In this document: piece by piece, positions 1 through 37,920 of the stretch
Layout of the letters: the number at the start of each line of letters is the position of its first letter
Position numbering within the stretch: position 1 is the stretch's first letter
Source: a virus
DNA: 37,920 nucleotides
Reading direction: 5' to 3' (one strand)
Virus genome (UHGV): UHGV-0126763
Program-made: the position numbers and the translations under genes
The notes under the pieces: model-generated
Seen by the model: only the letters and a program-made list of their open reading frames with translations
The model's database searches: none
What the model was told of the DNA's origin: nothing

Positions 1-49
1 TTCGGTATCAAGTGACAGACTCCAGTAAGCAGTAGTGTTTTTATCCATA

Positions 50-493
50 TCACTCTCCTTTGATGCGAATGCCAGCGGCGCGGATTGCAGCGATGACCTC
101 AGAAACTTTGTATGCCATTACCGTTTGGTAATCATCGTGAAAATCTGTTCGATGAAGCATGCTGCTACGTTCCGGGAGCAGTATTTCCCGCTCCTCCAGT
201 TCTGCTATGCGCTTTTTTGCTGTTTCCAGCTCATCCAGCAGCGCCAAGACGGTAGCCGGATTGGCTGCGGCGATGAATTCAGCATTGGCCTGCTGTTCCA
301 TTTGGAAATCTTCATCGAAACCGCTTTCAGGATGCGCTCCTTCAATTCTGCAAATGGGAAGATATCCAACAACTTCACGATGAATTAGCGCATCACCAGC
401 ATCAAATCTCTCCTCTCCATATTCGAGCGACCACACACCACACGTTGCTTTCTCCGCCGCTTCACGCAGCGCCTGTTTGTTGATGTTGCTCAT
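50..493 (-). CDS. Phage early-left protein, possibly Ead/Ea22-like
   Basis: 147-aa ORF at distal end of the minus-strand early operon; start overlaps stop of upstream ORF (ATGA-type overlap at 490-493); family name from memory only. Confidence 0.55.
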   Translation of the reverse strand: MSNINKQALREAAEKATCGVWSLEYGEERFDAGDALIHREVVGYLPICRIEGAHPESGFDEDFQMEQQANAEFIAAANPATVLALLDELETAKKRIAELEEREILLPERSSMLHRTDFHDDYQTVMAYKVSEVIAAIRAAGIRIKGE

Positions 494-1137
494 TGGGCGG
501 CCTCCTGGCGGTCGATTCGTTCAATTTCAGCCAGAATAAGTGCGCCAGCTTTCACCATGTCACGGCGTGGATTTGTCGGCTTCCACCATTCTGGTGTCCA
601 CGGCCAGTCAAATGGAATGCGGTTAAATGGATGGATGGCATTCAGTACGTAGCATGAGGATGCCCACAGTAACTGCGATTTGCTGTACTGGTCATCATGC
701 TCAGGCGTCCATCCCTCAGCTGATTGATGGCGTTGACGCTCTGCAATTACTGACTGAACGGCATTGGATAGCGATTTCACACCCTGCGCACGCACTTCAG
801 CCAGGAACGCATCGGTGGCTGGGGTGTCTGATTGCAGAGACTTTGCGCGATAGTCATTCCACCCTCTTGCATACATGGGATTAACTTGCACTCCATCTTT
901 TACGCAATATGCCTGCCCTCCACGGTTGATAACCTTGATTTCGCCCATAGCGCCAGACTTCAGCCCCGCATTCTCCGCTGCCAGCGCCGCGCACTTGGCC
1001 TCCGCTTCAGCAAATTTACGCACCAGATATTCAGCGTTTGTTTCGTTAACCTTTAAATCATTTGGGATGCATTTACCTTTAAGAAATCCATCCATCTCAA
1101 TTAGTGACATTTGTTTCATTTCTTCCCACTCCGCCAC
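490..1137 (-). CDS. Hypothetical phage early-left protein
   Basis: 215-aa ORF, Trp/Pro-rich C-terminal region, operon-coupled with flanking minus-strand genes. Confidence 0.6.
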
Positions 1138-1280
1138 ATCGCATTCAGATATTTGTTTTGATTTACTGATGGAAAAGAATTTCTCTTAAGCAATTCCTCT
1201 CTCGATGGCATTGGCTTTACGCGTTGGCGAATAATCATTTCTGCCGGAAGAATGCCGGGATTGTATGCAAGTCCTCTCAT
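1116..1280 (-). CDS. Small hypothetical protein (54 aa), not in ORF track
   Basis: ATG at 1280 preceded by AAAGAGGAA 7 nt upstream on minus strand; stop overlaps start of 490..1137 ORF by 22 nt; hand-translated. Confidence 0.3.
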
Positions 1281-1296
1281 GGTAAATTCCTCTTTG

Positions 1297-1611
1297 TTAA
1301 TTTATTCGTATGCCTGTTCTCTCTTCATCAAGTTTTTTTAGCTTGTATCGCATAGCTCTTACTGAATAAATTGAGCGGCAGGTTGCAATTGCTATTTCTT
1401 CTGCGGAGAACTTACCGAAAAGTGATACTTCGGCTCTTGTCCAGCGTCTTCCACGAAGTCGGCTAACAATGTCAGCGCCAATCCTTGTTGCTTTCGCCAT
1501 TACTGCTTTTTCAGTCCTTTCCAGTTTTTCAGCGATAACTTCAACTGGCATTGTCGCCGCTACTTCGCGCAAGAAATCGACTTCCCATTTCTCCCATGGA
1601 GTCTTTTTCAT
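1297..1611 (-). CDS. Hypothetical phage early protein, possibly DNA-binding
   Basis: 104-aa ORF with two internal repeats of a W-x-E/DFLRE-like motif; position in early-left operon. Confidence 0.55.
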
Positions 1612-1622
1612 AGTCGATACCG

Positions 1623-2105
1623 TTATTTGATAAGAAGTGAAGGTTTCCCAACCTTGAGTTGAGCGCCTGGGATATTTATTCCTGCTTTTAGTTGGTGTTT
1701 GATTGCCAGTTTGTCGGCTTTAATTGTCGTTTCAAACTCAACGTATTCAGGAGGAAGGGCGCTTGAGTCGATGATTTCTACAGTTTCTGACGGTTTGCGG
1801 ATTGTTACCTGGTGAATACCTGCTCGAATCTTTTTCTTGCCAACCATTTCAAGCGATGACGCTATATATGATTTGATGCTGTCAATCTTATTTTGAATTA
1901 CTGCGGCTCGCTCATTTAGTGACTTTGCCTCTTCCTTGAGGCGTTCAGCATAACCAGATTCATTTTTAATAATGGCGAGAAGTTGCTCTATTTTATCGGT
2001 AAATTCTCCTTCCATGCCTTCTATTGTGTCAGCAATCATCTCTGTCTCTAAATCTGAATCCATCAATTTTGCGTATTCATTGGCTATTTCATATAGTTTG
2101 CTCAC
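1623..2105 (-). CDS. Gp157-family phage protein
   Basis: ORF-track frame 1623..2111 begins with TTG; GTG at 2105 has GGAGG 6 nt upstream; coiled-coil-like acidic N-terminus recalled as siphovirus Gp157 family; directly downstream of recT. Confidence 0.55.
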   Translation of the reverse strand: MSKLYEIANEYAKLMDSDLETEMIADTIEGMEGEFTDKIEQLLAIIKNESGYAERLKEEAKSLNERAAVIQNKIDSIKSYIASSLEMVGKKKIRAGIHQVTIRKPSETVEIIDSSALPPEYVEFETTIKADKLAIKHQLKAGINIPGAQLKVGKPSLLIK

Positions 2106-3000
2106 TGGCAACCTCCAGTTTCGCTTTGCATTCTATGTAAATGGCTTGTACGTTCTGCTGCAATTTCATTCCAGATGTCAGGCGATATGCTTCTGCAAAA
2201 TATCGCTTCAAATCATCCATCTTTTCTGCCTGAGCCATTTCATCACAAAGAAGTTGTGCTTTATCCGTTATTTCCTGCTGGCGTTTCCGTTCATCTTCGC
2301 GGATATCTTCCTCTGATTTGTACGGCATAACTGGTTCAGTCCATACACCTTCTTCTTCGTTTAGTACGTGAATAGCACTATCAAGACGTGATGCCTTAGG
2401 CCAATACTTGCTTGCACGCTTTACGACCGTCTTTCGCGCCATCTCATTCCAGTGATTTACCCATGGCCCTTTATCGCTGAATGCCGCCTTGCTTGTTTTC
2501 CTTACAGCCTCAATTTCAGCCAGACTCATCTCTTCCGTTAGATAATCACCTGCTGGCGTCTTAACTGTGCAGTAAACGCCAACGATATCACCACGATCAC
2601 CGAAGGCGTTGTATTTATGGGTTGGTGCTTTATCAAGCCCGTTTGACTCATAGGTATCGTTAGCATGAACAAGTTTTGCCTGACCCCATGAGATAACACC
2701 AGACTCCATTGCAATATGGAGCAATCCCATATAGCTGATATCAAGGCAAACCATGCCGTCGCGCGGAACCAGATAAGCCAGTTTGCTGGCCGGGTTTAAG
2801 GTGATGCCGATCGCCGCAACATTGATGATGGCGTTCTGTGCGCTGGTTGGATTTGCCAGTGCTGTTTTAGCCAGGTAATCATTTTTCTGGAAATACTGAA
2901 TTGCAAACTGGCTTTCCTTAGCCCATGTCACCGTCTGTTCAGTCAATGCTCCGCAGAATAACTGCTCCTGCTGTTTAACGAATTCAACGATATTGCTCAT
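2089..3000 (-). CDS. recT: RecT-family single-strand annealing recombinase
   Basis: 303 aa; GPWVNHWNEMARKTVVKRASKYWP segment matches the conserved RecT core as recalled from E. coli Rac RecT; ATG with GGAG RBS. Confidence 0.85.
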   Translation of the reverse strand: MSNIVEFVKQQEQLFCGALTEQTVTWAKESQFAIQYFQKNDYLAKTALANPTSAQNAIINVAAIGITLNPASKLAYLVPRDGMVCLDISYMGLLHIAMESGVISWGQAKLVHANDTYESNGLDKAPTHKYNAFGDRGDIVGVYCTVKTPAGDYLTEEMSLAEIEAVRKTSKAAFSDKGPWVNHWNEMARKTVVKRASKYWPKASRLDSAIHVLNEEEGVWTEPVMPYKSEEDIREDERKRQQEITDKAQLLCDEMAQAEKMDDLKRYFAEAYRLTSGMKLQQNVQAIYIECKAKLEVASEQTI

Positions 3001-3308
3001 GCAGCTTCTCCATAAATATGTCTGCGTTTGAATATTGCGAAGGCATATTCAGCCTTAACTCTTTCGGTTATTGCATCCCAGAACCATTCAGCGGCTTTTT
3101 CCTGATAGTCACAGTCATCATCTTCCAGCCAGTCGATAGCGTCCTTAGTGTGTTCATCTGGCTTATATGAGCGAAGCATTTCGCTTATTGGGTCGCAACG
3201 TTTGCAGAGGCGATCAACTTCACTGTTGATTCGTTCGTAATCATCATCGGTAAAACTTGCGATGATTTGCGATATTTCACGCTTATCATTCAGAGTCAGA
3301 ATCATCAT
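2997..3308 (-). CDS. Hypothetical phage early protein
   Basis: 103-aa acidic ORF, ATGATG start, stop overlaps recT start. Confidence 0.55.
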   Translation of the reverse strand: MMILTLNDKREISQIIASFTDDDYERINSEVDRLCKRCDPISEMLRSYKPDEHTKDAIDWLEDDDCDYQEKAAEWFWDAITERVKAEYAFAIFKRRHIYGEAA

Positions 3309-3393
3309 CTTTCTCCTGTTCTTTGTGCTGATTGAGCATTTCTTTCATCTGACGAATGAATTCTTCGTCTGACCAGTTATCTGTAAAACTCAT
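3286..3393 (-). CDS. Small hypothetical protein (35 aa), not in ORF track
   Basis: Hand translation MSFTDNWSDEEFIRQMKEMLNQHKEQEKDDDSDSE; stop overlaps ATGATG start of downstream gene; weak RBS. Confidence 0.3.
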   Translation of the reverse strand: MSFTDNWSDEEFIRQMKEMLNQHKEQEKDDDSDSE

Positions 3394-3624
3394 GGACGGC
3401 CTTGTTGTTTCAAAATATCCCAAAGCTTTTCGAGCAAACTTTTCATTCTTGGTTGTTTAAAGTCTGCTCCGGTTAAAATGTTTTTTCGTGAATGCTGCAC
3501 CGATAAAATCGGGTTGAAAGGGCGAACCGATGCCGCCCCTGCAATAGCGAACTGTTGCATAGGATGCTCCTTCTGTTTGATTGCATAACGAAAACGCCTC
3601 GAATGAAGCGTTATTGGTATGCAT

Positions 3625-3648
3625 ATAAAAAGGCCCTCACATTGGAGG
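3625..3648 (-). terminator. Intrinsic terminator-like hairpin in early-left operon (tL-like)
   Basis: Minus strand reads GCCCTC-caatgt-GAGGGCC followed by TTTTTATATGC. Confidence 0.45.
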
Positions 3649-3778
3649 GCAAAGAAGATTTCCAATAATCAGAACAAGTCGGCTCCTGTTTAGTTACGAG
3701 CGACATTGCTCCGTGTATTCACTCGTTGGAATGAATACACAGTGCAGTGTTTATTCTGTTGCTTATTCCAAAGCAAAT

Positions 3779-4021
3779 TTAACCATCAACAAACTCTTCT
3801 GGTAATTTATCAACCAGTTGATGACTTATTATCAGCCATTTGCCATCCTTCGTTTCGTATGCATATTTCTGGTCTTTTATCATCATGTGTTCGGCTACTG
3901 CCCTAACTGCCTGATCGGTGACATCTTCTCTCTTTCCTACCCACATTCCTTTTTCAGTGTTTAATGTTCCTTGAAAAATACGACCGCTTAATGGGCTTGC
4001 GCCCATAGTTTTTACTCTCAT
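3779..4021 (-). CDS. Hypothetical phage early protein
   Basis: 80-aa ORF immediately downstream of N; ATG with GAGAG RBS. Confidence 0.6.
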   Translation of the reverse strand: MRVKTMGASPLSGRIFQGTLNTEKGMWVGKREDVTDQAVRAVAEHMMIKDQKYAYETKDGKWLIISHQLVDKLPEEFVDG

Positions 4022-4031
4022 GTATCAGCTC

Positions 4032-4358
4032 TCAAATAAGTGGTTTGCTGCCTAATTTCATTTTCTGGCGACCAACACAAGTCACACCCATTTCACTGCG
4101 TGGCTTGCTGTACCATGTGCGCTGATTCTTGCGTTCAATACGTTGCAGGTTGCTTTCAATCTGTTCGTGGTATTCAGCCAGCACCGTAAGGTCTATCGGA
4201 TTCAGTGCGCTTTCTACTCGTGATTTCGGTTTGCGATTCAGCGAGAGAATAGGGCGGTTAACTGGTTTTGCGCTTACCCCAACCAACAGGGGATTTGCTG
4301 CTTTCCATTGAGCCTGTTTCTCTGCGCGACGTTCGCGGCGGCGTGTTTGTGCATCCAT
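4032..4358 (-). CDS. N: Antitermination protein N
   Basis: N-terminal arginine-rich motif MDAQTRRRERRAEKQAQWKAANPLL matches lambda N as recalled; AGGAG RBS; nutL lies immediately upstream. Confidence 0.9.
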   Translation of the reverse strand: MDAQTRRRERRAEKQAQWKAANPLLVGVSAKPVNRPILSLNRKPKSRVESALNPIDLTVLAEYHEQIESNLQRIERKNQRTWYSKPRSEMGVTCVGRQKMKLGSKPLI

Positions 4359-4556
4359 CTGGATTCTCCTGTCAGTTAGCTTTGGTGATTGGATGGCCGG
4401 CGCTGAACCCCGGCTTACTGGTTAGAGCGCCCGCACTACCAGTGACGCTGTCTTGAGGCGCAGATTGGTTACTGCTTGCCATGAGCGCTGTTTATACATT
4501 GGTCGAGCATCAGCCTGCTCATTCATCCAATCCCAAAGCCTTCTGCTTTGAATGCT

Positions 4557-4587
4557 GCCCTTCTTCAGGGCTTAATTTTTAAGAGCG
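4557..4587 (-). promoter_or_regulatory. nutL: nutL (boxA CGCTCTTA plus boxB GCCCTGAAGAAGGGC hairpin)
   Basis: Minus strand reads CGCTCTTAAAAATTAAGCCCTGAAGAAGGGC between the OL operators and N. Confidence 0.85.
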
Positions 4588-4631
4588 TCACCTTCATGGT
4601 GGTTAGTGCGTCCTGCTGATGGCTTAAAATA

Positions 4632-4712
4632 TACCTACAGGTAAAACCGTTGTCTATACCTGCAGGTAAATAAAATTGGTGTGAGAGTTTACCTGTTTGA
4701 ATTTTCAGGTAA
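4632..4712. promoter_or_regulatory. OL operator cluster (PL region)
   Basis: TACCTACAGGTA at 4632-4643, perfect palindrome TACCTGCAGGTA at 4657-4668, split half-sites TACCTG-N10-CAGGTA at 4690-4711; same motif family as the OR sites. Confidence 0.6.
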
Positions 4713-4730
4713 TTAATTTTTTGGATTGAT

Positions 4731-4754
4731 ATAAAAAAGCCCGCTTTGCGGGCT
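4731..4754 (-). terminator. Intrinsic terminator after the repressor operon
   Basis: Minus strand AGCCCGC-aaa-GCGGGCT stem-loop followed by TTTTTTAT, directly after the stop of the 4766..5062 gene. Confidence 0.7.
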
Positions 4755-4765
4755 GAAAGGAGATG

Positions 4766-5062
4766 TCAGAAGCTATTTGGATTGCTTGGCCATTGCGGCA
4801 ATTTTGATTCTACCGGGGTGTGTTTGGGTTTGAGTCCGTTTAAGTAGTCAAGACGCTCAATGGCGCATTTATACATAGCAATCTGATCTGATGACATGTC
4901 GTCATATGACATGCCTTTGAACTTCTTAATTATCGTTTCTGCCTCATGTATAAGATTCTTCTTCCTCATGAGTTCAGCTGTATGCTTAGAGCTTACAGGA
5001 GATAACTTTGCCCATATGAAGCAGATGATTACAACAGCGACTACTATGCCGGGTATAAACAT
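4766..5062 (-). CDS. Small membrane protein co-transcribed with repressor (rex-position moron)
   Basis: ORF-track frame 4766..5080 begins with TTG overlapping the cI stop; in-frame ATG at 5062 with GAGGA upstream gives MFIPGIVVAVVIICFIWAKL, a single N-terminal TM helix plus about 75-aa soluble domain. Confidence 0.6.
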   Translation of the reverse strand: MFIPGIVVAVVIICFIWAKLSPVSSKHTAELMRKKNLIHEAETIIKKFKGMSYDDMSSDQIAMYKCAIERLDYLNGLKPKHTPVESKLPQWPSNPNSF

Positions 5063-5076
5063 TTGCTGCTTTATCC

Positions 5077-5763
5077 TCAAACTTTTGGCAGATCGTCCTG
5101 GTCTACGTACCTGGTGTGTTTCACAATAGCTGAAACAAAATGCATTTTATCAACTTCTTCAACAGGAAGAGTGATTGGGCGGTGATCACTGTTTATGCTA
5201 CTAAACTGATAATCACCGTCTCTTGTTTTGTTCATGATCTTTATCATGTTGTGACCGTCTTTGGTCCTTACAAAGACTTCATCACCTGGATGTACTGGCG
5301 TATTTGGTTCAATAACAACATATTCTCCTGACTGAATCCTTGGCCACATGCTGTCACCCTTAACCTTCAGACCGTAAGCATCTTTATCGCCGCTGTAGAT
5401 GCTTAACCAACCGGATCTGAATTCAATCATATCCACTGAGCCATCAACTCCCAAAACGGCTTCACCAATTACCGGAACAAAACCCGCACGAACGTTACCC
5501 GCAAACTCAAGATGGTCCGTAGCTCCAGCTTTACCATCTGCAAGCATGTCCATCCATCCGCGTGGGAGATTAAAAGATTTTTCAATTAGTTCCATCATAT
5601 CGTCAGCAATGCGTTTTTTTCCGCTTTTTCCTTCCGGATACAGCATTCTGGAAACGTATGATGGTTCCCTTTCTATTCGACGAGCCAACTCTGAGGCCTT
5701 TCCATTACAGAATCGGTCTCTTATCTCTATCAGCCTTAGTCGTCTTTGTTCGTATTTATCCAT
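5077..5763 (-). CDS. cI: CI-like prophage repressor (HTH N-terminal domain, S24 LexA-like peptidase C-terminal domain)
   Basis: 228 aa; C-terminal GDSMWP serine motif and later Lys typical of S24 autoproteases; divergent from cro-like gene across the operator cluster; no SD before ATG, consistent with a leaderless PRM-type transcript. Confidence 0.85.
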   Translation of the reverse strand: MDKYEQRRLRLIEIRDRFCNGKASELARRIEREPSYVSRMLYPEGKSGKKRIADDMMELIEKSFNLPRGWMDMLADGKAGATDHLEFAGNVRAGFVPVIGEAVLGVDGSVDMIEFRSGWLSIYSGDKDAYGLKVKGDSMWPRIQSGEYVVIEPNTPVHPGDEVFVRTKDGHNMIKIMNKTRDGDYQFSSINSDHRPITLPVEEVDKMHFVSAIVKHTRYVDQDDLPKV

Positions 5764-5769
5764 GATTTA

Positions 5770-5797
5770 ATTCTATCTTTGATTACCTGCCGGTAAA
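5770..5797 (-). promoter_or_regulatory. Candidate PRM-like promoter for the repressor
   Basis: Minus strand TAGAAT -10 about 6 nt upstream of the cI ATG, weak TTTACC -35 overlapping the leftmost OR site; inferred by analogy to lambda PRM. Confidence 0.35.
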
Positions 5798-5835
5798 TAA
5801 CCTATGGGTATTGATTTGCTTTTTACCTACAGGTA
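5784..5835. promoter_or_regulatory. OR operator cluster (three sites)
   Basis: TACCTGCCGGTA 5784-5795, weaker AACCTATGGGTA 5799-5810, TACCTACAGGTA 5824-5835; tripartite arrangement between divergent cI and cro. Confidence 0.65.
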
Positions 5836-5839
5836 AACT
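5811..5839 (+). promoter_or_regulatory. Candidate PR promoter
   Basis: TTGATT -35 at 5811-5816, 17-nt spacer, TAAACT -10 at 5834-5839 overlapping the rightmost operator; 32 nt upstream of cro start. Confidence 0.45.
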
Positions 5840-5871
5840 CATCTTATTCAACAACGGGAAGGAGATAGCAA

Positions 5872-6102
5872 ATGGAAGAACTCCGCTTGTATCTGAACTC
5901 CCTTTCACTGGAAGAGCAGAGAGAATTTGCCACCAAGTGCGGAACTTCTATCGGCTATTTGAGGAAAGCACTTAGCCGTAATCATGAATTGGGCGCAGCA
6001 CTTTGTGTTCTGATTGAGAAGTTCAGCAATGGTGAAGTGACTCGCAAAGACCTTCATCCGGTTGATTGGGAAAGCATCTGGCCTGAATTAATGGCCGCTT
6101 AA
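5872..6102 (+). CDS. cro: Cro-like HTH regulator
   Basis: 76 aa, first gene rightward of OR, GGAG RBS 7 nt upstream. Confidence 0.65.
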   Translation: MEELRLYLNSLSLEEQREFATKCGTSIGYLRKALSRNHELGAALCVLIEKFSNGEVTRKDLHPVDWESIWPELMAA

Positions 6103-6110
6103 GTTATTAA

Positions 6111-6142
6111 CGCTCTTACACATCCCAGCCCTGAAAAAGGGC
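6111..6142 (+). promoter_or_regulatory. nutR: nutR (boxA CGCTCTTA plus boxB GCCCTGAAAAAGGGC)
   Basis: CGCTCTTA at 6111-6118 and hairpin GCCCTGAAAAAGGGC at 6128-6142, between cro and cII. Confidence 0.8.
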
Positions 6143-6218
6143 ATTACCAGAAACAAATCTCTATGGTTTTGCGTTTCTTTGCGAAGCCAACTCTATCTAA
6201 TCATTAAGGAAATTATCT

Positions 6219-6500
6219 ATGGGTACTATTGCAACTAAAAGCAAGAAAGCGGCTCGCATCGAGTCAGCCTTGCTGAACAAACTGGCACTGATGGGGCAGA
6301 AGACATTCGCTCGAGCAATGGGGGTTCCTGAATATCAGGTAAGCCGATGGAAGAATGGTTTCTTCTCGCAGGTAAGCATGATGCTGGCTGTTCTGGAATA
6401 CGGAATCGAAGACGATGAAATGGCTGAGCTGACTAAGCGGCTTGCCAATTACCTGACAAAAGAAAAAGCCCCGAAGAACGGCGAATTCTTCGAGGCCTGA
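6219..6500 (+). CDS. cII: CII-like transcriptional activator
   Basis: 93 aa; ARIESALLNK...SRWK...MLAVLE segment resembles lambda CII as recalled; AGGA RBS. Confidence 0.8.
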   Translation: MGTIATKSKKAARIESALLNKLALMGQKTFARAMGVPEYQVSRWKNGFFSQVSMMLAVLEYGIEDDEMAELTKRLANYLTKEKAPKNGEFFEA

Positions 6501-6534
6501 TGTAGAAAGACTGGATCAATCCACAGGAGTCATT

Positions 6535-6696
6535 ATGACAAAACGTCGTAAGAAATACCAGGAAAAAGAAGAGATTCGACACCCTGATTCACCTGAGGGA
6601 TTAGTGGTAGCCGCAGCAAATAACAGGGCGTTCGCAGAGCGCCTTGTTGGTGTTTACAGACTAGCCAAAGCAGGAGTGAAACATGGGCGTCGTTAA
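6535..6696 (+). CDS. Small basic hypothetical protein (53 aa), not in ORF track
   Basis: ATG at 6535 preceded by AGGAGT; hand translation [53 protein letters not shown]; stop overlaps the O-like gene start. Confidence 0.35.
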   Translation: MTKRRKKYQEKEEIRHPDSPEGLVVAAANNRAFAERLVGVYRLAKAGVKHGRR

Positions 6697-7504
6697 GTTA
6701 GCTGATTACAGGCCTCAACTGGAGGTCGTGGAGCATCGCGTGGCAGATACCGAAGATGGTTTCATGCGCGTTGCTAACGAGATTACCGACAGTCTGCTGA
6801 TGGCTGATTTAACCGTCCGGCAGTTGAAGGTGATGCTCGCTATCATGCGCAAGACATACGGATTCAATAAGCCGATGGATCGACTCACAAACACGCAGAT
6901 AGCAGCCATGACAGGTATTCATCACACTCATGTTTGCGCTGCCAAGCGCCAGCTTATTGAGCGTAAATTCCTCATTGCTGATGGCGTGAAAATCGGAGTG
7001 AACAAGGTGGTTTCGCAGTGGATTAGCCAGGACAGCTTAACATTAGCTAAAACAGCTAATAAAACATTAGCCAAGTCAGCTAATGGGTATAAGCCAAGTC
7101 AGCTAAACACAAAAGACAATATACAAAAGACAATAAATACAAATACCCCCTTACCCCCTAACGGGGGCGGCGATGGGCAGGTTAAACCTGAACGTCGCAA
7201 GGCAGAACGAATCGACTACGAATCCTTCCTGAACGCCTACAACACCGAAGTCGGTGACAGACTTCCACATGCTGTTGCGGTCAACGAGAAACGCAAACGT
7301 CGCCTGAAGAAAATCATTCCGCAACTGAAAACGCCAAACGTGGACGGTTTCAGAGCGTATGTCAGGGCGTTTGTGCATCAGGCCAAGCCGTTTTACTTCG
7401 GAGACAACGACACGGGCTGGACGGCAGATTTTGATTACCTGCTGAGGGAAGACTCGTTAACGGGAGTTCGGGAAGGGAAGTTTGCAGACAGGGGGATTGC
7501 ATGA
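6683..7504 (+). CDS. Replication initiator, O-like (P22 gene 18-like)
   Basis: 273 aa, AGGAG RBS, origin-like iterons embedded mid-gene, followed by helicase gene with ATGA overlap. Confidence 0.8.
7040..7140. repeat. Candidate replication origin: iterons plus AT-rich tract inside the O-like gene
   Basis: GCCAAGTCAGCTAA occurs twice (7070-7083, 7092-7105) with related TTAGCTAAAA/CAGCTAAT units, then A-rich tract with AAAAGACAATA twice. Confidence 0.5.
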
Positions 7505-8877
7505 GACAGGATATCGAAGCGAGCGTTATCGGTGGCCTGCTGATTGGTGGATTAACACCAACCGCCAGCGACGTTCTGGCAACGCTTGAGCCGGAAGCGT
7601 TTTCAATTCCGCTCTACCGGAAAGCCTTCGAGGTTATCCGCAAGCAGGCGCGAAACAGAAACCTAATCGACGCGCTGATGGTTGCCGAGGAGTGCGGAGA
7701 GGAGCATTTCACGTCAATCCTGATGACCAGCAAAAACTGCCCGAGTGCCGCAAACCTGAAGGGATATGCCGGAATGGTCGCGGATAACTATCACCGCCGT
7801 CTGGTGCTGGAAATCATGGATGAAATGCGTGAACCAATTCAGAGCGGAACCATCGACGCATCGAGTCAGGCGATGGATGAACTTGTAAAACGTCTCTCAG
7901 CTATCAGAAAGCCCCGTGACGAGGTTAAACCTGTACGGTTAGGGGAAATCATCACTGACTACACTGACACGCTTGACAGGCGTCTGAGGAACGGAGAAGA
8001 GTCAGATACCCTGAAGACCGGAATCGAAGAACTTGACGCCATCACCGGAGGGATGAACGCAGAAGACCTGGTGATTATCGCCGCTCGTCCTGGTATGGGG
8101 AAAACCGAGCTGGCGCTGAAGATTGCCGAAGGCGTTGCAAGCCGCGCTATTCCTGGTTCTGACGTCCGGCGCGGAGTGTTGATTTTCTCGATGGAAATGA
8201 GCGCATTGCAGATTGCAGAGCGAAGCATTGCCAACGCCGGGAGGATGTCGGTTAGCGTGCTGCGAAATCCTGCATCGATGGATGACGAAGGCTGGGCGCG
8301 TGTTGCTAACGGCATGAGTCAGCTTGCAGATTTGGATGTATGGGTAGTCGATGCCTCGCGGTTATCGGTCGAAGAAATACGCTCAATCGCAGAACGGCAC
8401 AAACAGGAAAATCCAAACCTGTCACTCATCATGGCGGATTATCTTGGCCTGATTGAGAAGCCGAAAGCAGACCGCAACGACCTCGCAATTGCTCACATCT
8501 CCGGAAGCCTGAAGGCGATGGCGAAAGACCTGAAAACGCCTGTTATCTCCCTGAGTCAGCTTTCGCGCGATGTTGAGAAGCGACCAAACAAACGCCCGAC
8601 AAACGCAGATTTGCGTGATTCAGGAAGCATTGAACAGGACGCAGACTCAATCATCATGCTCTATCGGGAAGCGGTATATGATGAGAACAGTAGCGCCGCG
8701 CCATTTGCTGAAATCATCGTGACGAAAAACCGTTTTGGCTCGCTTGGTACAGTTTACCAGCGGTTCTGTAACGGACACTTTGTTGCATGTGACCAGGATG
8801 AAGCCAGACAGATTTGCACAACATCAAATGCACCTGCTGCGCGTGGCAGACGATATGCACAAGGGGCTGACGTATGA
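7501..8877 (+). CDS. Replicative DNA helicase, DnaB family (P22 gene 12-like)
   Basis: 458 aa; Walker A GMGKTE; DnaB-like N-terminal [14 protein letters not shown]. Confidence 0.9.
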
Positions 8878-8902
8878 CCATCTACATCACTGAGCTAATA
8901 AC

Positions 8903-8934
8903 AGGCCTGCTGGTAATCGCAGGCCTTTTTATTT
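8903..8934 (+). terminator. Intrinsic terminator after replication genes (tR2-like position)
   Basis: AGGCCTGC-tggtaatc-GCAGGCCT stem-loop followed by TTTTTATTT. Confidence 0.6.
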
Positions 8935-8950
8935 GGGGGAGAGGGAAGTC

Positions 8951-9391
8951 ATGAAAAAACTAACCTTTGAAATTCGATCTCCAGCACATCAGCAAAACGC
9001 TATCCACGCAGTACAGCAAATCCTTCCAGACCCAACCAAACCAATCGTAGTAACCATTCAGGAACGCAACCGCAGCTTAGACCAAAACAGGAAGCTATGG
9101 GCCTGCTTAGGTGACGTCTCTCGTCAGGTTGAATGGCATGGTCGCTGGCTGGATGCAGAAAGCTGGAAGTGTGTGTTTACCGCAGCATTAAAGCAGCAGG
9201 ACGTTGTTCCTAACCTTGCCGGGAATGGTTTTGTGGTAATAGGCCAGTCAACCAGCAGGATGCGTGTAAGCGAATTTGCGGAGTTATTAGAGCTTATACA
9301 GGCATTCGGTACAGAGCGTGGCGTTAAGTGGTCAGACGAAGCGCGACTGGCTCTGGAGTGGAAAGCGCGATGGGGAGACCGGGCAGCATGA
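8951..9391 (+). CDS. ninB: NinB recombination protein
   Basis: Start chosen at [10 protein letters not shown] (ATG 8951, GGGAGAGGGAAG RBS) giving 146 aa, matching lambda NinB length and sequence as recalled; ORF-track start 8933 is upstream in frame. Confidence 0.8.
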
Positions 9392-9561
9392 TGCGATGTT
9401 ATCGGTGCGGTGAATGCAAAGAAGATAACCGCTTCCGACCAAATCAACCTTACTGGAATCGATGGTGTCTCCGGTGTGAAAGAACACCAACAGGGGTGTT
9501 ACCACTACCGCAGGAAAAGGAGGACGTGTGGCGAGACAGCGACGAAGTATCACCGACATAA
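9388..9561 (+). CDS. ninD: Small Cys-rich nin-region protein, NinD-like (57 aa)
   Basis: ATGATG start overlapping the ninB stop; [11 protein letters not shown]...WCLRCE zinc-ribbon-like cysteines; length matches lambda NinD. Confidence 0.55.
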
Positions 9562-9704
9562 TCTGTGAAAACTGCAAATACCTTCCAACGAAACGCTCCA
9601 GAAATAAACGCAAGCCAATCCCAAAAGAATCTGACGTAAAAACCTTCAATTACACGGCTCACCTGTGGGATATCCGGTGGCTAAGACATCGTGCGAGGAA
9701 ATGA
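9528..9704 (+). CDS. ninE: NinE-like small protein (58 aa), not in ORF track
   Basis: GTG start 4 nt after AAGGAGG; hand translation [57 protein letters not shown]; overlaps neighbours in other frames. Confidence 0.5.
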
Positions 9705-10081
9705 CAATGGATTATTCACAGTTAAGTGATTTTGAAATTAACTTAAAAGTCGCGCATATCGTGCTAGGAAAAAACAATTACGACTGGGATCCAGAAAAGA
9801 AAGAAGTTTACTTGGCTGGAATTGATGGTGGTGAGTTTTTGCCTTGCGGATATTTTGACCCATGTAATATGGCCGCTGACGCATATCCGATCATCACTGA
9901 AAACAAAATTAGCACCATGTGGATGACAGCGGAAAAAGAATGGTGCGCATGGTCAGGAGGTGATTTAGAGGAAGGTTGTTGGGAATGGGAAAATATTCCT
10001 GGCTACTACTTCTGCGGCGAATCGCCTCTCCGCGCCGCCATGATTGTCTTTCTCATGATGCAGGACGCCAATAATGCTTAG
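9701..10081 (+). CDS. Hypothetical nin-region protein (NinX-like?)
   Basis: Start at MTMDYSQ (ATG 9701, GAGGAA RBS, ATGA overlap with NinE-like stop); ORF-track start 9665 is in frame upstream. Confidence 0.55.
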
Positions 10082-10250
10082 CCCATCCCAATCCCTTCAA
10101 TACCAGAAAGAAAGCGTCGAGCGGGCTTTAACGTGCGCTAACTGCGGCCAGAAGCTGCATGTGCTGGAAGTTCACGTGTGTGAGCACTGCTGCGCAGAAC
10201 TGATGAGCGATCCGAATAGCTCAATGTACGAGGAAGAAGACGATGAGTGA
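10074..10250 (+). CDS. ninF: NinF-like small Cys-rich protein (58 aa), not in ORF track
   Basis: Hand translation [58 protein letters not shown]; stop overlaps next gene start. Confidence 0.5.
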   Translation: MLSPSQSLQYQKESVERALTCANCGQKLHVLEVHVCEHCCAELMSDPNSSMYEEEDDE

Positions 10251-10512
10251 TTTCTCTGAGCTTATTTCCTTCAAAAAAGACAGAGAAGAAATGCGGACTG
10301 AATCTGTCTATTACGTTCAACACCGGAATAAACGCTCTGTGCTTGATCAGGAGCTGGTTATTACCGGAGACCTGGCATTCAGAACATATAAGGCCAGCAT
10401 GGAAATGAAGGATTTCCCTAAATGTGGTTCTGAAAGAGAAGCCGCGTTAAAGCTGGCTGAGTGGATGCAGAGAATGGCTGCTGCAATTGAGAATTACTGG
10501 AGTGAACCATAA
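10243..10512 (+). CDS. Hypothetical nin-region protein
   Basis: 89-aa ORF, translationally coupled on both sides. Confidence 0.55.
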   Translation: MSDFSELISFKKDREEMRTESVYYVQHRNKRSVLDQELVITGDLAFRTYKASMEMKDFPKCGSEREAALKLAEWMQRMAAAIENYWSEP

Positions 10513-10802
10513 TGGCTAACCTACGCAAAGAAGCACGCGGCAGAGAATGCCAGGTACGTATTTACGGCGTATGCAATGGCAACCCTGAAACTACAGTTCT
10601 GGCACATTACCGGATGGCTGGAATTTGCGGAACGGGAATGAAGCCTGACGACCTGATCGGTGCATGGGCTTGTAGTGCGTGTCACGATGAAATCGACCGA
10701 CGCACCCATAATCTCGACAACAAAGACGCCAGACTTTACCACCTCGAAGGCGTGATCAGAACGCAGGCGATACTGCTGAGGGAGGGGAAGATTAAGTCAT
10801 GA
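10512..10802 (+). CDS. DUF1364-like protein (YbcO-like, putative nuclease)
   Basis: 96 aa; RGRECQVRI...CNGNPETTVLAHYR...CSACHDEIDRR cysteine/histidine pattern recalled from DLP12 YbcO. Confidence 0.6.
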   Translation: MANLRKEARGRECQVRIYGVCNGNPETTVLAHYRMAGICGTGMKPDDLIGAWACSACHDEIDRRTHNLDNKDARLYHLEGVIRTQAILLREGKIKS

Positions 10803-11161
10803 ACGAATATCAGTTTGTGCTTCCATACCCGCCATCGGTGAATACCTACTGGCGAAGACGGGGAAGCCAATACTACATCAGCGATAAAGGCCAGAAATAC
10901 CGAAAAGACGTTCAGCAAATCATCCGCCAACTCAAGTTAGATATTTTCACCAAATCACGACTCCGCATCAAAGTCATCGCAGACGTTCCAGACTCCCGCC
11001 GCCGCGACCTCGACAACATCCTGAAAGGTTTACTCGACTCCCTTATCCACGCCGGATTTGCGGAAGACGACGAGCAATTCGATGACATTCGCGTAATTCG
11101 TGGCGTGAAAGTACCAGGCGGAAGGCTTGGAATAAAAATCACCGAACTGGAGAACGCATGA
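10799..11161 (+). CDS. rusA: Holliday junction resolvase RusA
   Basis: 120 aa; DSRRRDLDNILKGLLDSL and GGRLGIKITE motifs match RusA catalytic region as recalled. Confidence 0.85.
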   Translation: MNEYQFVLPYPPSVNTYWRRRGSQYYISDKGQKYRKDVQQIIRQLKLDIFTKSRLRIKVIADVPDSRRRDLDNILKGLLDSLIHAGFAEDDEQFDDIRVIRGVKVPGGRLGIKITELENA

Positions 11162-11346
11162 ACGCCACAATTCAAACGATACCAGAGCTTCTTATCCAGA
11201 CACGAGGCAATCAGACCGAAGTGGCGAGGATGCTTTCCTGCGCAAGAGGAACAGTGCTCAAGTACAACCGAGACAGCAAAGGCGAGCGTCACGTAATAGT
11301 TAACGGCGTCCTGATGGTCAAACAGGGCAAGAGGGGTAGACCATGA
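11158..11346 (+). CDS. ninH: NinH-like small DNA-binding protein
   Basis: 62-aa ORF immediately upstream of Q, coupled to rusA stop. Confidence 0.5.
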   Translation: MNATIQTIPELLIQTRGNQTEVARMLSCARGTVLKYNRDSKGERHVIVNGVLMVKQGKRGRP

Positions 11347-11966
11347 GACTCGAAAGTGTAGCTAAATTTCATTCGCCAAAAAGCCCGATGATGAGCGACT
11401 CACCACGGGCTACGGCTTCTGACTCTCTTTCCGGTACTGATGTGATGGCTGCTATGGGGATGGCGCAATCACAAGCCGGATTCGGAATGGCTGCATTCTG
11501 CGGTAAGCATGAACTCAGCCAGAACGACAAACAAAAGGCTATCAACTATCTGATGCAATTTGCACACAAGGTATCGGGGAAATACCGTGGTGTGGCAAAG
11601 CTCGAAGGAAATACTAAGGCAAAGGTACTGCAAGTGCTCGCAACATTCGCTTATGCGGATTATTGCCGTAGTGCCGCGACGCCGGGCGCAAGATGCAGAG
11701 ATTGTCACGGTACAGGCCGTGCGGTTGATATAGCAAAAACAGAGCAGTGGGGGAGAGTTGTTGAGAAAGAATGCGGAAGATGCAAAGGTGTCGGCTATTC
11801 AAGAATGCCAGCAAGCGCCGCATATCGCGCTGTGACGATGCTAATCCCAAACCTTACCCAACCCACCTGGTCACGCACTGTTAAGCCGCTGTATGACGCT
11901 CTGGTGGTGCAATGCCACAAAGAAGAGTCAATCGCAGACAACATTTTGAATGCGGTCACACGTTAG
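11343..11966 (+). CDS. Q: Late gene antiterminator Q (lambda-type)
   Basis: 207 aa; MRLESVAKFHSPKSPMMSDSPRATASD and CRDCHGTGRAVD zinc motif match lambda Q as recalled; followed by PR'-like promoter. Confidence 0.9.
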   Translation: MRLESVAKFHSPKSPMMSDSPRATASDSLSGTDVMAAMGMAQSQAGFGMAAFCGKHELSQNDKQKAINYLMQFAHKVSGKYRGVAKLEGNTKAKVLQVLATFAYADYCRSAATPGARCRDCHGTGRAVDIAKTEQWGRVVEKECGRCKGVGYSRMPASAAYRAVTMLIPNLTQPTWSRTVKPLYDALVVQCHKEESIADNILNAVTR

Positions 11967-12008
11967 CAGCATGATTGCCACGGATGGCAACATATTAACG
12001 GCATGATA

Positions 12009-12050
12009 TTGACTTTTTGAATAAAGTTGGGTAAATTTGACTCAACGATG
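12009..12050 (+). promoter_or_regulatory. PR' late promoter with qut region
   Basis: TTGACT -35 at 12009-12014, 17-nt spacer, TAAATT -10 at 12032-12037, then TTGACTCAACGATGG as in lambda PR'/qut as recalled. Confidence 0.6.
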
Positions 12051-12072
12051 GATAAATGCACTCGTTAAATAA

Positions 12073-12108
12073 AGCCCTGAGTTAATAGCTCGGGGCTTTT
12101 TGCGTTTT
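12073..12108 (+). terminator. Intrinsic terminator downstream of PR' (tR'-like, non-lambda sequence)
   Basis: AGCCCTGAG-ttaatag-CTCGGGGCT stem (one G-U) followed by TTTTTGCGTTTT. Confidence 0.55.
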
Positions 12109-12399
12109 AAGCACGGCCTTTCTGAAAGCACATCAAACCAAATACCAGACAGACAAAAATAATCACCTTATCCGCTGTGGCTACGGTGCGGTGTGCTTTG
12201 CATAAAAGAAAACCAGCGCAATGGCTGGCTTCGTGAAAGCGGGTGGCAAGAAGTTGCGCTAACAACCTCATGCCGTTTTGCCCGTGCATATCGGTCACGA
12301 ACAAATCTGATTACTAAACACAGTAGCCTGGATTTGTTCTATCAGTAATCGACCTTATTCCTAATTAAATAGAGCAAATCCCCTTATTGGGGGTAAGAC

Positions 12400-12723
12400 A
12401 TGAAGATGCCAGAAAAACATGACCTGTTAGCCGCCATTCTCGCGGCAAAGGAACAAGGCATCGGGGCAATCCTTGCGTTTGCAATGGCGTACCTTCGCGG
12501 CAGATATAATGGCGGTGCGTTTACAAAAACAGTAATCGACGCAACGATGTGCGCCATTATCGCCTGGTTCATTCGTGACCTTCTCGACTTCGCCGGACTA
12601 AGTAGCAATCTCGCTTATATAACGAGCGTGTTCATCGGCTACATCGGTACTGACTCGATTGGTTCGCTTATCAAACGCTTCGCTGCTAAAAAAGCCGGAG
12701 TAGAAGATGGTGGAAATCAATAA
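12400..12723 (+). CDS. S: Holin S (class I, dual-start MKM)
   Basis: 107 aa; [22 protein letters not shown] matches lambda S as recalled; upstream leader also lambda-like. Confidence 0.9.
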
Positions 12724-13183
12724 TCAACGTAAGGCGTTCCTCGATATGCTGGCGTGGTCAGAGGGAACTGATAACGGACGGCAGAAAACCAGAAATCATG
12801 GTTATGACGTCATTGTAGGAGGAGAGCTATTCACTGATTACTCCGATCACCCTCGCAAACTTGTCACGCTAAACCCCAAACTCAAATCAACAGCAGCCGG
12901 ACGTTACCAGCTTCTTTCCCGTTGGTGGGATGCCTATCGTAAGCAGCTTGGCCTGAAAGACTTCTCTCCGAAAAGCCAGGACGCTGTTGCGCTGCAGCAG
13001 ATTAAGGAGCGTGGCGCTTTACCGATGATTGATCGCGGTGATATCCGTCAGGCTATCGACCGTTGCAGCAATATCTGGGCTTCACTGCCGGGTGCTGGTT
13101 ATGGTCAGTTCGAGCATAAGGCAGACAGCCTGATTGCAAAATTCAAAGAAGCAGGCGGAACGGTCAGAGAGATTGAGGTATGA
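12707..13183 (+). CDS. R: Endolysin R (lambda-type lytic transglycosylase)
   Basis: 158 aa; [26 protein letters not shown] matches lambda R as recalled; overlaps S stop. Confidence 0.9.
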
Positions 13184-13617
13184 GTAGAGTAACCGCGATT
13201 ATCTCCGCTCTGGTTATCTGCATCATCGTCTGCCTGTCATGGGCTGTTAATCATTACCGTGATAATGCAATCGCCTACAAAGAGCAGCGCGATAAAGCCA
13301 CATCCATCATCGCTGATATGCAGAAGCGGCAACATGATGTAGCAGAACTCGACGCCAGATACACAAAGGAGCTTGCTGATGCTAACGCGACTATCGAAAG
13401 TCTCCGTGCTGATGTTTCTGCTGGTCGTAAGCGCCTGCAAGTCGCCGCCACCTGTACAAAGTCAACGACCGGAGCCAGCAGCATGGGCGATGGAGAAAGC
13501 CCAAGACTTACAGCAGATGCTGAACTCAATTATTACCGTCTCCGAAGTGGAATCGACAAGATAACCGCGCAGGTTAACTATCTGCAGGAATACATCAGGA
13601 CGCAATGCCTGAAATGA
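13180..13617 (+). CDS. Rz: Spanin inner-membrane subunit Rz
   Basis: 145 aa; N-terminal [25 protein letters not shown] as in lambda Rz; central and C-terminal parts diverge. Confidence 0.8.
13373..13564 (+). CDS. Rz1: Spanin outer-membrane lipoprotein Rz1 (embedded in Rz, +1 frame)
   Basis: Signal peptide with lipobox-like VVSAC then proline-rich [13 protein letters not shown]; wholly inside Rz in another frame. Confidence 0.65.
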
Positions 13618-13653
13618 TCGGGCGATGAAAACCAAAAAAAACAGGAGCAATAC

Positions 13654-13929
13654 ATGACTAAGCTTTATCACCGCATCTCAACTTTTCTCTCTGGTTGCTG
13701 GGCGTTTATCACGTCTATTTCGTTCGCCATCTTTAGTTTCGGTAGCACAGCGTGCTCGCTTAGTCGGGGTCTGTGGCGTGCTATTTCAGCACTAGCGCCG
13801 AAATTTTTACCTGAAAAGGCTGTTTGGCGAATTGTAGAGCGAATGTGTAGTGAGAGCGTTCGCGAGAAGATTAACGTATTTGGACGTCATCCTCGAAATA
13901 CAGGCGCATTGTGCAGTCCGTTACTGTAG
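13654..13929 (+). CDS. Questionable hypothetical ORF after lysis genes
   Basis: 91-aa ORF with AGGAG RBS, but Cys/Ser/Trp-rich composition looks weakly protein-like; may be non-coding. Confidence 0.25.
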   Translation: MTKLYHRISTFLSGCWAFITSISFAIFSFGSTACSLSRGLWRAISALAPKFLPEKAVWRIVERMCSESVREKINVFGRHPRNTGALCSPLL

Positions 13930-14291
13930 TCATTACAAAGCCCATCTACGGGTGGGCTTGATAATGAAACCGGAATTTATTCTGGGCAACCAGTTACGGC
14001 AGTGCCGCGAAACAACCCAAGCCAGAAAGTGGGGAAATAACACTGGCAGCCACTGAAAGATGAACCTCCAGCCTTATGGCAAAAAAGATTCTTTGTGGTG
14101 GCGGACTGATGGAAAGACATCGGTTATTGCAGAGACCATTCAATGAGTGGTCTCGACAATGGCTTATACCCTACACGGGATAACTTAACTGATATCCCCA
14201 CAAGCGGATAAAGAGGTCCCTCAATGTCAGGAATCTACTTTTAGTCCTAGTAATGATGAACTAGATATCAGTTGAGTCGCTTGGGTGGTGA

Positions 14292-14528
14292 TTACGATTC
14301 TGCTTCAAACTCAGAAATTAGTTGATGAACACGTTCAGTATATGATGGGTTAGAACCTAGAAACTCTTCCACTGTCTGAATGGTTTCATCACCCTCCCAT
14401 TCAAAATGGCTCACAGGTGACGAATGACCAGCCCTGACTTGGTAGGAGCCATTGTCCAATTTGTCCAGGAATATATAAGTTTCATTATCATGACCTGTAT
14501 TTCGGTAAAAAATTTGCTTTGAGTTCAT
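14292..14528 (-). CDS. Small acidic hypothetical protein, opposite-strand moron between lysis and packaging
   Basis: 78 aa, ATG with AGGA RBS 9 nt upstream, antisense to the late operon; start only 24 bp from the divergent terS start. Confidence 0.5.
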   Translation of the reverse strand: MNSKQIFYRNTGHDNETYIFLDKLDNGSYQVRAGHSSPVSHFEWEGDETIQTVEEFLGSNPSYTERVHQLISEFEAES

Positions 14529-14552
14529 TAAAGAAATCCTCTAGAGAAAACT

Positions 14553-15104
14553 ATGGCACTCACCGACAAACAAGAGATGTTCTGTCGCGAGTACCTCATC
14601 GATTTAAACGCCACACAAGCGGCTATTCGGGCGGGGTACAGCGCAAAGACAGCTAACCGTACCGCATCCGAAAACCTGTCAAAACCTGACATACAATTCA
14701 GAATCGCCGAACTGAAAGCGCAACGCAATGATCTTGTTGGTATTAATGCAGAATATGTACTTAATCGCCTTATTGAAATCGACCAGATGGATGTGCTCGA
14801 CATTCTCCTGCAAAACGGTGAGCTAAAGCCCATTAAAGACTGGCCTAAGGTATGGCGCACAACGCTATCAGGAATGGATGTCGTGGAGATAGTATCCGCA
14901 GATAGCGCCGCACTTCTGAAGAAAATCAAATGGCCTGATAAGGTTAAAAACCTTGAGTTGCTCGGGCGTCATGTTTCTGTTCAGGCGTTTAAAGACAATG
15001 TCAAAAATGAAGTGACTGGTGCTGACGGAGGACCAGTCAGAACAGAAATTACCAACTTAACGCCGGAGCAGGCTGCAGAAGCGTATAAAAAAATGATGGG
15101 CTAA
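14553..15104 (+). CDS. Terminase small subunit
   Basis: 183 aa; N-terminal [29 protein letters not shown] typical of P27-family small terminases as recalled. Confidence 0.75.
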
Positions 15105-15106
15105 GT

Positions 15107-16729
15107 ATGCCGTTACCATTTCCCTTCGATTTTAAACATCCTGATTACCAGATGGTTTTTGAATGGCGGATGGAACGCTTACAGCGCATTCGCCAGAACC
15201 CTGAAATATTGCCAGCACTAAAACAGTTTTACCGAACCAACCCGGCTCAGTTCATCATCGACTGGGGCATGACAACGGACCCGCGTAATATTGATTATGG
15301 CCTGCCGGTGACCATTCCGTTTTTACTCTTCCCTAAGCAGGAGGAGTGGATCCACTGGATTATGGAACGCTGGGGCAATCGGGAGAATGGTATTACCGAA
15401 AAATCCCGTGAAATGGGGCTCAGTTGGACCGCGATCGGACTGGCATGTTCGCTTTGTCTCTTCAACAAAGAAATGGTTATCGGTTTCGGCTCCCGTAAAG
15501 AGGAATACGTCGACAGCACCGGTGACCCGAAAGCATTGTTCTGGAAGGCGCGCAAGTTCGTGGAAACACTACCTGTAGAGTTTCGCGGTTCGTGGAGCGA
15601 GAAGAAGCACGCGCCATATATGCGTGTTGAGTTTCCTGATACTGGTGCCGTTATCAAAGGCGAGGCTGGCGATAATATTGGTCGTGGTGACCGTACCACG
15701 CTTTATCTGGTTGATGAGGCTGCATTCCTTCAGCGTCCTCTGCTGATTGATGCGGCGTTGTCACAAACGACGCGTTGCCGTATCGACCTGAGTTCAGTTA
15801 ACGGCATGGCTAACCCGTTCGCTCAGAAGCGTCATGGCGGGAAGATACCGGTATTCACATTCCACTGGCGGGATGATCCTCGCAAGGATGAAGAGTGGTA
15901 TCGCAGGGAATGCGAGAAAATCGATAATCCGGTGGTGGTGGCACAGGAACTTGATCTGAACTACAGCGCATCAGCGGAAGGCGTCCTGATTCCATCCGAA
16001 TGGGTACAGGCTGCCGTTGATGCGCATATCAAACTTGGTATCCAGCCAACAGGCAAACGACTTGGCGCGATGGATGTCGCTGATGAAGGCAGGGACAAAA
16101 ATGCATTTTCCACCCGTCATGGCTTCCTCCTGGAAAATGTGCGGGAATGGTCCGGTGTGGGCAGCGACATTTATCAGTCCGTCGAGAAGGTCTTCGGTTT
16201 TTGCGAACAGGACAACCTCGAAGAGTTTCGCTTTGACGAGGACGGGTTGGGCGCTGGCGTTCGCGGCGATGCACGCGCTATCAACGAACTGCGTAACGCT
16301 GCGCGCCGACCGTCAATACTCGCCACACCGTTTCGAGGTAGTGGCGCGGTATTTGATCCGGACGACGAAGCGGTGCGCGGTGACAACGGACAGGCCGCCC
16401 GCCTGAACAAGGACTTCTTCGCTAACGCCAAAGCCCAGAGCTGGTGGCGGTTACGTAAACTTTTTCAGAATACCTGGCGCGCCGTGGTTGAAGGTATGGC
16501 TTACAACCCGGACGAAATCATCTCAATCAGCAGTAGCATGGCACTCAAAGATAAACTCATCATCGAGCTTTCGCAGCCGACCTATTCCATTAATGGTGTG
16601 GGAAAAATCGTTATTGATAAACAGCCTGACGGCACCAAGTCGCCGAACCTCGCCGACTCGGTGATGATCAGCTACGCGCCAATGAATTCAGCCCTGAACA
16701 TCTGGGAGCTGCTAGGGAGACAGGCCTGA
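15107..16729 (+). CDS. Terminase large subunit
   Basis: 540 aa; Walker A-like [11 protein letters not shown] (compare lambda gpA KSARVGYS) and Walker B-like LYLVDEAAF; immediately after small subunit. Confidence 0.8.
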
Positions 16730-18195
16730 TGGCACGAAACAAGCAAGCCTCTCAGCGAACGGCGCAGGCCACCGCTGATGGCTACGAGAACTTTGTCGCC
16801 CGCGTGGGGATGCAGACGCCTAACCAGCATTCAGCATCGACCTACCGGGCGAACTTCACCAGCCGCAACCGCATGCTGGTGGAATGGTCCTATCGTTCGT
16901 CCTGGATCATCGGCGAAGCGGTCGACGCTATCCCGGATGATATGACCCGCAAAGGCATTCGCATTACTTCGGAAATTGATGCAAAAGATCGCGGCATTCT
17001 CGAATCACAACTTGATGAGTTGCAGATCTGGGATGCGCTGAACGACGTGCTGAAATGGTCTCGCCTCTACGGCGGCGCGGTCGGCTTCATCATGATCGAG
17101 GGGCAGGCACCAATGACCCCGCTGCGGCTCGAAACCATTGGAGAAGGCAAGTTTAAGGGCATTCTCCCGCTCGACCGCTGGATGATTAACCCGGTCCTGA
17201 CCCGCCGCATTAAAGAGATGGGGCCAGATCTCGGCAAACCTGAGTTTTACGACGTGGTGACCACTGCAACGGGCATCCCGGCCTGGCGCATCCATCACAG
17301 CCGCCTGATTCGCTTCGATGGCGTCACGCTACCATTCCAGCAGAAGATGACCGAAAACGAATGGGGAATGTCGGTTGTAGAGCGTATCTGGGATCGGCTT
17401 ACTGCGTTCGATAGCGCTACTGTCGGCGCGGCGCAGCTGGTCTATAAAGCGCATCTGCGTACCTATAGCGTGGAGAAGTTGCGCGAGCTTATCGCGCTTG
17501 GAGGCCCGGCGTTCGAAGCGTTGCTGAAGAACATCGACCTGATCCGCCAGTTCCAGAGCAATGAAGGTATGACGATCATGGACTCGCGGGATAAGTTCGA
17601 AACCCACCAGTACAGCTTCAGCGGTCTGGATGACATTCTTTCGCAGTTCGCTGAGCAGATCAGCGGTGCCGTTGGTATCCCGCTGGTGCGACTGTTCGGT
17701 CAATCCCCGAAAGGCTTCTCTACTGGTGACGCAGACCTCGCCAACTATTACGACCGGGTGAGCTCATTGCAGGAGCGCCGCTTACGGATGCCGATGCGCC
17801 GGATACTGGACATTATGCACCGCTCGGAACTCGGTAAGCCGCTGCCGGACGATTTCACGTTTGAGTTTAACCCGCTCTGGCAAATGTCTGATGTCGATCG
17901 CTCAACGGTGGCGTTAAACACTACCAACGCAATCAGTACGGCGCTGGGTGATGGTCTGATGACACTGAAAGCCGCTATGACCGATTTGCGCGAAAATTCT
18001 GACGTAACCGGCATCGGGGCATCCATTACCGACGAGGACATAGAGAATGCCGAAGACGAAGCGCCGCCAGGCATCGGCGAACTTGGCGACAAACCGCCAG
18101 AGTCGCCAGGCGGAGATCCGATATCGAACGAGCCTACGGCAGATAGCGCGGGCGGTCGGGGATATCGTAAATGGGCGCTACGATGGTTCAAATGA
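16729..18195 (+). CDS. Portal protein
   Basis: 488 aa, follows terminase with ATGA overlap, acidic low-complexity C-terminus. Confidence 0.75.
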   Translation: MARNKQASQRTAQATADGYENFVARVGMQTPNQHSASTYRANFTSRNRMLVEWSYRSSWIIGEAVDAIPDDMTRKGIRITSEIDAKDRGILESQLDELQIWDALNDVLKWSRLYGGAVGFIMIEGQAPMTPLRLETIGEGKFKGILPLDRWMINPVLTRRIKEMGPDLGKPEFYDVVTTATGIPAWRIHHSRLIRFDGVTLPFQQKMTENEWGMSVVERIWDRLTAFDSATVGAAQLVYKAHLRTYSVEKLRELIALGGPAFEALLKNIDLIRQFQSNEGMTIMDSRDKFETHQYSFSGLDDILSQFAEQISGAVGIPLVRLFGQSPKGFSTGDADLANYYDRVSSLQERRLRMPMRRILDIMHRSELGKPLPDDFTFEFNPLWQMSDVDRSTVALNTTNAISTALGDGLMTLKAAMTDLRENSDVTGIGASITDEDIENAEDEAPPGIGELGDKPPESPGGDPISNEPTADSAGGRGYRKWALRWFK

Positions 18196-18820
18196 TAGCG
18201 TTACCGAAATAATGGATGCGCTGGAGCGCTACAGCGAAATCATCACCCCCTGGGCGACTAAGGTTGCTGAGAGCTTCACCGCCGACATTGCGCGCCAGAA
18301 TGAAAAGCAGTGGCGTCAACACAGCCGGAACATCAGCGCAGAGCTGCGCAACATGGTTGACCGCGCCCCGGTAGGCCAGGTGATGAAATCCATCGTCGCC
18401 GAGCAAATTAAGTACATCAAATCTCTGCCTCTTGAGGCCGCCGATCGGGTGTATGACATTCAGAACAAGGCCATCGAGGCTGTAGTAACTGGTGGCCGCG
18501 CTGAGCCATTCGCGAAAGAGATAGCTGCTTCCGGTGACGTGTCACGCTCACGAGCGAACCTTATCGCCCGGACTGAGCTTGGGCGCGCAACCGGTGCACT
18601 GGATCAGGCGCGTGCGCTGTCAATCGGCTCGAATGGTTATATCTGGCGTACAGCCGAAGATGGCGACGTCCGGCATTCTCATCGAGAGATGGAAGGGAAG
18701 TTTGTCGAATGGGGCAAACCTCCAACGCTTGACGGCATGACCGGTCACGCTGGCGAGCTCCCGAACTGCCGCTGTTACAAAGAAATCGTCTTCCCCAACC
18801 CTCATTCTTATCTCGCCTGA
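18047..18820 (+). CDS. Head morphogenesis protein (Mu F-like / SPP1 gp7 family)
   Basis: 257 aa; IARTELGRA and ELPNCRCYKE motifs typical of this family; ATG at 18047 overlaps the portal 3' end by 149 nt in another frame; true start uncertain (next ATG 18212). Confidence 0.7.
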   Translation: MPKTKRRQASANLATNRQSRQAEIRYRTSLRQIARAVGDIVNGRYDGSNDSVTEIMDALERYSEIITPWATKVAESFTADIARQNEKQWRQHSRNISAELRNMVDRAPVGQVMKSIVAEQIKYIKSLPLEAADRVYDIQNKAIEAVVTGGRAEPFAKEIAASGDVSRSRANLIARTELGRATGALDQARALSIGSNGYIWRTAEDGDVRHSHREMEGKFVEWGKPPTLDGMTGHAGELPNCRCYKEIVFPNPHSYLA

Positions 18821-18834
18821 ATCGCAGGTAAACC

Positions 18835-20055
18835 ATGAAATATTTTTTCAATACCCGACTGGGGGAAACCCGCTATCAGCTGGCTGACGGCTCTCTGTTG
18901 TGCAGAGACGTGCCGATAGGACGAACAGGTAAGCAGCTCTATGGTGCTGATGACCTGCCAAACCTCAAACCCGACAAGCTCGGTGAGATAGTCGTAACGC
19001 GTTCTCCTGAGCAGGTATTCCATCCGGCCACGCTCGCCTCATTCGAAGGGATGAGCATCACGATCCTGCATCCTGAAGATGAAAACGGGAATGTGCGGCT
19101 GGTAAATCCCGAGAACTGGAAAGAGCTTGCTGTCGGGCACCTCCAGAATGTCCGGCGCGGGACGGGTGAGCAGTCTGATTTGATGCTGGCTGACCTTATC
19201 GTCAAAGACGAAAACGCCATTCAGCTTATCGAAGATGGCCTGCGTGAAGTGTCGTGCGGCTATGACGCGGAGTACGAGCAGGCCGAGCCAGGTAAAGCCG
19301 AGCAGGTCGATATTACCGGAAACCATGTGGCTCTTGTCCCTAAAGGCAGAGCCGGAAATCGTTGTGCAATTGGAGACAGAGACACAATGGCAAATCAAAA
19401 GAAAAGCTGGTGGACCCGCATGCGCACGGCCATCAAAACGGGTGACGCTGACACCATGAACGAACTGGTGGAGTCGGCTCCCGCATCGGTTACAGGAGAT
19501 GAGGGGGATTTGCCGCAGGGCGTTAATCTCAACATCAACCTGTCCCCGCAGCAACCATTGCCGGACAAAAAGCCGGAAATGGGCGGAGAGCCAACCGGCG
19601 ACGGCGAGGACGATATCAAAACCTTGCTTAAAGCCCTGCTGGCTAAGCTGGAAGGAAATGCGACGGGCGATAACGACAATAAGCCTGACGATAATCCGAC
19701 CGGTGACGGCGAGGACGATGAAGAGGAAACCACGATTACTGGTGACTCAGCCTGGCGTGCCGAGGTTATCGTCCCAGGTATCGATCTGAGCCGTAAGGTG
19801 AAACCGACCGCGTTCAAACGTGATGTGCTGGCTTCCGCTGACAAAACGCTGGTTCGCCAGATAGTCGGCGATGCGGATATCCGCAAATTGCCGAAACAAT
19901 CGGTCAACATGGCGTTTAATGCCGTGTCAGAGATTGCCAAAGGGCGAAACACCCGCAGCACCACGGGCGATGCACAACGTCCAAATATGGGCATGACCAG
20001 CATCGCTTCCCTGAACAAACAAAACGCCGACTTCTGGTCTAACCGCAAAGGATAA
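18835..20055 (+). CDS. Putative prohead scaffold/protease protein (DUF2213-like)
   Basis: 406 aa, position between head morphogenesis and capsid genes, acidic Gly/Asp repeats PTGDGEDD twice. Confidence 0.55.
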   Translation: MKYFFNTRLGETRYQLADGSLLCRDVPIGRTGKQLYGADDLPNLKPDKLGEIVVTRSPEQVFHPATLASFEGMSITILHPEDENGNVRLVNPENWKELAVGHLQNVRRGTGEQSDLMLADLIVKDENAIQLIEDGLREVSCGYDAEYEQAEPGKAEQVDITGNHVALVPKGRAGNRCAIGDRDTMANQKKSWWTRMRTAIKTGDADTMNELVESAPASVTGDEGDLPQGVNLNINLSPQQPLPDKKPEMGGEPTGDGEDDIKTLLKALLAKLEGNATGDNDNKPDDNPTGDGEDDEEETTITGDSAWRAEVIVPGIDLSRKVKPTAFKRDVLASADKTLVRQIVGDADIRKLPKQSVNMAFNAVSEIAKGRNTRSTTGDAQRPNMGMTSIASLNKQNADFWSNRKG

Positions 20056-20059
20056 TCCA

Positions 20060-20563
20060 ATGACTGCATATCTGTACCGGATGCCTGTTGGCATTGCCGG
20101 GGCTATCTCTCGCCCGCAGGACTTAACCGTCGAACCGGTGGTCCTTAAATCCGATAACGCCTTTGCTGCCTATGGGCTGGCTGGTAAATACGATGATGAC
20201 GGTTTTTTCGTGCCGCTGGAGGACGGTGACACCGCCGACAAGGTGAAGGGGATCTACGTTCGTCCGTATCCGACCACTTCGCAGCCGGACATGGTTCTCC
20301 AGGTGGGGACGGATAAGAATTTCCCGGGCGACGCCATGAAACGTGGCTACATGACCGTTAACCTTGGATCTGGCTTCGATGCCAGCACCATCAAAAAAGG
20401 TGATCCTGTCTACGTGGTCGTTTCGCTCGATTCAACCATTGACGTGCCGCTGGGCGGCTTCATGTCCACGTCCGTCAGTGGCAAAAACGTGGCGCTGACC
20501 AACGCCGAATTCACAGGGGCCGGTGACGCTAACGGCAATGCAGAAATCTCCTGGAAGATTTAA
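20060..20563 (+). CDS. Putative head structural/decoration protein
   Basis: 167-aa ORF directly upstream of major capsid gene, AGGA RBS. Confidence 0.5.
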   Translation: MTAYLYRMPVGIAGAISRPQDLTVEPVVLKSDNAFAAYGLAGKYDDDGFFVPLEDGDTADKVKGIYVRPYPTTSQPDMVLQVGTDKNFPGDAMKRGYMTVNLGSGFDASTIKKGDPVYVVVSLDSTIDVPLGGFMSTSVSGKNVALTNAEFTGAGDANGNAEISWKI

Positions 20564-20574
20564 GGAACAGACGA

Positions 20575-21516
20575 ATGATTACTTTTGATCAGGCAACCGT
20601 TGATAGCTCTGGTGCCTTTCTCATCGGGGAGCTGGAGCGACTCGACCAGACGCTGAACCTGCCGCTGGTGGGTTACACCTGGACCCGCGATATTCAGCTG
20701 CGTGAAGACGTTTCTATCGCAGATGACATTTCCAGCTGGACTAACACCAGCTTTGGCGCTGCGGGTACTGGCGCAAATCCGAACGGTAAAAACTGGGTAG
20801 GCAAAGACTCAACCGCTATTGCTGGCGTGAACGTGGATATCGGCAAATCCGGTAACCCGCTGAACCTGTGGGGGATGGAACTTGGCTGGACCGTTGTAGA
20901 GCTGGCAGCAGCTCAGCAGGTAGGTCGCCCGATTGACACCCAGAAGTACGACGGGATGCAGCTCAAATGGCAGATGGACAACGACGAGCAGGTGTATGTT
21001 GGCGATTCCGCATTAAACCTGAAAGGCCTTGTTACCCTGAACGGTGTTCCTGTCAACAACGCTGCCAAAACGTGGGCAACCTCAACACCGGACGAAATCC
21101 GCGCAAGCATTAACCAGGTGCTGTCTGATGCGTGGGCCGCTTCTGGTTACTCTGTGGTTCCGCGTGATTTGCTGATCCCGCCAGAGCAGTTTGCTCTGTT
21201 GTCCAGCATCATCGTTTCATCTGCGGGTAACCAGTCCCTGTTGACGTACCTTCAGACCAACACCATCAGCTATCACCAGAACGGTGTTCCGCTGAATATC
21301 CGCGCGGTTAAATGGCTGAAAGGCCGTGGTGTGGGGAATAAGGATCGCATGGTTGCGTACACCAACGATAAAAAATACGTCCGCTATCCGCTGGTGCCGT
21401 TGCAGAGCGTTCCTATCCAGTATCGCGGTCTGTATCAGATTGCGACCTACTACGGCAAGCTGGGTGCGGTTGAGCCAGTGTACAAAGAAACCATTTCGTA
21501 CGTTGATGGCATTTAA
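20575..21516 (+). CDS. Major capsid protein (DUF2184-like)
   Basis: 313 aa, AGGA RBS, position after scaffold and small head protein; followed by GGCCCC-ctggc-GGGGCC stem-loop. Confidence 0.7.
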   Translation: MITFDQATVDSSGAFLIGELERLDQTLNLPLVGYTWTRDIQLREDVSIADDISSWTNTSFGAAGTGANPNGKNWVGKDSTAIAGVNVDIGKSGNPLNLWGMELGWTVVELAAAQQVGRPIDTQKYDGMQLKWQMDNDEQVYVGDSALNLKGLVTLNGVPVNNAAKTWATSTPDEIRASINQVLSDAWAASGYSVVPRDLLIPPEQFALLSSIIVSSAGNQSLLTYLQTNTISYHQNGVPLNIRAVKWLKGRGVGNKDRMVAYTNDKKYVRYPLVPLQSVPIQYRGLYQIATYYGKLGAVEPVYKETISYVDGI

Positions 21517-21557
21517 CAGCCACATGGCCCCCTGGCGGGGCCATTAAGGATGACCCG

Positions 21558-21779
21558 ATGGCAAAAAATAATGCAGTAATACACGTACATACCCCGTTTG
21601 TGCTCACGCTTCCCGACGGTTCGCGGCGCGAGTTTGTTAAAGGCCGTCATGCAGTGGAGGAAGACGTTGCCACGCACTGGTTCACTCGTGCGCACGCGGA
21701 AGTATCCGTTGGCAAAGCCACAGACGCGCGTAACGAGGTAAAAAATGCCAAAGAATCAAAGTCTGCCAGCGGTAAGTGA
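21558..21779 (+). CDS. Hypothetical head-associated protein
   Basis: 73-aa ORF with AAGGA RBS. Confidence 0.45.
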
Positions 21780-22152
21780 TTTTCGCCGCGACTTCCCGCA
21801 GTTTGCTGACCCTGCCAAATATCCCGAAGCGCAAATCCAGTTTCGTCTGAATCTGGCCGATGAACTGCTGAGCGAAAACGTCACCGGCAAAGATTTGTTT
21901 CCGTACTTTGCCGGGTTGTTCGTGGCTCACTACATGACGCTATGGGCGGCAGATAGTCGGGCAATGCTGGTTGGCGGCCCGGGCGGTTCAACCAATGGTG
22001 TTCAATCCTCCAAGTCCGTTGACAAGGTAAGCGTCAGCTATGACACCAGCGCGACGCTAAACCCTGACGCAGGCTTCTGGAATAACACCCGATATGGCGC
22101 TGAATTTTATCAGCTGATCACGATGTTCGGTGCGGGCGGTCGCCAGCTATGA
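21745..22152 (+). CDS. Putative head-tail connector protein (DUF4054-like)
   Basis: 135 aa, position after capsid gene. Confidence 0.5.
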
Positions 22153-22736
22153 GTTTCAAAAGCGGTGTAACAACGAGGGTGGATAACGCTCAGGCCATTC
22201 TGGATGCGCTCAGGTCGCTAACCAAAAAGGATGTGCTGGTCGGCATCCCTTCGGAAGACAGCGAGCGTGAAGATGTTCCGTTTGGTAATGCCGGGATCGG
22301 CTATGTCAACGAATACGGCTCACCAGCGCAAAACATCCCCCCACGCCCGCACCTGATCCCCGGCGTTAAATCGGTAGAAGAACAGACAGTGCCGCAGCTC
22401 AAAGCAGCGGCGCAGGCTGCGCTTGATGGTAATGCGGCGGGTGCAGAAAGAGCGCTCAACCGTGCCGGAACGCTGGCCGCTAATGGCGTCAGGCGTTACA
22501 TGACTATTACCGGCTTTACACCGCTTGCTGATAGCACCGTTGAAGCCCGCGCACGTCGAGGGCGCAAAGGGGCGAAAGCTGAGTTAGCACGCAGATCGGC
22601 AGACGGAAAGCTTAATGCTATCAACCCAGATTCTGGTCAATTGATAAGCAATGAGAATGTAAGGCCGTTGATTGATACCGGACAGTACCGCAGAGCCATT
22701 ACCCATGTTGTGAGGGATAAAGATGCCGACTCTTGA
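22149..22736 (+). CDS. Hypothetical head completion/structural protein
   Basis: 195-aa ORF coupled (ATGA) to upstream gene. Confidence 0.5.
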
Positions 22737-23112
22737 TGTAACAGACGTGCTTTTCGACCCCGATTTTTGCGACTTCAACCTGTGGGTAACGCGTCGCTCG
22801 CAAACGGTTGACGATGACGGGATCGGCAGTGACAGCGAAGTTAAAACGCAGTTTGCCGGGGTTGTTACTGTTGACCGCTCCCTGGAAAACCGCCGCATGC
22901 AGGCCGGGCAGGTTATCAGCGGCGCGATTCTCATCGTGACAACTGAGCGGCTGACGCAGGGGCAGACTGGCCGTGATGCCGATATCGTGACGTATCAGAA
23001 CCGTGATTATCGCGTGACATTCGTCGACCCGTATACGGCTTACGGTGCTGGCTTCGTCCAGGCTCATTGTGAATTACTGCCGTTTGATGGGGGAACGCCC
23101 ATTGAGCAATAA
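22723..23112 (+). CDS. Hypothetical head-tail joining protein
   Basis: 129-aa ORF in late operon. Confidence 0.5.
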   Translation: MPTLDVTDVLFDPDFCDFNLWVTRRSQTVDDDGIGSDSEVKTQFAGVVTVDRSLENRRMQAGQVISGAILIVTTERLTQGQTGRDADIVTYQNRDYRVTFVDPYTAYGAGFVQAHCELLPFDGGTPIEQ

Positions 23113-23650
23113 CACCAGCACAGAGCGCGGCTGGCTGACACCCACCAGCGGCGATCCGGCTTATGACGAAGCGCTCGACAGGCTGCTAAGCCAGTGGATG
23201 CGCAATGTTTCCGGCTTGCCGTCTGGAATGGTTCGTCCGCGCTGGCAGAAAAATCAGCCGCCACTGCCACCCGTTGAAACGAACTGGTGCGCGTTTGGCG
23301 TTACCGGGTTGCTCATTGATAACAACCCTGCATTCACCGGGCAGACTGAAGAGGGCGCTCAGCTCTGGAGGCATGAAACGTTCGAGTGCATGGCGTCGTT
23401 CTATGGTCCGGCTGGTATGTCTTATGCGTCCCGTTTTCGCGATGGTATATCTGTCCCGCAAAACAATGCTGAGCTGAACGCGCTTGGTTTATCCCTTGGC
23501 GACTATACCGCTCTGACCCCTTTCCCCGAACTTATCAACCAGCAATGGGTTCGCCGTTACGACATGACGGTGCGACTGCGCCGGAAGGTTGTCCGCGAGT
23601 ATGGCATCAAATCGCTGGTGGATGCACCAGTATCATTTTTTGGAGATTAA
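23087..23650 (+). CDS. Hypothetical tail completion protein
   Basis: ORF-track frame 23045..23650; internal ATG at 23087 chosen to reduce overlap; start uncertain. Confidence 0.45.
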   Translation: MGERPLSNNTSTERGWLTPTSGDPAYDEALDRLLSQWMRNVSGLPSGMVRPRWQKNQPPLPPVETNWCAFGVTGLLIDNNPAFTGQTEEGAQLWRHETFECMASFYGPAGMSYASRFRDGISVPQNNAELNALGLSLGDYTALTPFPELINQQWVRRYDMTVRLRRKVVREYGIKSLVDAPVSFFGD

Positions 23651-23653
23651 CCT

Positions 23654-24814
23654 ATGGCACAGGGCTTACCTGTATCCAACGTTGTAAACGTTGATGTGAT
23701 CATCTCGCCGAAAGCGGCTACTGGTCGTAACTTCGGCGCGCTGCTGATCCTCGGCTCTTCCACTGTCATTCCGGTGCAGGAACGCATTCGCCTTTATGCG
23801 TCCGTTGAGGACATTGGCGAGGACTTCGGAGTCGACAGCCCGGAATATGAAGCGGCGCAGGTTTTCTTCAGCCAGTCACCGAAGCCGACACAGGTTTATG
23901 TTGGTCGCTGGGCGAAGACGCTGAGTTCTTCCGAGAGTGGAGATACTGAAACCATCGTGCAAGCTGTTAATGCCTGCCTGCAATATACCAACTGGTATGG
24001 GCTGGTTGTCGCTGATGATGTTGTCGCTGGTGGCGATGTGCTTGATGCTGATGACGTGATTGAGGTCGCCAAACTTATTGAAGCGTCCAGCCTTAGCCGT
24101 ATCTTTGGTGTGACCTCTGCCGACGCCGAGATTATCAGCACGACTTCGACGACCGATGTTGCGTCGAAATTAAAGGCTGGCAAGTATGCCCGTACCTTTA
24201 TTCAGTATTCCACCAGCAGCCCTTACGCAGCGGTTTCTGCTTTCGGTCGTGCGTTTACTGTCAATTTCAACGGCAGCAATACCACCATTACCCTGAAGTT
24301 CAAACAGGAACCAAGCGTAACCTACGAAACGTTGACGGTAGGCCAGGCGGCTGCGGTGGATACGAAGAATGCGAACGTGTTCGTGTACTACGCCAACGAC
24401 ACGGCGATCCTGCAACAGGGTGTCATGGCGAACGGTGACTTCTTCGACGAGCGCCACGGGCTCGACTGGTTGCAGAACTACGTTCAGACCAACCTCTATA
24501 ACCTGCTTTACACCAGCACCACCAAAATTCCGCAGACTGATGCCGGTGTGACCCGTCTGCTTTCCAACGTTGAACAGTCCATGGATCAGTCCGTCACGAA
24601 CGGTCTGGTAGCGGCTGGCGTGTGGAATGGTGGACCTATCGGACAGCTGAATTCCGGCGATACGCTGACCAAAGGTTATTACGTGTATGCGCAACCTCTT
24701 TCAGAACAGGCGCAGGCCGACCGAGAAGCTCGCAAAGCACCGTTAATTCAGGTGGCCTGTAAGCTGGCTGGCGCAGTTCATTATGCCGATGTGCAGATCA
24801 ACGTGGTTCGCTAA
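23654..24814 (+). CDS. Putative tail sheath protein
   Basis: 386 aa, first large gene of tail module, followed by tube-like and chaperone genes; assignment by position and size. Confidence 0.5.
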
Positions 24815-24824
24815 GGAGCGATAA

Positions 24825-25265
24825 ATGTCAACTTATTCTTTTCTCGATGTAACCGCGTCGCTCATCGGGCCGACCGGCGTTATCGATCTTGGTCAGGGTT
24901 CTGCGAACTCTGAGGAAGGTATCACCCAGACCATGGGCGGCAACAAGAACACCATGACCATCGGTGCCGATGGCGAAGTGATGCACAGCCTGCACGCCGA
25001 TAAGTCAGGCACCATTACGGTGACGCTGCTGAAAACCTCCCCGGTGAACAAGAAGCTGTCTCTGGCGTATAACGCGCAAAGCCAGTCCTCTGCCACCTGG
25101 GGCAATAACGTGATCGTCATTCGCAACACGGCATCGGGTGATATTTCTACTGCGCGTTCGTGCGCATTCCAGAAACAGCCTGATTTCAATAACGCCAAAG
25201 AGGGCGGGACTGTTTCCTGGGTGTTCGACTGCGGCAAGATTGACCAGCTGCTCGGGGAGTTTTAA
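24825..25265 (+). CDS. Putative tail tube protein
   Basis: 146 aa, AAGGAG RBS, between sheath-like gene and chaperone. Confidence 0.5.
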   Translation: MSTYSFLDVTASLIGPTGVIDLGQGSANSEEGITQTMGGNKNTMTIGADGEVMHSLHADKSGTITVTLLKTSPVNKKLSLAYNAQSQSSATWGNNVIVIRNTASGDISTARSCAFQKQPDFNNAKEGGTVSWVFDCGKIDQLLGEF

Positions 25266-25268
25266 CGC

Positions 25269-25694
25269 ATGGAATTCGAAATTAAAGGCGTGAAATATCG
25301 CACCGCAAAGCTCAGCGTTTTCGAACAGCTGAAGGTGTCCCGCAAGCTGTTGCCGGTGCTGGCCGGGATGGTTTCTGACTTTCGGAGCGTTCAGGAGAAG
25401 ATCAGCAGCAAAGACACCGAAGGCGCGATGGCTACCATCCTGCCAAAGATTGCCAATGCTGTGTCCGATCTGAGCGATGGCGACGTGGACGCTATCCTGT
25501 TCCCCTGCCTTTCCGTTGTTTCACGCGAGCACATGAAAGGCTGGGTGCCGGTCTGCCAGCATGGCGAAATGGCGTTTGACGATATCGACCTGCTGACCAT
25601 GCTGCAACTGGTGGCGCGGGTGGTCGCCGACTCGCTGGGAAATTTTTTGCAAGGACTCCCTACCAGCGAGACGCCCACCCCGCCAGCGGAATAA
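25269..25694 (+). CDS. Tail assembly chaperone (G-like)
   Basis: 141-aa ORF directly upstream of tape measure gene; contains slippery AAATTTTTTG near its 3' end. Confidence 0.6.
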   Translation: MEFEIKGVKYRTAKLSVFEQLKVSRKLLPVLAGMVSDFRSVQEKISSKDTEGAMATILPKIANAVSDLSDGDVDAILFPCLSVVSREHMKGWVPVCQHGEMAFDDIDLLTMLQLVARVVADSLGNFLQGLPTSETPTPPAE

Positions 25695-25882
25695 CCTTCA
25701 ACAGCCTGCCGGGCGGTGAAGATTTTATTCTTCGTCCGGCGCTTGCCTTCCAGATTGACCAGAAAGACCTTAACAGCGGTGCGGTAGACCTCTGCCGCAT
25801 CGCGCTTCTCAATGACTACCTCGACATGCGCGAGGATAACGACGCCCGGGTAGATAAATGGAGAGCGGCCAATGAGCGGTAA
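25269..25882 (+). CDS. Tail assembly chaperone -1 frameshift product (GT-like)
   Basis: -1 frame is open from the slippery site at 25640-25649 to TAA at 25880-25882; extension translates as protein-like ...TFNSLPGGEDFILRPALAFQIDQKDLNSGAVDLCRIALLNDYLDMREDNDARVDKWRAANER. Confidence 0.5.
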
Positions 25883-27953
25883 CGCAGATACGATTAAAGA
25901 TTTCCTTGTTTCGCTGGGATTCGATATCGATCAGGCTGGCGCTAATAAGTTTGAAGCCGTGCTGAAAGGCGTTACCGCGAACGTTCTGAAGGTCGGCGCG
26001 GTGGTGGAAGGCGCAGCGCTGAGCATTGTCGGATTTACCACCCAGATCGCGAATGGTCTGGATAAAATTTACTGGGCATCCCAACGGACGGGGGCCAGCG
26101 TCCAGGGCATCAAAGCGCTGGGCTATGCCGCATCGCAAACCGGTGCCAGCGCTGAGTCGGCCATGTCCTCCCTCGAAGGGCTGGCTGGCTTCATGCGTAG
26201 CAATCCGGGGGCGGAAGGGTTCCTGAACCGTCTTGGTGTCCAGACCCGCGATGCCAGCGGAAAGATGCGTGATACTGCTGCCATCTTTACTGGCGTTGGG
26301 CAAAAGCTCAACAACATGCCGTATTACCGCGCGAAGCAATACGCGCAGATGCTCGGTATCGATGAAAACACGCTGATGGCGATGCGGCGCGGCATGAATG
26401 GCTTTACCGCCGATTACCAGTCTATGCTGCAAAAGACGGGGTTCAACGCTGATAAGGCAGCCGTTCAGTCCAACAAATTCATGACGTCCATGCGCGGGCT
26501 TACGTCGCTGTTCGGCATTGTGCGGGACAAGATCGGCTCAAATCTCGCTGGTGGTCTGGCTGGTTCGCTGGACAGCCTGCGGCGGCGCATCCTCGACAAT
26601 TTCCCGAAGATTGAAGAGACGCTGACCAAAGTTATTAAGGGCGTGATCTGGCTTGCAAACGCCTTCACACGAATGGCGTGGCGGCTTATACAGGGCGCTG
26701 GCTCTGTCATTGACTGGTGGAAGCGTCTTGATGATGGCAGTAAAAATCTGCTGAAAATATTCGGTGCTCTACTGGTCGCATGGCGTCTGCTTAATTCTGC
26801 GTTCCTGAAATCCCCGATTGGAATTATCACCACACTGATTCTGGCGATCGGATTGCTGTACGACGATTACCAGACGTGGAAAGAGGGCGGTAAAAGCCTG
26901 ATTGACTGGTCCAAATGGCAGCCAGAAATTGAGCAGGCAAAGAAGGTGTTCAAGTGGCTGCGCGATAAGTTTCTGGAGCTCAAGGACAACCTCGGCGGCT
27001 GGAAAAATACGCTTACCATCCTGTTTGGCTTTCTGGCCGGTGCGAAGCTGTTCTCCATGCTCACTGGTATCGGGCGACTTGTCGCCGGATTTATGGGGCT
27101 CGGTAAGGCAATTGGCGGCTCTATTGGTGGGCTGGGTAAGCTGGCGCAGGGGATCGCTCAGTTGGCAATCAAGAATCCCTGGTTGCTTATGTTCATTCCT
27201 GCCAACAATACGCCGACCACCAGTGAAGAAATGGCGTCGATTGGCGGTATAGGCAGCAATATCGTACCTGAAAGGCAGCAGGCATATGAGGCGCTGAGAA
27301 AGGAAAATCCCGGCAAAGACTTTTTCACTGATGAGCAAATCCAGCGAAAAATTCAGGAGATGGGACTGGAGCCGGAGCAGCGAGCGCAGTCGGTTAAACG
27401 CCCACAAGCCACAGCGCAGGGCAAGGTTTTGCTCGACTGGATGGGGCCATTGTTCAATAAGCTGGAGTCTCTTTATCAGCTGCCTGCTGGCCTGTTGAAA
27501 AGCGTGGCGATCACCGAGTCGGGTGGTAACCAGTTCGCTGTGTCCGGCGCAGGCGCGAAAGGACTGTTTCAGTTTATGGATGGCACGGCGCGCGACATGG
27601 GCCTGCGTGGGAATGATGTATTCGACCCGGAAAAGTCAGCTCAGGCAGCCGCTAAGTACCTCAGCCAGCTGTTGCGGCAGAACGGCGGAGACCTTAGCAA
27701 AGCACTGGCATCATATAACTGGGGGATCGGGAATGTTAAGCGTTATGGAATGGGGCTAATGCCGCAGGAAACGCGCAACTACATTCCGAAAGTAATGAGC
27801 AATATGCCCACCAGCGCCCCGGTGATTCAGCAGGAAACGAATATTAACATCCACGGTGTTTCCGATCCGCGTGAAGCTGCCCGTTTGACTGTTGACCGTC
27901 AAAAGGGCGTGAATTCACAGTTAACCCAGCAACTCCCCGCAGGACCGAGATAA
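25872..27953 (+). CDS. Tail tape measure protein with C-terminal SLT lytic transglycosylase domain
   Basis: 693 aa; central hydrophobic/Gly-rich segments; C-terminal ESGGNQFAVSGAGAKGLFQF...YNWGIGNV matches soluble lytic transglycosylase motifs. Confidence 0.8.
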   Translation: MSGNADTIKDFLVSLGFDIDQAGANKFEAVLKGVTANVLKVGAVVEGAALSIVGFTTQIANGLDKIYWASQRTGASVQGIKALGYAASQTGASAESAMSSLEGLAGFMRSNPGAEGFLNRLGVQTRDASGKMRDTAAIFTGVGQKLNNMPYYRAKQYAQMLGIDENTLMAMRRGMNGFTADYQSMLQKTGFNADKAAVQSNKFMTSMRGLTSLFGIVRDKIGSNLAGGLAGSLDSLRRRILDNFPKIEETLTKVIKGVIWLANAFTRMAWRLIQGAGSVIDWWKRLDDGSKNLLKIFGALLVAWRLLNSAFLKSPIGIITTLILAIGLLYDDYQTWKEGGKSLIDWSKWQPEIEQAKKVFKWLRDKFLELKDNLGGWKNTLTILFGFLAGAKLFSMLTGIGRLVAGFMGLGKAIGGSIGGLGKLAQGIAQLAIKNPWLLMFIPANNTPTTSEEMASIGGIGSNIVPERQQAYEALRKENPGKDFFTDEQIQRKIQEMGLEPEQRAQSVKRPQATAQGKVLLDWMGPLFNKLESLYQLPAGLLKSVAITESGGNQFAVSGAGAKGLFQFMDGTARDMGLRGNDVFDPEKSAQAAAKYLSQLLRQNGGDLSKALASYNWGIGNVKRYGMGLMPQETRNYIPKVMSNMPTSAPVIQQETNINIHGVSDPREAARLTVDRQKGVNSQLTQQLPAGPR

Positions 27954-28555
27954 TGGATATTTTATCAGCGATTTTTCGCCAGCAATCCCGGCGAATTGGC
28001 CTGCTGATCCCCAGCGTGGTCGTCTCCGAAAAGCATTCTGATGCGCTCGAAATTACTGAGCATCCGGTGGAGAAGCCAACAACGAATAGCGCGTCGGGTT
28101 TCATCGCCGATCATGCGTATAAGCGTCCCAGCGAAGTCACAATGGAATGCGGCTTCGCTGGTGGCGGTTCGTTGCTGGACTTCATCGATACATCTTCAAT
28201 CGGCCTCAGCGCCGGACTGAGCCCGAAAGAGACTTATCAGCAATTGCTGGATCTCCAGTCCTCTCGGGTGCCGTTCGATGTGGTGACTGGCAAGCGGGTG
28301 TACAGCAATATGCTGGTGCGCGCCATCGAGGTGACGACCGATAAAACCAGCGAGAACGTGCTGAACTGCACGCTTACCCTGCGTGAAGTCATCATAACGC
28401 AGACAAAAAATGTCACCGTTGCAGATAAATCAGATATGCAGGATGGCGTCAGCACATCGGCGGTGCAGAATTCCGGGATGAAATCCACTACACCGCCAAA
28501 CGAATCCTTGCTGAGCCAGCTGGGCGGAAGCGTTACATCAGCATTCGGGGGATGA
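27953..28555 (+). CDS. Tail/baseplate-associated protein
   Basis: 200-aa ORF coupled (TAATG) to tape measure stop. Confidence 0.5.
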   Translation: MDILSAIFRQQSRRIGLLIPSVVVSEKHSDALEITEHPVEKPTTNSASGFIADHAYKRPSEVTMECGFAGGGSLLDFIDTSSIGLSAGLSPKETYQQLLDLQSSRVPFDVVTGKRVYSNMLVRAIEVTTDKTSENVLNCTLTLREVIITQTKNVTVADKSDMQDGVSTSAVQNSGMKSTTPPNESLLSQLGGSVTSAFGG

Positions 28556-28556
28556 T

Positions 28557-28862
28557 ATGCAGTTTAACGAAATACCGCTTTCTCCTGACAATCAGCAGTT
28601 CCGCGTTTTGCTGGGCAATACCACGTATACACTCAGGATCATCTGGCGTGATGCGGCTGGCTGGATTATGGACGTGATGGATAGCGGCGGTGCTGCGCTT
28701 CTTTCTGGCGTACCTCTCCTGACCGGCGTGAACCTATTACGACAATATCCACAGCTTGGCATTGATGGCGCGCTGGTGGTGGCGACCGATAAGGGCGCAC
28801 CAGACGAGCCCACCAAAACCAACCTCGGCACATACAGCCACCTCATTTTCGTACAGGAGTAG
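28557..28862 (+). CDS. Hypothetical tail protein
   Basis: 101-aa ORF in tail operon. Confidence 0.5.
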   Translation: MQFNEIPLSPDNQQFRVLLGNTTYTLRIIWRDAAGWIMDVMDSGGAALLSGVPLLTGVNLLRQYPQLGIDGALVVATDKGAPDEPTKTNLGTYSHLIFVQE

Positions 28863-28864
28863 AA

Positions 28865-29929
28865 ATGTCTCTTAACTGGATGCGCCATTTTGAGCTGCAA
28901 CTGTTGGACCAGAACGGGCAGGGCGTTTCCCTGTCTGACTTTAAGGTCACGTTCCAGATCGAGTGGGCAGACACACGCTGGCCACGCGTGGCGAACGTGA
29001 AAATTTACAACCTTTCGACCGATACCACGAACAAGATACTTGGGCAGGAGTTTGCCAAAATTCGCATCATTGCCGGGTATGACGGTATAGTGCCGGATGT
29101 TGATGCGAGCCAGGTTGGTGTGTCCCGGGAGATTTCACCAGACCAGATAGGGCAGGTGAACGGTCAGAACTACGGCCTGATTTTTGACGGTGATATTCGC
29201 TTCACCGTCACCGGGAAGGACAACATTACGGATTCCTGGGTGTTGATTCAGGCCATTGGTGATCACGAAGCGTTCCTCTATGCGACCACCATCACCACGC
29301 TTGCCGCTGGCTATACCGTTGCGGATCTGCACCGGGCGACGATGCAGGATTTCAACGCGTTCGGCGTGACACAGGGCATTACCGGCGATTTTCCTGATAC
29401 CGTGTTTCCTCGTGGCCGCGCGATTTACTCATCCAGCCGCAACGTGATGGATAATATTGCTGCGCAGTGCAAAGCGACATGGCAACTGGTGGATGGTCAG
29501 GTCCAGATGGTGCCGGAGGATAAATATATTCACGAAGCCATTGTGTTGAATGCCAATACTGGCCTGATCGGTATGCCGCAACAGACAATGGGCGGCGGCG
29601 TAAACGTGCGGTGCCTGATAAACCCAAACATCCGCATTAATGGTCTTATCCAGCTCGATCAGGCTTCGGTGTACCGCGCCGCGCTCGGCAATAGCGAAAT
29701 CGCACAGTCGCCCGGTCGTATCACTGAAACGGAAGAGAACGGCAACCGCGCACTGACCGGCACAACGTCACAGGCTGCCAGCATTGCGACAGATGGCGTT
29801 TATATCGTCAAAGCTATCGACTATACTGGCGACACCAGAGGTCAGGCGTGGTACATGGATTTGATGTGTTTTGCGCGTGGCAGTCGTGATTTAGTTAATG
29901 CTGGTGCTATGCAAAAAACAAACTACTGA
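28865..29929 (+). CDS. Putative baseplate hub / late-control D-like tail protein
   Basis: 354 aa, GGAG RBS, position between tape measure and spike gene. Confidence 0.5.
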   Translation: MSLNWMRHFELQLLDQNGQGVSLSDFKVTFQIEWADTRWPRVANVKIYNLSTDTTNKILGQEFAKIRIIAGYDGIVPDVDASQVGVSREISPDQIGQVNGQNYGLIFDGDIRFTVTGKDNITDSWVLIQAIGDHEAFLYATTITTLAAGYTVADLHRATMQDFNAFGVTQGITGDFPDTVFPRGRAIYSSSRNVMDNIAAQCKATWQLVDGQVQMVPEDKYIHEAIVLNANTGLIGMPQQTMGGGVNVRCLINPNIRINGLIQLDQASVYRAALGNSEIAQSPGRITETEENGNRALTGTTSQAASIATDGVYIVKAIDYTGDTRGQAWYMDLMCFARGSRDLVNAGAMQKTNY

Positions 29930-29939
29930 GGTACGGGAC

Positions 29940-30275
29940 GTGAAACTCGTAATTTTTATCATTGCAGCATTATTTTCTTTCCAAGCTATTGCTGATTCTC
30001 AGTGTGGTGATTTCAAAATCCATTGGGCTGATGATGGTTTCGCTCGCGTAAACGGAGCTAAACCTGAATCGCAAAAAGTGACATTTCTTAAAAATGACGG
30101 TGATTATAACAACGTCAAAATTGAATGGCGCTTAGCGACCAATCAACCAGGGCGATGGGTAGGAATGGAGTTTATTGGCCGTAATGGTAAAGCAATCCTG
30201 AATGCTCAGTGGCTGCAAGCCAGCATGGATTCGCCGCGTCAGTATGCAACATACGACTGCCGAAAAGTAAAATAG
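29940..30275 (+). CDS. Secreted small protein (Sec signal peptide), moron in tail module
   Basis: GTG at 29940 with GAGG 8 nt upstream gives MKLVIFIIAALFSFQAIA followed by DSQCGDF (AXA cleavage site); two Cys in mature part; AT-rich; ORF-track ATG at 29898 lacks the signal peptide context. Confidence 0.55.
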   Translation: MKLVIFIIAALFSFQAIADSQCGDFKIHWADDGFARVNGAKPESQKVTFLKNDGDYNNVKIEWRLATNQPGRWVGMEFIGRNGKAILNAQWLQASMDSPRQYATYDCRKVK

Positions 30276-30293
30276 CCCGCCAGATAGGCGGGC
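30275..30293. terminator. Hairpin between convergent moron genes
   Basis: GCCCGCC-agata-GGCGGGC; on the minus strand it is followed by T-rich CTATTTTACTTTT. Confidence 0.45.
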
Positions 30294-30298
30294 ATGCG

Positions 30299-30589
30299 TC
30301 AAAAATATTGAGCTTTAATTATAATAAACACAATAATTACGAACAGGATGTTTCTAATTATTTTTTGCTTATGAGTAAGTTGTTTTTTTTCTGTCGATTT
30401 CCCGGGAGAGTAAAGGTTAGTGGTATGCGACAGCCCCGTGCCGGGAAGGCCATTTGTCATCTTTACGCCTTTTTTTCCGATGTTAATGGTGGAACCTTTA
30501 CCACCAATTGAAGTGCTTACTCCGCTTTTACTAATGTTGATCGCGAGTCCGGGCGCAATCCGGATTCTTTTACGAAATCTAAATCCCAT
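30299..30589 (-). CDS. DUF4236-like protein with C-terminal membrane anchor, opposite-strand moron
   Basis: 96 aa; AGGAG RBS 6 nt upstream of ATG; N-terminal MGFRFRKRIRIAPG...SKSGVSTSIGGKG...GLPGTGLS resembles DUF4236 from memory; C-terminal hydrophobic ILFVIIVFIIIKAQYF. Confidence 0.65.
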   Translation of the reverse strand: MGFRFRKRIRIAPGLAINISKSGVSTSIGGKGSTINIGKKGVKMTNGLPGTGLSHTTNLYSPGKSTEKKQLTHKQKIIRNILFVIIVFIIIKAQYF

Positions 30590-30776
30590 TTGTTACTCCT
30601 GTAGTCAATAATGCGATGGTGCAGGTCCACTCTATGGCGGCTTCATGGCTGAAATTGATTTTCAATGCTTACTTGTTGCAAACATATCCTAATACACCTT
30701 GTGAATGTGTGCCATTGCAGCGGAAAAGCCTTACTTCACACTGATGTGGCTTAGTTACTAAGAGATAATTGATACC

Positions 30777-30800
30777 AAACCAGCTTCGGCTGGTTTTTTT
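30777..30800 (+). terminator. Intrinsic terminator preceding baseplate genes
   Basis: AAACCAGC-ttcg-GCTGGTTT followed by TTTTT, 12 nt before the baseplate spike ATG. Confidence 0.55.
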
Positions 30801-30811
30801 ATGGGGGTTTT

Positions 30812-31552
30812 ATGCCAATTCCAACTCAATCACAGATCGGCGGTGAGCAGCAGACCGCGCAGGCCATTGTCGATTCGGTGTCTACCCAGATGCGCGTAGC
30901 GATGCCCGGCATCATTCAGTCGTTCGATCCTGACACTGTTACCTGCACAGTAGAGGTAGCGCTTCGCGGTATTGTTGGCGATGGCTCCACCGAATTAAAA
31001 CCGCTGGTGGATGTGCCGGTTATCTTCCCGCGCGGCGGCGGTTGCACGCTGACCTTTCCGGTAAAAGAAGGCGACGAGTGCCTGCTGATCTTTGCCGACC
31101 GTTGCATCGATTTCTGGTGGCAGAGCGGCGGCGTTCAGGAGACCGTCGACCCGCGCCAGCATGACTTATCTGATGCGTTCGCCATCGTTGGCCCGCAGTC
31201 GCAAGCGCAGAAAATCAGCGGTATCAGTACCAGCGCCGCGCAGCTGCGAACCGATGATGGCTCGGCGTTCGTAGAGGTCGCAGCAGGGCATAACATCACC
31301 GTTAAAACGCCGGGCAAGCTTACGGCTACGGCTGAGGGTGGAACGACAATCACATCCCCGACTATCACGCTGAACGGCAACGTAACGATTAATGGCAATC
31401 TGTCTCAGGGAATGGGAGAAAGTGGTGGTACTGCGACGATGCTTGGGCCGGTTACGGTAACGAATGATGTGACAGCTTCAGGTATAAGTGTCGCCACGCA
31501 TAAACATGGCGGAGTTCAGGCAGGCGGGGGAACTACTGGAGGGCCGCAATAA
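30812..31552 (+). CDS. Baseplate spike / assembly protein V-like
   Basis: 246 aa; N-terminal OB-fold-like region then Gly/Thr-rich beta-helix-like C-terminus typical of gpV/Mu gp45-type spikes. Confidence 0.65.
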   Translation: MPIPTQSQIGGEQQTAQAIVDSVSTQMRVAMPGIIQSFDPDTVTCTVEVALRGIVGDGSTELKPLVDVPVIFPRGGGCTLTFPVKEGDECLLIFADRCIDFWWQSGGVQETVDPRQHDLSDAFAIVGPQSQAQKISGISTSAAQLRTDDGSAFVEVAAGHNITVKTPGKLTATAEGGTTITSPTITLNGNVTINGNLSQGMGESGGTATMLGPVTVTNDVTASGISVATHKHGGVQAGGGTTGGPQ

Positions 31553-31905
31553 TGCGATACCGTCGCGAAGATGCTGACGGCGATTACACTTTCGGGCAGG
31601 GTGACGACACCTTCCTTATCGACAGTCCGGAATGTGTCGCCCAGGCCGTGAAAACCCGTTTCGAACTGTGGCGCGGTCAGTGGTTTCTCGATCTGACGGA
31701 AGGCACGCCGTATGTTCAGTCAGTGCTTGGGAAACAGCGATCAGACGTCTACATCCTGGCTATACGCGAACGCATACAGGACACGCCGGGCGTTCTGTCG
31801 ATTCTTTCCTTCGATACCAATTATGACGGCACCAGCCGCCGCGTCACTTTCACTTCCTCCATTGACACAATCTACGGCCAGACGACTGTAACAAGCGAGG
31901 CATAA
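31552..31905 (+). CDS. Baseplate protein (Mu gp46 / W-like)
   Basis: 117 aa, coupled to spike gene, upstream of J-like gene. Confidence 0.5.
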   Translation: MRYRREDADGDYTFGQGDDTFLIDSPECVAQAVKTRFELWRGQWFLDLTEGTPYVQSVLGKQRSDVYILAIRERIQDTPGVLSILSFDTNYDGTSRRVTFTSSIDTIYGQTTVTSEA

Positions 31906-33105
31906 ATGGCTTTGAACCTCGACACGCTGGGGCTATCGGCAACGGTAACCGCCCAGGGGATTAGTGCGCCTGATTACCAGACAATCCTCGATACACTGAC
32001 CAGCTATTTCAGGCAGATTTACGGTAGTGATGCCTACCTCGAACCAGACAGCAAAGATGGGCAAATGGTCGCGCTGGTGGCTCTGGCTGTGCATGATGCT
32101 AACAATACCGCTATCGAGATCTACAACTCGTTTTCACCGACGACAGCGCAGGCCGCAGCGCTTAGCAGCAATGTGAAAATTAACGGGATCACGCGAAAAG
32201 TAGCGACAAACTCTACTGCTGACCTTCTGTTAACCGGTACGGCGGGCACGACTATCACGAATGGCTCCGCACGGGATAAAAACGGCATTATCTGGAATTT
32301 TCCCGCGAGTGTAGCAATCGGGGTTGATGGTACTGTGCTGGTGACGGCCACATGTGCGAATAGCGGTTCGGTTGCGGCGATGGCCGGGACTATCACCACC
32401 ATTAATACACCGACTCGCGGCTGGGTGTCGGTAACCAACCCGGCTGCGGCTACTGTCGGTTCACCAGCTGAAACCGACGCAGAGCTGCGCATCAGGCAGG
32501 GGCAAAGCGTCGCTCTGCCGTCACTCACACCGTTTGAAGGTGTCGACGGTGCGATCGCCAACGTTGCAGGCGTGACTCGTCACAAGCTCTACGAGAATGA
32601 TACTGGTGCTACCGACAGCAACGGGCTGCCTCCTCATTCCATTTCCGCCATCGTCGATGGTGGGGATGTTACCGAGATAGCTCAGACCATCAGGGGGAAT
32701 AAAGGGCAGGGAACGGCAACCTACGGGACAACTTCTGTCACGGTGCCGGATACTTACGGTAATCCTCACGTCATCAGTTTTTCACGCTCTACCGATGTGC
32801 CAATTTTCGTAGCCATTACCCTGAAAGTTTTTACCGGGTATACCTCTCAAATCGGCGAGCAGATCAAACAGGCTGTTGCCGACTATATTAACGGCCTGAC
32901 AATTGGCGACGACGTTCTGCTGAGCCGTATTTATTCCCCGGCAAACCTTGGTGTTGTGAGCGGCGGTAATGCCCGATATTACGACATTACCGAACTGCTG
33001 ATCGGTAAGTCGTCTGGCAGCGTATCGGCATCAAATATTGATATTGCCTATGATGCTTCGGCGTCCTGTAGCACCGCGAATATCACAATCACGGTGACCT
33101 CATGA
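31906..33105 (+). CDS. Baseplate J-like protein
   Basis: 399 aa, canonical position after W-like gene. Confidence 0.65.
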   Translation: MALNLDTLGLSATVTAQGISAPDYQTILDTLTSYFRQIYGSDAYLEPDSKDGQMVALVALAVHDANNTAIEIYNSFSPTTAQAAALSSNVKINGITRKVATNSTADLLLTGTAGTTITNGSARDKNGIIWNFPASVAIGVDGTVLVTATCANSGSVAAMAGTITTINTPTRGWVSVTNPAAATVGSPAETDAELRIRQGQSVALPSLTPFEGVDGAIANVAGVTRHKLYENDTGATDSNGLPPHSISAIVDGGDVTEIAQTIRGNKGQGTATYGTTSVTVPDTYGNPHVISFSRSTDVPIFVAITLKVFTGYTSQIGEQIKQAVADYINGLTIGDDVLLSRIYSPANLGVVSGGNARYYDITELLIGKSSGSVSASNIDIAYDASASCSTANITITVTS

Positions 33106-33782
33106 GCAAATACACCGAACTGATCACTAACTACCACGCTACCAAGCCACTCTTTTTTGACCATATAGACCTAAGCACTCGCCCGCTGATTGATGTGTCC
33201 AGGACTATGTCAGGGCTTGTAACAGCCTTCGATATCGATACGGCGGTCGGCGTGCAGCTCGACACGCTCGGGATCTGGATTGGGCGTAGTCGTATAGTCA
33301 GCCAGCCAATTAGCGGCGTTTATTTCAGCTGGGACACTGACGGCCTTGGATATGACCAGGGCGTCTGGCAGGGGCCGTATGACCCGGATTCGGGCTATAC
33401 GACGCTGAGCGATGACACCTACCGCATCATTCTGAAAGCGAAAATAGCGATCAACAACTGGGACGGCCGGAACGACTCGCTGCCGCCCATTCTTGACGAA
33501 GCGACGGCAGGCTCTGGCCTGAAGATGCAGATCGTCGACAATCAGGATATGACGATATCGGTTTGGGTATTTCCCGAGACTGACATTTCGGACGTGTCTC
33601 TCGAACTGATCGCCGCTATCAAGCAGGGCTATCTCACTGTTAAAGCTGCTGGCGTGTGGGCCGGTGATGTTGAAACGCCTTCGGTAGAAACACCGTCTGA
33701 AGGCACTAAGTTTTTTGGGTTTGATATGGATAACGAATACATCGGTGGGTTCGATGTGGGAGCATGGGGGACTTTACTCTAA
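33102..33782 (+). CDS. Tail protein (Mu gp48 / P2 I-like position)
   Basis: 226-aa ORF coupled between J-like and fiber genes. Confidence 0.5.
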   Translation: MSKYTELITNYHATKPLFFDHIDLSTRPLIDVSRTMSGLVTAFDIDTAVGVQLDTLGIWIGRSRIVSQPISGVYFSWDTDGLGYDQGVWQGPYDPDSGYTTLSDDTYRIILKAKIAINNWDGRNDSLPPILDEATAGSGLKMQIVDNQDMTISVWVFPETDISDVSLELIAAIKQGYLTVKAAGVWAGDVETPSVETPSEGTKFFGFDMDNEYIGGFDVGAWGTLL

Positions 33783-34720
33783 TGGCAACAAATAACTTTA
33801 AAGCGTTCGCGCTTGATCCTAACGCTAACGTCATGTCACAGGCTGACTGGGAAGCGCTACCGACACTACTATCAGGATTTACTTCAGGTAAGGCATCCAG
33901 TGCGCAGGTGAATAAAGCGCTTAGACAGTCGTTGTTTATTGCTTCTGCCTTGGCTGAATTTGTATCAACGACACTGAATACAGATATCCTTGATGATGGT
34001 GATATCAATGGGTTCATGAGTAAATTGACATCTGCATTACAGTTAAATTCTCCAGGGCGTCTCATTAATATTCAGACTATCACTACTTCAGGAACGTACA
34101 CAAAAACACCTGGTGCGAAGCATGCTTTAATTCGTGCAGTAGGAGGGGGGGCAGGTGGTGGCGGGGTTCCTGCCACTTCATCAACGACTCAGTCAACAGC
34201 AAAAGGTGGGGAATCTGGCGCTTATATTGAAGCGTATGTTGATCTAAGTTCTGTGACTTCTTTATCTGCAATTATTGGTGCTGGTGGAGCTGGAGCCATT
34301 GCTGGCAGCAATAGCGGGACATCTGGCGGAACGACTTCCTTAGGGAGTCTAATTTCATGTCCAGGTGGTGAGCCTGGAATTGGTGGGAATACCAGCGCAG
34401 CAAGTTTTGTATCATCTGACAGGGCATCAAATAAAGCGCCAATGTCAACAGGTAGGGTTTTGGTTTCAACGCCAACATCGTTACCAAACCTTGCCCGCGT
34501 AGCAAATCCATCAGCTCCTACTGTTGGTGGTACCGGTGGATCTAATCCTTTAGGGATTGGGGGGGCTGCTGGAGGCGCCTTACCAGGAACTCCAACAAAT
34601 CCCACCAATGCAACCGGGTATGGTAGCGGAGGTGGAGGAGGTGCATCTGTGGGCGGCAACGCTGCAATGGGAGGAGCCAACGGAGCACCTGGGGTTATTA
34701 TTATTATGGAGTATGCCTGA
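33782..34720 (+). CDS. Tail fiber protein with glycine-rich C-terminal region
   Basis: Start at MATNNFKAFA (TAATG overlap); N-terminal region resembles conserved side-tail-fiber N-domains; C-terminal half Gly/Ser/Thr-rich. Confidence 0.7.
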   Translation: MATNNFKAFALDPNANVMSQADWEALPTLLSGFTSGKASSAQVNKALRQSLFIASALAEFVSTTLNTDILDDGDINGFMSKLTSALQLNSPGRLINIQTITTSGTYTKTPGAKHALIRAVGGGAGGGGVPATSSTTQSTAKGGESGAYIEAYVDLSSVTSLSAIIGAGGAGAIAGSNSGTSGGTTSLGSLISCPGGEPGIGGNTSAASFVSSDRASNKAPMSTGRVLVSTPTSLPNLARVANPSAPTVGGTGGSNPLGIGGAAGGALPGTPTNPTNATGYGSGGGGGASVGGNAAMGGANGAPGVIIIMEYA

Positions 34721-35118
34721 TGAAATGTGCATTAATAAAAAGCAATCAAGTAATAAATATTATTGAAATAGATGAGGAAGGGATTAATGAATTCACAGGT
34801 GGTCAATTAATTTTAATTCCTGAGGGTGAGGTTGTAGATATTGGGTTTTCGGTTGATGGTGATGCTTTTATACCTCCGCCAATATCTGAGTTGACTGATG
34901 ATGAAATAAAGCAACTGAACGAGTCGAAAAGAAAAGAGAAGGTGGCTATTGCGGTTAATTACATATCGCAAAACTCATTGGATTCTAAACTAATGCTTGG
35001 AATGCTTTCTGATGAAGATAAACGCAAATATGCTCAAATTATTACTTACATAGATGATTTGAATTCAATGACATTGGGTTCCTTTTCAGATGTGACTTGG
35101 CCTAAGCAACCGTTTTAA
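34720..35118 (+). CDS. Putative tail fiber assembly chaperone
   Basis: 132 aa, ATGA overlap with fiber stop, GGAG RBS, AT-rich, C-terminal ...DVTWPKQPF. Confidence 0.5.
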   Translation: MKCALIKSNQVINIIEIDEEGINEFTGGQLILIPEGEVVDIGFSVDGDAFIPPPISELTDDEIKQLNESKRKEKVAIAVNYISQNSLDSKLMLGMLSDEDKRKYAQIITYIDDLNSMTLGSFSDVTWPKQPF

Positions 35119-35123
35119 CTAAT

Positions 35124-35149
35124 TGCGCACGGATAGAATTCCGTGCGCA
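35124..35149. terminator. Hairpin between convergent tfa and acyltransferase genes
   Basis: TGCGCACGG-atagaatt-CCGTGCGCA, 9-bp perfect stem; flanking U-tracts weak. Confidence 0.4.
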
Positions 35150-35156
35150 GTGGAAA

Positions 35157-36200
35157 TTACCCTGTAAATATGCTAAGGAATGTTTTTTGAAATGATTTGT
35201 TTTTATTTTTAGCGTTAATTAATGCTACTATACTAACTTGCAGTTTTACCATTATTGTAGCAAGTGTGTAAGTAAGTACATAACTTATTAAATAATGACT
35301 ACCTATTTTTTGACACATTATGATAAATGGGATGTGCCATAAATAAATCCAAATGGAGTTTTGGGATATGAATGAAACAACCTGCCATAATCTTAAAACC
35401 TTAAGTAAAAGAACAGCTTTGTTTGAGAGCAGATAGACTACGAATATCATAAAGGTTGCATAGGACATGTAATATATCCCAGGTGGGTACTTGTCTGACT
35501 GAGTTGGATTAAAGGCACCCAAGGTAATAATGTAATATGCAGTCATGGCAGAAAATAATAATCCACAGATAATGGTTGGGGGTAATAATTCTTTATGATC
35601 AGTGCTTGCAATTTTATAACCAATGATGAAAGCAAGTGTATAAGATATAGAGTTTGATATGTATGTCCCCAAAAGTATATAAATGCTCAACTTGTCAATT
35701 CCATTATACAATGGAATTAACTGGCTATTAATTAATAAAAATGACGCGGATATTGTTAATATCGCTTTTAAATTAAGTGTGTATAGTTTTGGAGGAATGA
35801 AAGTGGCTATCACTGATATTATGAAAAAGAGTCTAATAACCCACACATAACCAAGCCCACTGGATAATGCGAATGATGTTATTATAATTGACTTATTGTA
35901 AGTAAAGTCTTTTATATTAAAAATAAACGAAATGATTTCATTTATTAAGAAAAATGCCGCGAAGAAAATCCAAGTTGGTAAAACTAAACGGCGAAATCGA
36001 GAATTAATATATTTTATTCTGTTGCTATGGCGATGTTCGGTTACACAAAAGGACATCCCCATAACCATAAACATTAAAGGAACATCAAAGTTTCGCAGTT
36101 GAGCTAGCCATAAAGGAGGCTGGACATGGGCTAGAATGATTAGAGAAAGCCCGAGAAATCTTAAAAAATCTATTTTATCAATACGCATGACTTCGTCCAT
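35157..36200 (-). CDS. Acyltransferase family 3 integral membrane protein (putative O-antigen acetyltransferase)
   Basis: 347 aa, about 10 predicted TM segments, N-terminal IDFLRFLGLSLIILAHV motif typical of acyltransferase-3 (OafA/Oac-like); strongly AT-rich; sits between tail fiber genes and integrase. Confidence 0.8.
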   Translation of the reverse strand: MDEVMRIDKIDFLRFLGLSLIILAHVQPPLWLAQLRNFDVPLMFMVMGMSFCVTEHRHSNRIKYINSRFRRLVLPTWIFFAAFFLINEIISFIFNIKDFTYNKSIIITSFALSSGLGYVWVIRLFFIISVIATFIPPKLYTLNLKAILTISASFLLINSQLIPLYNGIDKLSIYILLGTYISNSISYTLAFIIGYKIASTDHKELLPPTIICGLLFSAMTAYYIITLGAFNPTQSDKYPPGIYYMSYATFMIFVVYLLSNKAVLLLKVLRLWQVVSFISQNSIWIYLWHIPFIIMCQKIGSHYLISYVLTYTLATIMVKLQVSIVALINAKNKNKSFQKTFLSIFTG

Positions 36201-36676
36201 TAGATTTTATAGATCAACGATTATACATTAGTATTGATCGGCTATGACACCATTGCTTATAGGTATGCTCTCTGTTGTATGAGTACAGCTCAGGAGCTTC
36301 GCCTTGGTTTGTTATAGCTTACGGTGCCGATTTACGATGTCGGAGTGCCGACACCGTATCGCAAATTCCCGGTAGGCAGTGGTTAGACACGATGCAGGCC
36401 GCCGGTGATTGTTGAGACTGGCAGCCTGCATAATTTACAGCCCAACCTGGCGAACTGTCGGGAACTCAGATACCAGCCACATATCGGCTTCTTCAAACAT
36501 ATCCTCGTTTCTGGTCAAGTGAGGAGTGAAAATTCATGTGCCATTTTTGTGTCACACAAGGTGAAGCATCTAACATTGTCTTGCATCATGTGCCATTAAG
36601 TTTCTTATAGTGAATGCGGCAATGTGTATGTAAAACAGCTAGTTAAATGTGATTCTACTAATTCGTAATGCGAAGG
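36201..36676. other. Candidate attP-containing intergenic region
   Basis: 476-bp non-coding gap between moron and int; 12-bp direct repeat TCATGTGCCATT at 36534-36545 and 36586-36597; core not identified. Confidence 0.3.
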
Positions 36677-37834
36677 TCATGTGACGTTACCGTCTATCCA
36701 GTCCGCCCACCATTGCATCATTTCTCTGCGCTTATCGAGATACTGAGCATGATTGTAAATTCCACGCACAGATCCGCCGTTGGCATGTGCCAGTTGCACT
36801 TCAATGGCGTCGGCAGGCCATTCGTGCTCGTTCATAATCGTGCTGAATTCATGCCTGAATCCGTGACCGCTTTCCAGACCTTCATAGCCGATTTGTTTGA
36901 TCACAAGCAATACCGCGTTCTCGCAGATTGGCTTCTTCTTATCGTTGCGCCCGGCAAAAACAAACTCTGAGACTGGTTTAGTGATGGAGCTTAGCGTAGT
37001 GAGAAGCTCAACCACCTGGTCTGACATAGGAACAACATGAATTTTGCGTCCCTTCATCACATTGGCGTCGATGGTGATAATCCTGTTTTCAAAATCGACG
37101 TTCTTCCATAGCATGGAACGAAGCTCTTTTGTTCTGAGGGCTGTGTAGCGTAAAACTTTGGTCGCAATGAGCGATACGATACTTCCTGAAAATGTTGCAA
37201 GTGCTTTGTTGAATTCCGGGATCTGGTCTGCAGGAAGAAACGGGAAGTTCTTCTTGCGGTATCCCTTCATGGCGTCAGCAAGGTCAGGTGACGGGTTATA
37301 TTTAGCCCTTCCGGTGACAATAGCGTAACGGAAAACCTCGCCGCATCTTCTGCGTGCTTTGTTGGCTCGCTCCATTGCGCCGCGATCTTCAAATCTGCGG
37401 ATTACTTCCAGCAGTTTCATCGGCTCAATATCCTGAATTTCAAGGCCGCCGATGATAGGTAAAATGTCGTCATCAAACATCTTTGCAAGTTCATTTGCAT
37501 AGCCTACTGACCAGACTTGCTTCTTGTGCTCGTACCATTCCTTGTAAATGGCGCTAAAGGAATTGTTGTTAGACGAAGCCTTTTTCGCCTTTACCGGATC
37601 GATGCCAACCGAGATGTCTTTCCTCGCAGTCCATGCTTTATCCCTTGCCTCCTGCAAAGTCATAAGCGGATATTTTCCTACGGTCAGTATTTTTTCCTTA
37701 CCGTCAATCTTGTAGCGAAGCTGCCATACCTTTTTCCCGGATACAGGGACATAAAGGTACAGGCCATTACCATCGAGAAGGCGATATGGTTTTTCTTTCG
37801 GCTTTGCTGCTTCAATCTGCTTAACGGTGAGCAT
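36677..37834 (-). CDS. int: Tyrosine integrase (P4-like family)
   Basis: N-terminus MLTVKQIEAAKPKEKPYRLLDGNGLYLYV typical of this family; C-terminal catalytic region with RHEFST and HANGGSVRGIY; ORF-track start 37870 is an upstream GTG. Confidence 0.85.
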   Translation of the reverse strand: MLTVKQIEAAKPKEKPYRLLDGNGLYLYVPVSGKKVWQLRYKIDGKEKILTVGKYPLMTLQEARDKAWTARKDISVGIDPVKAKKASSNNNSFSAIYKEWYEHKKQVWSVGYANELAKMFDDDILPIIGGLEIQDIEPMKLLEVIRRFEDRGAMERANKARRRCGEVFRYAIVTGRAKYNPSPDLADAMKGYRKKNFPFLPADQIPEFNKALATFSGSIVSLIATKVLRYTALRTKELRSMLWKNVDFENRIITIDANVMKGRKIHVVPMSDQVVELLTTLSSITKPVSEFVFAGRNDKKKPICENAVLLVIKQIGYEGLESGHGFRHEFSTIMNEHEWPADAIEVQLAHANGGSVRGIYNHAQYLDKRREMMQWWADWIDGNVT

Positions 37835-37920
37835 GGGTAAAAATCCGGTGGGTAAAATTATTTTATCCACTTTTTACCCGTCATGGAGTGCGGCTGTCAA
37901 CGATCTGACGCGAACCATGA

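Follow-up and report, generated by a model that had tools for sequence, protein, structure and literature searches.

Tape measure proteins with muralytic domains

Virion-associated lysins are commonly domains of tape measure proteins and help in stationary or low-temperature conditions (2018 review, PMC6116005), and lysin domains have also been described in the tape measure proteins of enterococcal phages (PMC10194240). The module in the tape measure protein of TM4 promotes infection of stationary-phase cells (PMC1796659), and T7 gp16 acts at entry, being mainly helpful on tougher-walled cells (PMC6116005). Pa193 gp41 is a tape measure protein in which residues 491 to 582 form a putative transglycosylase domain and residues 840 to 858 form a trimeric helix that is bound to the tail tip. 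It has been proposed that gp41 is extended in the tail lumen and, once in the periplasm, folds anew to give a channel and an enzyme that cleaves peptidoglycan (PMC11456595).

Here, we analysed a viral DNA stretch of 37,920 nucleotides (UHGV virus genome UHGV-0126763; referred to below as the window) that contains a putative tape measure gene with an embedded SLT domain. The best sequence match of the gene product among solved structures was Pa193 gp41 (9b45), with almost all of the match lying in the SLT region and the N-terminal stretch scoring 2.5 bits. The window resembles Pa193 and E217 (Pbunavirus) in the Pfam families of its sheath, hub, and plug genes, which are related to theirs (E217_gp31_N/DUF3383, E217_GP41). 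However, the Pa193 domain is internal, with ~270 residues after it, whereas only ~50 residues follow the domain in the window protein; also, Pa193 infects Pseudomonas and is virulent, in contrast to the window, a temperate enterobacterial prophage whose early genes are lambdoid. T7 gp16 (7eyb, 7k5c, and 6yt5) shares with the window protein a family-1 SLT domain of matching fold, in which the catalytic E37 corresponds to E549, and gp16 is a virion protein that is ejected. The T7 domain is, however, N-terminal and belongs to a 1,318-amino-acid capsid core protein of a podovirus and not to a tail ruler. TM4 (PMC1796659), T5 (Pb2), and Staphylococcus phage phiIPLA35 also have a peptidoglycan-cleaving module within the tape measure protein, but these modules are an Rpf-like motif, a peptidase, and a muramidase, the tails are noncontractile, and the hosts are mostly Gram positive or mycobacterial.

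The true orthologues, which fall in PHROG 2276, are found in SEN34, Hafnia phage yong1, Yersinia phage YP3, and Klebsiella prophages. They are 59% to 68% identical to the window protein and share the gene order and the SLT cassette with it, differing in the central linker region, where the window allele is mosaic. A literature search on SEN34-type tape measure proteins found nothing relevant. The initial annotation had proposed that the tape measure protein of this phage carries an SLT domain. This is correct and already known, since the exact protein carries an SLT annotation in RefSeq and since tape measure proteins are documented carriers of lysin domains, among them SLT domains in myoviruses that infect Gram-negative bacteria. 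The picture of cassette exchange and the linker length polymorphism described below are modest additions.

Phage background and tail gene cluster

The window is a temperate phage or prophage of Escherichia coli. The tape measure gene occurred at ≥90% nucleotide identity in 41 of 5,426 complete E. coli genomes, with a chromosomal location in each case, and the best genome match was a prophage of E. coli strain S1 that adjoins dacD. The early and lysis regions are lambdoid and include nin genes, Q, a lambda-family holin, and Rz. A tRNA search of the window found none (one related prophage has two), and four ORFs close to the tail genes, chosen as small or low in GC, yielded no defence genes in PADLOC.

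The tail genes upstream of the tape measure gene, all on the plus strand, encode the tail sheath (positions 23654 to 24814; DUF3383, PHROG 205), the tail tube (24825 to 25265; KPP10_Orf10), and a G-like tail assembly chaperone (25269 to 25694; Pfam Phage_TAC_15, E = 4.4e-33). At positions 25640 to 25649, the chaperone gene carries the slippery heptamers A AAT TTT and T TTT TTG. The −1 reading frame of this gene is open over positions 25580 to 25882, so that the putative extension (25640 to 25882) ends just inside the start of the tape measure ORF; in relatives, this stretch is annotated as a DUF6889 ORF. The slippery site and the −1 frame probably give rise to a G-T-like fusion chaperone, an arrangement that classically precedes tape measure genes. 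Directly downstream of the tape measure gene, a Dit-like baseplate protein is encoded by a plus-strand gene starting at position 27953 (27953 to 28555; Dit_like), followed on the same strand by the genes for the plug (28557 to 28862; Pam3_gp18 type) and the baseplate hub (28865 to 29929; PHROG 196). A gpV-like spike is encoded at positions 30812 to 31552.

The tape measure ORF itself (positions 25872 to 27953, plus strand, 693 amino acids) is as initially annotated. PHROG 2276, "tail length tape measure protein," matched it over its full length (amino acids 1 to 692; E = 5e-216). The Pfam PhageMin_Tail match (amino acids 37 to 158; 19.9 bits) was under the cutoff of 33.2, and none of the tape measure models matched in an NCBIfam search of the 693-amino-acid protein. 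The support from curated profiles is mixed in this respect, with a strong PHROG match set against a subthreshold Pfam match. The homologue in Salmonella phage SEN34, the closest annotated one in a cultured phage, is named tail tape measure protein. The gene lies where a tape measure gene is expected, between a chaperone gene with a −1 frameshift site and the Dit-like gene, and no second ORF able to be the ruler was found between the chaperone and baseplate genes. The proposed tape measure identity is upheld by the full-length PHROG 2276 match, the gene order, and the annotation of the SEN34 homologue. The protein has a 100% identical counterpart in NCBI under the name "transglycosylase SLT domain-containing protein," which is also the only RefSeq label of the gene, and the homologues in Pbunavirus often carry the annotation "lytic tail protein."

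SLT domain and its predicted active site

The SLT (family-1 lytic transglycosylase) domain comprises amino acids 515 to 644 (positions 27414 to 27803, plus strand), as delimited by Pfam, a structural model, and Foldseek. The Pfam SLT core (PF01464) spans amino acids 527 to 627 (27450 to 27752) and was matched at 88.6 bits (E = 2.8e-25; gathering cutoff, 21.3), which is far beyond chance; this HMM search was the check that had been suggested for the domain. The region originally assigned to it, positions 27400 to 27953, corresponds to amino acids 510 to 693 plus the stop codon. The placement close to the C terminus holds (amino acids ~515 to ~644), but the very end of the protein is a separate conserved tail (amino acids ~649 to 693).

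The motifs that define this enzyme family are E-S (motif I), a GLMQ-like sequence (motif II), AYNxG (motif III), and a conserved tyrosine (motif IV). All four were found in the window protein and are conserved among its relatives. The three named in the initial annotation were located by a motif search: E549-S550 within AITESGGN (positions 27516 to 27521), GLFQF at amino acids 564 to 568 (27561 to 27575), and YNWG at amino acids 615 to 618 (27714 to 27725), the last being part of SYNWG (614 to 618). The fourth is Y637 in ETRNYIPKV, which is near-invariant in the alignment of relatives and lines up with ETQDYVPKL of MltD. The predicted catalytic glutamate, E549, is encoded at positions 27516 to 27518 and is retained in at least 90% of the relatives. 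In a phmmer alignment, T548-E549-S550 stood opposite T36-E37-S38 of T7 gp16 (native numbering of 7eyb).

An AlphaFold2 model of amino acids 495 to 693, built with an alignment of 17 relatives, had pLDDT values of ≥90 over most of amino acids 515 to 644. When the model was compared with the PDB by Foldseek, every one of the top 50 matches was a lytic transglycosylase. The matches included MltD (8rhe), Pseudomonas aeruginosa Slt (5ohu; root mean square deviation of 1.9 Å over 136 columns), T7 gp16 (7k5c_B), MltE, MltF, MltC, and Slt70 (1qte). The predicted structure is consistent with a lysozyme-like, all-alpha fold with a substrate groove. The best NCBIfam match was a flagellar assembly lytic transglycosylase (59 bits, far under its cutoff of 234). 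From its motifs and modelled fold, the SLT domain is predicted to be catalytically competent. The initial annotation had spoken of a peptidoglycan hydrolase; an intact, putatively wall-cutting SLT domain is indeed present, but lytic transglycosylases are not, in the strict sense, hydrolases.

The GH23 fold and the motifs are also common to MltD, Slt70/Slt, MltE, and MltF of E. coli and P. aeruginosa. These are, however, housekeeping periplasmic enzymes or lipoproteins with accessory domains of their own, and their identity to the window domain is 24% to 31%. A host lytic transglycosylase as the recent source of the domain was rejected because the identities to MltD, Slt, and MltE are this low; for the same reason, the domain appears to be an old phage lineage.

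Regions outside the SLT domain

The N-terminal tape measure region (amino acids 1 to ~370; positions 25872 to 26981, plus strand) is conserved, with dense invariant columns in an alignment of 18 sequences. The N terminus starts with MSGNADTIKDFLVSLGFDIDQAG, and the first hydrophobic peak does not occur before amino acid ~47; by inspection of the sequence, it does not read as a signal peptide. A conserved hydrophobic segment at amino acids 309 to 330 (SAFLKSPIGIITTLILAIGLLY; positions 26796 to 26861, plus strand) has a Kyte-Doolittle peak of 1.98 and is followed in the alignment by an invariant DxYxxWKEGG motif. This segment could possibly be a membrane-inserting element.

The central region (amino acids ~370 to ~505; positions 26979 to 27386, plus strand) is variable and mosaic. 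In this allele, it is glycine rich and hydrophobic and departs from most relatives in the alignment. Because of this variant region, many E. coli copies align with the gene in two pieces, with a coverage of only 81%. An imperfect direct repeat of ~32 nucleotides encoding AQSVKRPQATA (positions 27384 to 27415, plus strand) borders a 216-nucleotide indel, and the blastn pieces overlap there, at query positions 1513 to 1544. Alleles of 765 amino acids have a 72-residue (216-nucleotide, 72-codon) insertion immediately ahead of the SLT domain, and further relatives reach 884 to 887 amino acids through insertions at the same place. The natural alleles range in length from 671 to 887 amino acids and are accompanied by near-identical tail genes.

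The C-terminal segment (amino acids 649 to 693, IQQETNINIHGVSDPREAARLTVDRQKGVNSQLTQQL; positions 27816 to 27950, plus strand) is conserved across the family whatever the cassette before it, and in the model, a terminal helix is predicted at amino acids 666 to 686. By analogy with residues 840 to 858 of Pa193 gp41 at the tail tip, these ~45 C-terminal residues may act as an anchor.

Exchange of muralytic cassettes in the tape measure family

The family was surveyed among 1.84 billion cluster representatives with amino acids 1 to 500 only as the query, so that the presence of an SLT domain could not bias the ranking. This yielded 4,408 matches at E ≤ 0.001, the best 150 of which were classified with locally iterated HMMs. 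The conserved C-terminal ~45 residues (amino acids 649 to 693 of the window protein) were present in 134 of these 150 representatives, which were counted as complete. Among the complete representatives, the most frequent cassette was PF18013, "phage tail lysozyme" (53 of 134), followed by a module with the pattern RNNNPGN...TWAP...HENGxNPY (Enc34/PHA02564 type; 27 of 134) and by SLT (21 of 134); no recognisable cassette was seen in the other 33. Pfam confirmed PF18013 in 5 of the 10 proteins tried. The median distance from the end of the module to the C terminus was 50 residues for SLT, 55.5 for the NNPGN module, and 82 for PF18013.

[quoted passage not shown] Muralytic activity has been demonstrated experimentally for the PHA02564 family of Enc34-type enzymes, and E131, W79, and Y95 have been reported as the catalytic residues of Enc34 (PMC8943055). 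A glutamate, a tryptophan, and a tyrosine are invariant in the alignment of the NNPGN module, and these look like the counterparts of the three Enc34 residues, as judged by residue type and not by alignment. Stand-alone homologues of this module are named "structural protein P5"; a relationship to the P5 lysin of cystovirus phi6 was rejected, as Foldseek showed no such match. The low number of SLT domains (20 of 150 in a first phmmer count) was not an artefact, as the C termini showed that most members bear other modules. One representative (P0248) seemed to have both the SLT and the NNPGN cassettes, but the overlap was spurious and arose from linker sequence in the HMM seed.

By this sequence comparison, SLT is one of at least three interchangeable, predicted wall-cutting cassettes in a fixed slot of the tape measure family. 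The occurrence of three such muralytic cassettes in one slot argues for selection on cell wall cleavage there, and the representatives with no recognised cassette indicate that the module is accessory and not essential for tail function. We consider it reasonably probable, though well short of assured, that the family has a dedicated exchange slot ~50 residues before the conserved C-terminal anchor, in which SLT/GH23, PF18013, and Enc34/PHA02564 domains are swapped between homologues, and that within a single host species the linker ahead of it differs by as many as ~200 residues. Such a family would be a natural experiment on the carriage of a ~130-residue enzyme in the tail tube and its refolding afterwards, and it would also probe whether each part of a tape measure protein counts toward tail length.

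Lysis cassette and proposed role at entry

The lysis genes form a cassette of their own at positions 12400 to 13617 on the plus strand, consisting of a lambda-type holin gene (12400 to 12723; Pfam), the gene for endolysin R (12707 to 13183), and Rz (13180 to 13617; Pfam). The endolysin ORF had no Pfam match; a sequence search against the PDB then identified its product as lambda R, with 156 of 158 residues identical to those of lambda lysozyme R (1am7). The SLT domain is separate from endolysin R, as had been suggested in the initial annotation. Lambda R is itself a lytic transglycosylase, of a fold unrelated to SLT. The phage consequently encodes two unrelated enzymes of like chemistry, one for exit and the other apparently for entry. 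The gene has the features of one for a candidate virion-associated lysin, with a predicted muralytic domain fused to a virion structural gene and located apart from the endolysin gene.

We interpret the ORF at positions 25872 to 27953 as the tape measure gene of a temperate E. coli phage with a contractile tail, whose product would work as an entry lysin through the SLT domain; we put the probability of this reading at roughly 0.85. The muralytic activity and the delivery at infection are inferred from homologues, namely T7 gp16, Pa193 gp41, and the tape measure proteins of TM4 and T5. The protein is predicted to be modular, with a ruler N terminus that includes the hydrophobic segment, a variable linker, the SLT (GH23) domain, and an anchor of ~45 residues. 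It would be located in the virion, where the G/GT chaperones would assist its assembly into the tail lumen and the hub or tip would hold its C-terminal helix. Once the sheath contracts, the gpV-like spike would be lost and the protein would be expelled into the periplasm, where the SLT domain, with E549 as the acid catalyst, would cleave MurNAc-β-1,4-GlcNAc bonds. This would open the peptidoglycan locally for the tube and the DNA conduit, and hydrophobic segments may help to form the conduit across the inner membrane. The domain would act at entry, independently of the holin-dependent endolysin R acting at exit. By analogy with T7 gp16 and TM4, it is probably dispensable on fast-growing cells and useful where walls are thicker or more cross-linked.

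The SLT domain could instead have been retained as a noncatalytic peptidoglycan-binding or structural module, for example one by which the tail tip, or the protein after its ejection, docks on the sacculus. That 33 of the 134 complete family representatives have no recognised cassette would fit such a role, as would the dispensability of virion lysins in laboratory conditions for T7, TM4, and phi11 (PMC6116005). However, the catalytic glutamate and the four motifs are intact and conserved across the SLT-bearing relatives, and the alternative cassettes in the slot are catalytic-type domains too, so we regard a noncatalytic module as unlikely. The ruler function could be doubted instead, in which case the protein would be a separate tail-lumen or baseplate "lytic tail protein," as Pbunavirus homologues are often called, and the tail length would be set otherwise. 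A RefSeq name that mentions the SLT domain only and a subthreshold PhageMin_Tail match are compatible with this, and alleles of 671 to 887 amino acids beside near-identical tail genes are awkward for a strict ruler. The lack of an alternative ruler ORF between the chaperone and baseplate genes, the frameshifting chaperone directly upstream, and the full-length PHROG 2276 match speak against it, as does the SEN34 annotation, and we find it very unlikely that the protein is not the tape measure protein.

Most improbable in our view is that the SLT domain acts inside the cell, in assembly or as an auxiliary lysis factor, instead of at entry. Nothing specific to this protein favours such a role; lytic transglycosylases also serve in the assembly of envelope-spanning machines, and the best NCBIfam match, although far under its cutoff, was to a flagellar one. 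The N terminus (MSGNADTIKDFLVSLGFDIDQAG), however, does not read as a signal peptide, the domain is part of a structural tail gene, and the phage has a full lysis cassette of holin, R, and Rz elsewhere. For this prophage, a tape measure protein that doubles as a putative entry lysin would be the correct functional annotation of the gene product. The cassette slot could guide the engineering of virion-associated lysins or work on the ejection and refolding of tape measure proteins. In the proposed arrangement, several folded domains of ~130 residues would lie in the lumen of the tail tube and may have to be unfolded or stacked, as has likewise been proposed for Pa193 (PMC11456595).

Alternative predicted cell wall-degrading domains in tape measure proteins

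The position occupied by the SLT domain in the tape measure protein (ORF 25872-27953, plus strand; SLT at residues ~515 to 644) carries other muralytic cassettes in homologous tape measure proteins. Two types occur: an Enc34/PHA02564-type domain, which lacks a Pfam model and matches 7q47 in fold, and the PF18013 "phage tail lysozyme." Among the 134 complete representatives, i.e., those of the best 150 of 4408 hits that have the conserved C-terminal ~45 residues, SLT is the minority cassette (21 proteins). Non-SLT cassettes were found in the C-terminal ~180 residues of the homologues P0164, P0242, P0245, P0246, and P0250 and also in a second set of relatives (P0269, P0276, P0288, P0300, and P0342).

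The endolysin (12707-13183) had no Pfam match at an E value of ≤0.01 but is identical to lambda R (PDB 1am7) at 156 of 158 residues. Because lambda R also belongs to the lytic transglycosylases, the phage has genes for two enzymes that are unrelated but share their bond chemistry.

Mosaicism and length variation of the tape measure gene

The central region of the tape measure protein (residues ~370 to 505; 26979-27386) is glycine rich and hydrophobic and contains LFGFLAGAKLFSMLTGIGRLVAGFMGLGKAIGGSIGGLGKLAQGIAQLAI. Most relatives have an amphipathic segment at this position, to which the segment of the window allele is unrelated, and the tape measure gene is thus an intragenic mosaic.

Some E. 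coli alleles encode a tape measure protein of 765 residues (compared at locus L003, 1501-3798) versus 693 in the window. The two differ by a 216-nt (72-codon) indel that directly precedes the SLT domain. An imperfect direct repeat of ~32 nt, which encodes AQSVKRPQATA (27384-27415 in the window), bounds the indel. Other relatives, of 884 to 887 residues, have insertions at the same position. If this region counts as part of the ruler, tail lengths would be expected to differ by roughly 10 to 30 nm.

Upstream of the tape measure gene, the tail chaperone gene contains, close to its end, the slippery heptamers A AAT TTT and T TTT TTG, which are followed by a -1 frame extension (heptamers and extension, 25640-25882). 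The open stretch of the -1 frame (25580-25882) stops just inside the start of the tape measure gene and is annotated in relatives as a separate small DUF6889 ORF. A G/GT-type programmed frameshift, which annotation pipelines split into two genes, is probable here.

Accessory genes

In a near-identical E. coli S1 prophage, tRNA-Asn and tRNA-Thr genes separate Q from the holin gene (locus L001, 5758-5913; compared with window positions 11966-12400); ARAGORN identified no tRNA in the whole window. Between the hub and spike genes (29898-30589), where the GC content falls to 0.45, two small ORFs are inserted, which are probably morons within the baseplate module. The plus-strand ORF encodes a 125-residue protein with no family match and an apparent N-terminal hydrophobic, signal-like segment, and the minus-strand ORF encodes a DUF4236 protein. 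A low-GC (0.32) gene for an Acyl_transf_3 family membrane acyltransferase (35157-36200, minus strand), which had no match in PADLOC, has the tail fibre assembly gene on one side and the integrase gene (36677-37870, minus strand) on the other; its position and type are those of an O-antigen acetyltransferase (lysogenic conversion) moron.

What the first reader, a model, noticed from the sequence alone, without database searches (positions are those of the whole stretch)
29930..30811. AT-rich two-gene moron island inside the tail module: secreted protein plus convergent DUF4236-like tail-anchored membrane protein
Between the baseplate hub-like gene and the baseplate spike gene lies a visibly AT-rich insert with its own signals. 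It holds a plus-strand gene for a small secreted protein (classic signal peptide, two cysteines) and a minus-strand gene (30299..30589) with a strong AGGAG RBS, an N-terminal motif resembling DUF4236 and a C-terminal hydrophobic anchor. The two genes converge on a hairpin, and a strong intrinsic terminator at 30777-30800 sits just before the baseplate genes. An opposite-strand gene inside a late structural operon is the signature of a lysogen-expressed moron. A DUF4236-like membrane protein paired with a periplasmic protein has no function I can assign, so this is my top candidate for an undescribed exclusion, defense or conversion function.
Basis: partly seen in the sequence, partly recalled or inferred. 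Interest (0 to 1): 0.75.

Follow-up and report, generated by a model that had tools for sequence, protein, structure and literature searches.

The report
Accessory-gene slot in prophage baseplate operon
Between two baseplate genes of an E. coli prophage lies a swap-in slot for extra genes, here holding a lineage-conserved secreted protein and a small DUF4236 membrane protein; this is an ordinary kind of phage feature, but the function of both protein families is untested.

Summary
An AT-rich stretch (GC about 0.41, flanks 0.53-0.62) lies between the baseplate hub and spike genes. It holds a plus-strand gene for a signal-peptide protein (29940-30275) and a minus-strand DUF4236 gene (30299-30589; Pfam E 1.8e-20) with an AGGAG ribosome-binding site, a C-terminal membrane helix and a shared GC-rich hairpin.

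The "two-gene island" reading is only half right. The secreted protein follows the hub gene in 68 of 73 related phage contigs, from E. coli to Pantoea, so it is a lineage-conserved gene. Only the segment from its stop codon to a universally conserved hairpin and T-run before the spike gene is exchangeable. That slot runs from 62 bp (empty) to 1.7 kb with at least 20 different cargos, including Phd/Doc and an antirepressor-like gene. DUF4236 is one cargo (15 of 73).

DUF4236 membrane-anchored genes also recur in accessory slots of unrelated lambda-like and other siphovirus tail modules. Both genes are under purifying selection.

Neither matches a known defence family, no promoter was found, and prophage expression is untested. 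The most likely role of the DUF4236 protein is an inner-membrane superinfection-exclusion or defence factor, but this is inference. This is a new member of a known kind.

The parts
28865..29929 (+). Baseplate hub gene (left flank of the slot). Its conserved 3' end is the left homology arm.
   Evidence: PHROG 196 baseplate hub, E 4e-82, and Pfam E217_GP41. A duplicated hub 3' fragment precedes each of the second to fourth stacked gene A copies in L075.
29940..30275 (+). Gene A: 111-aa exported protein with a cleavable signal peptide and a 93-aa mature domain predicted as an 8-stranded beta-barrel with two invariant Cys. Conserved across the lineage.
30275..30293 (.). GC-rich hairpin between the convergent genes. 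It looks like an intrinsic terminator for the minus-strand gene and belongs to the DUF4236 cassette.
   Evidence: 7 G-C pairs with a T-rich tail on the minus strand only. It starts the slot only in DUF4236-bearing variants.
30299..30589 (-). Gene B: 96-aa DUF4236 protein. Residues 1-60 form a cationic six-strand beta-meander, followed by a linker and a C-terminal membrane helix. It is the exchangeable cargo.
   Evidence: Pfam PF14020, E 1.8e-20. AlphaFold2 pLDDT 82. Net charge +10 with no acidic residue; positive-inside rule gives N-terminus in the cytoplasm. Up to 7 nt substitutions are all synonymous; dN/dS 0.04-0.13.
30596..30600 (-). AGGAG ribosome-binding site of gene B, 6 nt from the ATG.
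   Evidence: Read directly from the sequence. The motif TTGACTACAGGAG is also kept in the Klebsiella version.
30601..30776 (-). Non-coding region upstream of gene B, specific to the cassette. The promoter is presumed to lie here but was not identified.
   Evidence: 30678-30776 is conserved in both cassette subtypes. No sigma-70 consensus on the minus strand. The 42-aa plus-strand ORF at 30616-30744 loses its start in the L069/L048 subtype.
30777..30800 (+). Terminator-like hairpin plus T-run directly before the spike RBS and ATG. This is the right boundary of the slot in all relatives.
   Evidence: Present in 47 of 48 distinct variants, with four different but fully complementary stem types. 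Homology between cargo variants resumes at the T-run.
30812..31552 (+). Baseplate spike gene (right flank).
   Evidence: Pfam spike N-terminal domain, E 9e-42, plus the GpV Apex motif.

Best explanation
Window 29930-30811 is the accessory-gene slot of the tail operon of a lambdoid-regulated temperate myovirus with an E217/Pam3-type baseplate. The phage also carries a Q antiterminator, a CI-like repressor and an integrase in the window.

The slot has two positions.

Position 1 is gene A (29940-30275). It is a lineage-conserved gene for an exported small beta-barrel protein. It sits directly after the hub gene on the late-operon strand. Its alleles are far older than the surrounding backbone.

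Position 2 is a recombinationally exchangeable cassette. It is bounded on the left by gene A's stop codon and on the right by the T-run of a conserved terminator hairpin just before the spike gene. In this window the cassette is a DUF4236 gene on the opposite strand, with its own ribosome-binding site and its own terminator.

The DUF4236 product is a C-tail-anchored inner-membrane protein. Its strongly cationic beta-sheet domain faces the cytoplasm.

Inferred, not shown:
- Late transcription reads through both hairpins under Q antitermination.
- Gene B is transcribed independently of the late operon, presumably in the prophage state.
- Gene B acts at the inner membrane as a superinfection-exclusion or anti-phage factor, most plausibly by interfering with DNA entry, by analogy with HK97 gp15.
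- Genes A and B are independent functions that share a hotspot, not a two-component system.
For: Shown, anatomy:
- GC dip, ORFs, ribosome-binding site and hairpins.
- DUF4236 hit, E 1.8e-20.

Shown, gene A is conserved and syntenic:
- It follows the hub gene in 68 of 73 hub-anchored IMG/VR contigs.
- It is also there in Pantoea, Serratia, Klebsiella and Hafnia prophages, in Klebsiella phages RCIP0034/GZ7 and in further E. coli prophages. Isolated phages SEN34, Mulock and YP3 also encode homologues (31-34% identity; position not checked).

Shown, position 2 is a hotspot:
- 68 distinct slot sequences, 62-1714 bp long, grouping into about 30 ORF clusters.
- Cargos include Phd/Doc, a P22-antirepressor-N protein and other signal-peptide or membrane proteins.
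- Homology breaks exactly at gene A's stop codon and at the T-run.

Shown, the right-hand hairpin is universal and carries compensatory stem changes.

Shown, gene B is mobile and selected:
- Its protein is 100% identical across backbones where gene A is 63-78% identical.
- Substitutions are almost all synonymous.

Shown, DUF4236 recurs in accessory slots of unrelated tails:
- Leclercia lambda-like tail, between the tape measure gene and gpM.
- Pseudomonas syringae, between gpK and gpI/J.
- A metagenomic siphovirus and C. difficile phage phiCD38-2, between the tail chaperone and tape measure genes.
- 64 of the 80 closest IMG/VR DUF4236 loci lie within 5 kb of tail genes.

Shown, topology:
- K+R count is 2.2 before the membrane helix and 0.8 after it, and 46 of 48 family members have a C-terminal membrane helix.
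- Variants with a bacterial SH3 domain after the helix, or a cytoplasmic FtsK-gamma domain, fit an N-terminus-inside orientation.

The Q antiterminator is present at 11343-11966.
Against: - No promoter-like site was found on the minus strand upstream of gene B, so independent or prophage expression is unproven.
- No PADLOC or NCBIfam match for either protein.
- The DUF4236 domain faces the cytoplasm, so it cannot contact an incoming tail in the periplasm directly.
- DUF4236 also occurs without a membrane helix (phiCD38-2 gp15), in large phages of Klebsiella (137-149 kb) and Brevundimonas (>300 kb), and next to repressor, antirepressor or integrase genes. A single tail-linked mechanism is therefore not required.
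- The sample of 80 DUF4236 loci is biased towards close relatives of the query.
- In three independent siphovirus contexts a small exported or membrane protein lies next to DUF4236, which leaves some room for a pair.
Confidence: 0.5

Rival explanations
1. Genes A and B form a functional two-component envelope system. A periplasmic protein cooperates with an inner-membrane DUF4236 protein to exclude phage or remodel the envelope.
For: - They are adjacent and convergent here.
- They are also adjacent in diverged Klebsiella (A 40%, B 52% identity), Hafnia and other E. coli prophages.
- In independent siphovirus contexts DUF4236 is also next to a small exported or membrane protein. These are a 111-aa lipoprotein in L107, a 43-aa secreted peptide in L017 and a 78-aa signal or membrane protein in L019.
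- In Hafnia L106 a different 158-aa secreted protein sits at position 1 beside DUF4236.
Against: - Gene A is present in 68 of 73 relatives, but DUF4236 in only 15.
- One identical gene B protein is combined with at least five gene A alleles of 63-99% identity.
- Gene A is combined with at least 20 other cargos.
- The exported neighbours elsewhere do not look alike by eye (not formally compared).
- The two genes are on opposite strands, so they are not co-transcribed.
Confidence: 0.12
2. Gene B is a membrane-active toxin or abortive-infection effector rather than an entry blocker. On a trigger the cationic domain and membrane helix oligomerise and permeabilise the inner membrane, killing the infected cell.
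For: - It is a small single-pass membrane protein in a slot that elsewhere carries the toxin-antitoxin pair Phd/Doc and a weak EACC1-like effector-associated protein (E 0.0011, below cut-off).
- The predicted beta-meander resembles open sheets that could oligomerise.
Against: - No partner antitoxin or sensor gene is in the cassette.
- No PADLOC hit.
- The gene is kept intact and strongly constrained in many lysogens, which does not argue for or against toxicity.
- Nothing was tested directly.
Confidence: 0.15
3. Gene B serves the phage's own lytic cycle, for example tail or tape-measure handling at the membrane, control of lysis timing, or DNA ejection. It is not a prophage-expressed accessory gene.
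For: - It recurs next to tape measure, chaperone or tail-tip genes in several tail types, sometimes on the late-gene strand (P. syringae, phiCD38-2, L107).
- It occurs in large Klebsiella (137-149 kb) and Brevundimonas (>300 kb) phages.
- No own promoter was detected.
Against: - It is absent from 58 of 73 closely related phages with the same tail genes, so it is dispensable.
- It is antisense to the late operon in the E. coli, Klebsiella, Hafnia and Leclercia contexts.
- It has its own terminator.
- It is also found in early or immunity regions.
Confidence: 0.1
4. Gene A is the functionally interesting element. It would be a periplasmic specificity or immunity-like protein that neutralises an incoming tail tip (or another periplasm-acting agent), with alleles maintained and exchanged like immunity genes. 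Gene B would be an unrelated passenger.
For: - Within backbones whose hub protein is at least 92% identical, gene A has dS 1.29 against 0.25 for the hub gene. The alleles are therefore ancient and shuffled.
- One phage type stacks four gene A paralogues, each after the first preceded by a duplicated hub 3' fragment, like orphan immunity arrays.
- In 5 of 73 relatives position 1 is instead a roughly 240-aa lipoprotein.
- One variant fuses a lipoprotein N-domain to the gene A barrel.
- Position 1 is therefore an exported protein in every relative examined.
Against: - dN/dS is low (0.12-0.15), so there is no sign of positive selection at the whole-gene level.
- The gene A allele is not correlated with the resident spike allele.
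- The fold is a generic 8-stranded barrel, with no informative structural or sequence relative.
- Its tight junction with the hub gene suggests late, not prophage, expression.
Confidence: 0.2

Closest known systems
HK97 gp15 moron (YebO-like inner-membrane superinfection-exclusion protein)
   Same: Both are small single-pass inner-membrane proteins encoded by an accessory cassette inside the tail operon of a lambdoid prophage. HK97 gene 15 lies between the tail chaperone and tape measure genes (PMC3594210). That is the position DUF4236 genes occupy in phiCD38-2 and L107. Low GC and an own terminator fit the moron definition.
   Different: There is no sequence relationship: the only Pfam hit at E<=1 is DUF4236. 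Gene B is anchored at its C-terminus and has a 60-residue cationic beta domain in the cytoplasm. Its position here is hub/spike, not chaperone/tape measure. Exclusion activity is untested.
Hotspots of antiviral systems in P2-like phages and P4 satellites (Rousset et al. 2022, cited in PMC10884400; content from my own knowledge)
   Same: A fixed position between conserved phage genes where unrelated accessory cassettes replace each other by recombination between conserved flanks. Some of the cargo is toxin-antitoxin or defence-like.
   Different: The phage lineage and location differ (inside the baseplate gene block of an E217/Pam3-type tail). None of the ten cargos scanned matched a PADLOC model. 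The slot is small (up to 1.7 kb) and mostly holds one or two small genes.
Periplasmic or lipoprotein exclusion proteins of phages: T4 Sp (spackle), T5 Llp, phi80/N15 Cor
   Same: Gene A is a small phage-encoded exported protein. Alternatives at the same position are lipoproteins. Cor is likewise encoded beside tail genes and blocks entry at the envelope (PMC3594210).
   Different: Gene A has a signal-peptidase-I site, not a lipobox. It is a predicted beta-barrel, whereas T4 Sp is helical (my knowledge). There is no sequence or fold match to any of them, and no functional data.
Pfam DUF4236 (PF14020)
   Same: Gene B is a bona fide member: full-length domain match, 73.6 bits, with the conserved PG...SKSG...PGTG motifs.
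   Different: The family has no assigned function. The only paper in the searchable library that mentions it lists it as a hypothetical protein in a Salmonella prophage remnant that also carries tail genes (PMC8049487).

Membership tests
Pfam DUF4236 (PF14020) | Match to the family HMM above the gathering score over the whole domain | tested here: met
   E 1.8e-20, 73.6 bits against a cut-off of 27, profile positions 1-54 of 55. NCBI annotates the identical protein as DUF4236 domain-containing.
Moron (Juhala/Hendrix sense), gene B | Present in some genomes and absent from closely related ones at the same position | tested here: met
   15 of 73 hub-anchored relatives carry it. The others have different cargo or an empty 62-bp slot.
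Moron (Juhala/Hendrix sense), gene B | Nucleotide composition different from the neighbouring genes | tested here: met
   Slot GC 0.41 against 0.53-0.62 in the flanking genes.
Moron (Juhala/Hendrix sense), gene B | Own terminator | tested here: met
   Hairpin 30293-30275 with 7 G-C pairs and a T-rich tail on the minus strand.
Moron (Juhala/Hendrix sense), gene B | Own promoter, with expression from the repressed prophage | tested here: inconclusive
   No sigma-70-like site on the minus strand in 28800-31600. Consensus scans miss many real promoters, and expression cannot be tested with these tools.
Moron (Juhala/Hendrix sense), gene A | Present in some genomes and absent from closely related ones | tested here: not met
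   Present directly after the hub gene in 68 of 73 relatives and across several Enterobacterales genera. It may be an ancient, fixed acquisition given its low GC, but it is not variable now.
Known anti-phage defence systems (PADLOC-DB v2) | Match to any defence-protein HMM | tested here: not met
   No hit for gene A or gene B at E<=1. No hit for ten alternative cargos.
HK97 gp15 / YebO family | Sequence similarity to YebO-like proteins | tested here: not met
   The Pfam scan at E<=1 returned only DUF4236 for gene B. The resemblance is positional and architectural only.
Phage lipoprotein exclusion factors (Cor, Llp) | Lipobox (L-x-x-C) directing lipid modification | tested here: not met
   Gene A and its homologues end the signal peptide with AxA followed by D and have no lipobox. 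The replacements at this position in L003, L124 and L178 do have lipoboxes.
Avidin / calycin 8-stranded barrels (gene A) | Significant sequence or fold similarity and conserved ligand-binding residues | tested here: inconclusive

The most novel reading that the evidence does not exclude
DUF4236 proteins may be a widespread, undescribed class of phage-encoded exclusion or defence factors. A cationic beta-sheet domain, held at the cytoplasmic face of the inner membrane, would intercept tape-measure- or tail-tip-mediated DNA entry. That would explain why the genes keep landing beside tape measure and tail-tip genes in at least three unrelated tail architectures. In parallel, the exported protein at position 1 (gene A) would be an allele-specific periplasmic protector. 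Its ancient, shuffled alleles and occasional four-copy arrays with duplicated hub 3' fragments would mirror orphan immunity-gene arrays.
Probability: 0.2. Interest if true: 0.7.

Novelty: new member of a known kind. Interest (0 to 1): 0.42.

Why it matters
Accessory cassettes in prophage late operons are a proven source of exclusion and defence functions, such as HK97 gp15, Cor and Tab. This locus defines a compact hotspot with clean boundaries, from the gene A stop codon to a conserved terminator T-run. It lies in a common Enterobacterales prophage lineage and holds at least 20 small, mostly unannotated cargos, so it could be mined and tested directly. It also gives DUF4236 its first contextual lead. 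DUF4236 is found in phages of Proteobacteria, Firmicutes and cyanobacteria and has no published function. The lead is a tail-anchored, strongly cationic, cytoplasm-facing membrane protein that recurs in tail-module slots. If it blocks DNA entry, it would be a new and widespread exclusion family. If it does not, the locus remains an ordinary moron slot.

Tried and rejected
- PADLOC and NCBIfam scans of both proteins found nothing. PADLOC on ten alternative cargos also found nothing.
- Rfam on 29800-30900 gave only sub-threshold hits driven by the terminator hairpin, such as isrK at 22.5 bits against a gathering score of 50. I rejected these.
- Foldseek against BFVD found nothing at E<=0.001. 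The afdb50 library was unavailable.
- Avidin idea for gene A: profile hit of 13.5 bits, E 0.4. The E of 0.0011 comes only from a duplicated single-chain avidin, and nanobodies score the same. I did not adopt it.
- The exhaustive profile search for gene A found a narrow family (69 hits). The long multi-stretch hits are WD40, Flg_new, MucBP or SH3 repeat proteins, which are spurious.
- The 42-aa plus-strand ORF at 30616-30744 is conserved only because the cassettes are near-identical. It loses its start in the L069/L048 subtype. I rejected it as a gene.
- The promoter-like site inside the hub 3' end (29799-29827, 9 of 12 matches) is at chance level and is not kept in distant lineages. It is not evidence for a gene A promoter.
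- Literature searches for DUF4236 and PF14020 gave one incidental mention and otherwise Plasmodium gene identifiers.
- The CDHS-1 transcriptome paper says nothing specific about its DUF4236 gene.
- Tai and Tab tail-assembly-blocker papers were read as comparators. Their locations and proteins are unrelated.
Full report
**1. What is in the sequence**

The window is a temperate lambdoid-type phage genome. It has an integrase (36677-37870, minus strand), an S24-type repressor (5077-5763, minus strand), RecT, a Q antiterminator (11343-11966) and a contractile tail of the E217/Pam3 type. The tail genes include a DUF3383 sheath gene, a tape measure gene with an SLT domain, a Dit-like protein, a Pam3 gp18-like plug, an E217 gp41-like hub, a gpV-like spike with an Apex motif, a sheath initiator, Baseplate_J and DUF2612.

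Between the hub gene (28865-29929) and the spike gene (30812-31552), GC falls from 0.53-0.62 to 0.37-0.49.

- A plus-strand ORF that begins at GTG 29940, with GAGG 8 nt upstream, and ends at 30275.
- A minus-strand ORF at 30299-30589 with AGGAG 6 nt before its ATG.
- A 7-bp all-G-C hairpin (30275-30293) between the two stop codons. It has a T-rich tail only on the minus strand.
- A hairpin with a T-run (30777-30800) immediately before the spike RBS and ATG.

The only claimed signal I could not find is a promoter. The consensus scan gives no minus-strand site in 28800-31600, and its three plus-strand hits equal the shuffle expectation.

**2. The two proteins**

*Gene B (96 aa)* is a true DUF4236 protein (PF14020, E 1.8e-20).

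- An alignment of 48 homologues shows a conserved roughly 58-residue N-terminal domain, a variable low-complexity linker and a C-terminal hydrophobic helix with a tail of about 3 residues in 46 of 48.
- The domain carries +10 net charge and no acidic residue (family range +7 to +11).
- Basic residues cluster before the helix (2.2 before, 0.8 after), so the domain should face the cytoplasm.
- Family variants fit this orientation. Vibrio and Photobacterium proteins add a bacterial SH3 domain after the helix. One protein replaces the helix with an FtsK-gamma domain.

*Gene A (111 aa)* has a variable signal peptide ending in AxA, then a conserved 93-residue domain with two invariant cysteines.

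- It has no Pfam domain and matches PHROG 3443, which has no known function.
- The AlphaFold2 model (pLDDT 84, above 90 in the mature part) is an 8-stranded up-and-down barrel.
- Sequence similarity to avidin is at noise level.
- An exhaustive profile search of 1.84 billion representatives finds only 69 hits, 37 at E<=1e-10. The long multi-stretch hits that were scanned are repeat-protein artefacts.
- The family is narrow, and the homologues that carry an organism name are all Enterobacterales.

Both genes are real and constrained. dN/dS is 0.12-0.15 for A and 0.04-0.13 for B, against about 0.1 for the hub gene. Gene B variants with up to 7 nucleotide changes are all synonymous.

**3. It is a slot, not a two-gene island**

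In complete E. coli genomes the region matches 42 prophages. The annotation after the hub gene varies among DUF4236, a second hypothetical protein, Phd/Doc and small ORFs.

I fetched 80 IMG/VR loci through gene A and 80 through the hub protein, then mapped hub, A, B and spike in each.

- Gene A follows the hub gene in 68 of 73 hub-anchored contigs that have enough downstream sequence.
- In the other five, the same position holds a roughly 240-aa lipoprotein.
- In E. coli SY3626 it holds a 296-aa ORF that fuses a lipoprotein N-domain to the gene A barrel.
- Gene A is also in place in Pantoea (47% identity), Serratia (62%), Klebsiella phages RCIP0034/GZ7 (40%), Hafnia and further E. coli prophages. 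Homologues also occur in phages SEN34, Mulock and YP3, although their position there was not checked. Its start often overlaps the hub stop codon.

By contrast, the interval from gene A's stop codon to the spike ATG ranges from 62 bp (empty, L092) to 1714 bp.

- It has 68 distinct sequences and about 30 ORF clusters.
- Cargos include DUF4236, two unrelated signal-peptide proteins, Phd/Doc, a P22-antirepressor-N protein, a weak EACC1-like protein, a Mu-F-like fragment, membrane proteins and several two-gene sets. None matches PADLOC.
- Pairwise alignment shows that homology between cargo variants ends at the gene A stop codon and resumes at the T-run.

**4. The terminator before the spike gene is a backbone feature**

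All 48 distinct sequences upstream of the spike ATG, bar one, fold into a hairpin of at least 5 bp followed by at least 5 T. This includes the empty slot. Four different stem cores occur, each perfectly complementary: ACCCGC/GCGGGT, ACCAGC/GCTGGT, AGCCGC/GCGGCT and GGTCGCA/TGCGGCC.

Its likely role is to stop plus-strand transcripts of gene A and cargo from running into the baseplate genes in the prophage state. Q-modified polymerase would read through it during lytic growth. This follows from the presence of Q and the established behaviour of lambdoid late operons. It is inference, not shown here.

**5. Gene B as mobile cargo**

The gene B protein is 100% identical in loci where gene A is 63-78% identical and the hub protein is 92-97% identical. 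The cassette brings its own left hairpin and its own right-hand stem type. Diverged copies (52-58% identity) occupy the same slot, on the same opposite strand, in Klebsiella, Hafnia and other E. coli prophages. DUF4236 is therefore an old and recurrent tenant of this slot.

Outside this tail type, DUF4236 membrane-anchored genes lie in several other places.

- Between the tape measure gene and gpM of a Leclercia lambda-like tail, on the opposite strand.
- Between gpK and gpI/J in Pseudomonas syringae.
- Between the tail chaperone and tape measure genes in a metagenomic siphovirus and in C. difficile phage phiCD38-2.
- Of the 80 closest IMG/VR DUF4236 loci, 41 are in E217-like tails, 14 in lambda-like tails and 9 near other siphovirus tube genes.
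- The remaining 16 loci, scanned together with four of the siphovirus-type loci, have a mix of tail genes and immunity or early-region genes beside them. Neighbouring families include AntA, integrase, S24 repressor, RecT and KilA-N.
- One protein is next to IS21, and the SH3 variant is chromosomal.

The sample is biased towards relatives of the query, so these numbers are indicative only.

**6. Mechanism**

Shown: gene B is a dispensable, horizontally exchanged, strongly constrained gene. It encodes a tail-anchored protein with a cationic cytoplasmic domain, and it has its own ribosome-binding site and terminator, antisense to the late operon.

Inferred: it is expressed independently, presumably from the prophage, and protects the lysogen. 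The closest analogue is HK97 gp15. [quoted passage not shown] I give about 0.35-0.4 to exclusion or defence at the inner membrane, with an entry block more likely than an abortive, membrane-damaging role. I give about 0.85 to the structural statement that this is an accessory cassette in a defined hotspot, with gene A conserved and independent. The combined confidence of 0.5 reflects both.

Points against are listed in section 8.

**7. Gene A**

Its alleles are far older than the backbone. dS is 1.29 against 0.25 for the hub gene among loci whose hub protein is at least 92% identical, and dN/dS is low. This indicates long-lived alleles shuffled by recombination.

One phage type (L075/L077) carries four tandem paralogues. 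Each after the first is preceded by a duplicated roughly 68-codon hub 3' fragment. This layout resembles orphan immunity arrays. It also shows that the hub 3' end acts as the left recombination arm.

Position 1 holds an exported protein in every relative examined: gene A, the lipoprotein fusion or the 240-aa lipoprotein. This points to an envelope function. An exclusion or protective role is plausible but untested. The tight junction with the hub gene suggests that gene A is made with the late proteins.

**8. Verdict**

The locus is a new example of a known kind, a moron or accessory hotspot in a tail operon, carrying two protein families of unknown function.

The main weaknesses in the functional reading are these.

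- There is no promoter.
- There is no defence-database hit.
- The DUF4236 domain faces the cytoplasm.
- DUF4236 also occurs without a membrane helix (phiCD38-2 gp15) and in large phages of Klebsiella and Brevundimonas.
- Small exported proteins sit next to DUF4236 in three independent siphovirus contexts.

The points worth following up are the recurrent placement of DUF4236 beside tape measure and tail-tip genes, and the allele diversity and arrays of gene A.

Noticed in passing
L075:1720-3940 (also L077); IMGVR_UViG_2806310681_000008: There are four tandem paralogues of gene A (1720-2094, 2365-2685 truncated, 2980-3333, 3587-3940) between the hub and spike genes. Each after the first is preceded by a duplicated hub 3' fragment of about 68 codons. 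The layout resembles orphan immunity-gene arrays and points to cassette gain by recombination in the hub 3' end.
   Followed up: partly
L003:1734-2624 (E. coli SY3626, NZ_CP059283; also H18, H19): A 296-aa ORF has a lipoprotein signal (LLVSGC), a roughly 190-aa N-domain and the gene A barrel domain. RefSeq annotates only the last part, as a pseudogene. The representative search finds matching clusters of 292 and 265 aa (P0210, P0226).
   Followed up: partly
L124:3573-4295, L178:3568-4296, L193:3573-4295, L177:3568-4296: In 5 of 73 related contigs gene A is replaced at the same position by a roughly 240-aa lipoprotein with several conserved cysteines. The first position after the hub gene holds an exported protein in every relative examined.
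   Followed up: partly
window 30777-30811 and the equivalent site in 48 distinct relatives: The hairpin, T-run and ATGGRGTTTTT before the spike ATG are conserved in every cargo variant and in the empty slot. Four stem types differ by compensatory changes. A terminator sits inside the late operon right before an essential baseplate gene.
   Followed up: yes
L093:3088-4249 (slot ORFs of 261 + 130 aa), L177:4459-5647 (273 + 127 aa), L057 slot (258 + 123 aa): Two-gene cargos occur in which the smaller protein carries an R-x4-H-like motif by eye (RNEADYH), reminiscent of HEPN. Neither protein of the L093 pair has a Pfam or PADLOC hit; the L177 and L057 pairs were not scanned. They could be uncharacterised toxin or defence pairs.
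   Followed up: no
window 35157-36200 (-): A 347-aa Acyl_transf_3 family protein (E 8e-22) lies between the tail-fibre assembly gene and the integrase. It is a likely O-antigen or surface-polysaccharide acyltransferase conversion gene. A homologous position in L113 also carries an acyltransferase, and L008 carries a glucosyltransferase.
   Followed up: no
window 28865-31552 compared with loci L023-L102: The spike gene is itself mosaic. It is 48-100% identical on backbones whose hub protein is 92-99% identical, and it has the highest dN/dS of the four genes (about 0.23). The spike allele is not linked to the gene A allele.
   Followed up: partly
L107:6409-6744; L017:6338-6469; L019:6568-6804: In three unrelated siphovirus tail modules the DUF4236 gene is directly followed, on the same strand, by a small exported or membrane protein. 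These are a 111-aa lipoprotein, a 43-aa secreted peptide and a 78-aa signal or membrane protein. They do not look alike by eye; no formal comparison was run.
   Followed up: partly
L110:3037-6504 (Photobacterium damselae chromosome): The 167-aa DUF4236-membrane helix-SH3_3 variant lies in a non-phage chromosomal context, downstream of an 813-aa AAA_22-like ATPase gene.
   Followed up: no

What the first reader, a model, noticed from the sequence alone, without database searches (positions are those of the whole stretch)
33782..35118. Tail fiber with conserved N-terminus and glycine-rich C-terminal half, plus AT-rich assembly chaperone: likely swapped host-range cassette
The fiber N-terminal region looks like the conserved attachment domain of enterobacterial side tail fibers, whereas the C-terminal half is dominated by Gly/Ser/Thr repeats (GGAGGGG, GGGGGASVGG). 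The downstream chaperone-like gene is markedly AT-rich. This pattern is typical of horizontally exchanged receptor-binding modules.
Basis: partly seen in the sequence, partly recalled or inferred. Interest (0 to 1): 0.4.

Follow-up and report, generated by a model that had tools for sequence, protein, structure and literature searches.

The report
Swappable glycine-rich phage tail fibre module
This is the host-recognition end of a temperate phage: a short tail fibre with a glycine-rich receptor-binding tip of the solved cyanophage Pam3 type, plus its folding helper, and comparison with relatives shows the tip and the helper's fibre-binding half were exchanged together, which is a clean but ordinary case of phage host-range shuffling.

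Summary
Window 33782-34720 (+) encodes a 312-aa tail fibre and 34720-35118 (+) a 132-aa tail-fibre assembly chaperone. Their start and stop codons overlap.

- **Chaperone.** It has the Caudo_TAP / Mu TfaU / Pam3 gp25 layout, with an N-terminal beta domain and a C-terminal helical domain.
- **Mosaicism.** Against an Enterobacter hormaechei prophage, mismatch density is about 40% up to 34085, about 4% across 34090-34900, then about 20%. The shared block is fibre aa 102-312 plus chaperone aa 1-60. Citrobacter phage Omnitron matches at 92% up to 33921 and then carries an unrelated tip.
- **Wider survey.** In 86 loci, the same N-terminus is joined to at least five tip classes, each with its own chaperone class.
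- **Composition.** GC3 falls from about 0.6 in the late genes to 0.2-0.35 across the whole fibre, chaperone and downstream acyltransferase, not only the chaperone.

Verdict: a new member of a known kind, of low to moderate interest.

The parts
33782..34720 (+). Tail fibre gene (312 aa), Pam3 gp24 type
33782..34084 (+). Fibre aa 1-101: helical N-terminal domain, inferred to dock on the baseplate. The first ~50 aa are conserved and aa 51-100 form a variable stalk
   Evidence: Predicted helices 20-34, 40-65 and 75-88, with pLDDT 31-82. Across homologues, aa 1-50 are 68-100% identical but aa 51-100 only 30-53%. The same ~86 aa are found on at least 5 unrelated C-termini in 86 loci. The docking role is inferred from Pam3 gp24 (PMC9608196).
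34085..34717 (+). Fibre aa 102-312: TNF-like beta-sandwich plus glycine-rich lattice, inferred to be the receptor-binding domain
34720..35118 (+). Tail-fibre assembly chaperone (132 aa)
   Evidence: PF02413 Caudo_TAP over aa 56-131. Family profile hits Mu TfaU 5yvq at E=1e-10. AF2 pLDDT 87, with beta strands in aa 2-51 and helices in aa 60-116. Best Foldseek PDB hit is the Pam3 chaperone chain 7ypx_a, E=0.05, probability 0.95.
34720..34899 (+). Chaperone aa 1-60: small beta domain specific to glycine-rich fibres, inferred to bind the fibre
   Evidence: An HMM of this domain is found directly downstream of 18 of 19 glycine-rich fibres and 0 of 67 other fibres. Conserved motif YALIxxGxVINxxxWDG...IGWxY.
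34900..35118 (+). Chaperone aa 61-132: helical Caudo_TAP C-domain shared across fibre classes, inferred to drive trimerisation
   Evidence: Found in 9 of 18 glycine-rich loci and 46 of 67 other loci. Aligns with Mu TfaU residues up to 174.
34090..34900 (+). Exchange block shared at ~96% DNA identity with an Enterobacter hormaechei prophage whose flanks are 60-80% identical
   Evidence: Mismatch counts per 30 nt are 7-19 up to 34089, 0-3 from 34090 to 34899, and 1-12 (mostly 4-12) from 34900 to 35259. 100-nt identity profile.
35122..35150 (.). GC-rich hairpin between the convergent chaperone and acyltransferase genes, possibly a bidirectional terminator
   Evidence: RNAfold gives a 12-bp stem at -22.1 kcal/mol. 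No T-run follows, so the terminator scan did not list it.
35157..36200 (-). Membrane acyltransferase (347 aa), a likely lysogenic-conversion gene that travels with the cassette
   Evidence: PF01757 Acyl_transf_3 at E=8e-22. GC 0.32. 99.7-100% DNA identity together with the chaperone in E. coli loci. 94-100% identity to the E. hormaechei locus over 35301-36200.
33102..33782 (+). DUF2612/Phage_Wedge1 baseplate wedge gene immediately upstream (context: the fibre's docking partner)
   Evidence: PF11041 at E=6.5e-45. Same gene order in all close relatives.

Best explanation
The region is the host-recognition module of a SEN34/Brunovirus-like temperate myophage with a Pam3-like minimal baseplate.

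**Fibre.** The 312-aa fibre is a one-protein 'simplified' tail fibre of the Pam3 gp24 type.
- Its helical N-terminus (aa 1-101) trimerises and plugs into the DUF2612/J wedge (inferred).
- Its C-terminal TNF-like plus glycine-rich domain (aa 102-312) presents variable distal loops to a cell-surface receptor (inferred). The receptor is most likely LPS or O-antigen.

**Chaperone.** The overlapping downstream gene encodes a two-domain chaperone.
- A ~55-aa beta domain grips the glycine-rich tip (inferred).
- A Caudo_TAP helical domain trimerises, so three fibre chains fold and register together (inferred). The chaperone probably leaves before or at virion maturation, as proposed for Pam3 gp25.

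**Evolution.** The module is mosaic (shown).
- The receptor-binding domain and the chaperone's fibre-binding domain have been exchanged as one block. Its breakpoints sit in the conserved linkers, at about fibre aa 102 and about chaperone aa 60.
- The whole fibre, chaperone and acyltransferase stretch has foreign, AT-rich codon usage.
- The convergent acyltransferase is probably a lysogenic-conversion enzyme that modifies surface polysaccharide, and so could mask the receptor in lysogens (inferred).
For: **Identity of the fibre.**
- Pfam PF21722 above threshold.
- Family profile hits Pam3 fibre at E=1.8e-8 across profile positions 79-305.
- Confident AF2 model.
- ALK/LTK TNF-like plus glycine-rich domains appear as more distant hits.

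**Baseplate context.** Spike, W-like, J and DUF2612 genes lie upstream. Relatives carry Pam3_gp18, Sheath_initiator and Phage_Wedge1 annotations.

**Chaperone.**
- PF02413.
- Mu TfaU at E=1e-10.
- Two-domain model.
- The top PDB fold hit is the Pam3 chaperone chain.

**Receptor precedent.** In a Klebsiella phage, host-range mutations map to the glycine-rich domain of a gp24-like fibre, and LPS triggers DNA ejection (PMC12671077).

**Mosaicism.**

**Pairing of tip and chaperone classes.** 18 of 19 against 0 of 67 loci.

**Chaperone C-domain shared across classes.**

**Composition.**
Against: - Structures are predictions of monomers. Trimerisation and the 3:3 complex were not modelled.
- The N-terminal 60 residues have low pLDDT (31-67).
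- Fold similarity of the chaperone to Pam3 gp25 is weak (E=0.05, TM 0.40), and no sequence hit to gp25 was obtained.
- Within the glycine-rich class, pairwise identity of the tip and of the chaperone N-domain is not correlated (Spearman 0.07 over 55 pairs). Co-transfer is therefore shown only by one close pair and by the class-level association, whose loci are not phylogenetically independent.
- The receptor is unknown.
- The acyltransferase has no NCBIfam or phage tblastn match, so its substrate is inferred only from its family and position.
Confidence: 0.85

Rival explanations
1. There was no module swap. The fibre tip and chaperone descended vertically with the phage, and the uneven similarity to relatives reflects diversifying selection on some segments and purifying selection on others.
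For: Receptor-binding proteins are known to evolve fast. Sibling E. coli prophages carry the entire fibre, chaperone and acyltransferase at ~100% identity, so no breakpoint lies inside the fibre relative to them.
Against: - Relative to the E. hormaechei prophage, the fast-evolving tip is the most conserved part (96%), while the normally conserved N-terminus is ~60% identical, with a step within ~30 nt.
- Omnitron and dozens of loci join the same N-terminus to unrelated folds.
- GC3 drops from ~0.6 to ~0.25-0.35, which selection on protein sequence does not explain.
Confidence: 0.04
2. The protein is not the primary receptor-binding fibre. It would be an accessory tail-tip decoration (like the Bxb1 gp33 'tail wing brush') that aids reversible surface adhesion, with host specificity set elsewhere.
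Against: - In the window it is the only fibre-like gene after the wedge genes, and no other candidate receptor-binding gene lies between it and the acyltransferase and integrase.
- In Pam3 the homologue is the sole tail fibre (PMC9608196).
- In a Klebsiella phage, mutations in the homologue's glycine-rich domain change host use (PMC12671077).
Confidence: 0.07
3. The low G+C of the chaperone and acyltransferase is a functional or local compositional feature (for example weak mRNA structure, or H-NS silencing of a lysogenic-conversion gene) rather than a sign of foreign origin.
For: Membrane acyltransferases and O-antigen genes are AT-rich in many enterobacteria. Other AT-rich patches exist in the window, for example 1001-5600 and 30001-30400.
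Against: - The shift is at third codon positions, spans three genes of unrelated function, and coincides with similarity breakpoints to other genomes.
- The same block occurs at 99.7% identity in an unrelated degraded E. coli locus.
- The two ideas are not exclusive.
Confidence: 0.04

Closest known systems
Cyanophage Pam3 tail fibre gp24 with chaperone gp25 (PDB 7YPX, 7YFW; PMC9608196)
   Same: - One-protein fibre of ~280-310 aa, with an N-terminal helical domain followed by a TNF-like plus glycine-rich domain ending in a hydrophobic strand (VIIIMEYA here, IIIVQYF in Pam3).
- The chaperone gene lies directly downstream, with an N-terminal beta domain and C-terminal helices.
- Same minimal baseplate gene set.
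   Different: - Only ~22-26% identity.
- The host is an enterobacterium and the phage is temperate.
- The chaperone is shorter (132 against 162 aa) and matches Mu TfaU by sequence rather than gp25.
- The helical N-terminal domain is not detectably homologous, since the profile match starts at position 79.
- An acyltransferase is linked downstream.
Phage Mu tail-fibre assembly protein TfaU (PDB 5YVQ) / Pfam PF02413 Caudo_TAP
   Same: Homologous C-terminal helical domain and linker (E=1e-10; Pfam hit). Modular logic of a variable N-domain that binds the fibre and a conserved C-domain.
   Different: The N-domain here is a distinct ~55-aa class found only with glycine-rich fibres. The client fibre of Mu has a different tip fold.
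Klebsiella phage gp24-like fibres (TFP_Y of SCNJ1-Y; MMNM_27) (PMC12671077)
   Same: Enterobacterial phage fibres modelled on Pam3 gp24. The glycine-rich domain determines host use, and LPS is the trigger or receptor.
   Different: Different phages. Sequence relationship to this fibre was not measured here, and the receptor of the window's fibre is unknown.
ALK/LTK receptor 'TG' supradomain (TNF-like + glycine-rich; e.g. 7LRZ, 7NX3, 7LIR)
   Different: These are animal cytokine receptors with no functional relation. The similarity is structural only.
Tail-fibre or tailspike plus O-antigen-modification gene plus integrase arrangement of serotype-converting phages (Sf6, P22, SEN34)
   Same: A receptor-binding gene is followed by an Acyl_transf_3 gene next to att and int. 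SEN34 has fibre, Tfa, O-acetyltransferase and integrase in the same order. The integrase is 96% identical at DNA level to Sf6 int.
   Different: The acyltransferase has no detectable match in any of 50,697 phage records, and its substrate is untested. SEN34's fibre is 381 aa, its region beyond aa 95 is only 12% glycine against 23-24% here, and the glycine-rich-domain HMM does not match it.

Membership tests
Pam3 gp24-type simplified tail fibre (Pfam PF21722 Gly_rich_2) | Sequence match to the glycine-rich domain model above the curated threshold | tested here: met
   33.6 bits against a cut-off of 24.3, over aa 101-308. Family profile against Pam3 fibre, E=1.8e-8.
Pam3 gp24-type simplified tail fibre (Pfam PF21722 Gly_rich_2) | TNF-like beta-sandwich carrying a lattice of extended glycine-rich motifs | tested here: met
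Pam3 gp24-type simplified tail fibre (Pfam PF21722 Gly_rich_2) | N-terminal alpha-helical domain that trimerises and docks to the baseplate | tested here: inconclusive
   Three helices are predicted (20-34, 40-65, 75-88), but with pLDDT 31-82. There is no sequence match to the gp24 N-terminus.
Pam3 gp24-type simplified tail fibre (Pfam PF21722 Gly_rich_2) | Encoded after the J-like and Wedge1 genes of a minimal myophage baseplate and followed by its chaperone | tested here: met
   Gene order is spike, W, J, DUF2612, fibre, Tfa. Pam3_gp18 and Phage_Wedge1 domains occur in close relatives.
Pam3 gp24-type simplified tail fibre (Pfam PF21722 Gly_rich_2) | Homotrimer that binds a host surface receptor through distal loops | not testable with these tools
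   Needs multimer modelling or biochemistry.
Caudo_TAP tail-fibre assembly chaperones (PF02413; Mu TfaU, Pam3 gp25) | Sequence match to the family model | tested here: met
   42.2 bits against a cut-off of 22.1. Profile against 5yvq, E=1e-10.
Caudo_TAP tail-fibre assembly chaperones (PF02413; Mu TfaU, Pam3 gp25) | Two-domain build: a variable N-terminal beta domain and a conserved C-terminal helical domain | tested here: met
   AF2 model has strands in aa 2-51 and helices in aa 60-116, pLDDT 87. The N-domain is class-specific and the C-domain is shared.
Caudo_TAP tail-fibre assembly chaperones (PF02413; Mu TfaU, Pam3 gp25) | Fold similarity to the solved Pam3 gp25 | tested here: inconclusive
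   It is the top Foldseek hit, but at E=0.05, probability 0.95 and TM 0.40/0.35.
Caudo_TAP tail-fibre assembly chaperones (PF02413; Mu TfaU, Pam3 gp25) | Forms a complex with the fibre tip and is required for its folding | not testable with these tools
   Inferred from position, translational coupling and PMC9608196.
   tblastn of aa 1-98 against 50,697 phage records gave 31 hits, and none of the 31 records is phage lambda, P2, Mu or a T-even phage. Annotated neighbours (DUF2612, baseplate wedge) and the SEN34 gene order place several of them in the SEN34-like baseplate lineage. Three hits merely carry the annotation 'side tail fiber protein'.
S16 gp38-type polyglycine adhesin | Separate adhesin protein that caps the tip of a long fibre | tested here: not met
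Phage-borne O-antigen acyltransferases (Acyl_transf_3, lysogenic conversion) | Acyl_transf_3 membrane protein between the receptor-binding gene and att/int | tested here: met
   PF01757 at E=8e-22 over aa 8-316. Position shown. SEN34 has the same layout.
Phage-borne O-antigen acyltransferases (Acyl_transf_3, lysogenic conversion) | Acylates O-antigen and changes serotype or phage adsorption | not testable with these tools
   No NCBIfam or phage match that would name a substrate.

The most novel reading that the evidence does not exclude
The unit of host-range exchange in this phage lineage may be a three-part 'recognise, fold, then mask' block: the glycine-rich receptor-binding domain, the ~55-aa chaperone domain dedicated to it, and a linked surface-polysaccharide acyltransferase that modifies the very receptor the tip binds. 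In addition, the glycine-rich tip may need only the small beta domain to fold. Half of the glycine-rich loci examined encode it with no detectable Caudo_TAP trimerisation domain, in five of them as a stand-alone 62-71-aa protein, which would define a minimal fibre chaperone.
Probability: 0.3. Interest if true: 0.45.

Novelty: new member of a known kind. Interest (0 to 1): 0.25.

Why it matters
Short, single-protein fibres with a compact glycine-rich tip and a tiny dedicated chaperone are attractive parts for retargeting phages and tailocins. This locus gives a natural example with nucleotide-level swap boundaries: about fibre aa 102 and about chaperone aa 60. Those boundaries indicate where to cut when engineering such swaps in enterobacterial phages.

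The locus also shows that the Pam3-type fibre, solved in a cyanophage, is common in prophages of Escherichia, Klebsiella, Enterobacter and Pantoea, with more than 1,000 homologues found. Beyond that, it is a textbook case of tail-fibre mosaicism and does not challenge current understanding.

Tried and rejected
- **Single-sequence search of the fibre against PDB sequences:** nothing relevant. The family profile was needed.
- **tblastn of the glycine-rich domain against phage records:** no match. This is probably because BLAST's low-complexity filter masks the domain, so it is not taken as absence.
- **E. coli complete genomes:** only the chaperone (plus the last ~50 nt of the fibre gene, window 34670-35118) at 99.8% in one strain, and a 137-nt N-terminal match in another. 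The exact cassette is rare in that collection.
- **NCBIfam:** no hits for fibre, chaperone, acyltransferase or wedge protein.
- **tblastn of the acyltransferase against phages:** no match.
- **Single-sequence search with the chaperone:** only 5 clusters found. An alignment-based search was needed.
- **Single-sequence search of the chaperone against PDB sequences:** nothing.
- **Quantitative co-variation of tip and chaperone N-domain within the glycine-rich class:** no signal (rho 0.07). All pairs but one are saturated at 30-50% identity, so only the class-level association is claimed.
- **Promoter and terminator consensus scan:** not above shuffled expectation.
- **Tandem repeat search:** none found, so 'repeats' is rejected as a description at the DNA level.
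- **Crude motif scan for acyltransferases downstream of other fibres:** only 6 loci matched. The acyltransferase is therefore an occasional passenger, not a constant part of the module.
- **Literature search on Brunovirus/SEN34/DUF2612:** nothing about this fibre.
Full report
**1. What is at the coordinates.**
The stated interval holds two co-directional genes. The first is 33782-34720 (312 aa) and the second is 34720-35118 (132 aa). Each start codon overlaps the previous stop codon, in the sequences TAATG and TGATG, which suggests translational coupling.

Upstream lie a gpV-like spike (30812-31552), a W-like sheath-initiator or wedge protein (31552-31905), a Baseplate_J protein (31906-33105) and a DUF2612/Phage_Wedge1 protein (33102-33782). 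Downstream, on the opposite strand, lie an Acyl_transf_3 membrane protein (35157-36200) and a tyrosine integrase (36677-37870).

The rest of the window carries a terminase, head genes, a sheath-like DUF3383 protein, a tape measure and a Dit-like protein. At the left end it carries RecT, Gp157 and Ead/Ea22 early genes. The window is therefore essentially a complete temperate myophage genome. It is related to Salmonella phage SEN34 (genus Brunovirus) and Citrobacter phage Omnitron.

**2. Checking the observation.**
- The fibre matches Pfam PF21722 (Gly_rich_2) over aa 101-308 and several tail-fibre PHROGs. The second gene matches PF02413 (Caudo_TAP).
- Both quoted glycine runs are present.
- Residues 102-312 are 24% Gly and 47% Gly+Ser+Thr, against 5% and 25% for residues 1-101.
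- There is no DNA-level tandem repeat.
- The chaperone is AT-rich (GC 0.34), as is the acyltransferase (0.32), against a window mean of 0.50.

One refinement matters. At third codon positions the fibre is just as AT-rich as the chaperone:

| Segment | GC3 |
|---|---|
| Eight late genes | 0.58-0.67 |
| 3' end of the wedge gene | 0.48 |
| Fibre aa 1-47 | 0.43 |
| Fibre aa 48-101 | 0.33 |
| Glycine-rich domain | 0.25-0.32 |
| Chaperone, first half | 0.20 |
| Chaperone, second half | 0.35 |
| Acyltransferase | 0.31 |

. The ordinary total GC of the glycine-rich half comes from Gly and Ala codons.

**3. What the fibre is.**
A database search found 1168 homologues. Almost all are 300-375 aa with PF21722, and they come from Escherichia, Klebsiella, Enterobacter, Pantoea and relatives.

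A profile of 52 diverse members hits the solved fibre of cyanophage Pam3 (7YFW, 7YPX) at E=1.8e-8 across profile positions 79-305. An AlphaFold2 model built on that alignment has mean pLDDT 85, above 90 for most of aa 100-312 and low for aa 1-60. Its structural matches are:
- Foldseek: Pam3 fibre, E=1.9e-9.

The Pam3 paper (PMC9608196) describes gp24 as follows. It has an N-terminal helical domain for baseplate docking. [quoted passage not shown] The glycine-rich motifs form a hydrogen-bonded lattice and the distal tips are variable. The window's fibre fits that description in sequence, predicted fold, size and gene context.

**4. What the chaperone is.**
Alone it finds only five close clusters. 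An alignment of chaperones found downstream of glycine-rich fibres finds 1884 proteins of about 130-140 aa. The same alignment hits Mu TfaU (5YVQ) at E=1e-10.

The AF2 model (pLDDT 87) has a beta domain in aa 2-51, a Pro-rich linker and helices in aa 60-116. Its best PDB fold match is the Pam3 chaperone chain 7ypx_a. That match is weak (E=0.05, probability 0.95, TM 0.40), but the next hits have E>1.

[quoted passage not shown] I infer the same division of labour here.

**5. Evidence for exchange.**

(a) *Protein level*.

| Homologue | aa 1-50 | aa 51-100 | aa 101-312 |
|---|---|---|---|
| P0002 (Enterobacter hormaechei) | 74% | 42% | 96% |
| P0038 | 98% | 40% | no BLAST match |
| P0067 | 96% | 30% | short local match only (55% over 38 aa) |

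(b) *DNA level.*
- Against the E. hormaechei prophage (L004), mismatches per 30 nt are 7-19 up to 34089. They are 0-3 from 34090 to 34899. They are 1-12 (mostly 4-12) from 34900 to about 35259, and then low again through the acyltransferase. The shared block is thus fibre aa ~102-312 plus chaperone aa 1-60. Its ends fall in the conserved GRL...SGTYT junction and in the PPP linker.
- Against Omnitron, 91.7% identity runs from 30794 to 33921 (fibre aa ~47) and stops. Omnitron's fibre continues into an unrelated 213-aa protein. It is followed by Tfa-like genes on both strands, a fibre-tip-like ORF (ending NIAFNFIVRAA) on the opposite strand, and a Hin-like invertase, which suggests an invertible tip segment.
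- Against E. coli siblings (L005, L007), identity is about 100% from ~33700 to 36506 but 64-92% over 32500-33600.
- A degraded E. coli locus keeps the chaperone and acyltransferase at 99.7% identity, with IS1 in place of the fibre.

(c) *Survey.* A scan of 185,579 species genomes returned 80 loci, taken together with the other loci fetched and the window itself. Most match only fibre aa 1-86. Their C-termini fall into at least five classes:
- glycine-rich, ending ...VIIxEYA;
- ...RNIAFNYIVRAA;
- ...W.A.GY;
- ...GYTF;
- ...TWRTIT.

Each class has its own type of downstream chaperone. An HMM of the chaperone N-domain is found after 18 of 19 glycine-rich fibres and after 0 of 67 others (Fisher p~1e-17, although the loci are not independent). 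The Caudo_TAP C-domain is found after 9 of those 18 and after 46 of the 67 others.

So the chaperone is itself two modules. One is tied to the tip class and the other is generic.

*What I could not show.* Within the glycine-rich class, tip identity and chaperone N-domain identity are uncorrelated (rho 0.07). All pairs but one are too diverged to test this.

**6. Mechanism and its status.**

*Shown:*
- gene identities by family models;
- predicted folds;
- breakpoints;
- the compositional shift;
- the class-level pairing of tip and chaperone.

*Inferred from the solved Pam3 complex and from Mu Tfa work cited in it:*
- trimeric fibre;
- docking through the helical N-terminus;
- a 3:3 chaperone complex;
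- release of the chaperone before or at virion maturation.

*Inferred from precedent:* LPS or O-antigen as receptor. In a Klebsiella phage, mutations in the glycine-rich domain of a gp24-like fibre restore infection of LPS mutants, and LPS triggers DNA ejection (PMC12671077).

*Inferred from family and position only:* the acyltransferase acts as a receptor-modifying lysogenic-conversion enzyme, as in the SEN34 layout.

**7. Comparison with what is known, and novelty.**
This is a member of the Pam3 gp24 / PF21722 fibre family with a Caudo_TAP chaperone. The N-terminus matches only 31 phage records, none of them lambda, P2, Mu or a T-even phage, and several show the DUF2612 baseplate context.

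Tail-fibre tip and chaperone co-exchange, and AT-rich conversion genes next to att/int, are long-known patterns. Four things are mildly new here:
- the nucleotide-level definition of the exchange block;
- the split of the chaperone into a tip-specific and a generic module;
- the frequent occurrence of the tip-specific module alone as a 62-71-aa ORF;
- the abundance of this cyanophage-type fibre in enterobacterial prophages.

I rate it a new member of a known kind, with interest 0.25.

Noticed in passing
L010 4901-5104, L029 4924-5136, L041 1582-1770, L058 4936-5151, L059 4906-5097: Nine of the 18 glycine-rich-fibre loci with the chaperone beta domain have no Caudo_TAP C-domain in any forward frame within 3.5 kb. 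In the five loci listed, the ORF after the fibre is only 62-71 aa and consists of the chaperone's N-terminal beta domain alone. These are possible minimal stand-alone chaperones.
   Followed up: partly
window 36200-37870: Similarity to the E. coli sibling prophages ends at 36506, inside what is a dinI gene in those loci, so only a ~70-nt remnant is present here. Next comes a ~170-nt non-coding stretch, 78-86% similar to the ends of Omnitron and of the E. hormaechei prophage, which is probably attP. It is followed by an integrase ~96% identical in DNA to Sf6/HK620 IntS. The integration module therefore seems to have been swapped in from P22-like podophages. No tRNA gene is in the window.
   Followed up: partly
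window 1-3000 and 36677-37870: The integrase (minus strand) is at the right end, and Ead/Ea22, Gp157 and RecT early genes (minus strand) are at the left end. The window therefore looks like a circularly permuted, excised phage genome rather than an integrated prophage with host flanks.
   Followed up: no
window 29898-30589: An AT-rich islet (GC 0.39-0.43) lies between the baseplate hub and spike genes. It holds a 125-aa ORF (phrog_3443, with a signal-peptide-like N-terminus) and an opposite-strand DUF4236 gene. Its content differs among close relatives (L005 against L007), so it is a moron slot.
   Followed up: no
window 32500-33600: The 3' part of the Baseplate_J gene and most of the DUF2612/Wedge1 gene are only 64-92% identical to E. 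coli sibling prophages that are ~100% identical on both sides. This is a second mosaic patch, in the wedge proteins that presumably hold the fibre.
   Followed up: no
L003 (Citrobacter phage Omnitron) 7965-10751: The Omnitron fibre shares the N-terminus but has an unrelated tip. It is followed by two Tfa-like genes in opposite orientation, a 161-aa opposite-strand ORF ending ...NIAFNFIVRAA (the ending of one of the fibre-tip classes seen in the survey), and a Hin/Gin-like serine invertase. This looks like a Mu/P1-style invertible host-range segment on the same baseplate adaptor.
   Followed up: no
L001 (E. coli FACU 2024) 5288-7838: A degraded locus keeps the chaperone and acyltransferase at 99.7% identity to the window, but IS1 replaces the fibre, next to two integrases and CP4-type island genes. 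The acyltransferase may have been retained for its own benefit to the host.
   Followed up: no
L011 4001-4918 and downstream: This is the only glycine-rich fibre locus without the chaperone domain (Rosenbergiella). It is followed instead by a 626-aa ORF that may be a second receptor-binding protein.
   Followed up: no
L029 (contig labelled Chryseobacterium sp. 18061) and phage record EKP1 (Elizabethkingia): Fibres and baseplate genes close to enterobacterial ones appear in records labelled as Bacteroidota hosts. EKP1 is 73% identical in DNA over 2.8 kb. This could be contamination, mislabelling or an unusually broad distribution.
   Followed up: no
window 35122-35150: A perfect 12-bp GC-rich hairpin (-22.1 kcal/mol) lies between the convergent chaperone and acyltransferase genes, without a T-run. 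It is possibly a bidirectional terminator or an RNA stability element.
   Followed up: partly

Follow-up and report, generated by a model that had tools for sequence, protein, structure and literature searches.

A stand-alone acyltransferase-3 gene as prophage cargo between tail fibre and integrase, with O-antigen acetylation as its probable function

The virus genome UHGV-0126763 carries a single minus-strand gene for a membrane protein between its tail-fibre genes and its integrase gene. This locus raises the question of whether the gene is a lysogenic conversion gene and, if so, which polysaccharide of the host envelope its product modifies. The window, i.e. the whole stretch of 37,920 nucleotides that was analysed, represents a temperate E. 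coli phage. Lambdoid early genes (Ead/Ea22, RecT, an N-type antiterminator and an S24 repressor) lie on the minus strand at its left end, and the late genes are of the contractile-tail type, with kin in Citrobacter phage Omnitron (92.8% identity), several vB_EcoM coliphages and Salmonella phage SEN34 (Brunovirus). Omnitron is the deposited phage with the closest backbone. The backbone match to Omnitron and SEN34 stops at 33922-33954, inside the tail-fibre gene (~33920-33950), and the whole stretch from this point to the integrase is variable cargo. GC contents over 35001-36000 are 0.33 and 0.31, the most AT-rich part of the window, versus 0.53-0.58 in the late and structural genes, in agreement with the original prediction, which had placed the gene in strongly AT-rich DNA. 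No tRNA genes were found in the window, and an Rfam scan of the whole window returned no RNA element, and hence none in the acyltransferase cassette. The features of the region are listed in Table 1.

Table 1. Features of the cargo region, in window coordinates
Feature	Position	Strand	Basis
Tail-fibre gene, glycine-rich C-terminal domain	33764..34720	+	phrog_863, phrog_11303, PF21722
Tail-fibre assembly gene tfa, convergent with the acyltransferase gene	34720..35118	+	PF02413 Caudo_TAP, 42 bits; phrog_188
Allele-specific block: most of tfa, hairpin, acyltransferase gene from about codon 40-80 to its end	34776..35950		blastn breakpoints
GC-rich 10-bp hairpin between the convergent tfa and acyltransferase stop codons	35124..35149		RNA fold
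AT3-only membrane acyltransferase CDS, 343 aa	35157..36188	-	ORF; PF01757, 78.2 bits
5' leader with putative own promoter	36189..36299	-	TATAAT at 36225-36220, weak -35
dinI remnant, last 23 codons and stop, 5' part missing	36435..36506	-	Read from sequence
IntS-type tyrosine integrase, 385 aa from M13 of the longest ORF	36677..37834	-	Pfam Phage_integrase and Arm-DNA-bind_3

In the six-frame ORF list, the longest reading frame of the acyltransferase gene is 35157..36200 (minus strand, 347 aa), which begins at an in-frame upstream ATG at 36200. An ORF of this length in stop-rich, AT-rich DNA is no chance event. Translation probably begins at the second ATG, at 36188, because the homologues begin with MRxxKID and the first ATG is not conserved: an identical database protein (P0001) and nearly all homologues start with MR(I/D/N)xKID, and the ATG at 36200 is not conserved in the homologues linked to gtr genes. 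At the other end, the original prediction had set the left boundary at 35124, a position 33 nt beyond the ORF, where a hairpin has its edge. This hairpin occupies the 38-nt gap between the two stop codons, folds as RNA with -20.7 and -22.2 kcal/mol on the two strands (z = -3.4 and -3.7, respectively) and is not followed by a U-tract. It is possibly a bidirectional terminator, and in Shigella phage Sf6 a putative terminator is annotated in the corresponding position, after the convergent stop codons.

We assigned the protein to the acyltransferase-3 (AT3) family by its Pfam match, its motifs and its predicted fold. Acyl_transf_3 (PF01757) was the sole Pfam domain found and matched residues 8-316 at model positions 2-318 of 326 (E = 7.9e-22), with a score well above the gathering score of 31, so that the HMM search proposed as a check gave a positive answer. 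The motifs R-X10-H, with Arg14 and His25 essential in OafA and OafB, and RXXR have been defined for AT3 proteins (PMC7448272, PMC9833829). The window protein contains both, as R14-X10-H25 in TMH1 (R/K-X10-H in general form) and as R68-F-R-R71 at the cytoplasmic face of TMH3. In an alignment of 32 sequences with 31-75% identity, R14, H25, R68 and R71 were invariant, and all of the 35 invariant columns of this alignment are matched by the window protein. N37, D39, K237, Y238 and H289, which face the periplasm, are further invariant residues. A third motif, FFXISG in TMH2, has its F and G invariant across 31 aligned AT3 sequences (PMC7448272); at this position, the window protein retains the glycine (G48, at least 90% conserved), the first F is replaced by M43, and the consensus of the subfamily is LMVLVSG.

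The AF2 model (pLDDT 93.4, pTM 0.91) predicted about 10 long helices, consistent with the polytopic 347-aa membrane protein with an AT3 motif that had been proposed for the minus strand. The only meaningful PDB matches to this model were cryo-EM structures of acetyl-CoA-bound HGSNAT of the TmAT superfamily (8vlg and related entries; probability 1.0, TM ~0.5), a human lysosomal N-acetyltransferase that is larger and has 10-14% sequence identity to the window protein. HGSNAT moves an acetyl group from acetyl-CoA across the membrane. It is placed in one fold superfamily with AT3 proteins (PMC12423673). The BFVD viral fold search gave a single, uninformative match to an unnamed 637-aa protein. No NCBIfam model matched the acyltransferase, and PADLOC found no anti-phage defence match for it. 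The RefSeq annotation already names the protein an acyltransferase, and the more distant of its 841 homologues (E <= 0.001) carry automatic labels such as 'fucose 4-O-acetylase-like'.

OafA and OafB also have an AT3 domain with R14-X10-H25 and RXXR at residue numbers nearly equal to those of the window protein. However, they possess an 11th TMH and a periplasmic SGNH domain, and both Pfam and the AF2 model indicated that these two elements are absent from the window protein, which stops at residue 343 (347 from the first ATG), after TMH10 and a short helix. The protein is therefore AT3-only and not OafA-type, and either the AT3 domain alone or an unlinked partner must carry out the transfer to the acceptor. 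Architecturally, the protein is like Oac and WecH and unlike OafA, OafB or OatA. By analogy with the AT3 mechanism, acetyl-CoA would enter the pore from the cytoplasmic side and be held by R14, R68 and R71, and the acyl group, presumed to be acetyl, would be presented near H25 at the periplasmic face. From there it would pass to a hydroxyl group on a sugar of an envelope polysaccharide, with the O-antigen repeat unit as the most likely acceptor.

The position of the gene was compared with that of known cargo genes. The slot between tail-fibre genes and an IntS-type integrase holds oac in Sf6 and yfdG/H/I in the CPS-53 prophage of E. coli K-12, and the corresponding place holds an O-acetyltransferase gene in SEN34, which supports the earlier view of a classic cargo location. 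The window integrase shares 97% identity with Sf6 Int and 98% with K-12 IntS, which belongs to the cryptic prophage CPS-53 adjoining argW. The gene order in CPS-53 is argW, intS, yfdG, yfdH, yfdI and then tail-fibre assembly genes; thus a 98% identical integrase borders the same slot as in the window, but the slot is filled with gtr-type genes, annotated as bactoprenol-glucose translocase, bactoprenol glucosyl transferase and serotype-specific glucosyl transferase, respectively. A tblastn search of the window with gtrA, gtrB and gtrC of a prophage locus (L015) gave no match. The cassette therefore consists of a single gene without gtrA/gtrB partners, as had been claimed, and its chemistry is acylation, not glucosylation.

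In Sf6, the layout is identical: a tail gene on the plus strand is followed by the acyltransferase gene and the IntS-type integrase gene, both on the minus strand. Unlike Sf6, the window has a dinI remnant separating the acyltransferase gene from int. The remnant matches, with 100% identity, the C-terminal end of the complete 88-aa DinI encoded in E. coli FACU 2024 (L001), where the intact dinI follows the same acyltransferase gene; the homology to this locus ends at 36506. The gene had been predicted to lie between the tail-fibre genes and an att/int region. The tail-fibre and integrase flanks were confirmed, but the att part was not. Homology with Sf6 continues right up to the window's final base. 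As the attP core of Sf6 is found 161 bp upstream of its int gene, the att core here should be located upstream of int, ~75 nt past the window end; an att site between the acyltransferase gene and int was rejected on the same homology.

SEN34 has a related backbone and a similar layout, with tail fibre, tfa, a minus-strand AT3 gene, an 88-aa minus-strand gene and int. A small ORF sits between its O-acetyltransferase gene and the 88-aa gene, and the latter has no Pfam match. However, the SEN34 integrase is of another type and on the opposite strand, and the AT3 protein gp29 is a non-orthologous occupant of the slot. The literature on SEN34 and Brunovirus does not mention the acetyltransferase. 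In Omnitron, an acyltransferase gene after the tail fibre was excluded, because the ORFs there are all 236 aa or shorter and the tblastn search of the phage collection described below found no relative.

The original prediction had further called the enzyme Oac/OafA-type and proposed a comparison with Sf6 Oac. Oac is likewise a stand-alone AT3 protein of about 333-343 aa, with a PF01757 score of 87.6 bits compared to 78.2 bits for the window protein. Both BLAST and hhalign placed the two proteins in register, with R-X10-H aligned, R73, R75 and R76 of Oac corresponding to R68, R70 and R71, and G53 to G48. However, the pairwise similarity was not significant (BLASTP E = 0.6 against Sf6 Oac, and E = 1.4 against SEN34 gp29). 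The profile phrog_3333 matched Oac with 230 bits and gp29 with 226 bits, as opposed to 17 bits (E = 0.004) for the window protein, and the homologues P0005 and P0009 had no PHROG match at all. Orthology with Oac or gp29 was thus rejected; the likeness is at the superfamily level only, the window protein belongs to another subfamily than Oac, and the Oac/OafA-type label does not hold, also in view of the SGNH domain of OafA and OafB. A tblastn search of 50,697 deposited phage genomes (E <= 1e-3) found no relative of the acyltransferase, and no experimentally characterised close relative was found. Judged by these comparisons, the protein is a member of an uncharacterised AT3 subfamily that strongly matches no PHROG and has no relative in the deposited phage genomes.

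Although phages in this deposited set lack the subfamily, it is carried by prophages and related elements. The identical protein occurs in E. coli prophages with the same backbone, one of which (L004) is bordered by genes of the Pfam families of dacD, sbmC and yeeA, and also in L001, an IS1-truncated remnant adjoining a CP4-type island. A 57% identical protein, P0005, comes after a yfdC-like gene and an integrase in L007, an arrangement with the geometry of the window, and also adjoins the bio operon (L008) and a CP4-type island (L009). P0004 (58% identical) is IS-flanked in Enterobacter and in one case lies in an island beside smpB. P0009 (44% identical) is found directly after int, gtrA, gtrB and gtrC (DUF6056-type) in four loci (L015-L018). 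In IMG/VR, 16 loci with relatives were found, and the more distant relatives in these prophages have tail fibres, tailspikes and integrases as neighbours. Genomes carrying alleles of the gene include GCA_011601065.1 and NZ_CP147009.1. In two loci (L022 and L023), the convergent neighbour is a tailspike of 791-792 aa that scores 609-617 bits on phrog_21878. Pfam identified G7C gp63 domain 3 and a G7C galactose-binding-like domain in the L022 copy, and a GDSL esterase match in it was weak and below the cut-off. G7C gp63.1 is a known O-antigen deacetylase (PMC10743462).

We consider it probable that the gene is prophage cargo encoding an AT3-only transmembrane acyltransferase that acetylates the O-antigen in the lysogen, bringing about lysogenic conversion and superinfection exclusion; O-antigen acetylation is the most likely reading, and it is drawn from the genomic context. 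The modification would alter the cell surface and its phage-receptor properties, so that the serotype would be changed and O-antigen-dependent phages would be blocked. The evidence that counts for this explanation is the family and fold, the position in the slot, the contexts of the relatives (gtrABC, receptor-binding genes, the tailspike and the Brenneria cluster described below) and the dN/dS values. The superfamily-level likeness to Oac and gp29, the identity of the best characterised match, the uninformative chromosomal contexts, M43 and the weak promoter count against it.

The same chemistry could also be directed at another envelope glycan, such as the enterobacterial common antigen (ECA), LPS core, capsule, colanic acid or periplasmic glucans. 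This would still be lysogenic conversion, without serotype conversion of the O-antigen, and we regard it as possible, though rather unlikely. Examples of AT3-only proteins exist for ECA, periplasmic glucans and Nod factors (PMC9558356). In the profile comparisons made with characterised AT3 proteins, the best match was WecH (E = 6e-4 over 259 columns, 23% identity), followed by Oac (E = 0.03) and OpgC (E = 0.055). WecH is the ECA O-acetyltransferase of E. coli and has the size and AT3-only architecture of the window protein, but it is encoded by a chromosomal housekeeping gene as opposed to phage cargo. The WecH match is weak, with an hhalign probability of 28%, and that of OpgC is worse. Four distant chromosomal homologues were examined. 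The one from Brenneria adjoins a cluster with ugd, a Wzx-type flippase and a glycosyltransferase, and the other three, from Methylophilus, Cellvibrio and Vibrio, stand alone in uninformative contexts. The widespread stand-alone occurrence of the family in these three genera would suit a conserved acceptor. However, the phage contexts, in which the gene follows gtrABC or lies beside receptor-binding proteins including the G7C gp63.1-like tailspike, favour the O-antigen.

Comparison of the alleles showed that the acyltransferase gene, as read from its nucleotide sequence, is a recombinant mosaic. Relative to L007, L011 and L019, identity is 95-100% across the 100-300 bp upstream and the first 120-240 nt of the gene, and 55-75% in the remainder (60-nt bins). 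Codons 1-60 show a proportion of synonymous differences of 0.05-0.27, compared with a saturated 0.78-0.83 in the codons beyond them; constraint at the protein level cannot account for this contrast. The allele-specific block is common to L001, L004 and L005, and a divergent allele is present instead in L007-L010. Among the E. coli phages, the swapped block takes in most of tfa, from 34776 onward, and the tail-fibre gene itself is 96% identical. A sharp breakpoint at 35815, suggested by blastn, was rejected by the 60-nt bins and the synonymous-site analysis: as the high-identity 5' segment is only ~120-240 nt long, 35815 is where the local alignment gives out.

These patterns allow a further, tentative reading, to which we give about the same modest weight as to an acceptor other than the O-antigen. 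The gene would belong to a distinct phage-borne lineage of surface-glycan acyltransferases that diversifies by swaps of the gene body, with or without tfa, into alleles with different acetylation patterns, sometimes paired with an esterase tailspike. The promoter and the first 40-80 codons appear to stay constant while the gene body swaps. The alleles, 57-75% identical at the protein level, may differ in the acetylation pattern they create and in the sugar that accepts it. In some prophages, the enzyme may be combined with an O-acetyl-esterase tailspike, so that the phage may both write and read the O-acetyl mark.

O-antigen modification in the lysogen presupposes that the gene is active there, and it is probably expressed from an AT-rich promoter of its own. 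The putative promoter, upstream of the gene, has a perfect TATAAT and a poor -35 element. About 100 bp of the upstream region accompany the gene into unrelated IS-flanked contexts in Enterobacter with 86.5% identity, and this joint movement of the gene and the region with the TATAAT fits a gene having its own promoter. However, a consensus promoter scan did not list the TATAAT site and found no strong sigma-70 promoter. GATC sites at 36239-36236 and 36215-36212 flank the TATAAT on both sides. The second is absent from the Enterobacter copies, and the region upstream of the gtr-linked homologues is unrelated; no OxyR-like half-sites were seen on inspection upstream of the gene. Control by a Dam/GATC phase-variation switch, of the kind found in gtr and oafB, was considered and set aside because its support was too thin.

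The gene might instead be hitch-hiking or silent cargo with no phenotype, being either an AT-rich gene silenced by H-NS or one residing in a host that lacks the acceptor sugar. The GC content of 31-33% and the outcome of the promoter scan are in line with such silence. Furthermore, the allele is rare, being intact in 1 of 5,426 complete E. coli genomes, where it lies inside a prophage remnant truncated by IS1 (there is also a truncated second copy), and the adjacent dinI is itself a remnant. Nevertheless, we regard this explanation as improbable. The ORF is intact in all full-length copies examined, across several integration contexts, the 35 family-invariant residues are all preserved, and the upstream 100 bp are kept even in the IS-flanked Enterobacter copies. 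The dN/dS between alleles is 0.13-0.22 (for example, dS of 0.169 and dN of 0.032 between L011 and L019), and the gene family has thus been kept by purifying selection. Finally, a non-carbohydrate or small-molecule substrate, or a non-acetyl donor such as succinyl-CoA, is very improbable: AT3 includes macrolide acyltransferases and the succinyl-transferring OpgC (PMC9558356, PMC9833829), but no biosynthetic cluster lies nearby, the likeness to OpgC is negligible, and the gene consistently adjoins phage receptor-binding proteins.

AT3 genes as phage cargo in this slot are a textbook phenomenon that will not surprise a specialist. What is new is modest: the occupant of the slot comes from an uncharacterised AT3 subfamily, is a recombinant allele, and has relatives paired with gtr clusters or with a G7C gp63.1-like tailspike. 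The subfamily is missing from phage protein catalogues, and LPS chemistry on one member would provide an annotation for hundreds of homologues. Should the O-antigen indeed be acetylated by the gene product, a lysogen would no longer match its parent strain in serology, in its susceptibility to O-antigen-dependent phages and, possibly, in its recognition by the immune system, and this would be relevant to E. coli serotyping, to host range in phage therapy and to O-antigen vaccines.

Several small elements flank the acyltransferase gene, and another cargo gene is carried in the tail region (listed in the table below). The hairpin is stable, with a folding energy of about -21 kcal/mol and a z of about -3.5. 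Neither strand carries a U-tract at this site, and the hairpin may therefore act as a bidirectional terminator or as an RNA-stability element. At the pair of GATC sites, the second one is gone from the Enterobacter copies of the region upstream of the acyltransferase, which leaves a phase switch driven by methylation unsupported; such a switch may be possible in the E. coli copies.

Small features and cargo of the window
Feature	Position	Strand	Description
DUF4236 gene	30299-30589	opposite strand	Occupant of the second cargo slot
GC-rich hairpin, 10 bp	35124-35149		Fits precisely between the stop codons of two convergent genes, tfa and the acyltransferase
Two GATC (Dam) sites	36212-36239	-	Around a perfect TATAAT, upstream of the acyltransferase
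dinI remnant	36435-36506	-	Last 23 codons and stop

In E. coli FACU 2024 the same acyltransferase is followed by an intact DinI, to which the dinI remnant is 100% identical. In the remnant, the 3' flank of the IntS-type integrase takes the place of the missing 5' part; this arrangement suggests that recombination swapped in the integrase module.

A second variable cargo slot (about 29900-30800, GC 0.43) was observed within the tail and baseplate module. In the same slot, two related prophages carry a Fic protein with a Phd-type antitoxin (L008) and an unrelated 296-aa ORF (L007), respectively.

Among deposited phages, Omnitron of Citrobacter has the closest backbone, and no acyltransferase follows its tail fibre. 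A second ORF pair of 200 and 161 aa in the opposite orientation occupies its place (about 23856-26038) and could be an invertible tail-fibre segment.

The 58%-identical allele was found outside phages in Enterobacter (L011-L014) together with roughly 100 bp of its upstream region and with IS fragments on the flanks, in one case in an island adjoining smpB. This shows that the single acyltransferase gene is also mobile as an independent unit. In one group of prophages (L015-L018, about 2900-9035), a yfdC-like gene is followed by int, gtrA, gtrB, gtrC (DUF6056-type) and then an AT3 gene of the same subfamily as the acyltransferase of the window (44% identity); this cargo looks like combined glucosylation and acylation. 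In two IMG/VR prophages, homologues with 40-44% identity are convergent with a tailspike gene of ~790 aa (L022, 2433-4811; L023, 4459-6834), whose product resembles the O-antigen deacetylase G7C gp63.1. This pairing would put an O-acetyl "writer" and an O-acetyl "eraser and reader" into one temperate phage.

Follow-up and report, generated by a model that had tools for sequence, protein, structure and literature searches.

Results

The right end of the window, by which I mean the whole 37,920-bp stretch of DNA that was analysed, carries an integrase gene on the minus strand, and its left end a minus-strand early-left operon. Both had been reported in the earlier note on this DNA, and the open reading frame 36677-37834 with its Pfam domains and the gene identities at the left end agree with that description. 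The features at the right end are as follows:

35157-36200, minus strand: Acyl_transf_3 membrane acyltransferase of 347 aa (Pfam PF01757, E = 8e-22)
36201-36434, no strand assigned: spacer separating the acyltransferase gene from the dinI remnant, 99.5% identical in E. coli FACU 2024
36435-36506, minus strand: dinI pseudogene remnant, the last 23 codons plus stop (72 bp)
36507-36533, no strand assigned: junction between the dinI remnant and the putative relic arm, 27 nt without a clear homologue and with a weak alignment to the outer P arm of HK446
36534-36660, plus strand: putative relic P arm of a thrW-type attP, with the motif TGTGCCAT starting at 36537 and 36589
36661-36678, plus strand: putative relic core ATTCGTAATGCGAAGGTC, the first 18 nt of the 46-nt thrW-type att core
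36677-37834, minus strand: int, a tyrosine recombinase of the IntS/Sf6/HK620 type, 385 aa, ATG at 37834
37835-37920, no strand assigned: predicted int-proximal part of the P' arm of an argW-type attP/attL (repeats and match to HK620)
37871-37876 (-10, TAAAAA) and 37895-37900 (-35, TTGACA), minus strand: putative intS promoter, boxes as in PMC2951348

At the left end, the first two features are:

1-48, minus strand: start of a conserved early-left gene for a Cys-rich (CPKC...CPEC) product of 65 aa, truncated by the window edge after 16 codons
50-493, minus strand: Ead/Ea22-like early-left gene, the first complete gene (Pfam PF13935, E = 2e-23)

Further minus-strand early-left genes at this end are DUF2737, Gp157, RecT and N.

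The integrase consists of the Pfam domains Arm-DNA-bind_3, Phage_int_M and Phage_integrase, and its gene is 96-97% identical at the DNA level to the int genes of HK633, Sf6, HK620, CUS-3 and IME10, which places it in the IntS/Sf6/HK620 family, with a predicted arm-binding domain (Arm-DNA-bind_3) at the N-terminus. It differs from the HK620 integrase in the last ~7 codons, which read WIDGNVT and stop instead of WLDEKVE and stop. The start at GTG 37870 proposed by the ORF finder was rejected, as the relatives start elsewhere (ATG at 37834), and no gene overlaps the 5' end of int. The exact integrase protein is encoded on nine contigs; it adjoins yfdC in all seven of the seven places shown, and argW lies beside it in both contigs that were scanned for argW.

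Metagenomic contigs identical to the window continue past both of its edges. On the right, contig L014 is 100.000% identical to 26677-37920 (11,244 nt) and proceeds for 75 nt beyond 37920, after which follow tRNA-Arg(CCT) argW, yfdC, mlaA, fadL, fadI and fadJ; the argW-type core, as part of tRNA-Arg(CCT), is found at the same 75 nt past the edge in L014 and in L017, which is likewise 100% identical. On the left, where contigs were retrieved with the exact Ead/Ea22-like protein as query, L021 and L022 are 100.000% identical to 1-10493 and add 1,529 nt of prophage DNA before the attR core and the host gene dsdC. The 65-aa open reading frame that is cut at position 1 runs on, identically, in these two and in four IMG/VR contigs. 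Leftward in L021 and L022 the order is the 65-aa gene, a 74-aa ORF, a DUF551 protein, a Lar-like protein, TorI and the core CTGCAGGGGACACCA, with dsdC-dsdX-dsdA-emrYK-evgAS as the host genes beyond it, so that L021 shows the argW-type core at the opposite end of the prophage as well. The sequence is thus continuous into argW on one side and into dsdC on the other, all identical contigs that were recovered are in the integrated state, and the layout torI ... tail ... intS-argW recurs in a related prophage of E. coli Ecol_224. Judged from contigs that match the two ends (11.2 and 10.5 kb), each locus covering one end, the window is almost certainly an internal slice of 37,920 bp from an E. coli prophage of ~39.5 kb in argW, trimmed at both ends. 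The earlier note had supposed a complete, circularly permuted genome, to be given up if host DNA adjoined 37920 and unrelated sequence preceded position 1; host DNA is indeed found 75 nt to the right, but the left side continues as prophage for 1.5 kb. The stretch with int, gap and acyltransferase (35100-37920) is in no complete E. coli genome at a coverage of at least 80%, and an exact 45-nt pattern from the gap was found in one related (92%) IMG/VR contig and had no match in the GTDB species-representative genomes.

The 8-mer GGGTAAAA occurs three times in the whole window, always upstream of int, where ~1.2 occurrences are expected by chance. The repeats at 37835-37843 and 37850-37857 are direct and the one at 37871-37879 is inverted (TTTTACCC). 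An inverted repeat upstream of int had been noticed before, and the pair GGGTAAAA 37850-37857 / TTTTACCC 37872-37879 stands; the third GGGTAAAA copy at 37835-37842 had been missed. From 37835 to 37918, with a mismatch at 37919, the sequence is identical to a stretch of HK620 annotated as attP repeats (1207-1232 and 1232-1253) and 'prophage excision' promoter (1224-1273); the HK620 record has int at 50-1207 on the minus strand, attP repeats at 1207-1253 and 1441-1463, an attP core at 1368-1383 and hkaC at 1457-1657. In KplE1, PintS has the boxes TTGACA (-35) and TAaAAa (-10), the P'1 arm-type site overlaps the -10 box, and IntS was shown to repress its own gene via arm-type sites overlapping the promoter (PMC2951348). 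Furthermore, attL overlaps PintS, int is uncoupled from the RDF gene, and the recombination module is conserved in KplE1, HK620, Sf6 and CUS-3 (PMC2951348, PMC3509656). The GGGTAAAA cluster overlaps the putative sigma-70 intS promoter, which argues that it belongs to the true attP, and its three repeats are probably IntS arm-type sites. A promoter and terminator scan of 35100-37920 missed the documented PintS owing to its relaxed -10 box; it returned 12 promoters versus 7.4 +/- 2.7 in shuffles and two terminators versus 2.1, counts which are not clearly above the shuffles and were used as a weak hint.

No argW core is present in the window in a search allowing up to three mismatches. Counted from the int ATG, the attP core TGGTGTCCCCTGCAG is 161-175 nt upstream, which puts it 75 nt beyond the right edge; it corresponds to the 3' end of argW. 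When attP is rebuilt from the flanking contigs, it is 97.8% identical to and collinear with the int-attP-hkaC region of HK620, and has five GGGTAAAA motifs, three inside the window and two beside torI. The predicted TorI of 66 aa (L021 11749-11949, ~1.3 kb to the left of window position 1) aligns with PDB 1Z4H along its entire length. These alignments place the functional attP upstream of int, between int and torI/hkaC, and indicate that the phage has an excisionase, TorI, at the prophage end opposite to int. The earlier proposal that attP lies at 36201-36676, downstream of int, does not survive this comparison, nor does the lambda order (tail, attP, int, xis) that came with it: the order found is that of KplE1/HK620/Sf6 (tail, moron, int, attP, xis). 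That no excisionase is encoded holds for the window, in which tblastn with TorI/HkaC, HkaB and lambda Xis (the latter an approximate query) gave noise (E > 0.2 for TorI/HkaC and lambda Xis), but not for the phage, with TorI just outside, to the left of position 1.

The 476-bp gap between int and the acyltransferase gene (36201-36676) is without a credible ORF; a 64-aa ORF at 36405-36599 has no Pfam family and was treated as spurious. As reported before, it contains a 12-bp direct repeat, TCATGTGCCATT, at 36534-36545 and 36586-36597, 52 nt apart. An exact 12-mer repeat occurs in 21 out of 5000 dinucleotide shuffles of the gap, and other 12-mers repeated within 100 nt are found at two loci only in the window, both in the ORF 6683-7504. 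This ORF aligns with a Phage_rep_O gene called on the identical contig L021.

The repeat belongs to a region that resembles the attachment sites of a different group of phages. The arm is 68-78% identical to stretches annotated attP in HK446, mEpX2, HK542, mEp213 and mEp043, and also to SfX. In HK446 and SfX, the motif TGTGCC[AG]T has four copies in the fetched locus, two of them 52 nt apart before the core and two beyond it (HK446 copies at 2511 and 2563, core at 2634; SfX copies at 114 and 166, core at 238). The second TGTGCCAT copy is 72 nt before the core here, compared to 71-72 nt in HK446 and SfX; from this conserved position and spacing, TGTGCC[AG]T may act as the arm-type site in attPs of the SfX/HK446 type. 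The 18 nt at 36661-36678 match positions 31-48 of K-12 thrW exactly (tRNA-Thr, anticodon loop to variable loop) and break off precisely where the int stop codon (36677-36679) lies. No tRNA gene was found in the window by ARAGORN, and the statement that there is no tRNA-like segment has to be corrected for this piece of thrW. The 46-nt core is used by SfI, SfII, SfV, SfX and P22 (its sequence is quoted in PMC3636060), and in E. coli LHM10-1 the same arm is followed by the full 46 nt. Here it is incomplete (18 of 46), the remainder being replaced by the 3' end of int. The P' arm of HK446 and SfX, with a further two repeats at 94-105 nt from the start of the core and inside the 3' end of their own int, corresponds in position to IntS coding sequence in the window. 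The only similar string there, CATGTGCCAGTT at 36784, was rejected as an att repeat because it is part of the conserved coding sequence of IntS and recurs in HK620, and a third repeat copy at 36677 was rejected because it is the int stop region.

The alignments establish homology with the annotated attPs at the sequence level, and the int-proximal 145 nt of the gap appear to be a relic of a thrW-type attP (SfX/SfV/P22/HK446). With a partial core, no P' arm and an integrase of the IntS family, the gap would therefore hold a remnant rather than a member of the thrW-type attPs, and it is probably non-functional. Accordingly, the view of the gap as attP was right in so far as it holds attP-like DNA with repeats, but these would be a truncated relic from another integrase family. 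A small RNA as explanation for the gap is unsupported, as Rfam returned nothing for the whole window at the gathering threshold and nothing for 36100-37920 at E <= 1.

Distal to the relic, the dinI remnant matches the 3' end of annotated DinI-family genes of E. coli (strains S163-2 and FACU 2024) at 95.8-99.5% identity; its translation, EDMFEEADMWLVSEFPTVRQVGL followed by the stop, is the C-terminus of an 88-aa protein. A hairpin with 15-nt arms (36392-36431) lies just 3' of the dinI stop. The spacer may be the promoter and 5' region of the acyltransferase gene, with a TATAAT, read from the sequence, at 36220-36225 on the minus strand, 19 nt before the ATG. The acyltransferase gene has a GC content of ~30% compared to ~47% in its flanks, had no tblastn match in the phage record collection, and occupies the position of oac in Sf6 and of gtr in SfX-type phages. 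It is a candidate low-GC moron for lysogenic conversion, modifying O-antigen or LPS.

Discussion

The arrangement described here is best explained by a lambdoid prophage that has a contractile-tail module and is inserted in argW through a recombination module of the KplE1/HK620/Sf6/CUS-3 type. The gene for IntS sits at one end of the prophage and reads away from argW, and TorI/HkaC lies across the core from int, which brings int and xis to opposite ends of the prophage. As the window ends 86 nt upstream of int, only the int-proximal part of the P' arm falls inside it, and what lies outside is the core with the P arm, torI and a further four small early-left genes; xis is missing from the window because this is cut short before the attP-torI segment. 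The 476-bp gap would be a mosaic scar, consisting outward from int of 18 of the 46 core bases, the P arm, the dinI remnant and the upstream region of the acyltransferase gene. The arm with tail and moron may once have been part of a phage with an int of the SfX/P22 type, in the order tail, moron, attP, int, xis. The SfX-type int would then have given way to an IntS gene, which also displaced the P' arm and the remaining core and left its junction at the int stop codon. The gene identities are firm; the direction and order of the replacement events are what the mosaic suggests. The relic is an example of known phage mosaicism and calls for no new mechanism.

The closest known system is the module of KplE1 (CPS-53), HK620, Sf6 and CUS-3 (IntS with TorI/HkaC, attB in argW), with which the window shares int DNA that is 96-97% identical and the promoter and arm-repeat cluster upstream of int, while the contigs continuing the window have the same 15-nt argW core, P arm and TorI; the layout of the prophage agrees too, int being at one end and xis at the other (PMC2951348, PMC3509656). 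It differs in that the module is found on a lambdoid genome with contractile-tail (SEN34/Omnitron-like) morphogenesis instead of on a P22-like podovirus, and in that a foreign attP relic abuts the int stop codon. The thrW-type attPs (SfX/SfV/SfI/SfII, P22, HK446, mEp213) align with 36534-36678 with the same spacing of the TGTGCC[AG]T pair and the same core start, and are located between a surface-modifying moron and int, as is the relic (PMC3636060). However, these phages have a complete core, a P' arm and the cognate int, and the window has 18 of 46 bases, no P' arm and an IntS-family integrase using argW. Lambda int-xis-attP has in common a heterobivalent tyrosine integrase (arm-type and core-type sites) and a small winged-helix RDF, but in lambda attP is downstream of int, here upstream, and int and xis are co-transcribed, while here they are not and are separated by integration. 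The int promoter, unlike in lambda, would lie inside attL, with autorepression shown for KplE1 (PMC2951348).

Alternatively, the window could derive from virion or circular phage DNA, or from a viral contig, in which assembly lost the ~1.6-kb attP-torI segment. In the circular form, the two ends of the window are indeed linked by precisely this segment, and databases hold prophage-derived as well as virion-derived records of such phages. However, I consider this unlikely, as two independent cuts that fall short of the att cores by 75 nt and 1,529 nt fit a slightly conservative call of prophage boundaries, a free genome is normally linearised once and anywhere, and every identical contig recovered is integrated. 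Such a loss would leave the biology unchanged, with the same attP position, xis outside and the relic in the gap.

A somewhat less likely alternative concerns the relic itself, as an SfX/P22-type Int of a co-resident prophage could still act on the thrW-type half-site through its P arm and the anticodon-loop portion of the core, leading to secondary integration or to rearrangements among prophages, or the arm of the half-site could have been kept as promoter and operators of the dinI-acyltransferase moron. The motif pair retains its 52-nt spacing and its distance of ~71 nt to the core, as in HK446 and SfX, the same ~140-nt element precedes moron genes (for an acyltransferase or a sialidase) by 70-150 nt in several E. 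coli prophages, and the fusion of relic and int 3' end is common to several lineages. On the other hand, 28 of the 46 core bases and the entire P' arm with its two repeats are missing, an SfX-type int is absent from the window, and the repeats are degenerate in TUM9812 and MS15047, with TTC for TCA before the first TGTGCCAT and TCATGTACCATC as the second; moreover, the scan gave no promoter at its threshold other than a weak ATGACC-17-TAGAAT. It is equally doubtful that the half-attP serves as a substrate driving rearrangement or module exchange between prophages, or that its P arm was co-opted as the dinI-acyltransferase regulatory region, although an active or co-opted relic, if true, would explain the persistence of the fusion in several E. 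coli prophage lineages.

Finally, a complete circularly permuted genome with contiguous ends, lambda order, attP in the gap and no excisionase could draw on the placement of int and the early-left operon at opposite ends on the same strand, on the attP-like DNA with direct repeats in the gap and on the absence of a xis homologue from the window, but is extremely improbable, given that both ends extend in 100%-identical contigs to prophage and then host DNA, that the joined-end junction ...GCGAACCATGA/TTCGGTATCAAG is absent from IMG/VR (exact search), that joining leaves 135 bp between int and the Ead gene (not the ~100 bp of the earlier note) and cuts the conserved 65-aa gene to 23 codons, that the record ends would be the exact points at which collinearity with relatives stops, which is not expected from arbitrary linearisation of a circle, that the gap, which goes with another integrase family, lacks a P' arm and retains only 18 of the 46 core bases, and that the exact integrase is beside argW/yfdC in every place shown. 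The ends are near-neighbours on the vegetative circular map, as had been thought, though not directly contiguous, with the attP-torI segment in between.

With the window read as a trimmed prophage, its status as such bears on claims of genome completeness and circular permutation. Where an IntS/P4-like integrase adjoins a tRNA gene, attP lies upstream of int, with the excisionase at the far prophage end, and expectations based on lambda mislocate attP and falsely suggest a missing xis. The putative fossil thrW-type attP would be a clean scar that can be dated, left at a gene boundary where one integrase module was swapped for another, and illustrates how lambdoid phages may change their integration site while retaining the tail and moron arm.

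Position of the window within a prophage

The integrase gene lies on the minus strand at the right end of the window, as the earlier note had it, and is translated from an ATG at 37834 down to 36677, giving a protein of 385 aa with the domains Arm-DNA-bind_3, Phage_int_M and Phage_integrase, the set of a heterobivalent tyrosine integrase. At the DNA level it is 96-97% identical to int of HK633, Sf6, HK620, IME10 and CUS-3, and over 2,000 E. coli genomes have a match to it named 'prophage integrase IntS'. The window ends are laid out as follows.

Left end of window, minus: early-left genes Ead/Ea22, DUF2737, Gp157, RecT, N and S24-peptidase repressor
Left of the Acyl_transf_3 gene, plus: tail-fibre and tail-fibre-assembly genes
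35157-36200, minus: Acyl_transf_3 gene, left of the gap
36201-36676: gap of 476 bp with no credible ORF
36677-37870, minus: int ORF, right end of window

From this layout a circularly permuted, complete genome in lambda vegetative order had been proposed. Contigs that are 100% identical to the window, however, run past both of its ends into prophage and then host DNA. In public assemblies, an identical Int protein is encoded on the nine contigs read; int adjoins yfdC and other host genes in 7/7 places shown, and on the longer contigs the Acyl_transf_3, tail-fibre-assembly and baseplate genes come next, ordered as in the window. Contig L014 (ENA ERZ1314729, NODE_138, 69.2 kb) is 100.000% identical to 26677-37920 (11,244 nt), and three further contigs (L017, L018 and L020) are 100% identical over shorter spans. 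Past the window's last base, L014 has 75 nt, then tRNA-Arg(CCT) with the 3' end CTGCAGGGGACACCA, and beyond this argW gene the host genes yfdC, mlaA, fadL, fadI and fadJ. At the other end, contigs L021 and L022, retrieved with the exact Ead protein, are 100.000% identical to window positions 1-10493 and continue to the left of position 1 as follows.

First: remainder of a 65-aa Cys-rich gene, 16 codons of which lie in the window
Next: 74-aa ORF, DUF551 protein and Lar-like 59-aa protein
TorI, 66 aa, full-length match to PDB 1Z4H
1,529 nt past the window edge: core, second copy
Host genes beyond the core: dsdC, dsdX, dsdA, emrY, emrK, evgA and evgS

These flanks make the element an argW prophage of about 39.5 kb (75 + 37,920 + 1,529 + 15 nt), of which the window is an internal slice. 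The excisionase gene that had been thought missing is thus the torI gene beyond the left edge, and the gene order is the prophage map of a phage with attP between int and xis; the lambda template had been applied to a truncated prophage window. Of the arrangement named earlier as contrary to a circular genome, host DNA right of 37920 is indeed found, after 75 nt, whereas the left side is still prophage up to the core. Joining the window ends directly would shorten the 65-aa gene to 23 codons; this gene is intact in four IMG/VR contigs and in phage 611R6, and the joined-end junction was not found in IMG/VR. E. coli Ecol_224 carries a related prophage laid out likewise, with torI at one end and intS-argW at the other.

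Three side observations concern other parts of the element. The 65-aa early-left protein (window 1-48, minus; L021 10446-10643) has two CxxC pairs (CPKC...CPEC), matches no Pfam family above threshold, and is identical in the four IMG/VR contigs, which come from different samples. Short, tandem-like direct repeats at 7069-7124 (plus) resemble ori iterons of the lambda type: two copies of AGCCAAGTCAGCTAA spaced by 23 nt, and two of ACAAAAGACAATA spaced by 14 nt. They fall in ORF 6683-7504, the counterpart of a Phage_rep_O gene called on L021. Amid the plus-strand baseplate/tail module, a 96-aa DUF4236 ORF (30299-30589, minus), called as a gene on L014, is possibly a moron within the tail operon.

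The attachment site upstream of int

In IntS/HK620-type phages, attP sits on the upstream side of int, with the excisionase gene beyond it, so that integration puts both genes at opposite prophage ends. In the HK620 record, int (50-1207, minus) is followed by two attP arm repeats (1207-1232 and 1232-1253) with an overlapping promoter (1224-1273), then by the attP core (1368-1383), a third arm repeat (1441-1463) and hkaC (1457-1657); HkaC and the KplE1 excisionase TorI are identical (PMC3509656). Panis et al. described an 'unusual organization' in which the intS promoter (-35 TTGACA, -10 TAaAAa) is overlapped by attL, the P'1 arm-type site overlapping the -10 box, and in which intS is repressed by both IntS and TorI; this KplE1-type module is also conserved in HK620, Sf6 and CUS-3 (PMC2951348). 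The corresponding boxes in the window are:

37871-37876, minus: -10 box of the intS promoter
37895-37900, minus: -35 box of the intS promoter

The inverted repeat noticed earlier upstream of int is real, GGGTAAAA at 37850-37857 and TTTTACCC at 37872-37879, with a third copy at 37835-37842, and these three are the only copies of the 8-mer in all 37.9 kb. Because positions 37835-37918 match their HK620 counterpart base for base, the repeat is the cluster annotated as attP in HK620, and its units are probably IntS arm-type sites. The argW core was not found within the window with up to three mismatches allowed. The window reaches only 86 nt beyond the int ATG, and the core in relatives starts 161 nt upstream of it. 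When attP is reassembled from L014, L021 and the window end, it aligns without gaps to the HK620 int-attP-hkaC region at 97.8% identity and has five GGGTAAAA motifs, three inside the window and two beside torI.

The recombination module is therefore of a known, experimentally characterised type, in a copy nearly identical to published ones, and the steps shown for that family can be carried over from this near-identity. IntS would bind both the argW core and the arm sites (GGGTAAAA), and together with IHF would integrate the circular phage at the argW 3' end, so that the tRNA is restored. The lysogen would then have the intS promoter within attL, where IntS would repress its own gene; upon induction, TorI expressed from the early-left operon at the opposite end would bend attL, direct excision and add to the repression of intS.

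A relic attachment site in the gap

Pairwise comparisons split the gap into mosaic pieces. Positions 36101-36506 are 99.5% identical to a tail-fibre-assembly/acyltransferase/dinI cassette of E. coli FACU 2024 and end in a dinI pseudogene stump:

36435-36506, minus: dinI-family remnant, 72 bp, last 23 codons, EDMFEEADMWLVSEFPTVRQVGL and stop

An intact 88-aa DinI-family gene lies between an acyltransferase gene and int or the prophage end in E. coli S163-2 and FACU 2024. The window's own membrane acyltransferase (347 aa; GC about 30% vs about 47% in the flanks) sits between the tail-fibre-assembly gene and int, the position of oac in Sf6 and of gtr in SfX-type phages, and is probably an LPS/O-antigen acylase, a lysogenic-conversion gene. 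A tblastn search of 50,697 phage records gave nothing for it at E <= 1e-5; its DNA is 99.5-99.7% identical to the FACU 2024 cassette, which adjoins CP4-6-type genes (ykfI, yafW).

The int-proximal piece, 36537-36676, recurs in just 13 of 5,426 complete E. coli genomes; the copies looked at lie 70-150 nt upstream of a minus-strand moron (acyltransferase/sialidase) or have an IS1 between them and the moron. In one of the 13, E. coli LHM10-1, it is followed by ATTCGTAATGCGAAGGTCGTAGGTTCGACTCCTATTATCGGCACCA, the 3' 46 nt of the tRNA-Thr gene thrW (K-12), which is the exact attP/attL/attR core reported for SfI, SfII, SfV, SfX and P22 (PMC3636060). The window keeps only the first 18 of these 46 bases (36661-36678), directly followed by the int stop codon and 3' end. 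No tRNA was found in the window; a tRNA-like segment, for which the earlier note had looked in vain, is present. In a sensitive search of phage records the element matched SfX and stretches of HK446, mEpX2, HK542, mEp213 and mEp043 annotated 'attP; prophage integration site; similar to thrW'. These phages have the lambda-like order tail, attP, SfX-type int, xis.

The 12-bp direct repeat reported earlier, TCATGTGCCATT at 36534-36545 and 36586-36597, is present; of 5000 dinucleotide shuffles of the gap, 21 gave an exact 12-mer repeat. By alignment and motif count, HK446 and SfX each have four copies of TGTGCC[AG]T per fetched locus in a single orientation: a P-side pair spaced by 52 nt, of which the second copy precedes the core by 71-72 nt, and a further pair 94-105 nt past the core start, within the int 3' end. 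In the window, the copies at 36537 and 36589 are likewise spaced by 52 nt, the second being 72 nt from the core, and this identifies the direct repeat as the conserved repeat pair of a thrW-type P arm, presumably arm-type sites. The int-proximal 145 nt of the gap are a fossil half-attP, so that the gap does hold attP-like DNA, but the working, argW-type attP is the one on the upstream side of int.

Most likely, an SfX/P22-type, thrW-integrating phage was the source of the tail-moron arm, and an IntS gene took the place of 28 core nucleotides, the P' arm and the SfX-type int. This fusion is also seen in TUM9812 and one IMG/VR contig and, with a short int 3' fragment, beside dacD in two genomes; its recurrence marks an inherited mosaic joint, not a one-off. 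Homology to various IntS alleles begins at 36677, 36684, 36690, 36693 or 36698, which makes the int 3' terminus itself a mosaic boundary; the last 7 or so codons (36677-36697) read WIDGNVT-stop here vs WLDEKVE-stop in HK620 and Sf6. The loci beside dacD-sbmC, in E. coli E89 (L024, 2501-2704) and MS15047 (L025, 2501-2701), have the relic P arm, the 18-nt core and about 60 nt of int 3' end at prophage ends with no intact int annotated, which suggests decayed or rearranged prophage ends with a common joint; in E89 the adjoining moron is a sialidase-family gene. Citrobacter phage Omnitron (CP115737.1), which among phage records comes closest in its structural genes (92.8% over 68% of 13000-37920), stops within the thrW-type P-arm element (41794-41923); its record probably derives from a prophage and was cut at a thrW att site.

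With neither a P' arm nor a cognate integrase, and with most of the core gone, the relic is most probably without recombination function. It may have survived because it carries or adjoins the promoter region of the conversion cassette; that it is still in use, via a trans-acting SfX-type integrase or as a regulatory region of the moron, seems very improbable. The fossil thrW-type attP accounts fully for the direct repeat and represents no new kind of system, but it is a tidy case of integrase-module swapping in lambdoid phages.
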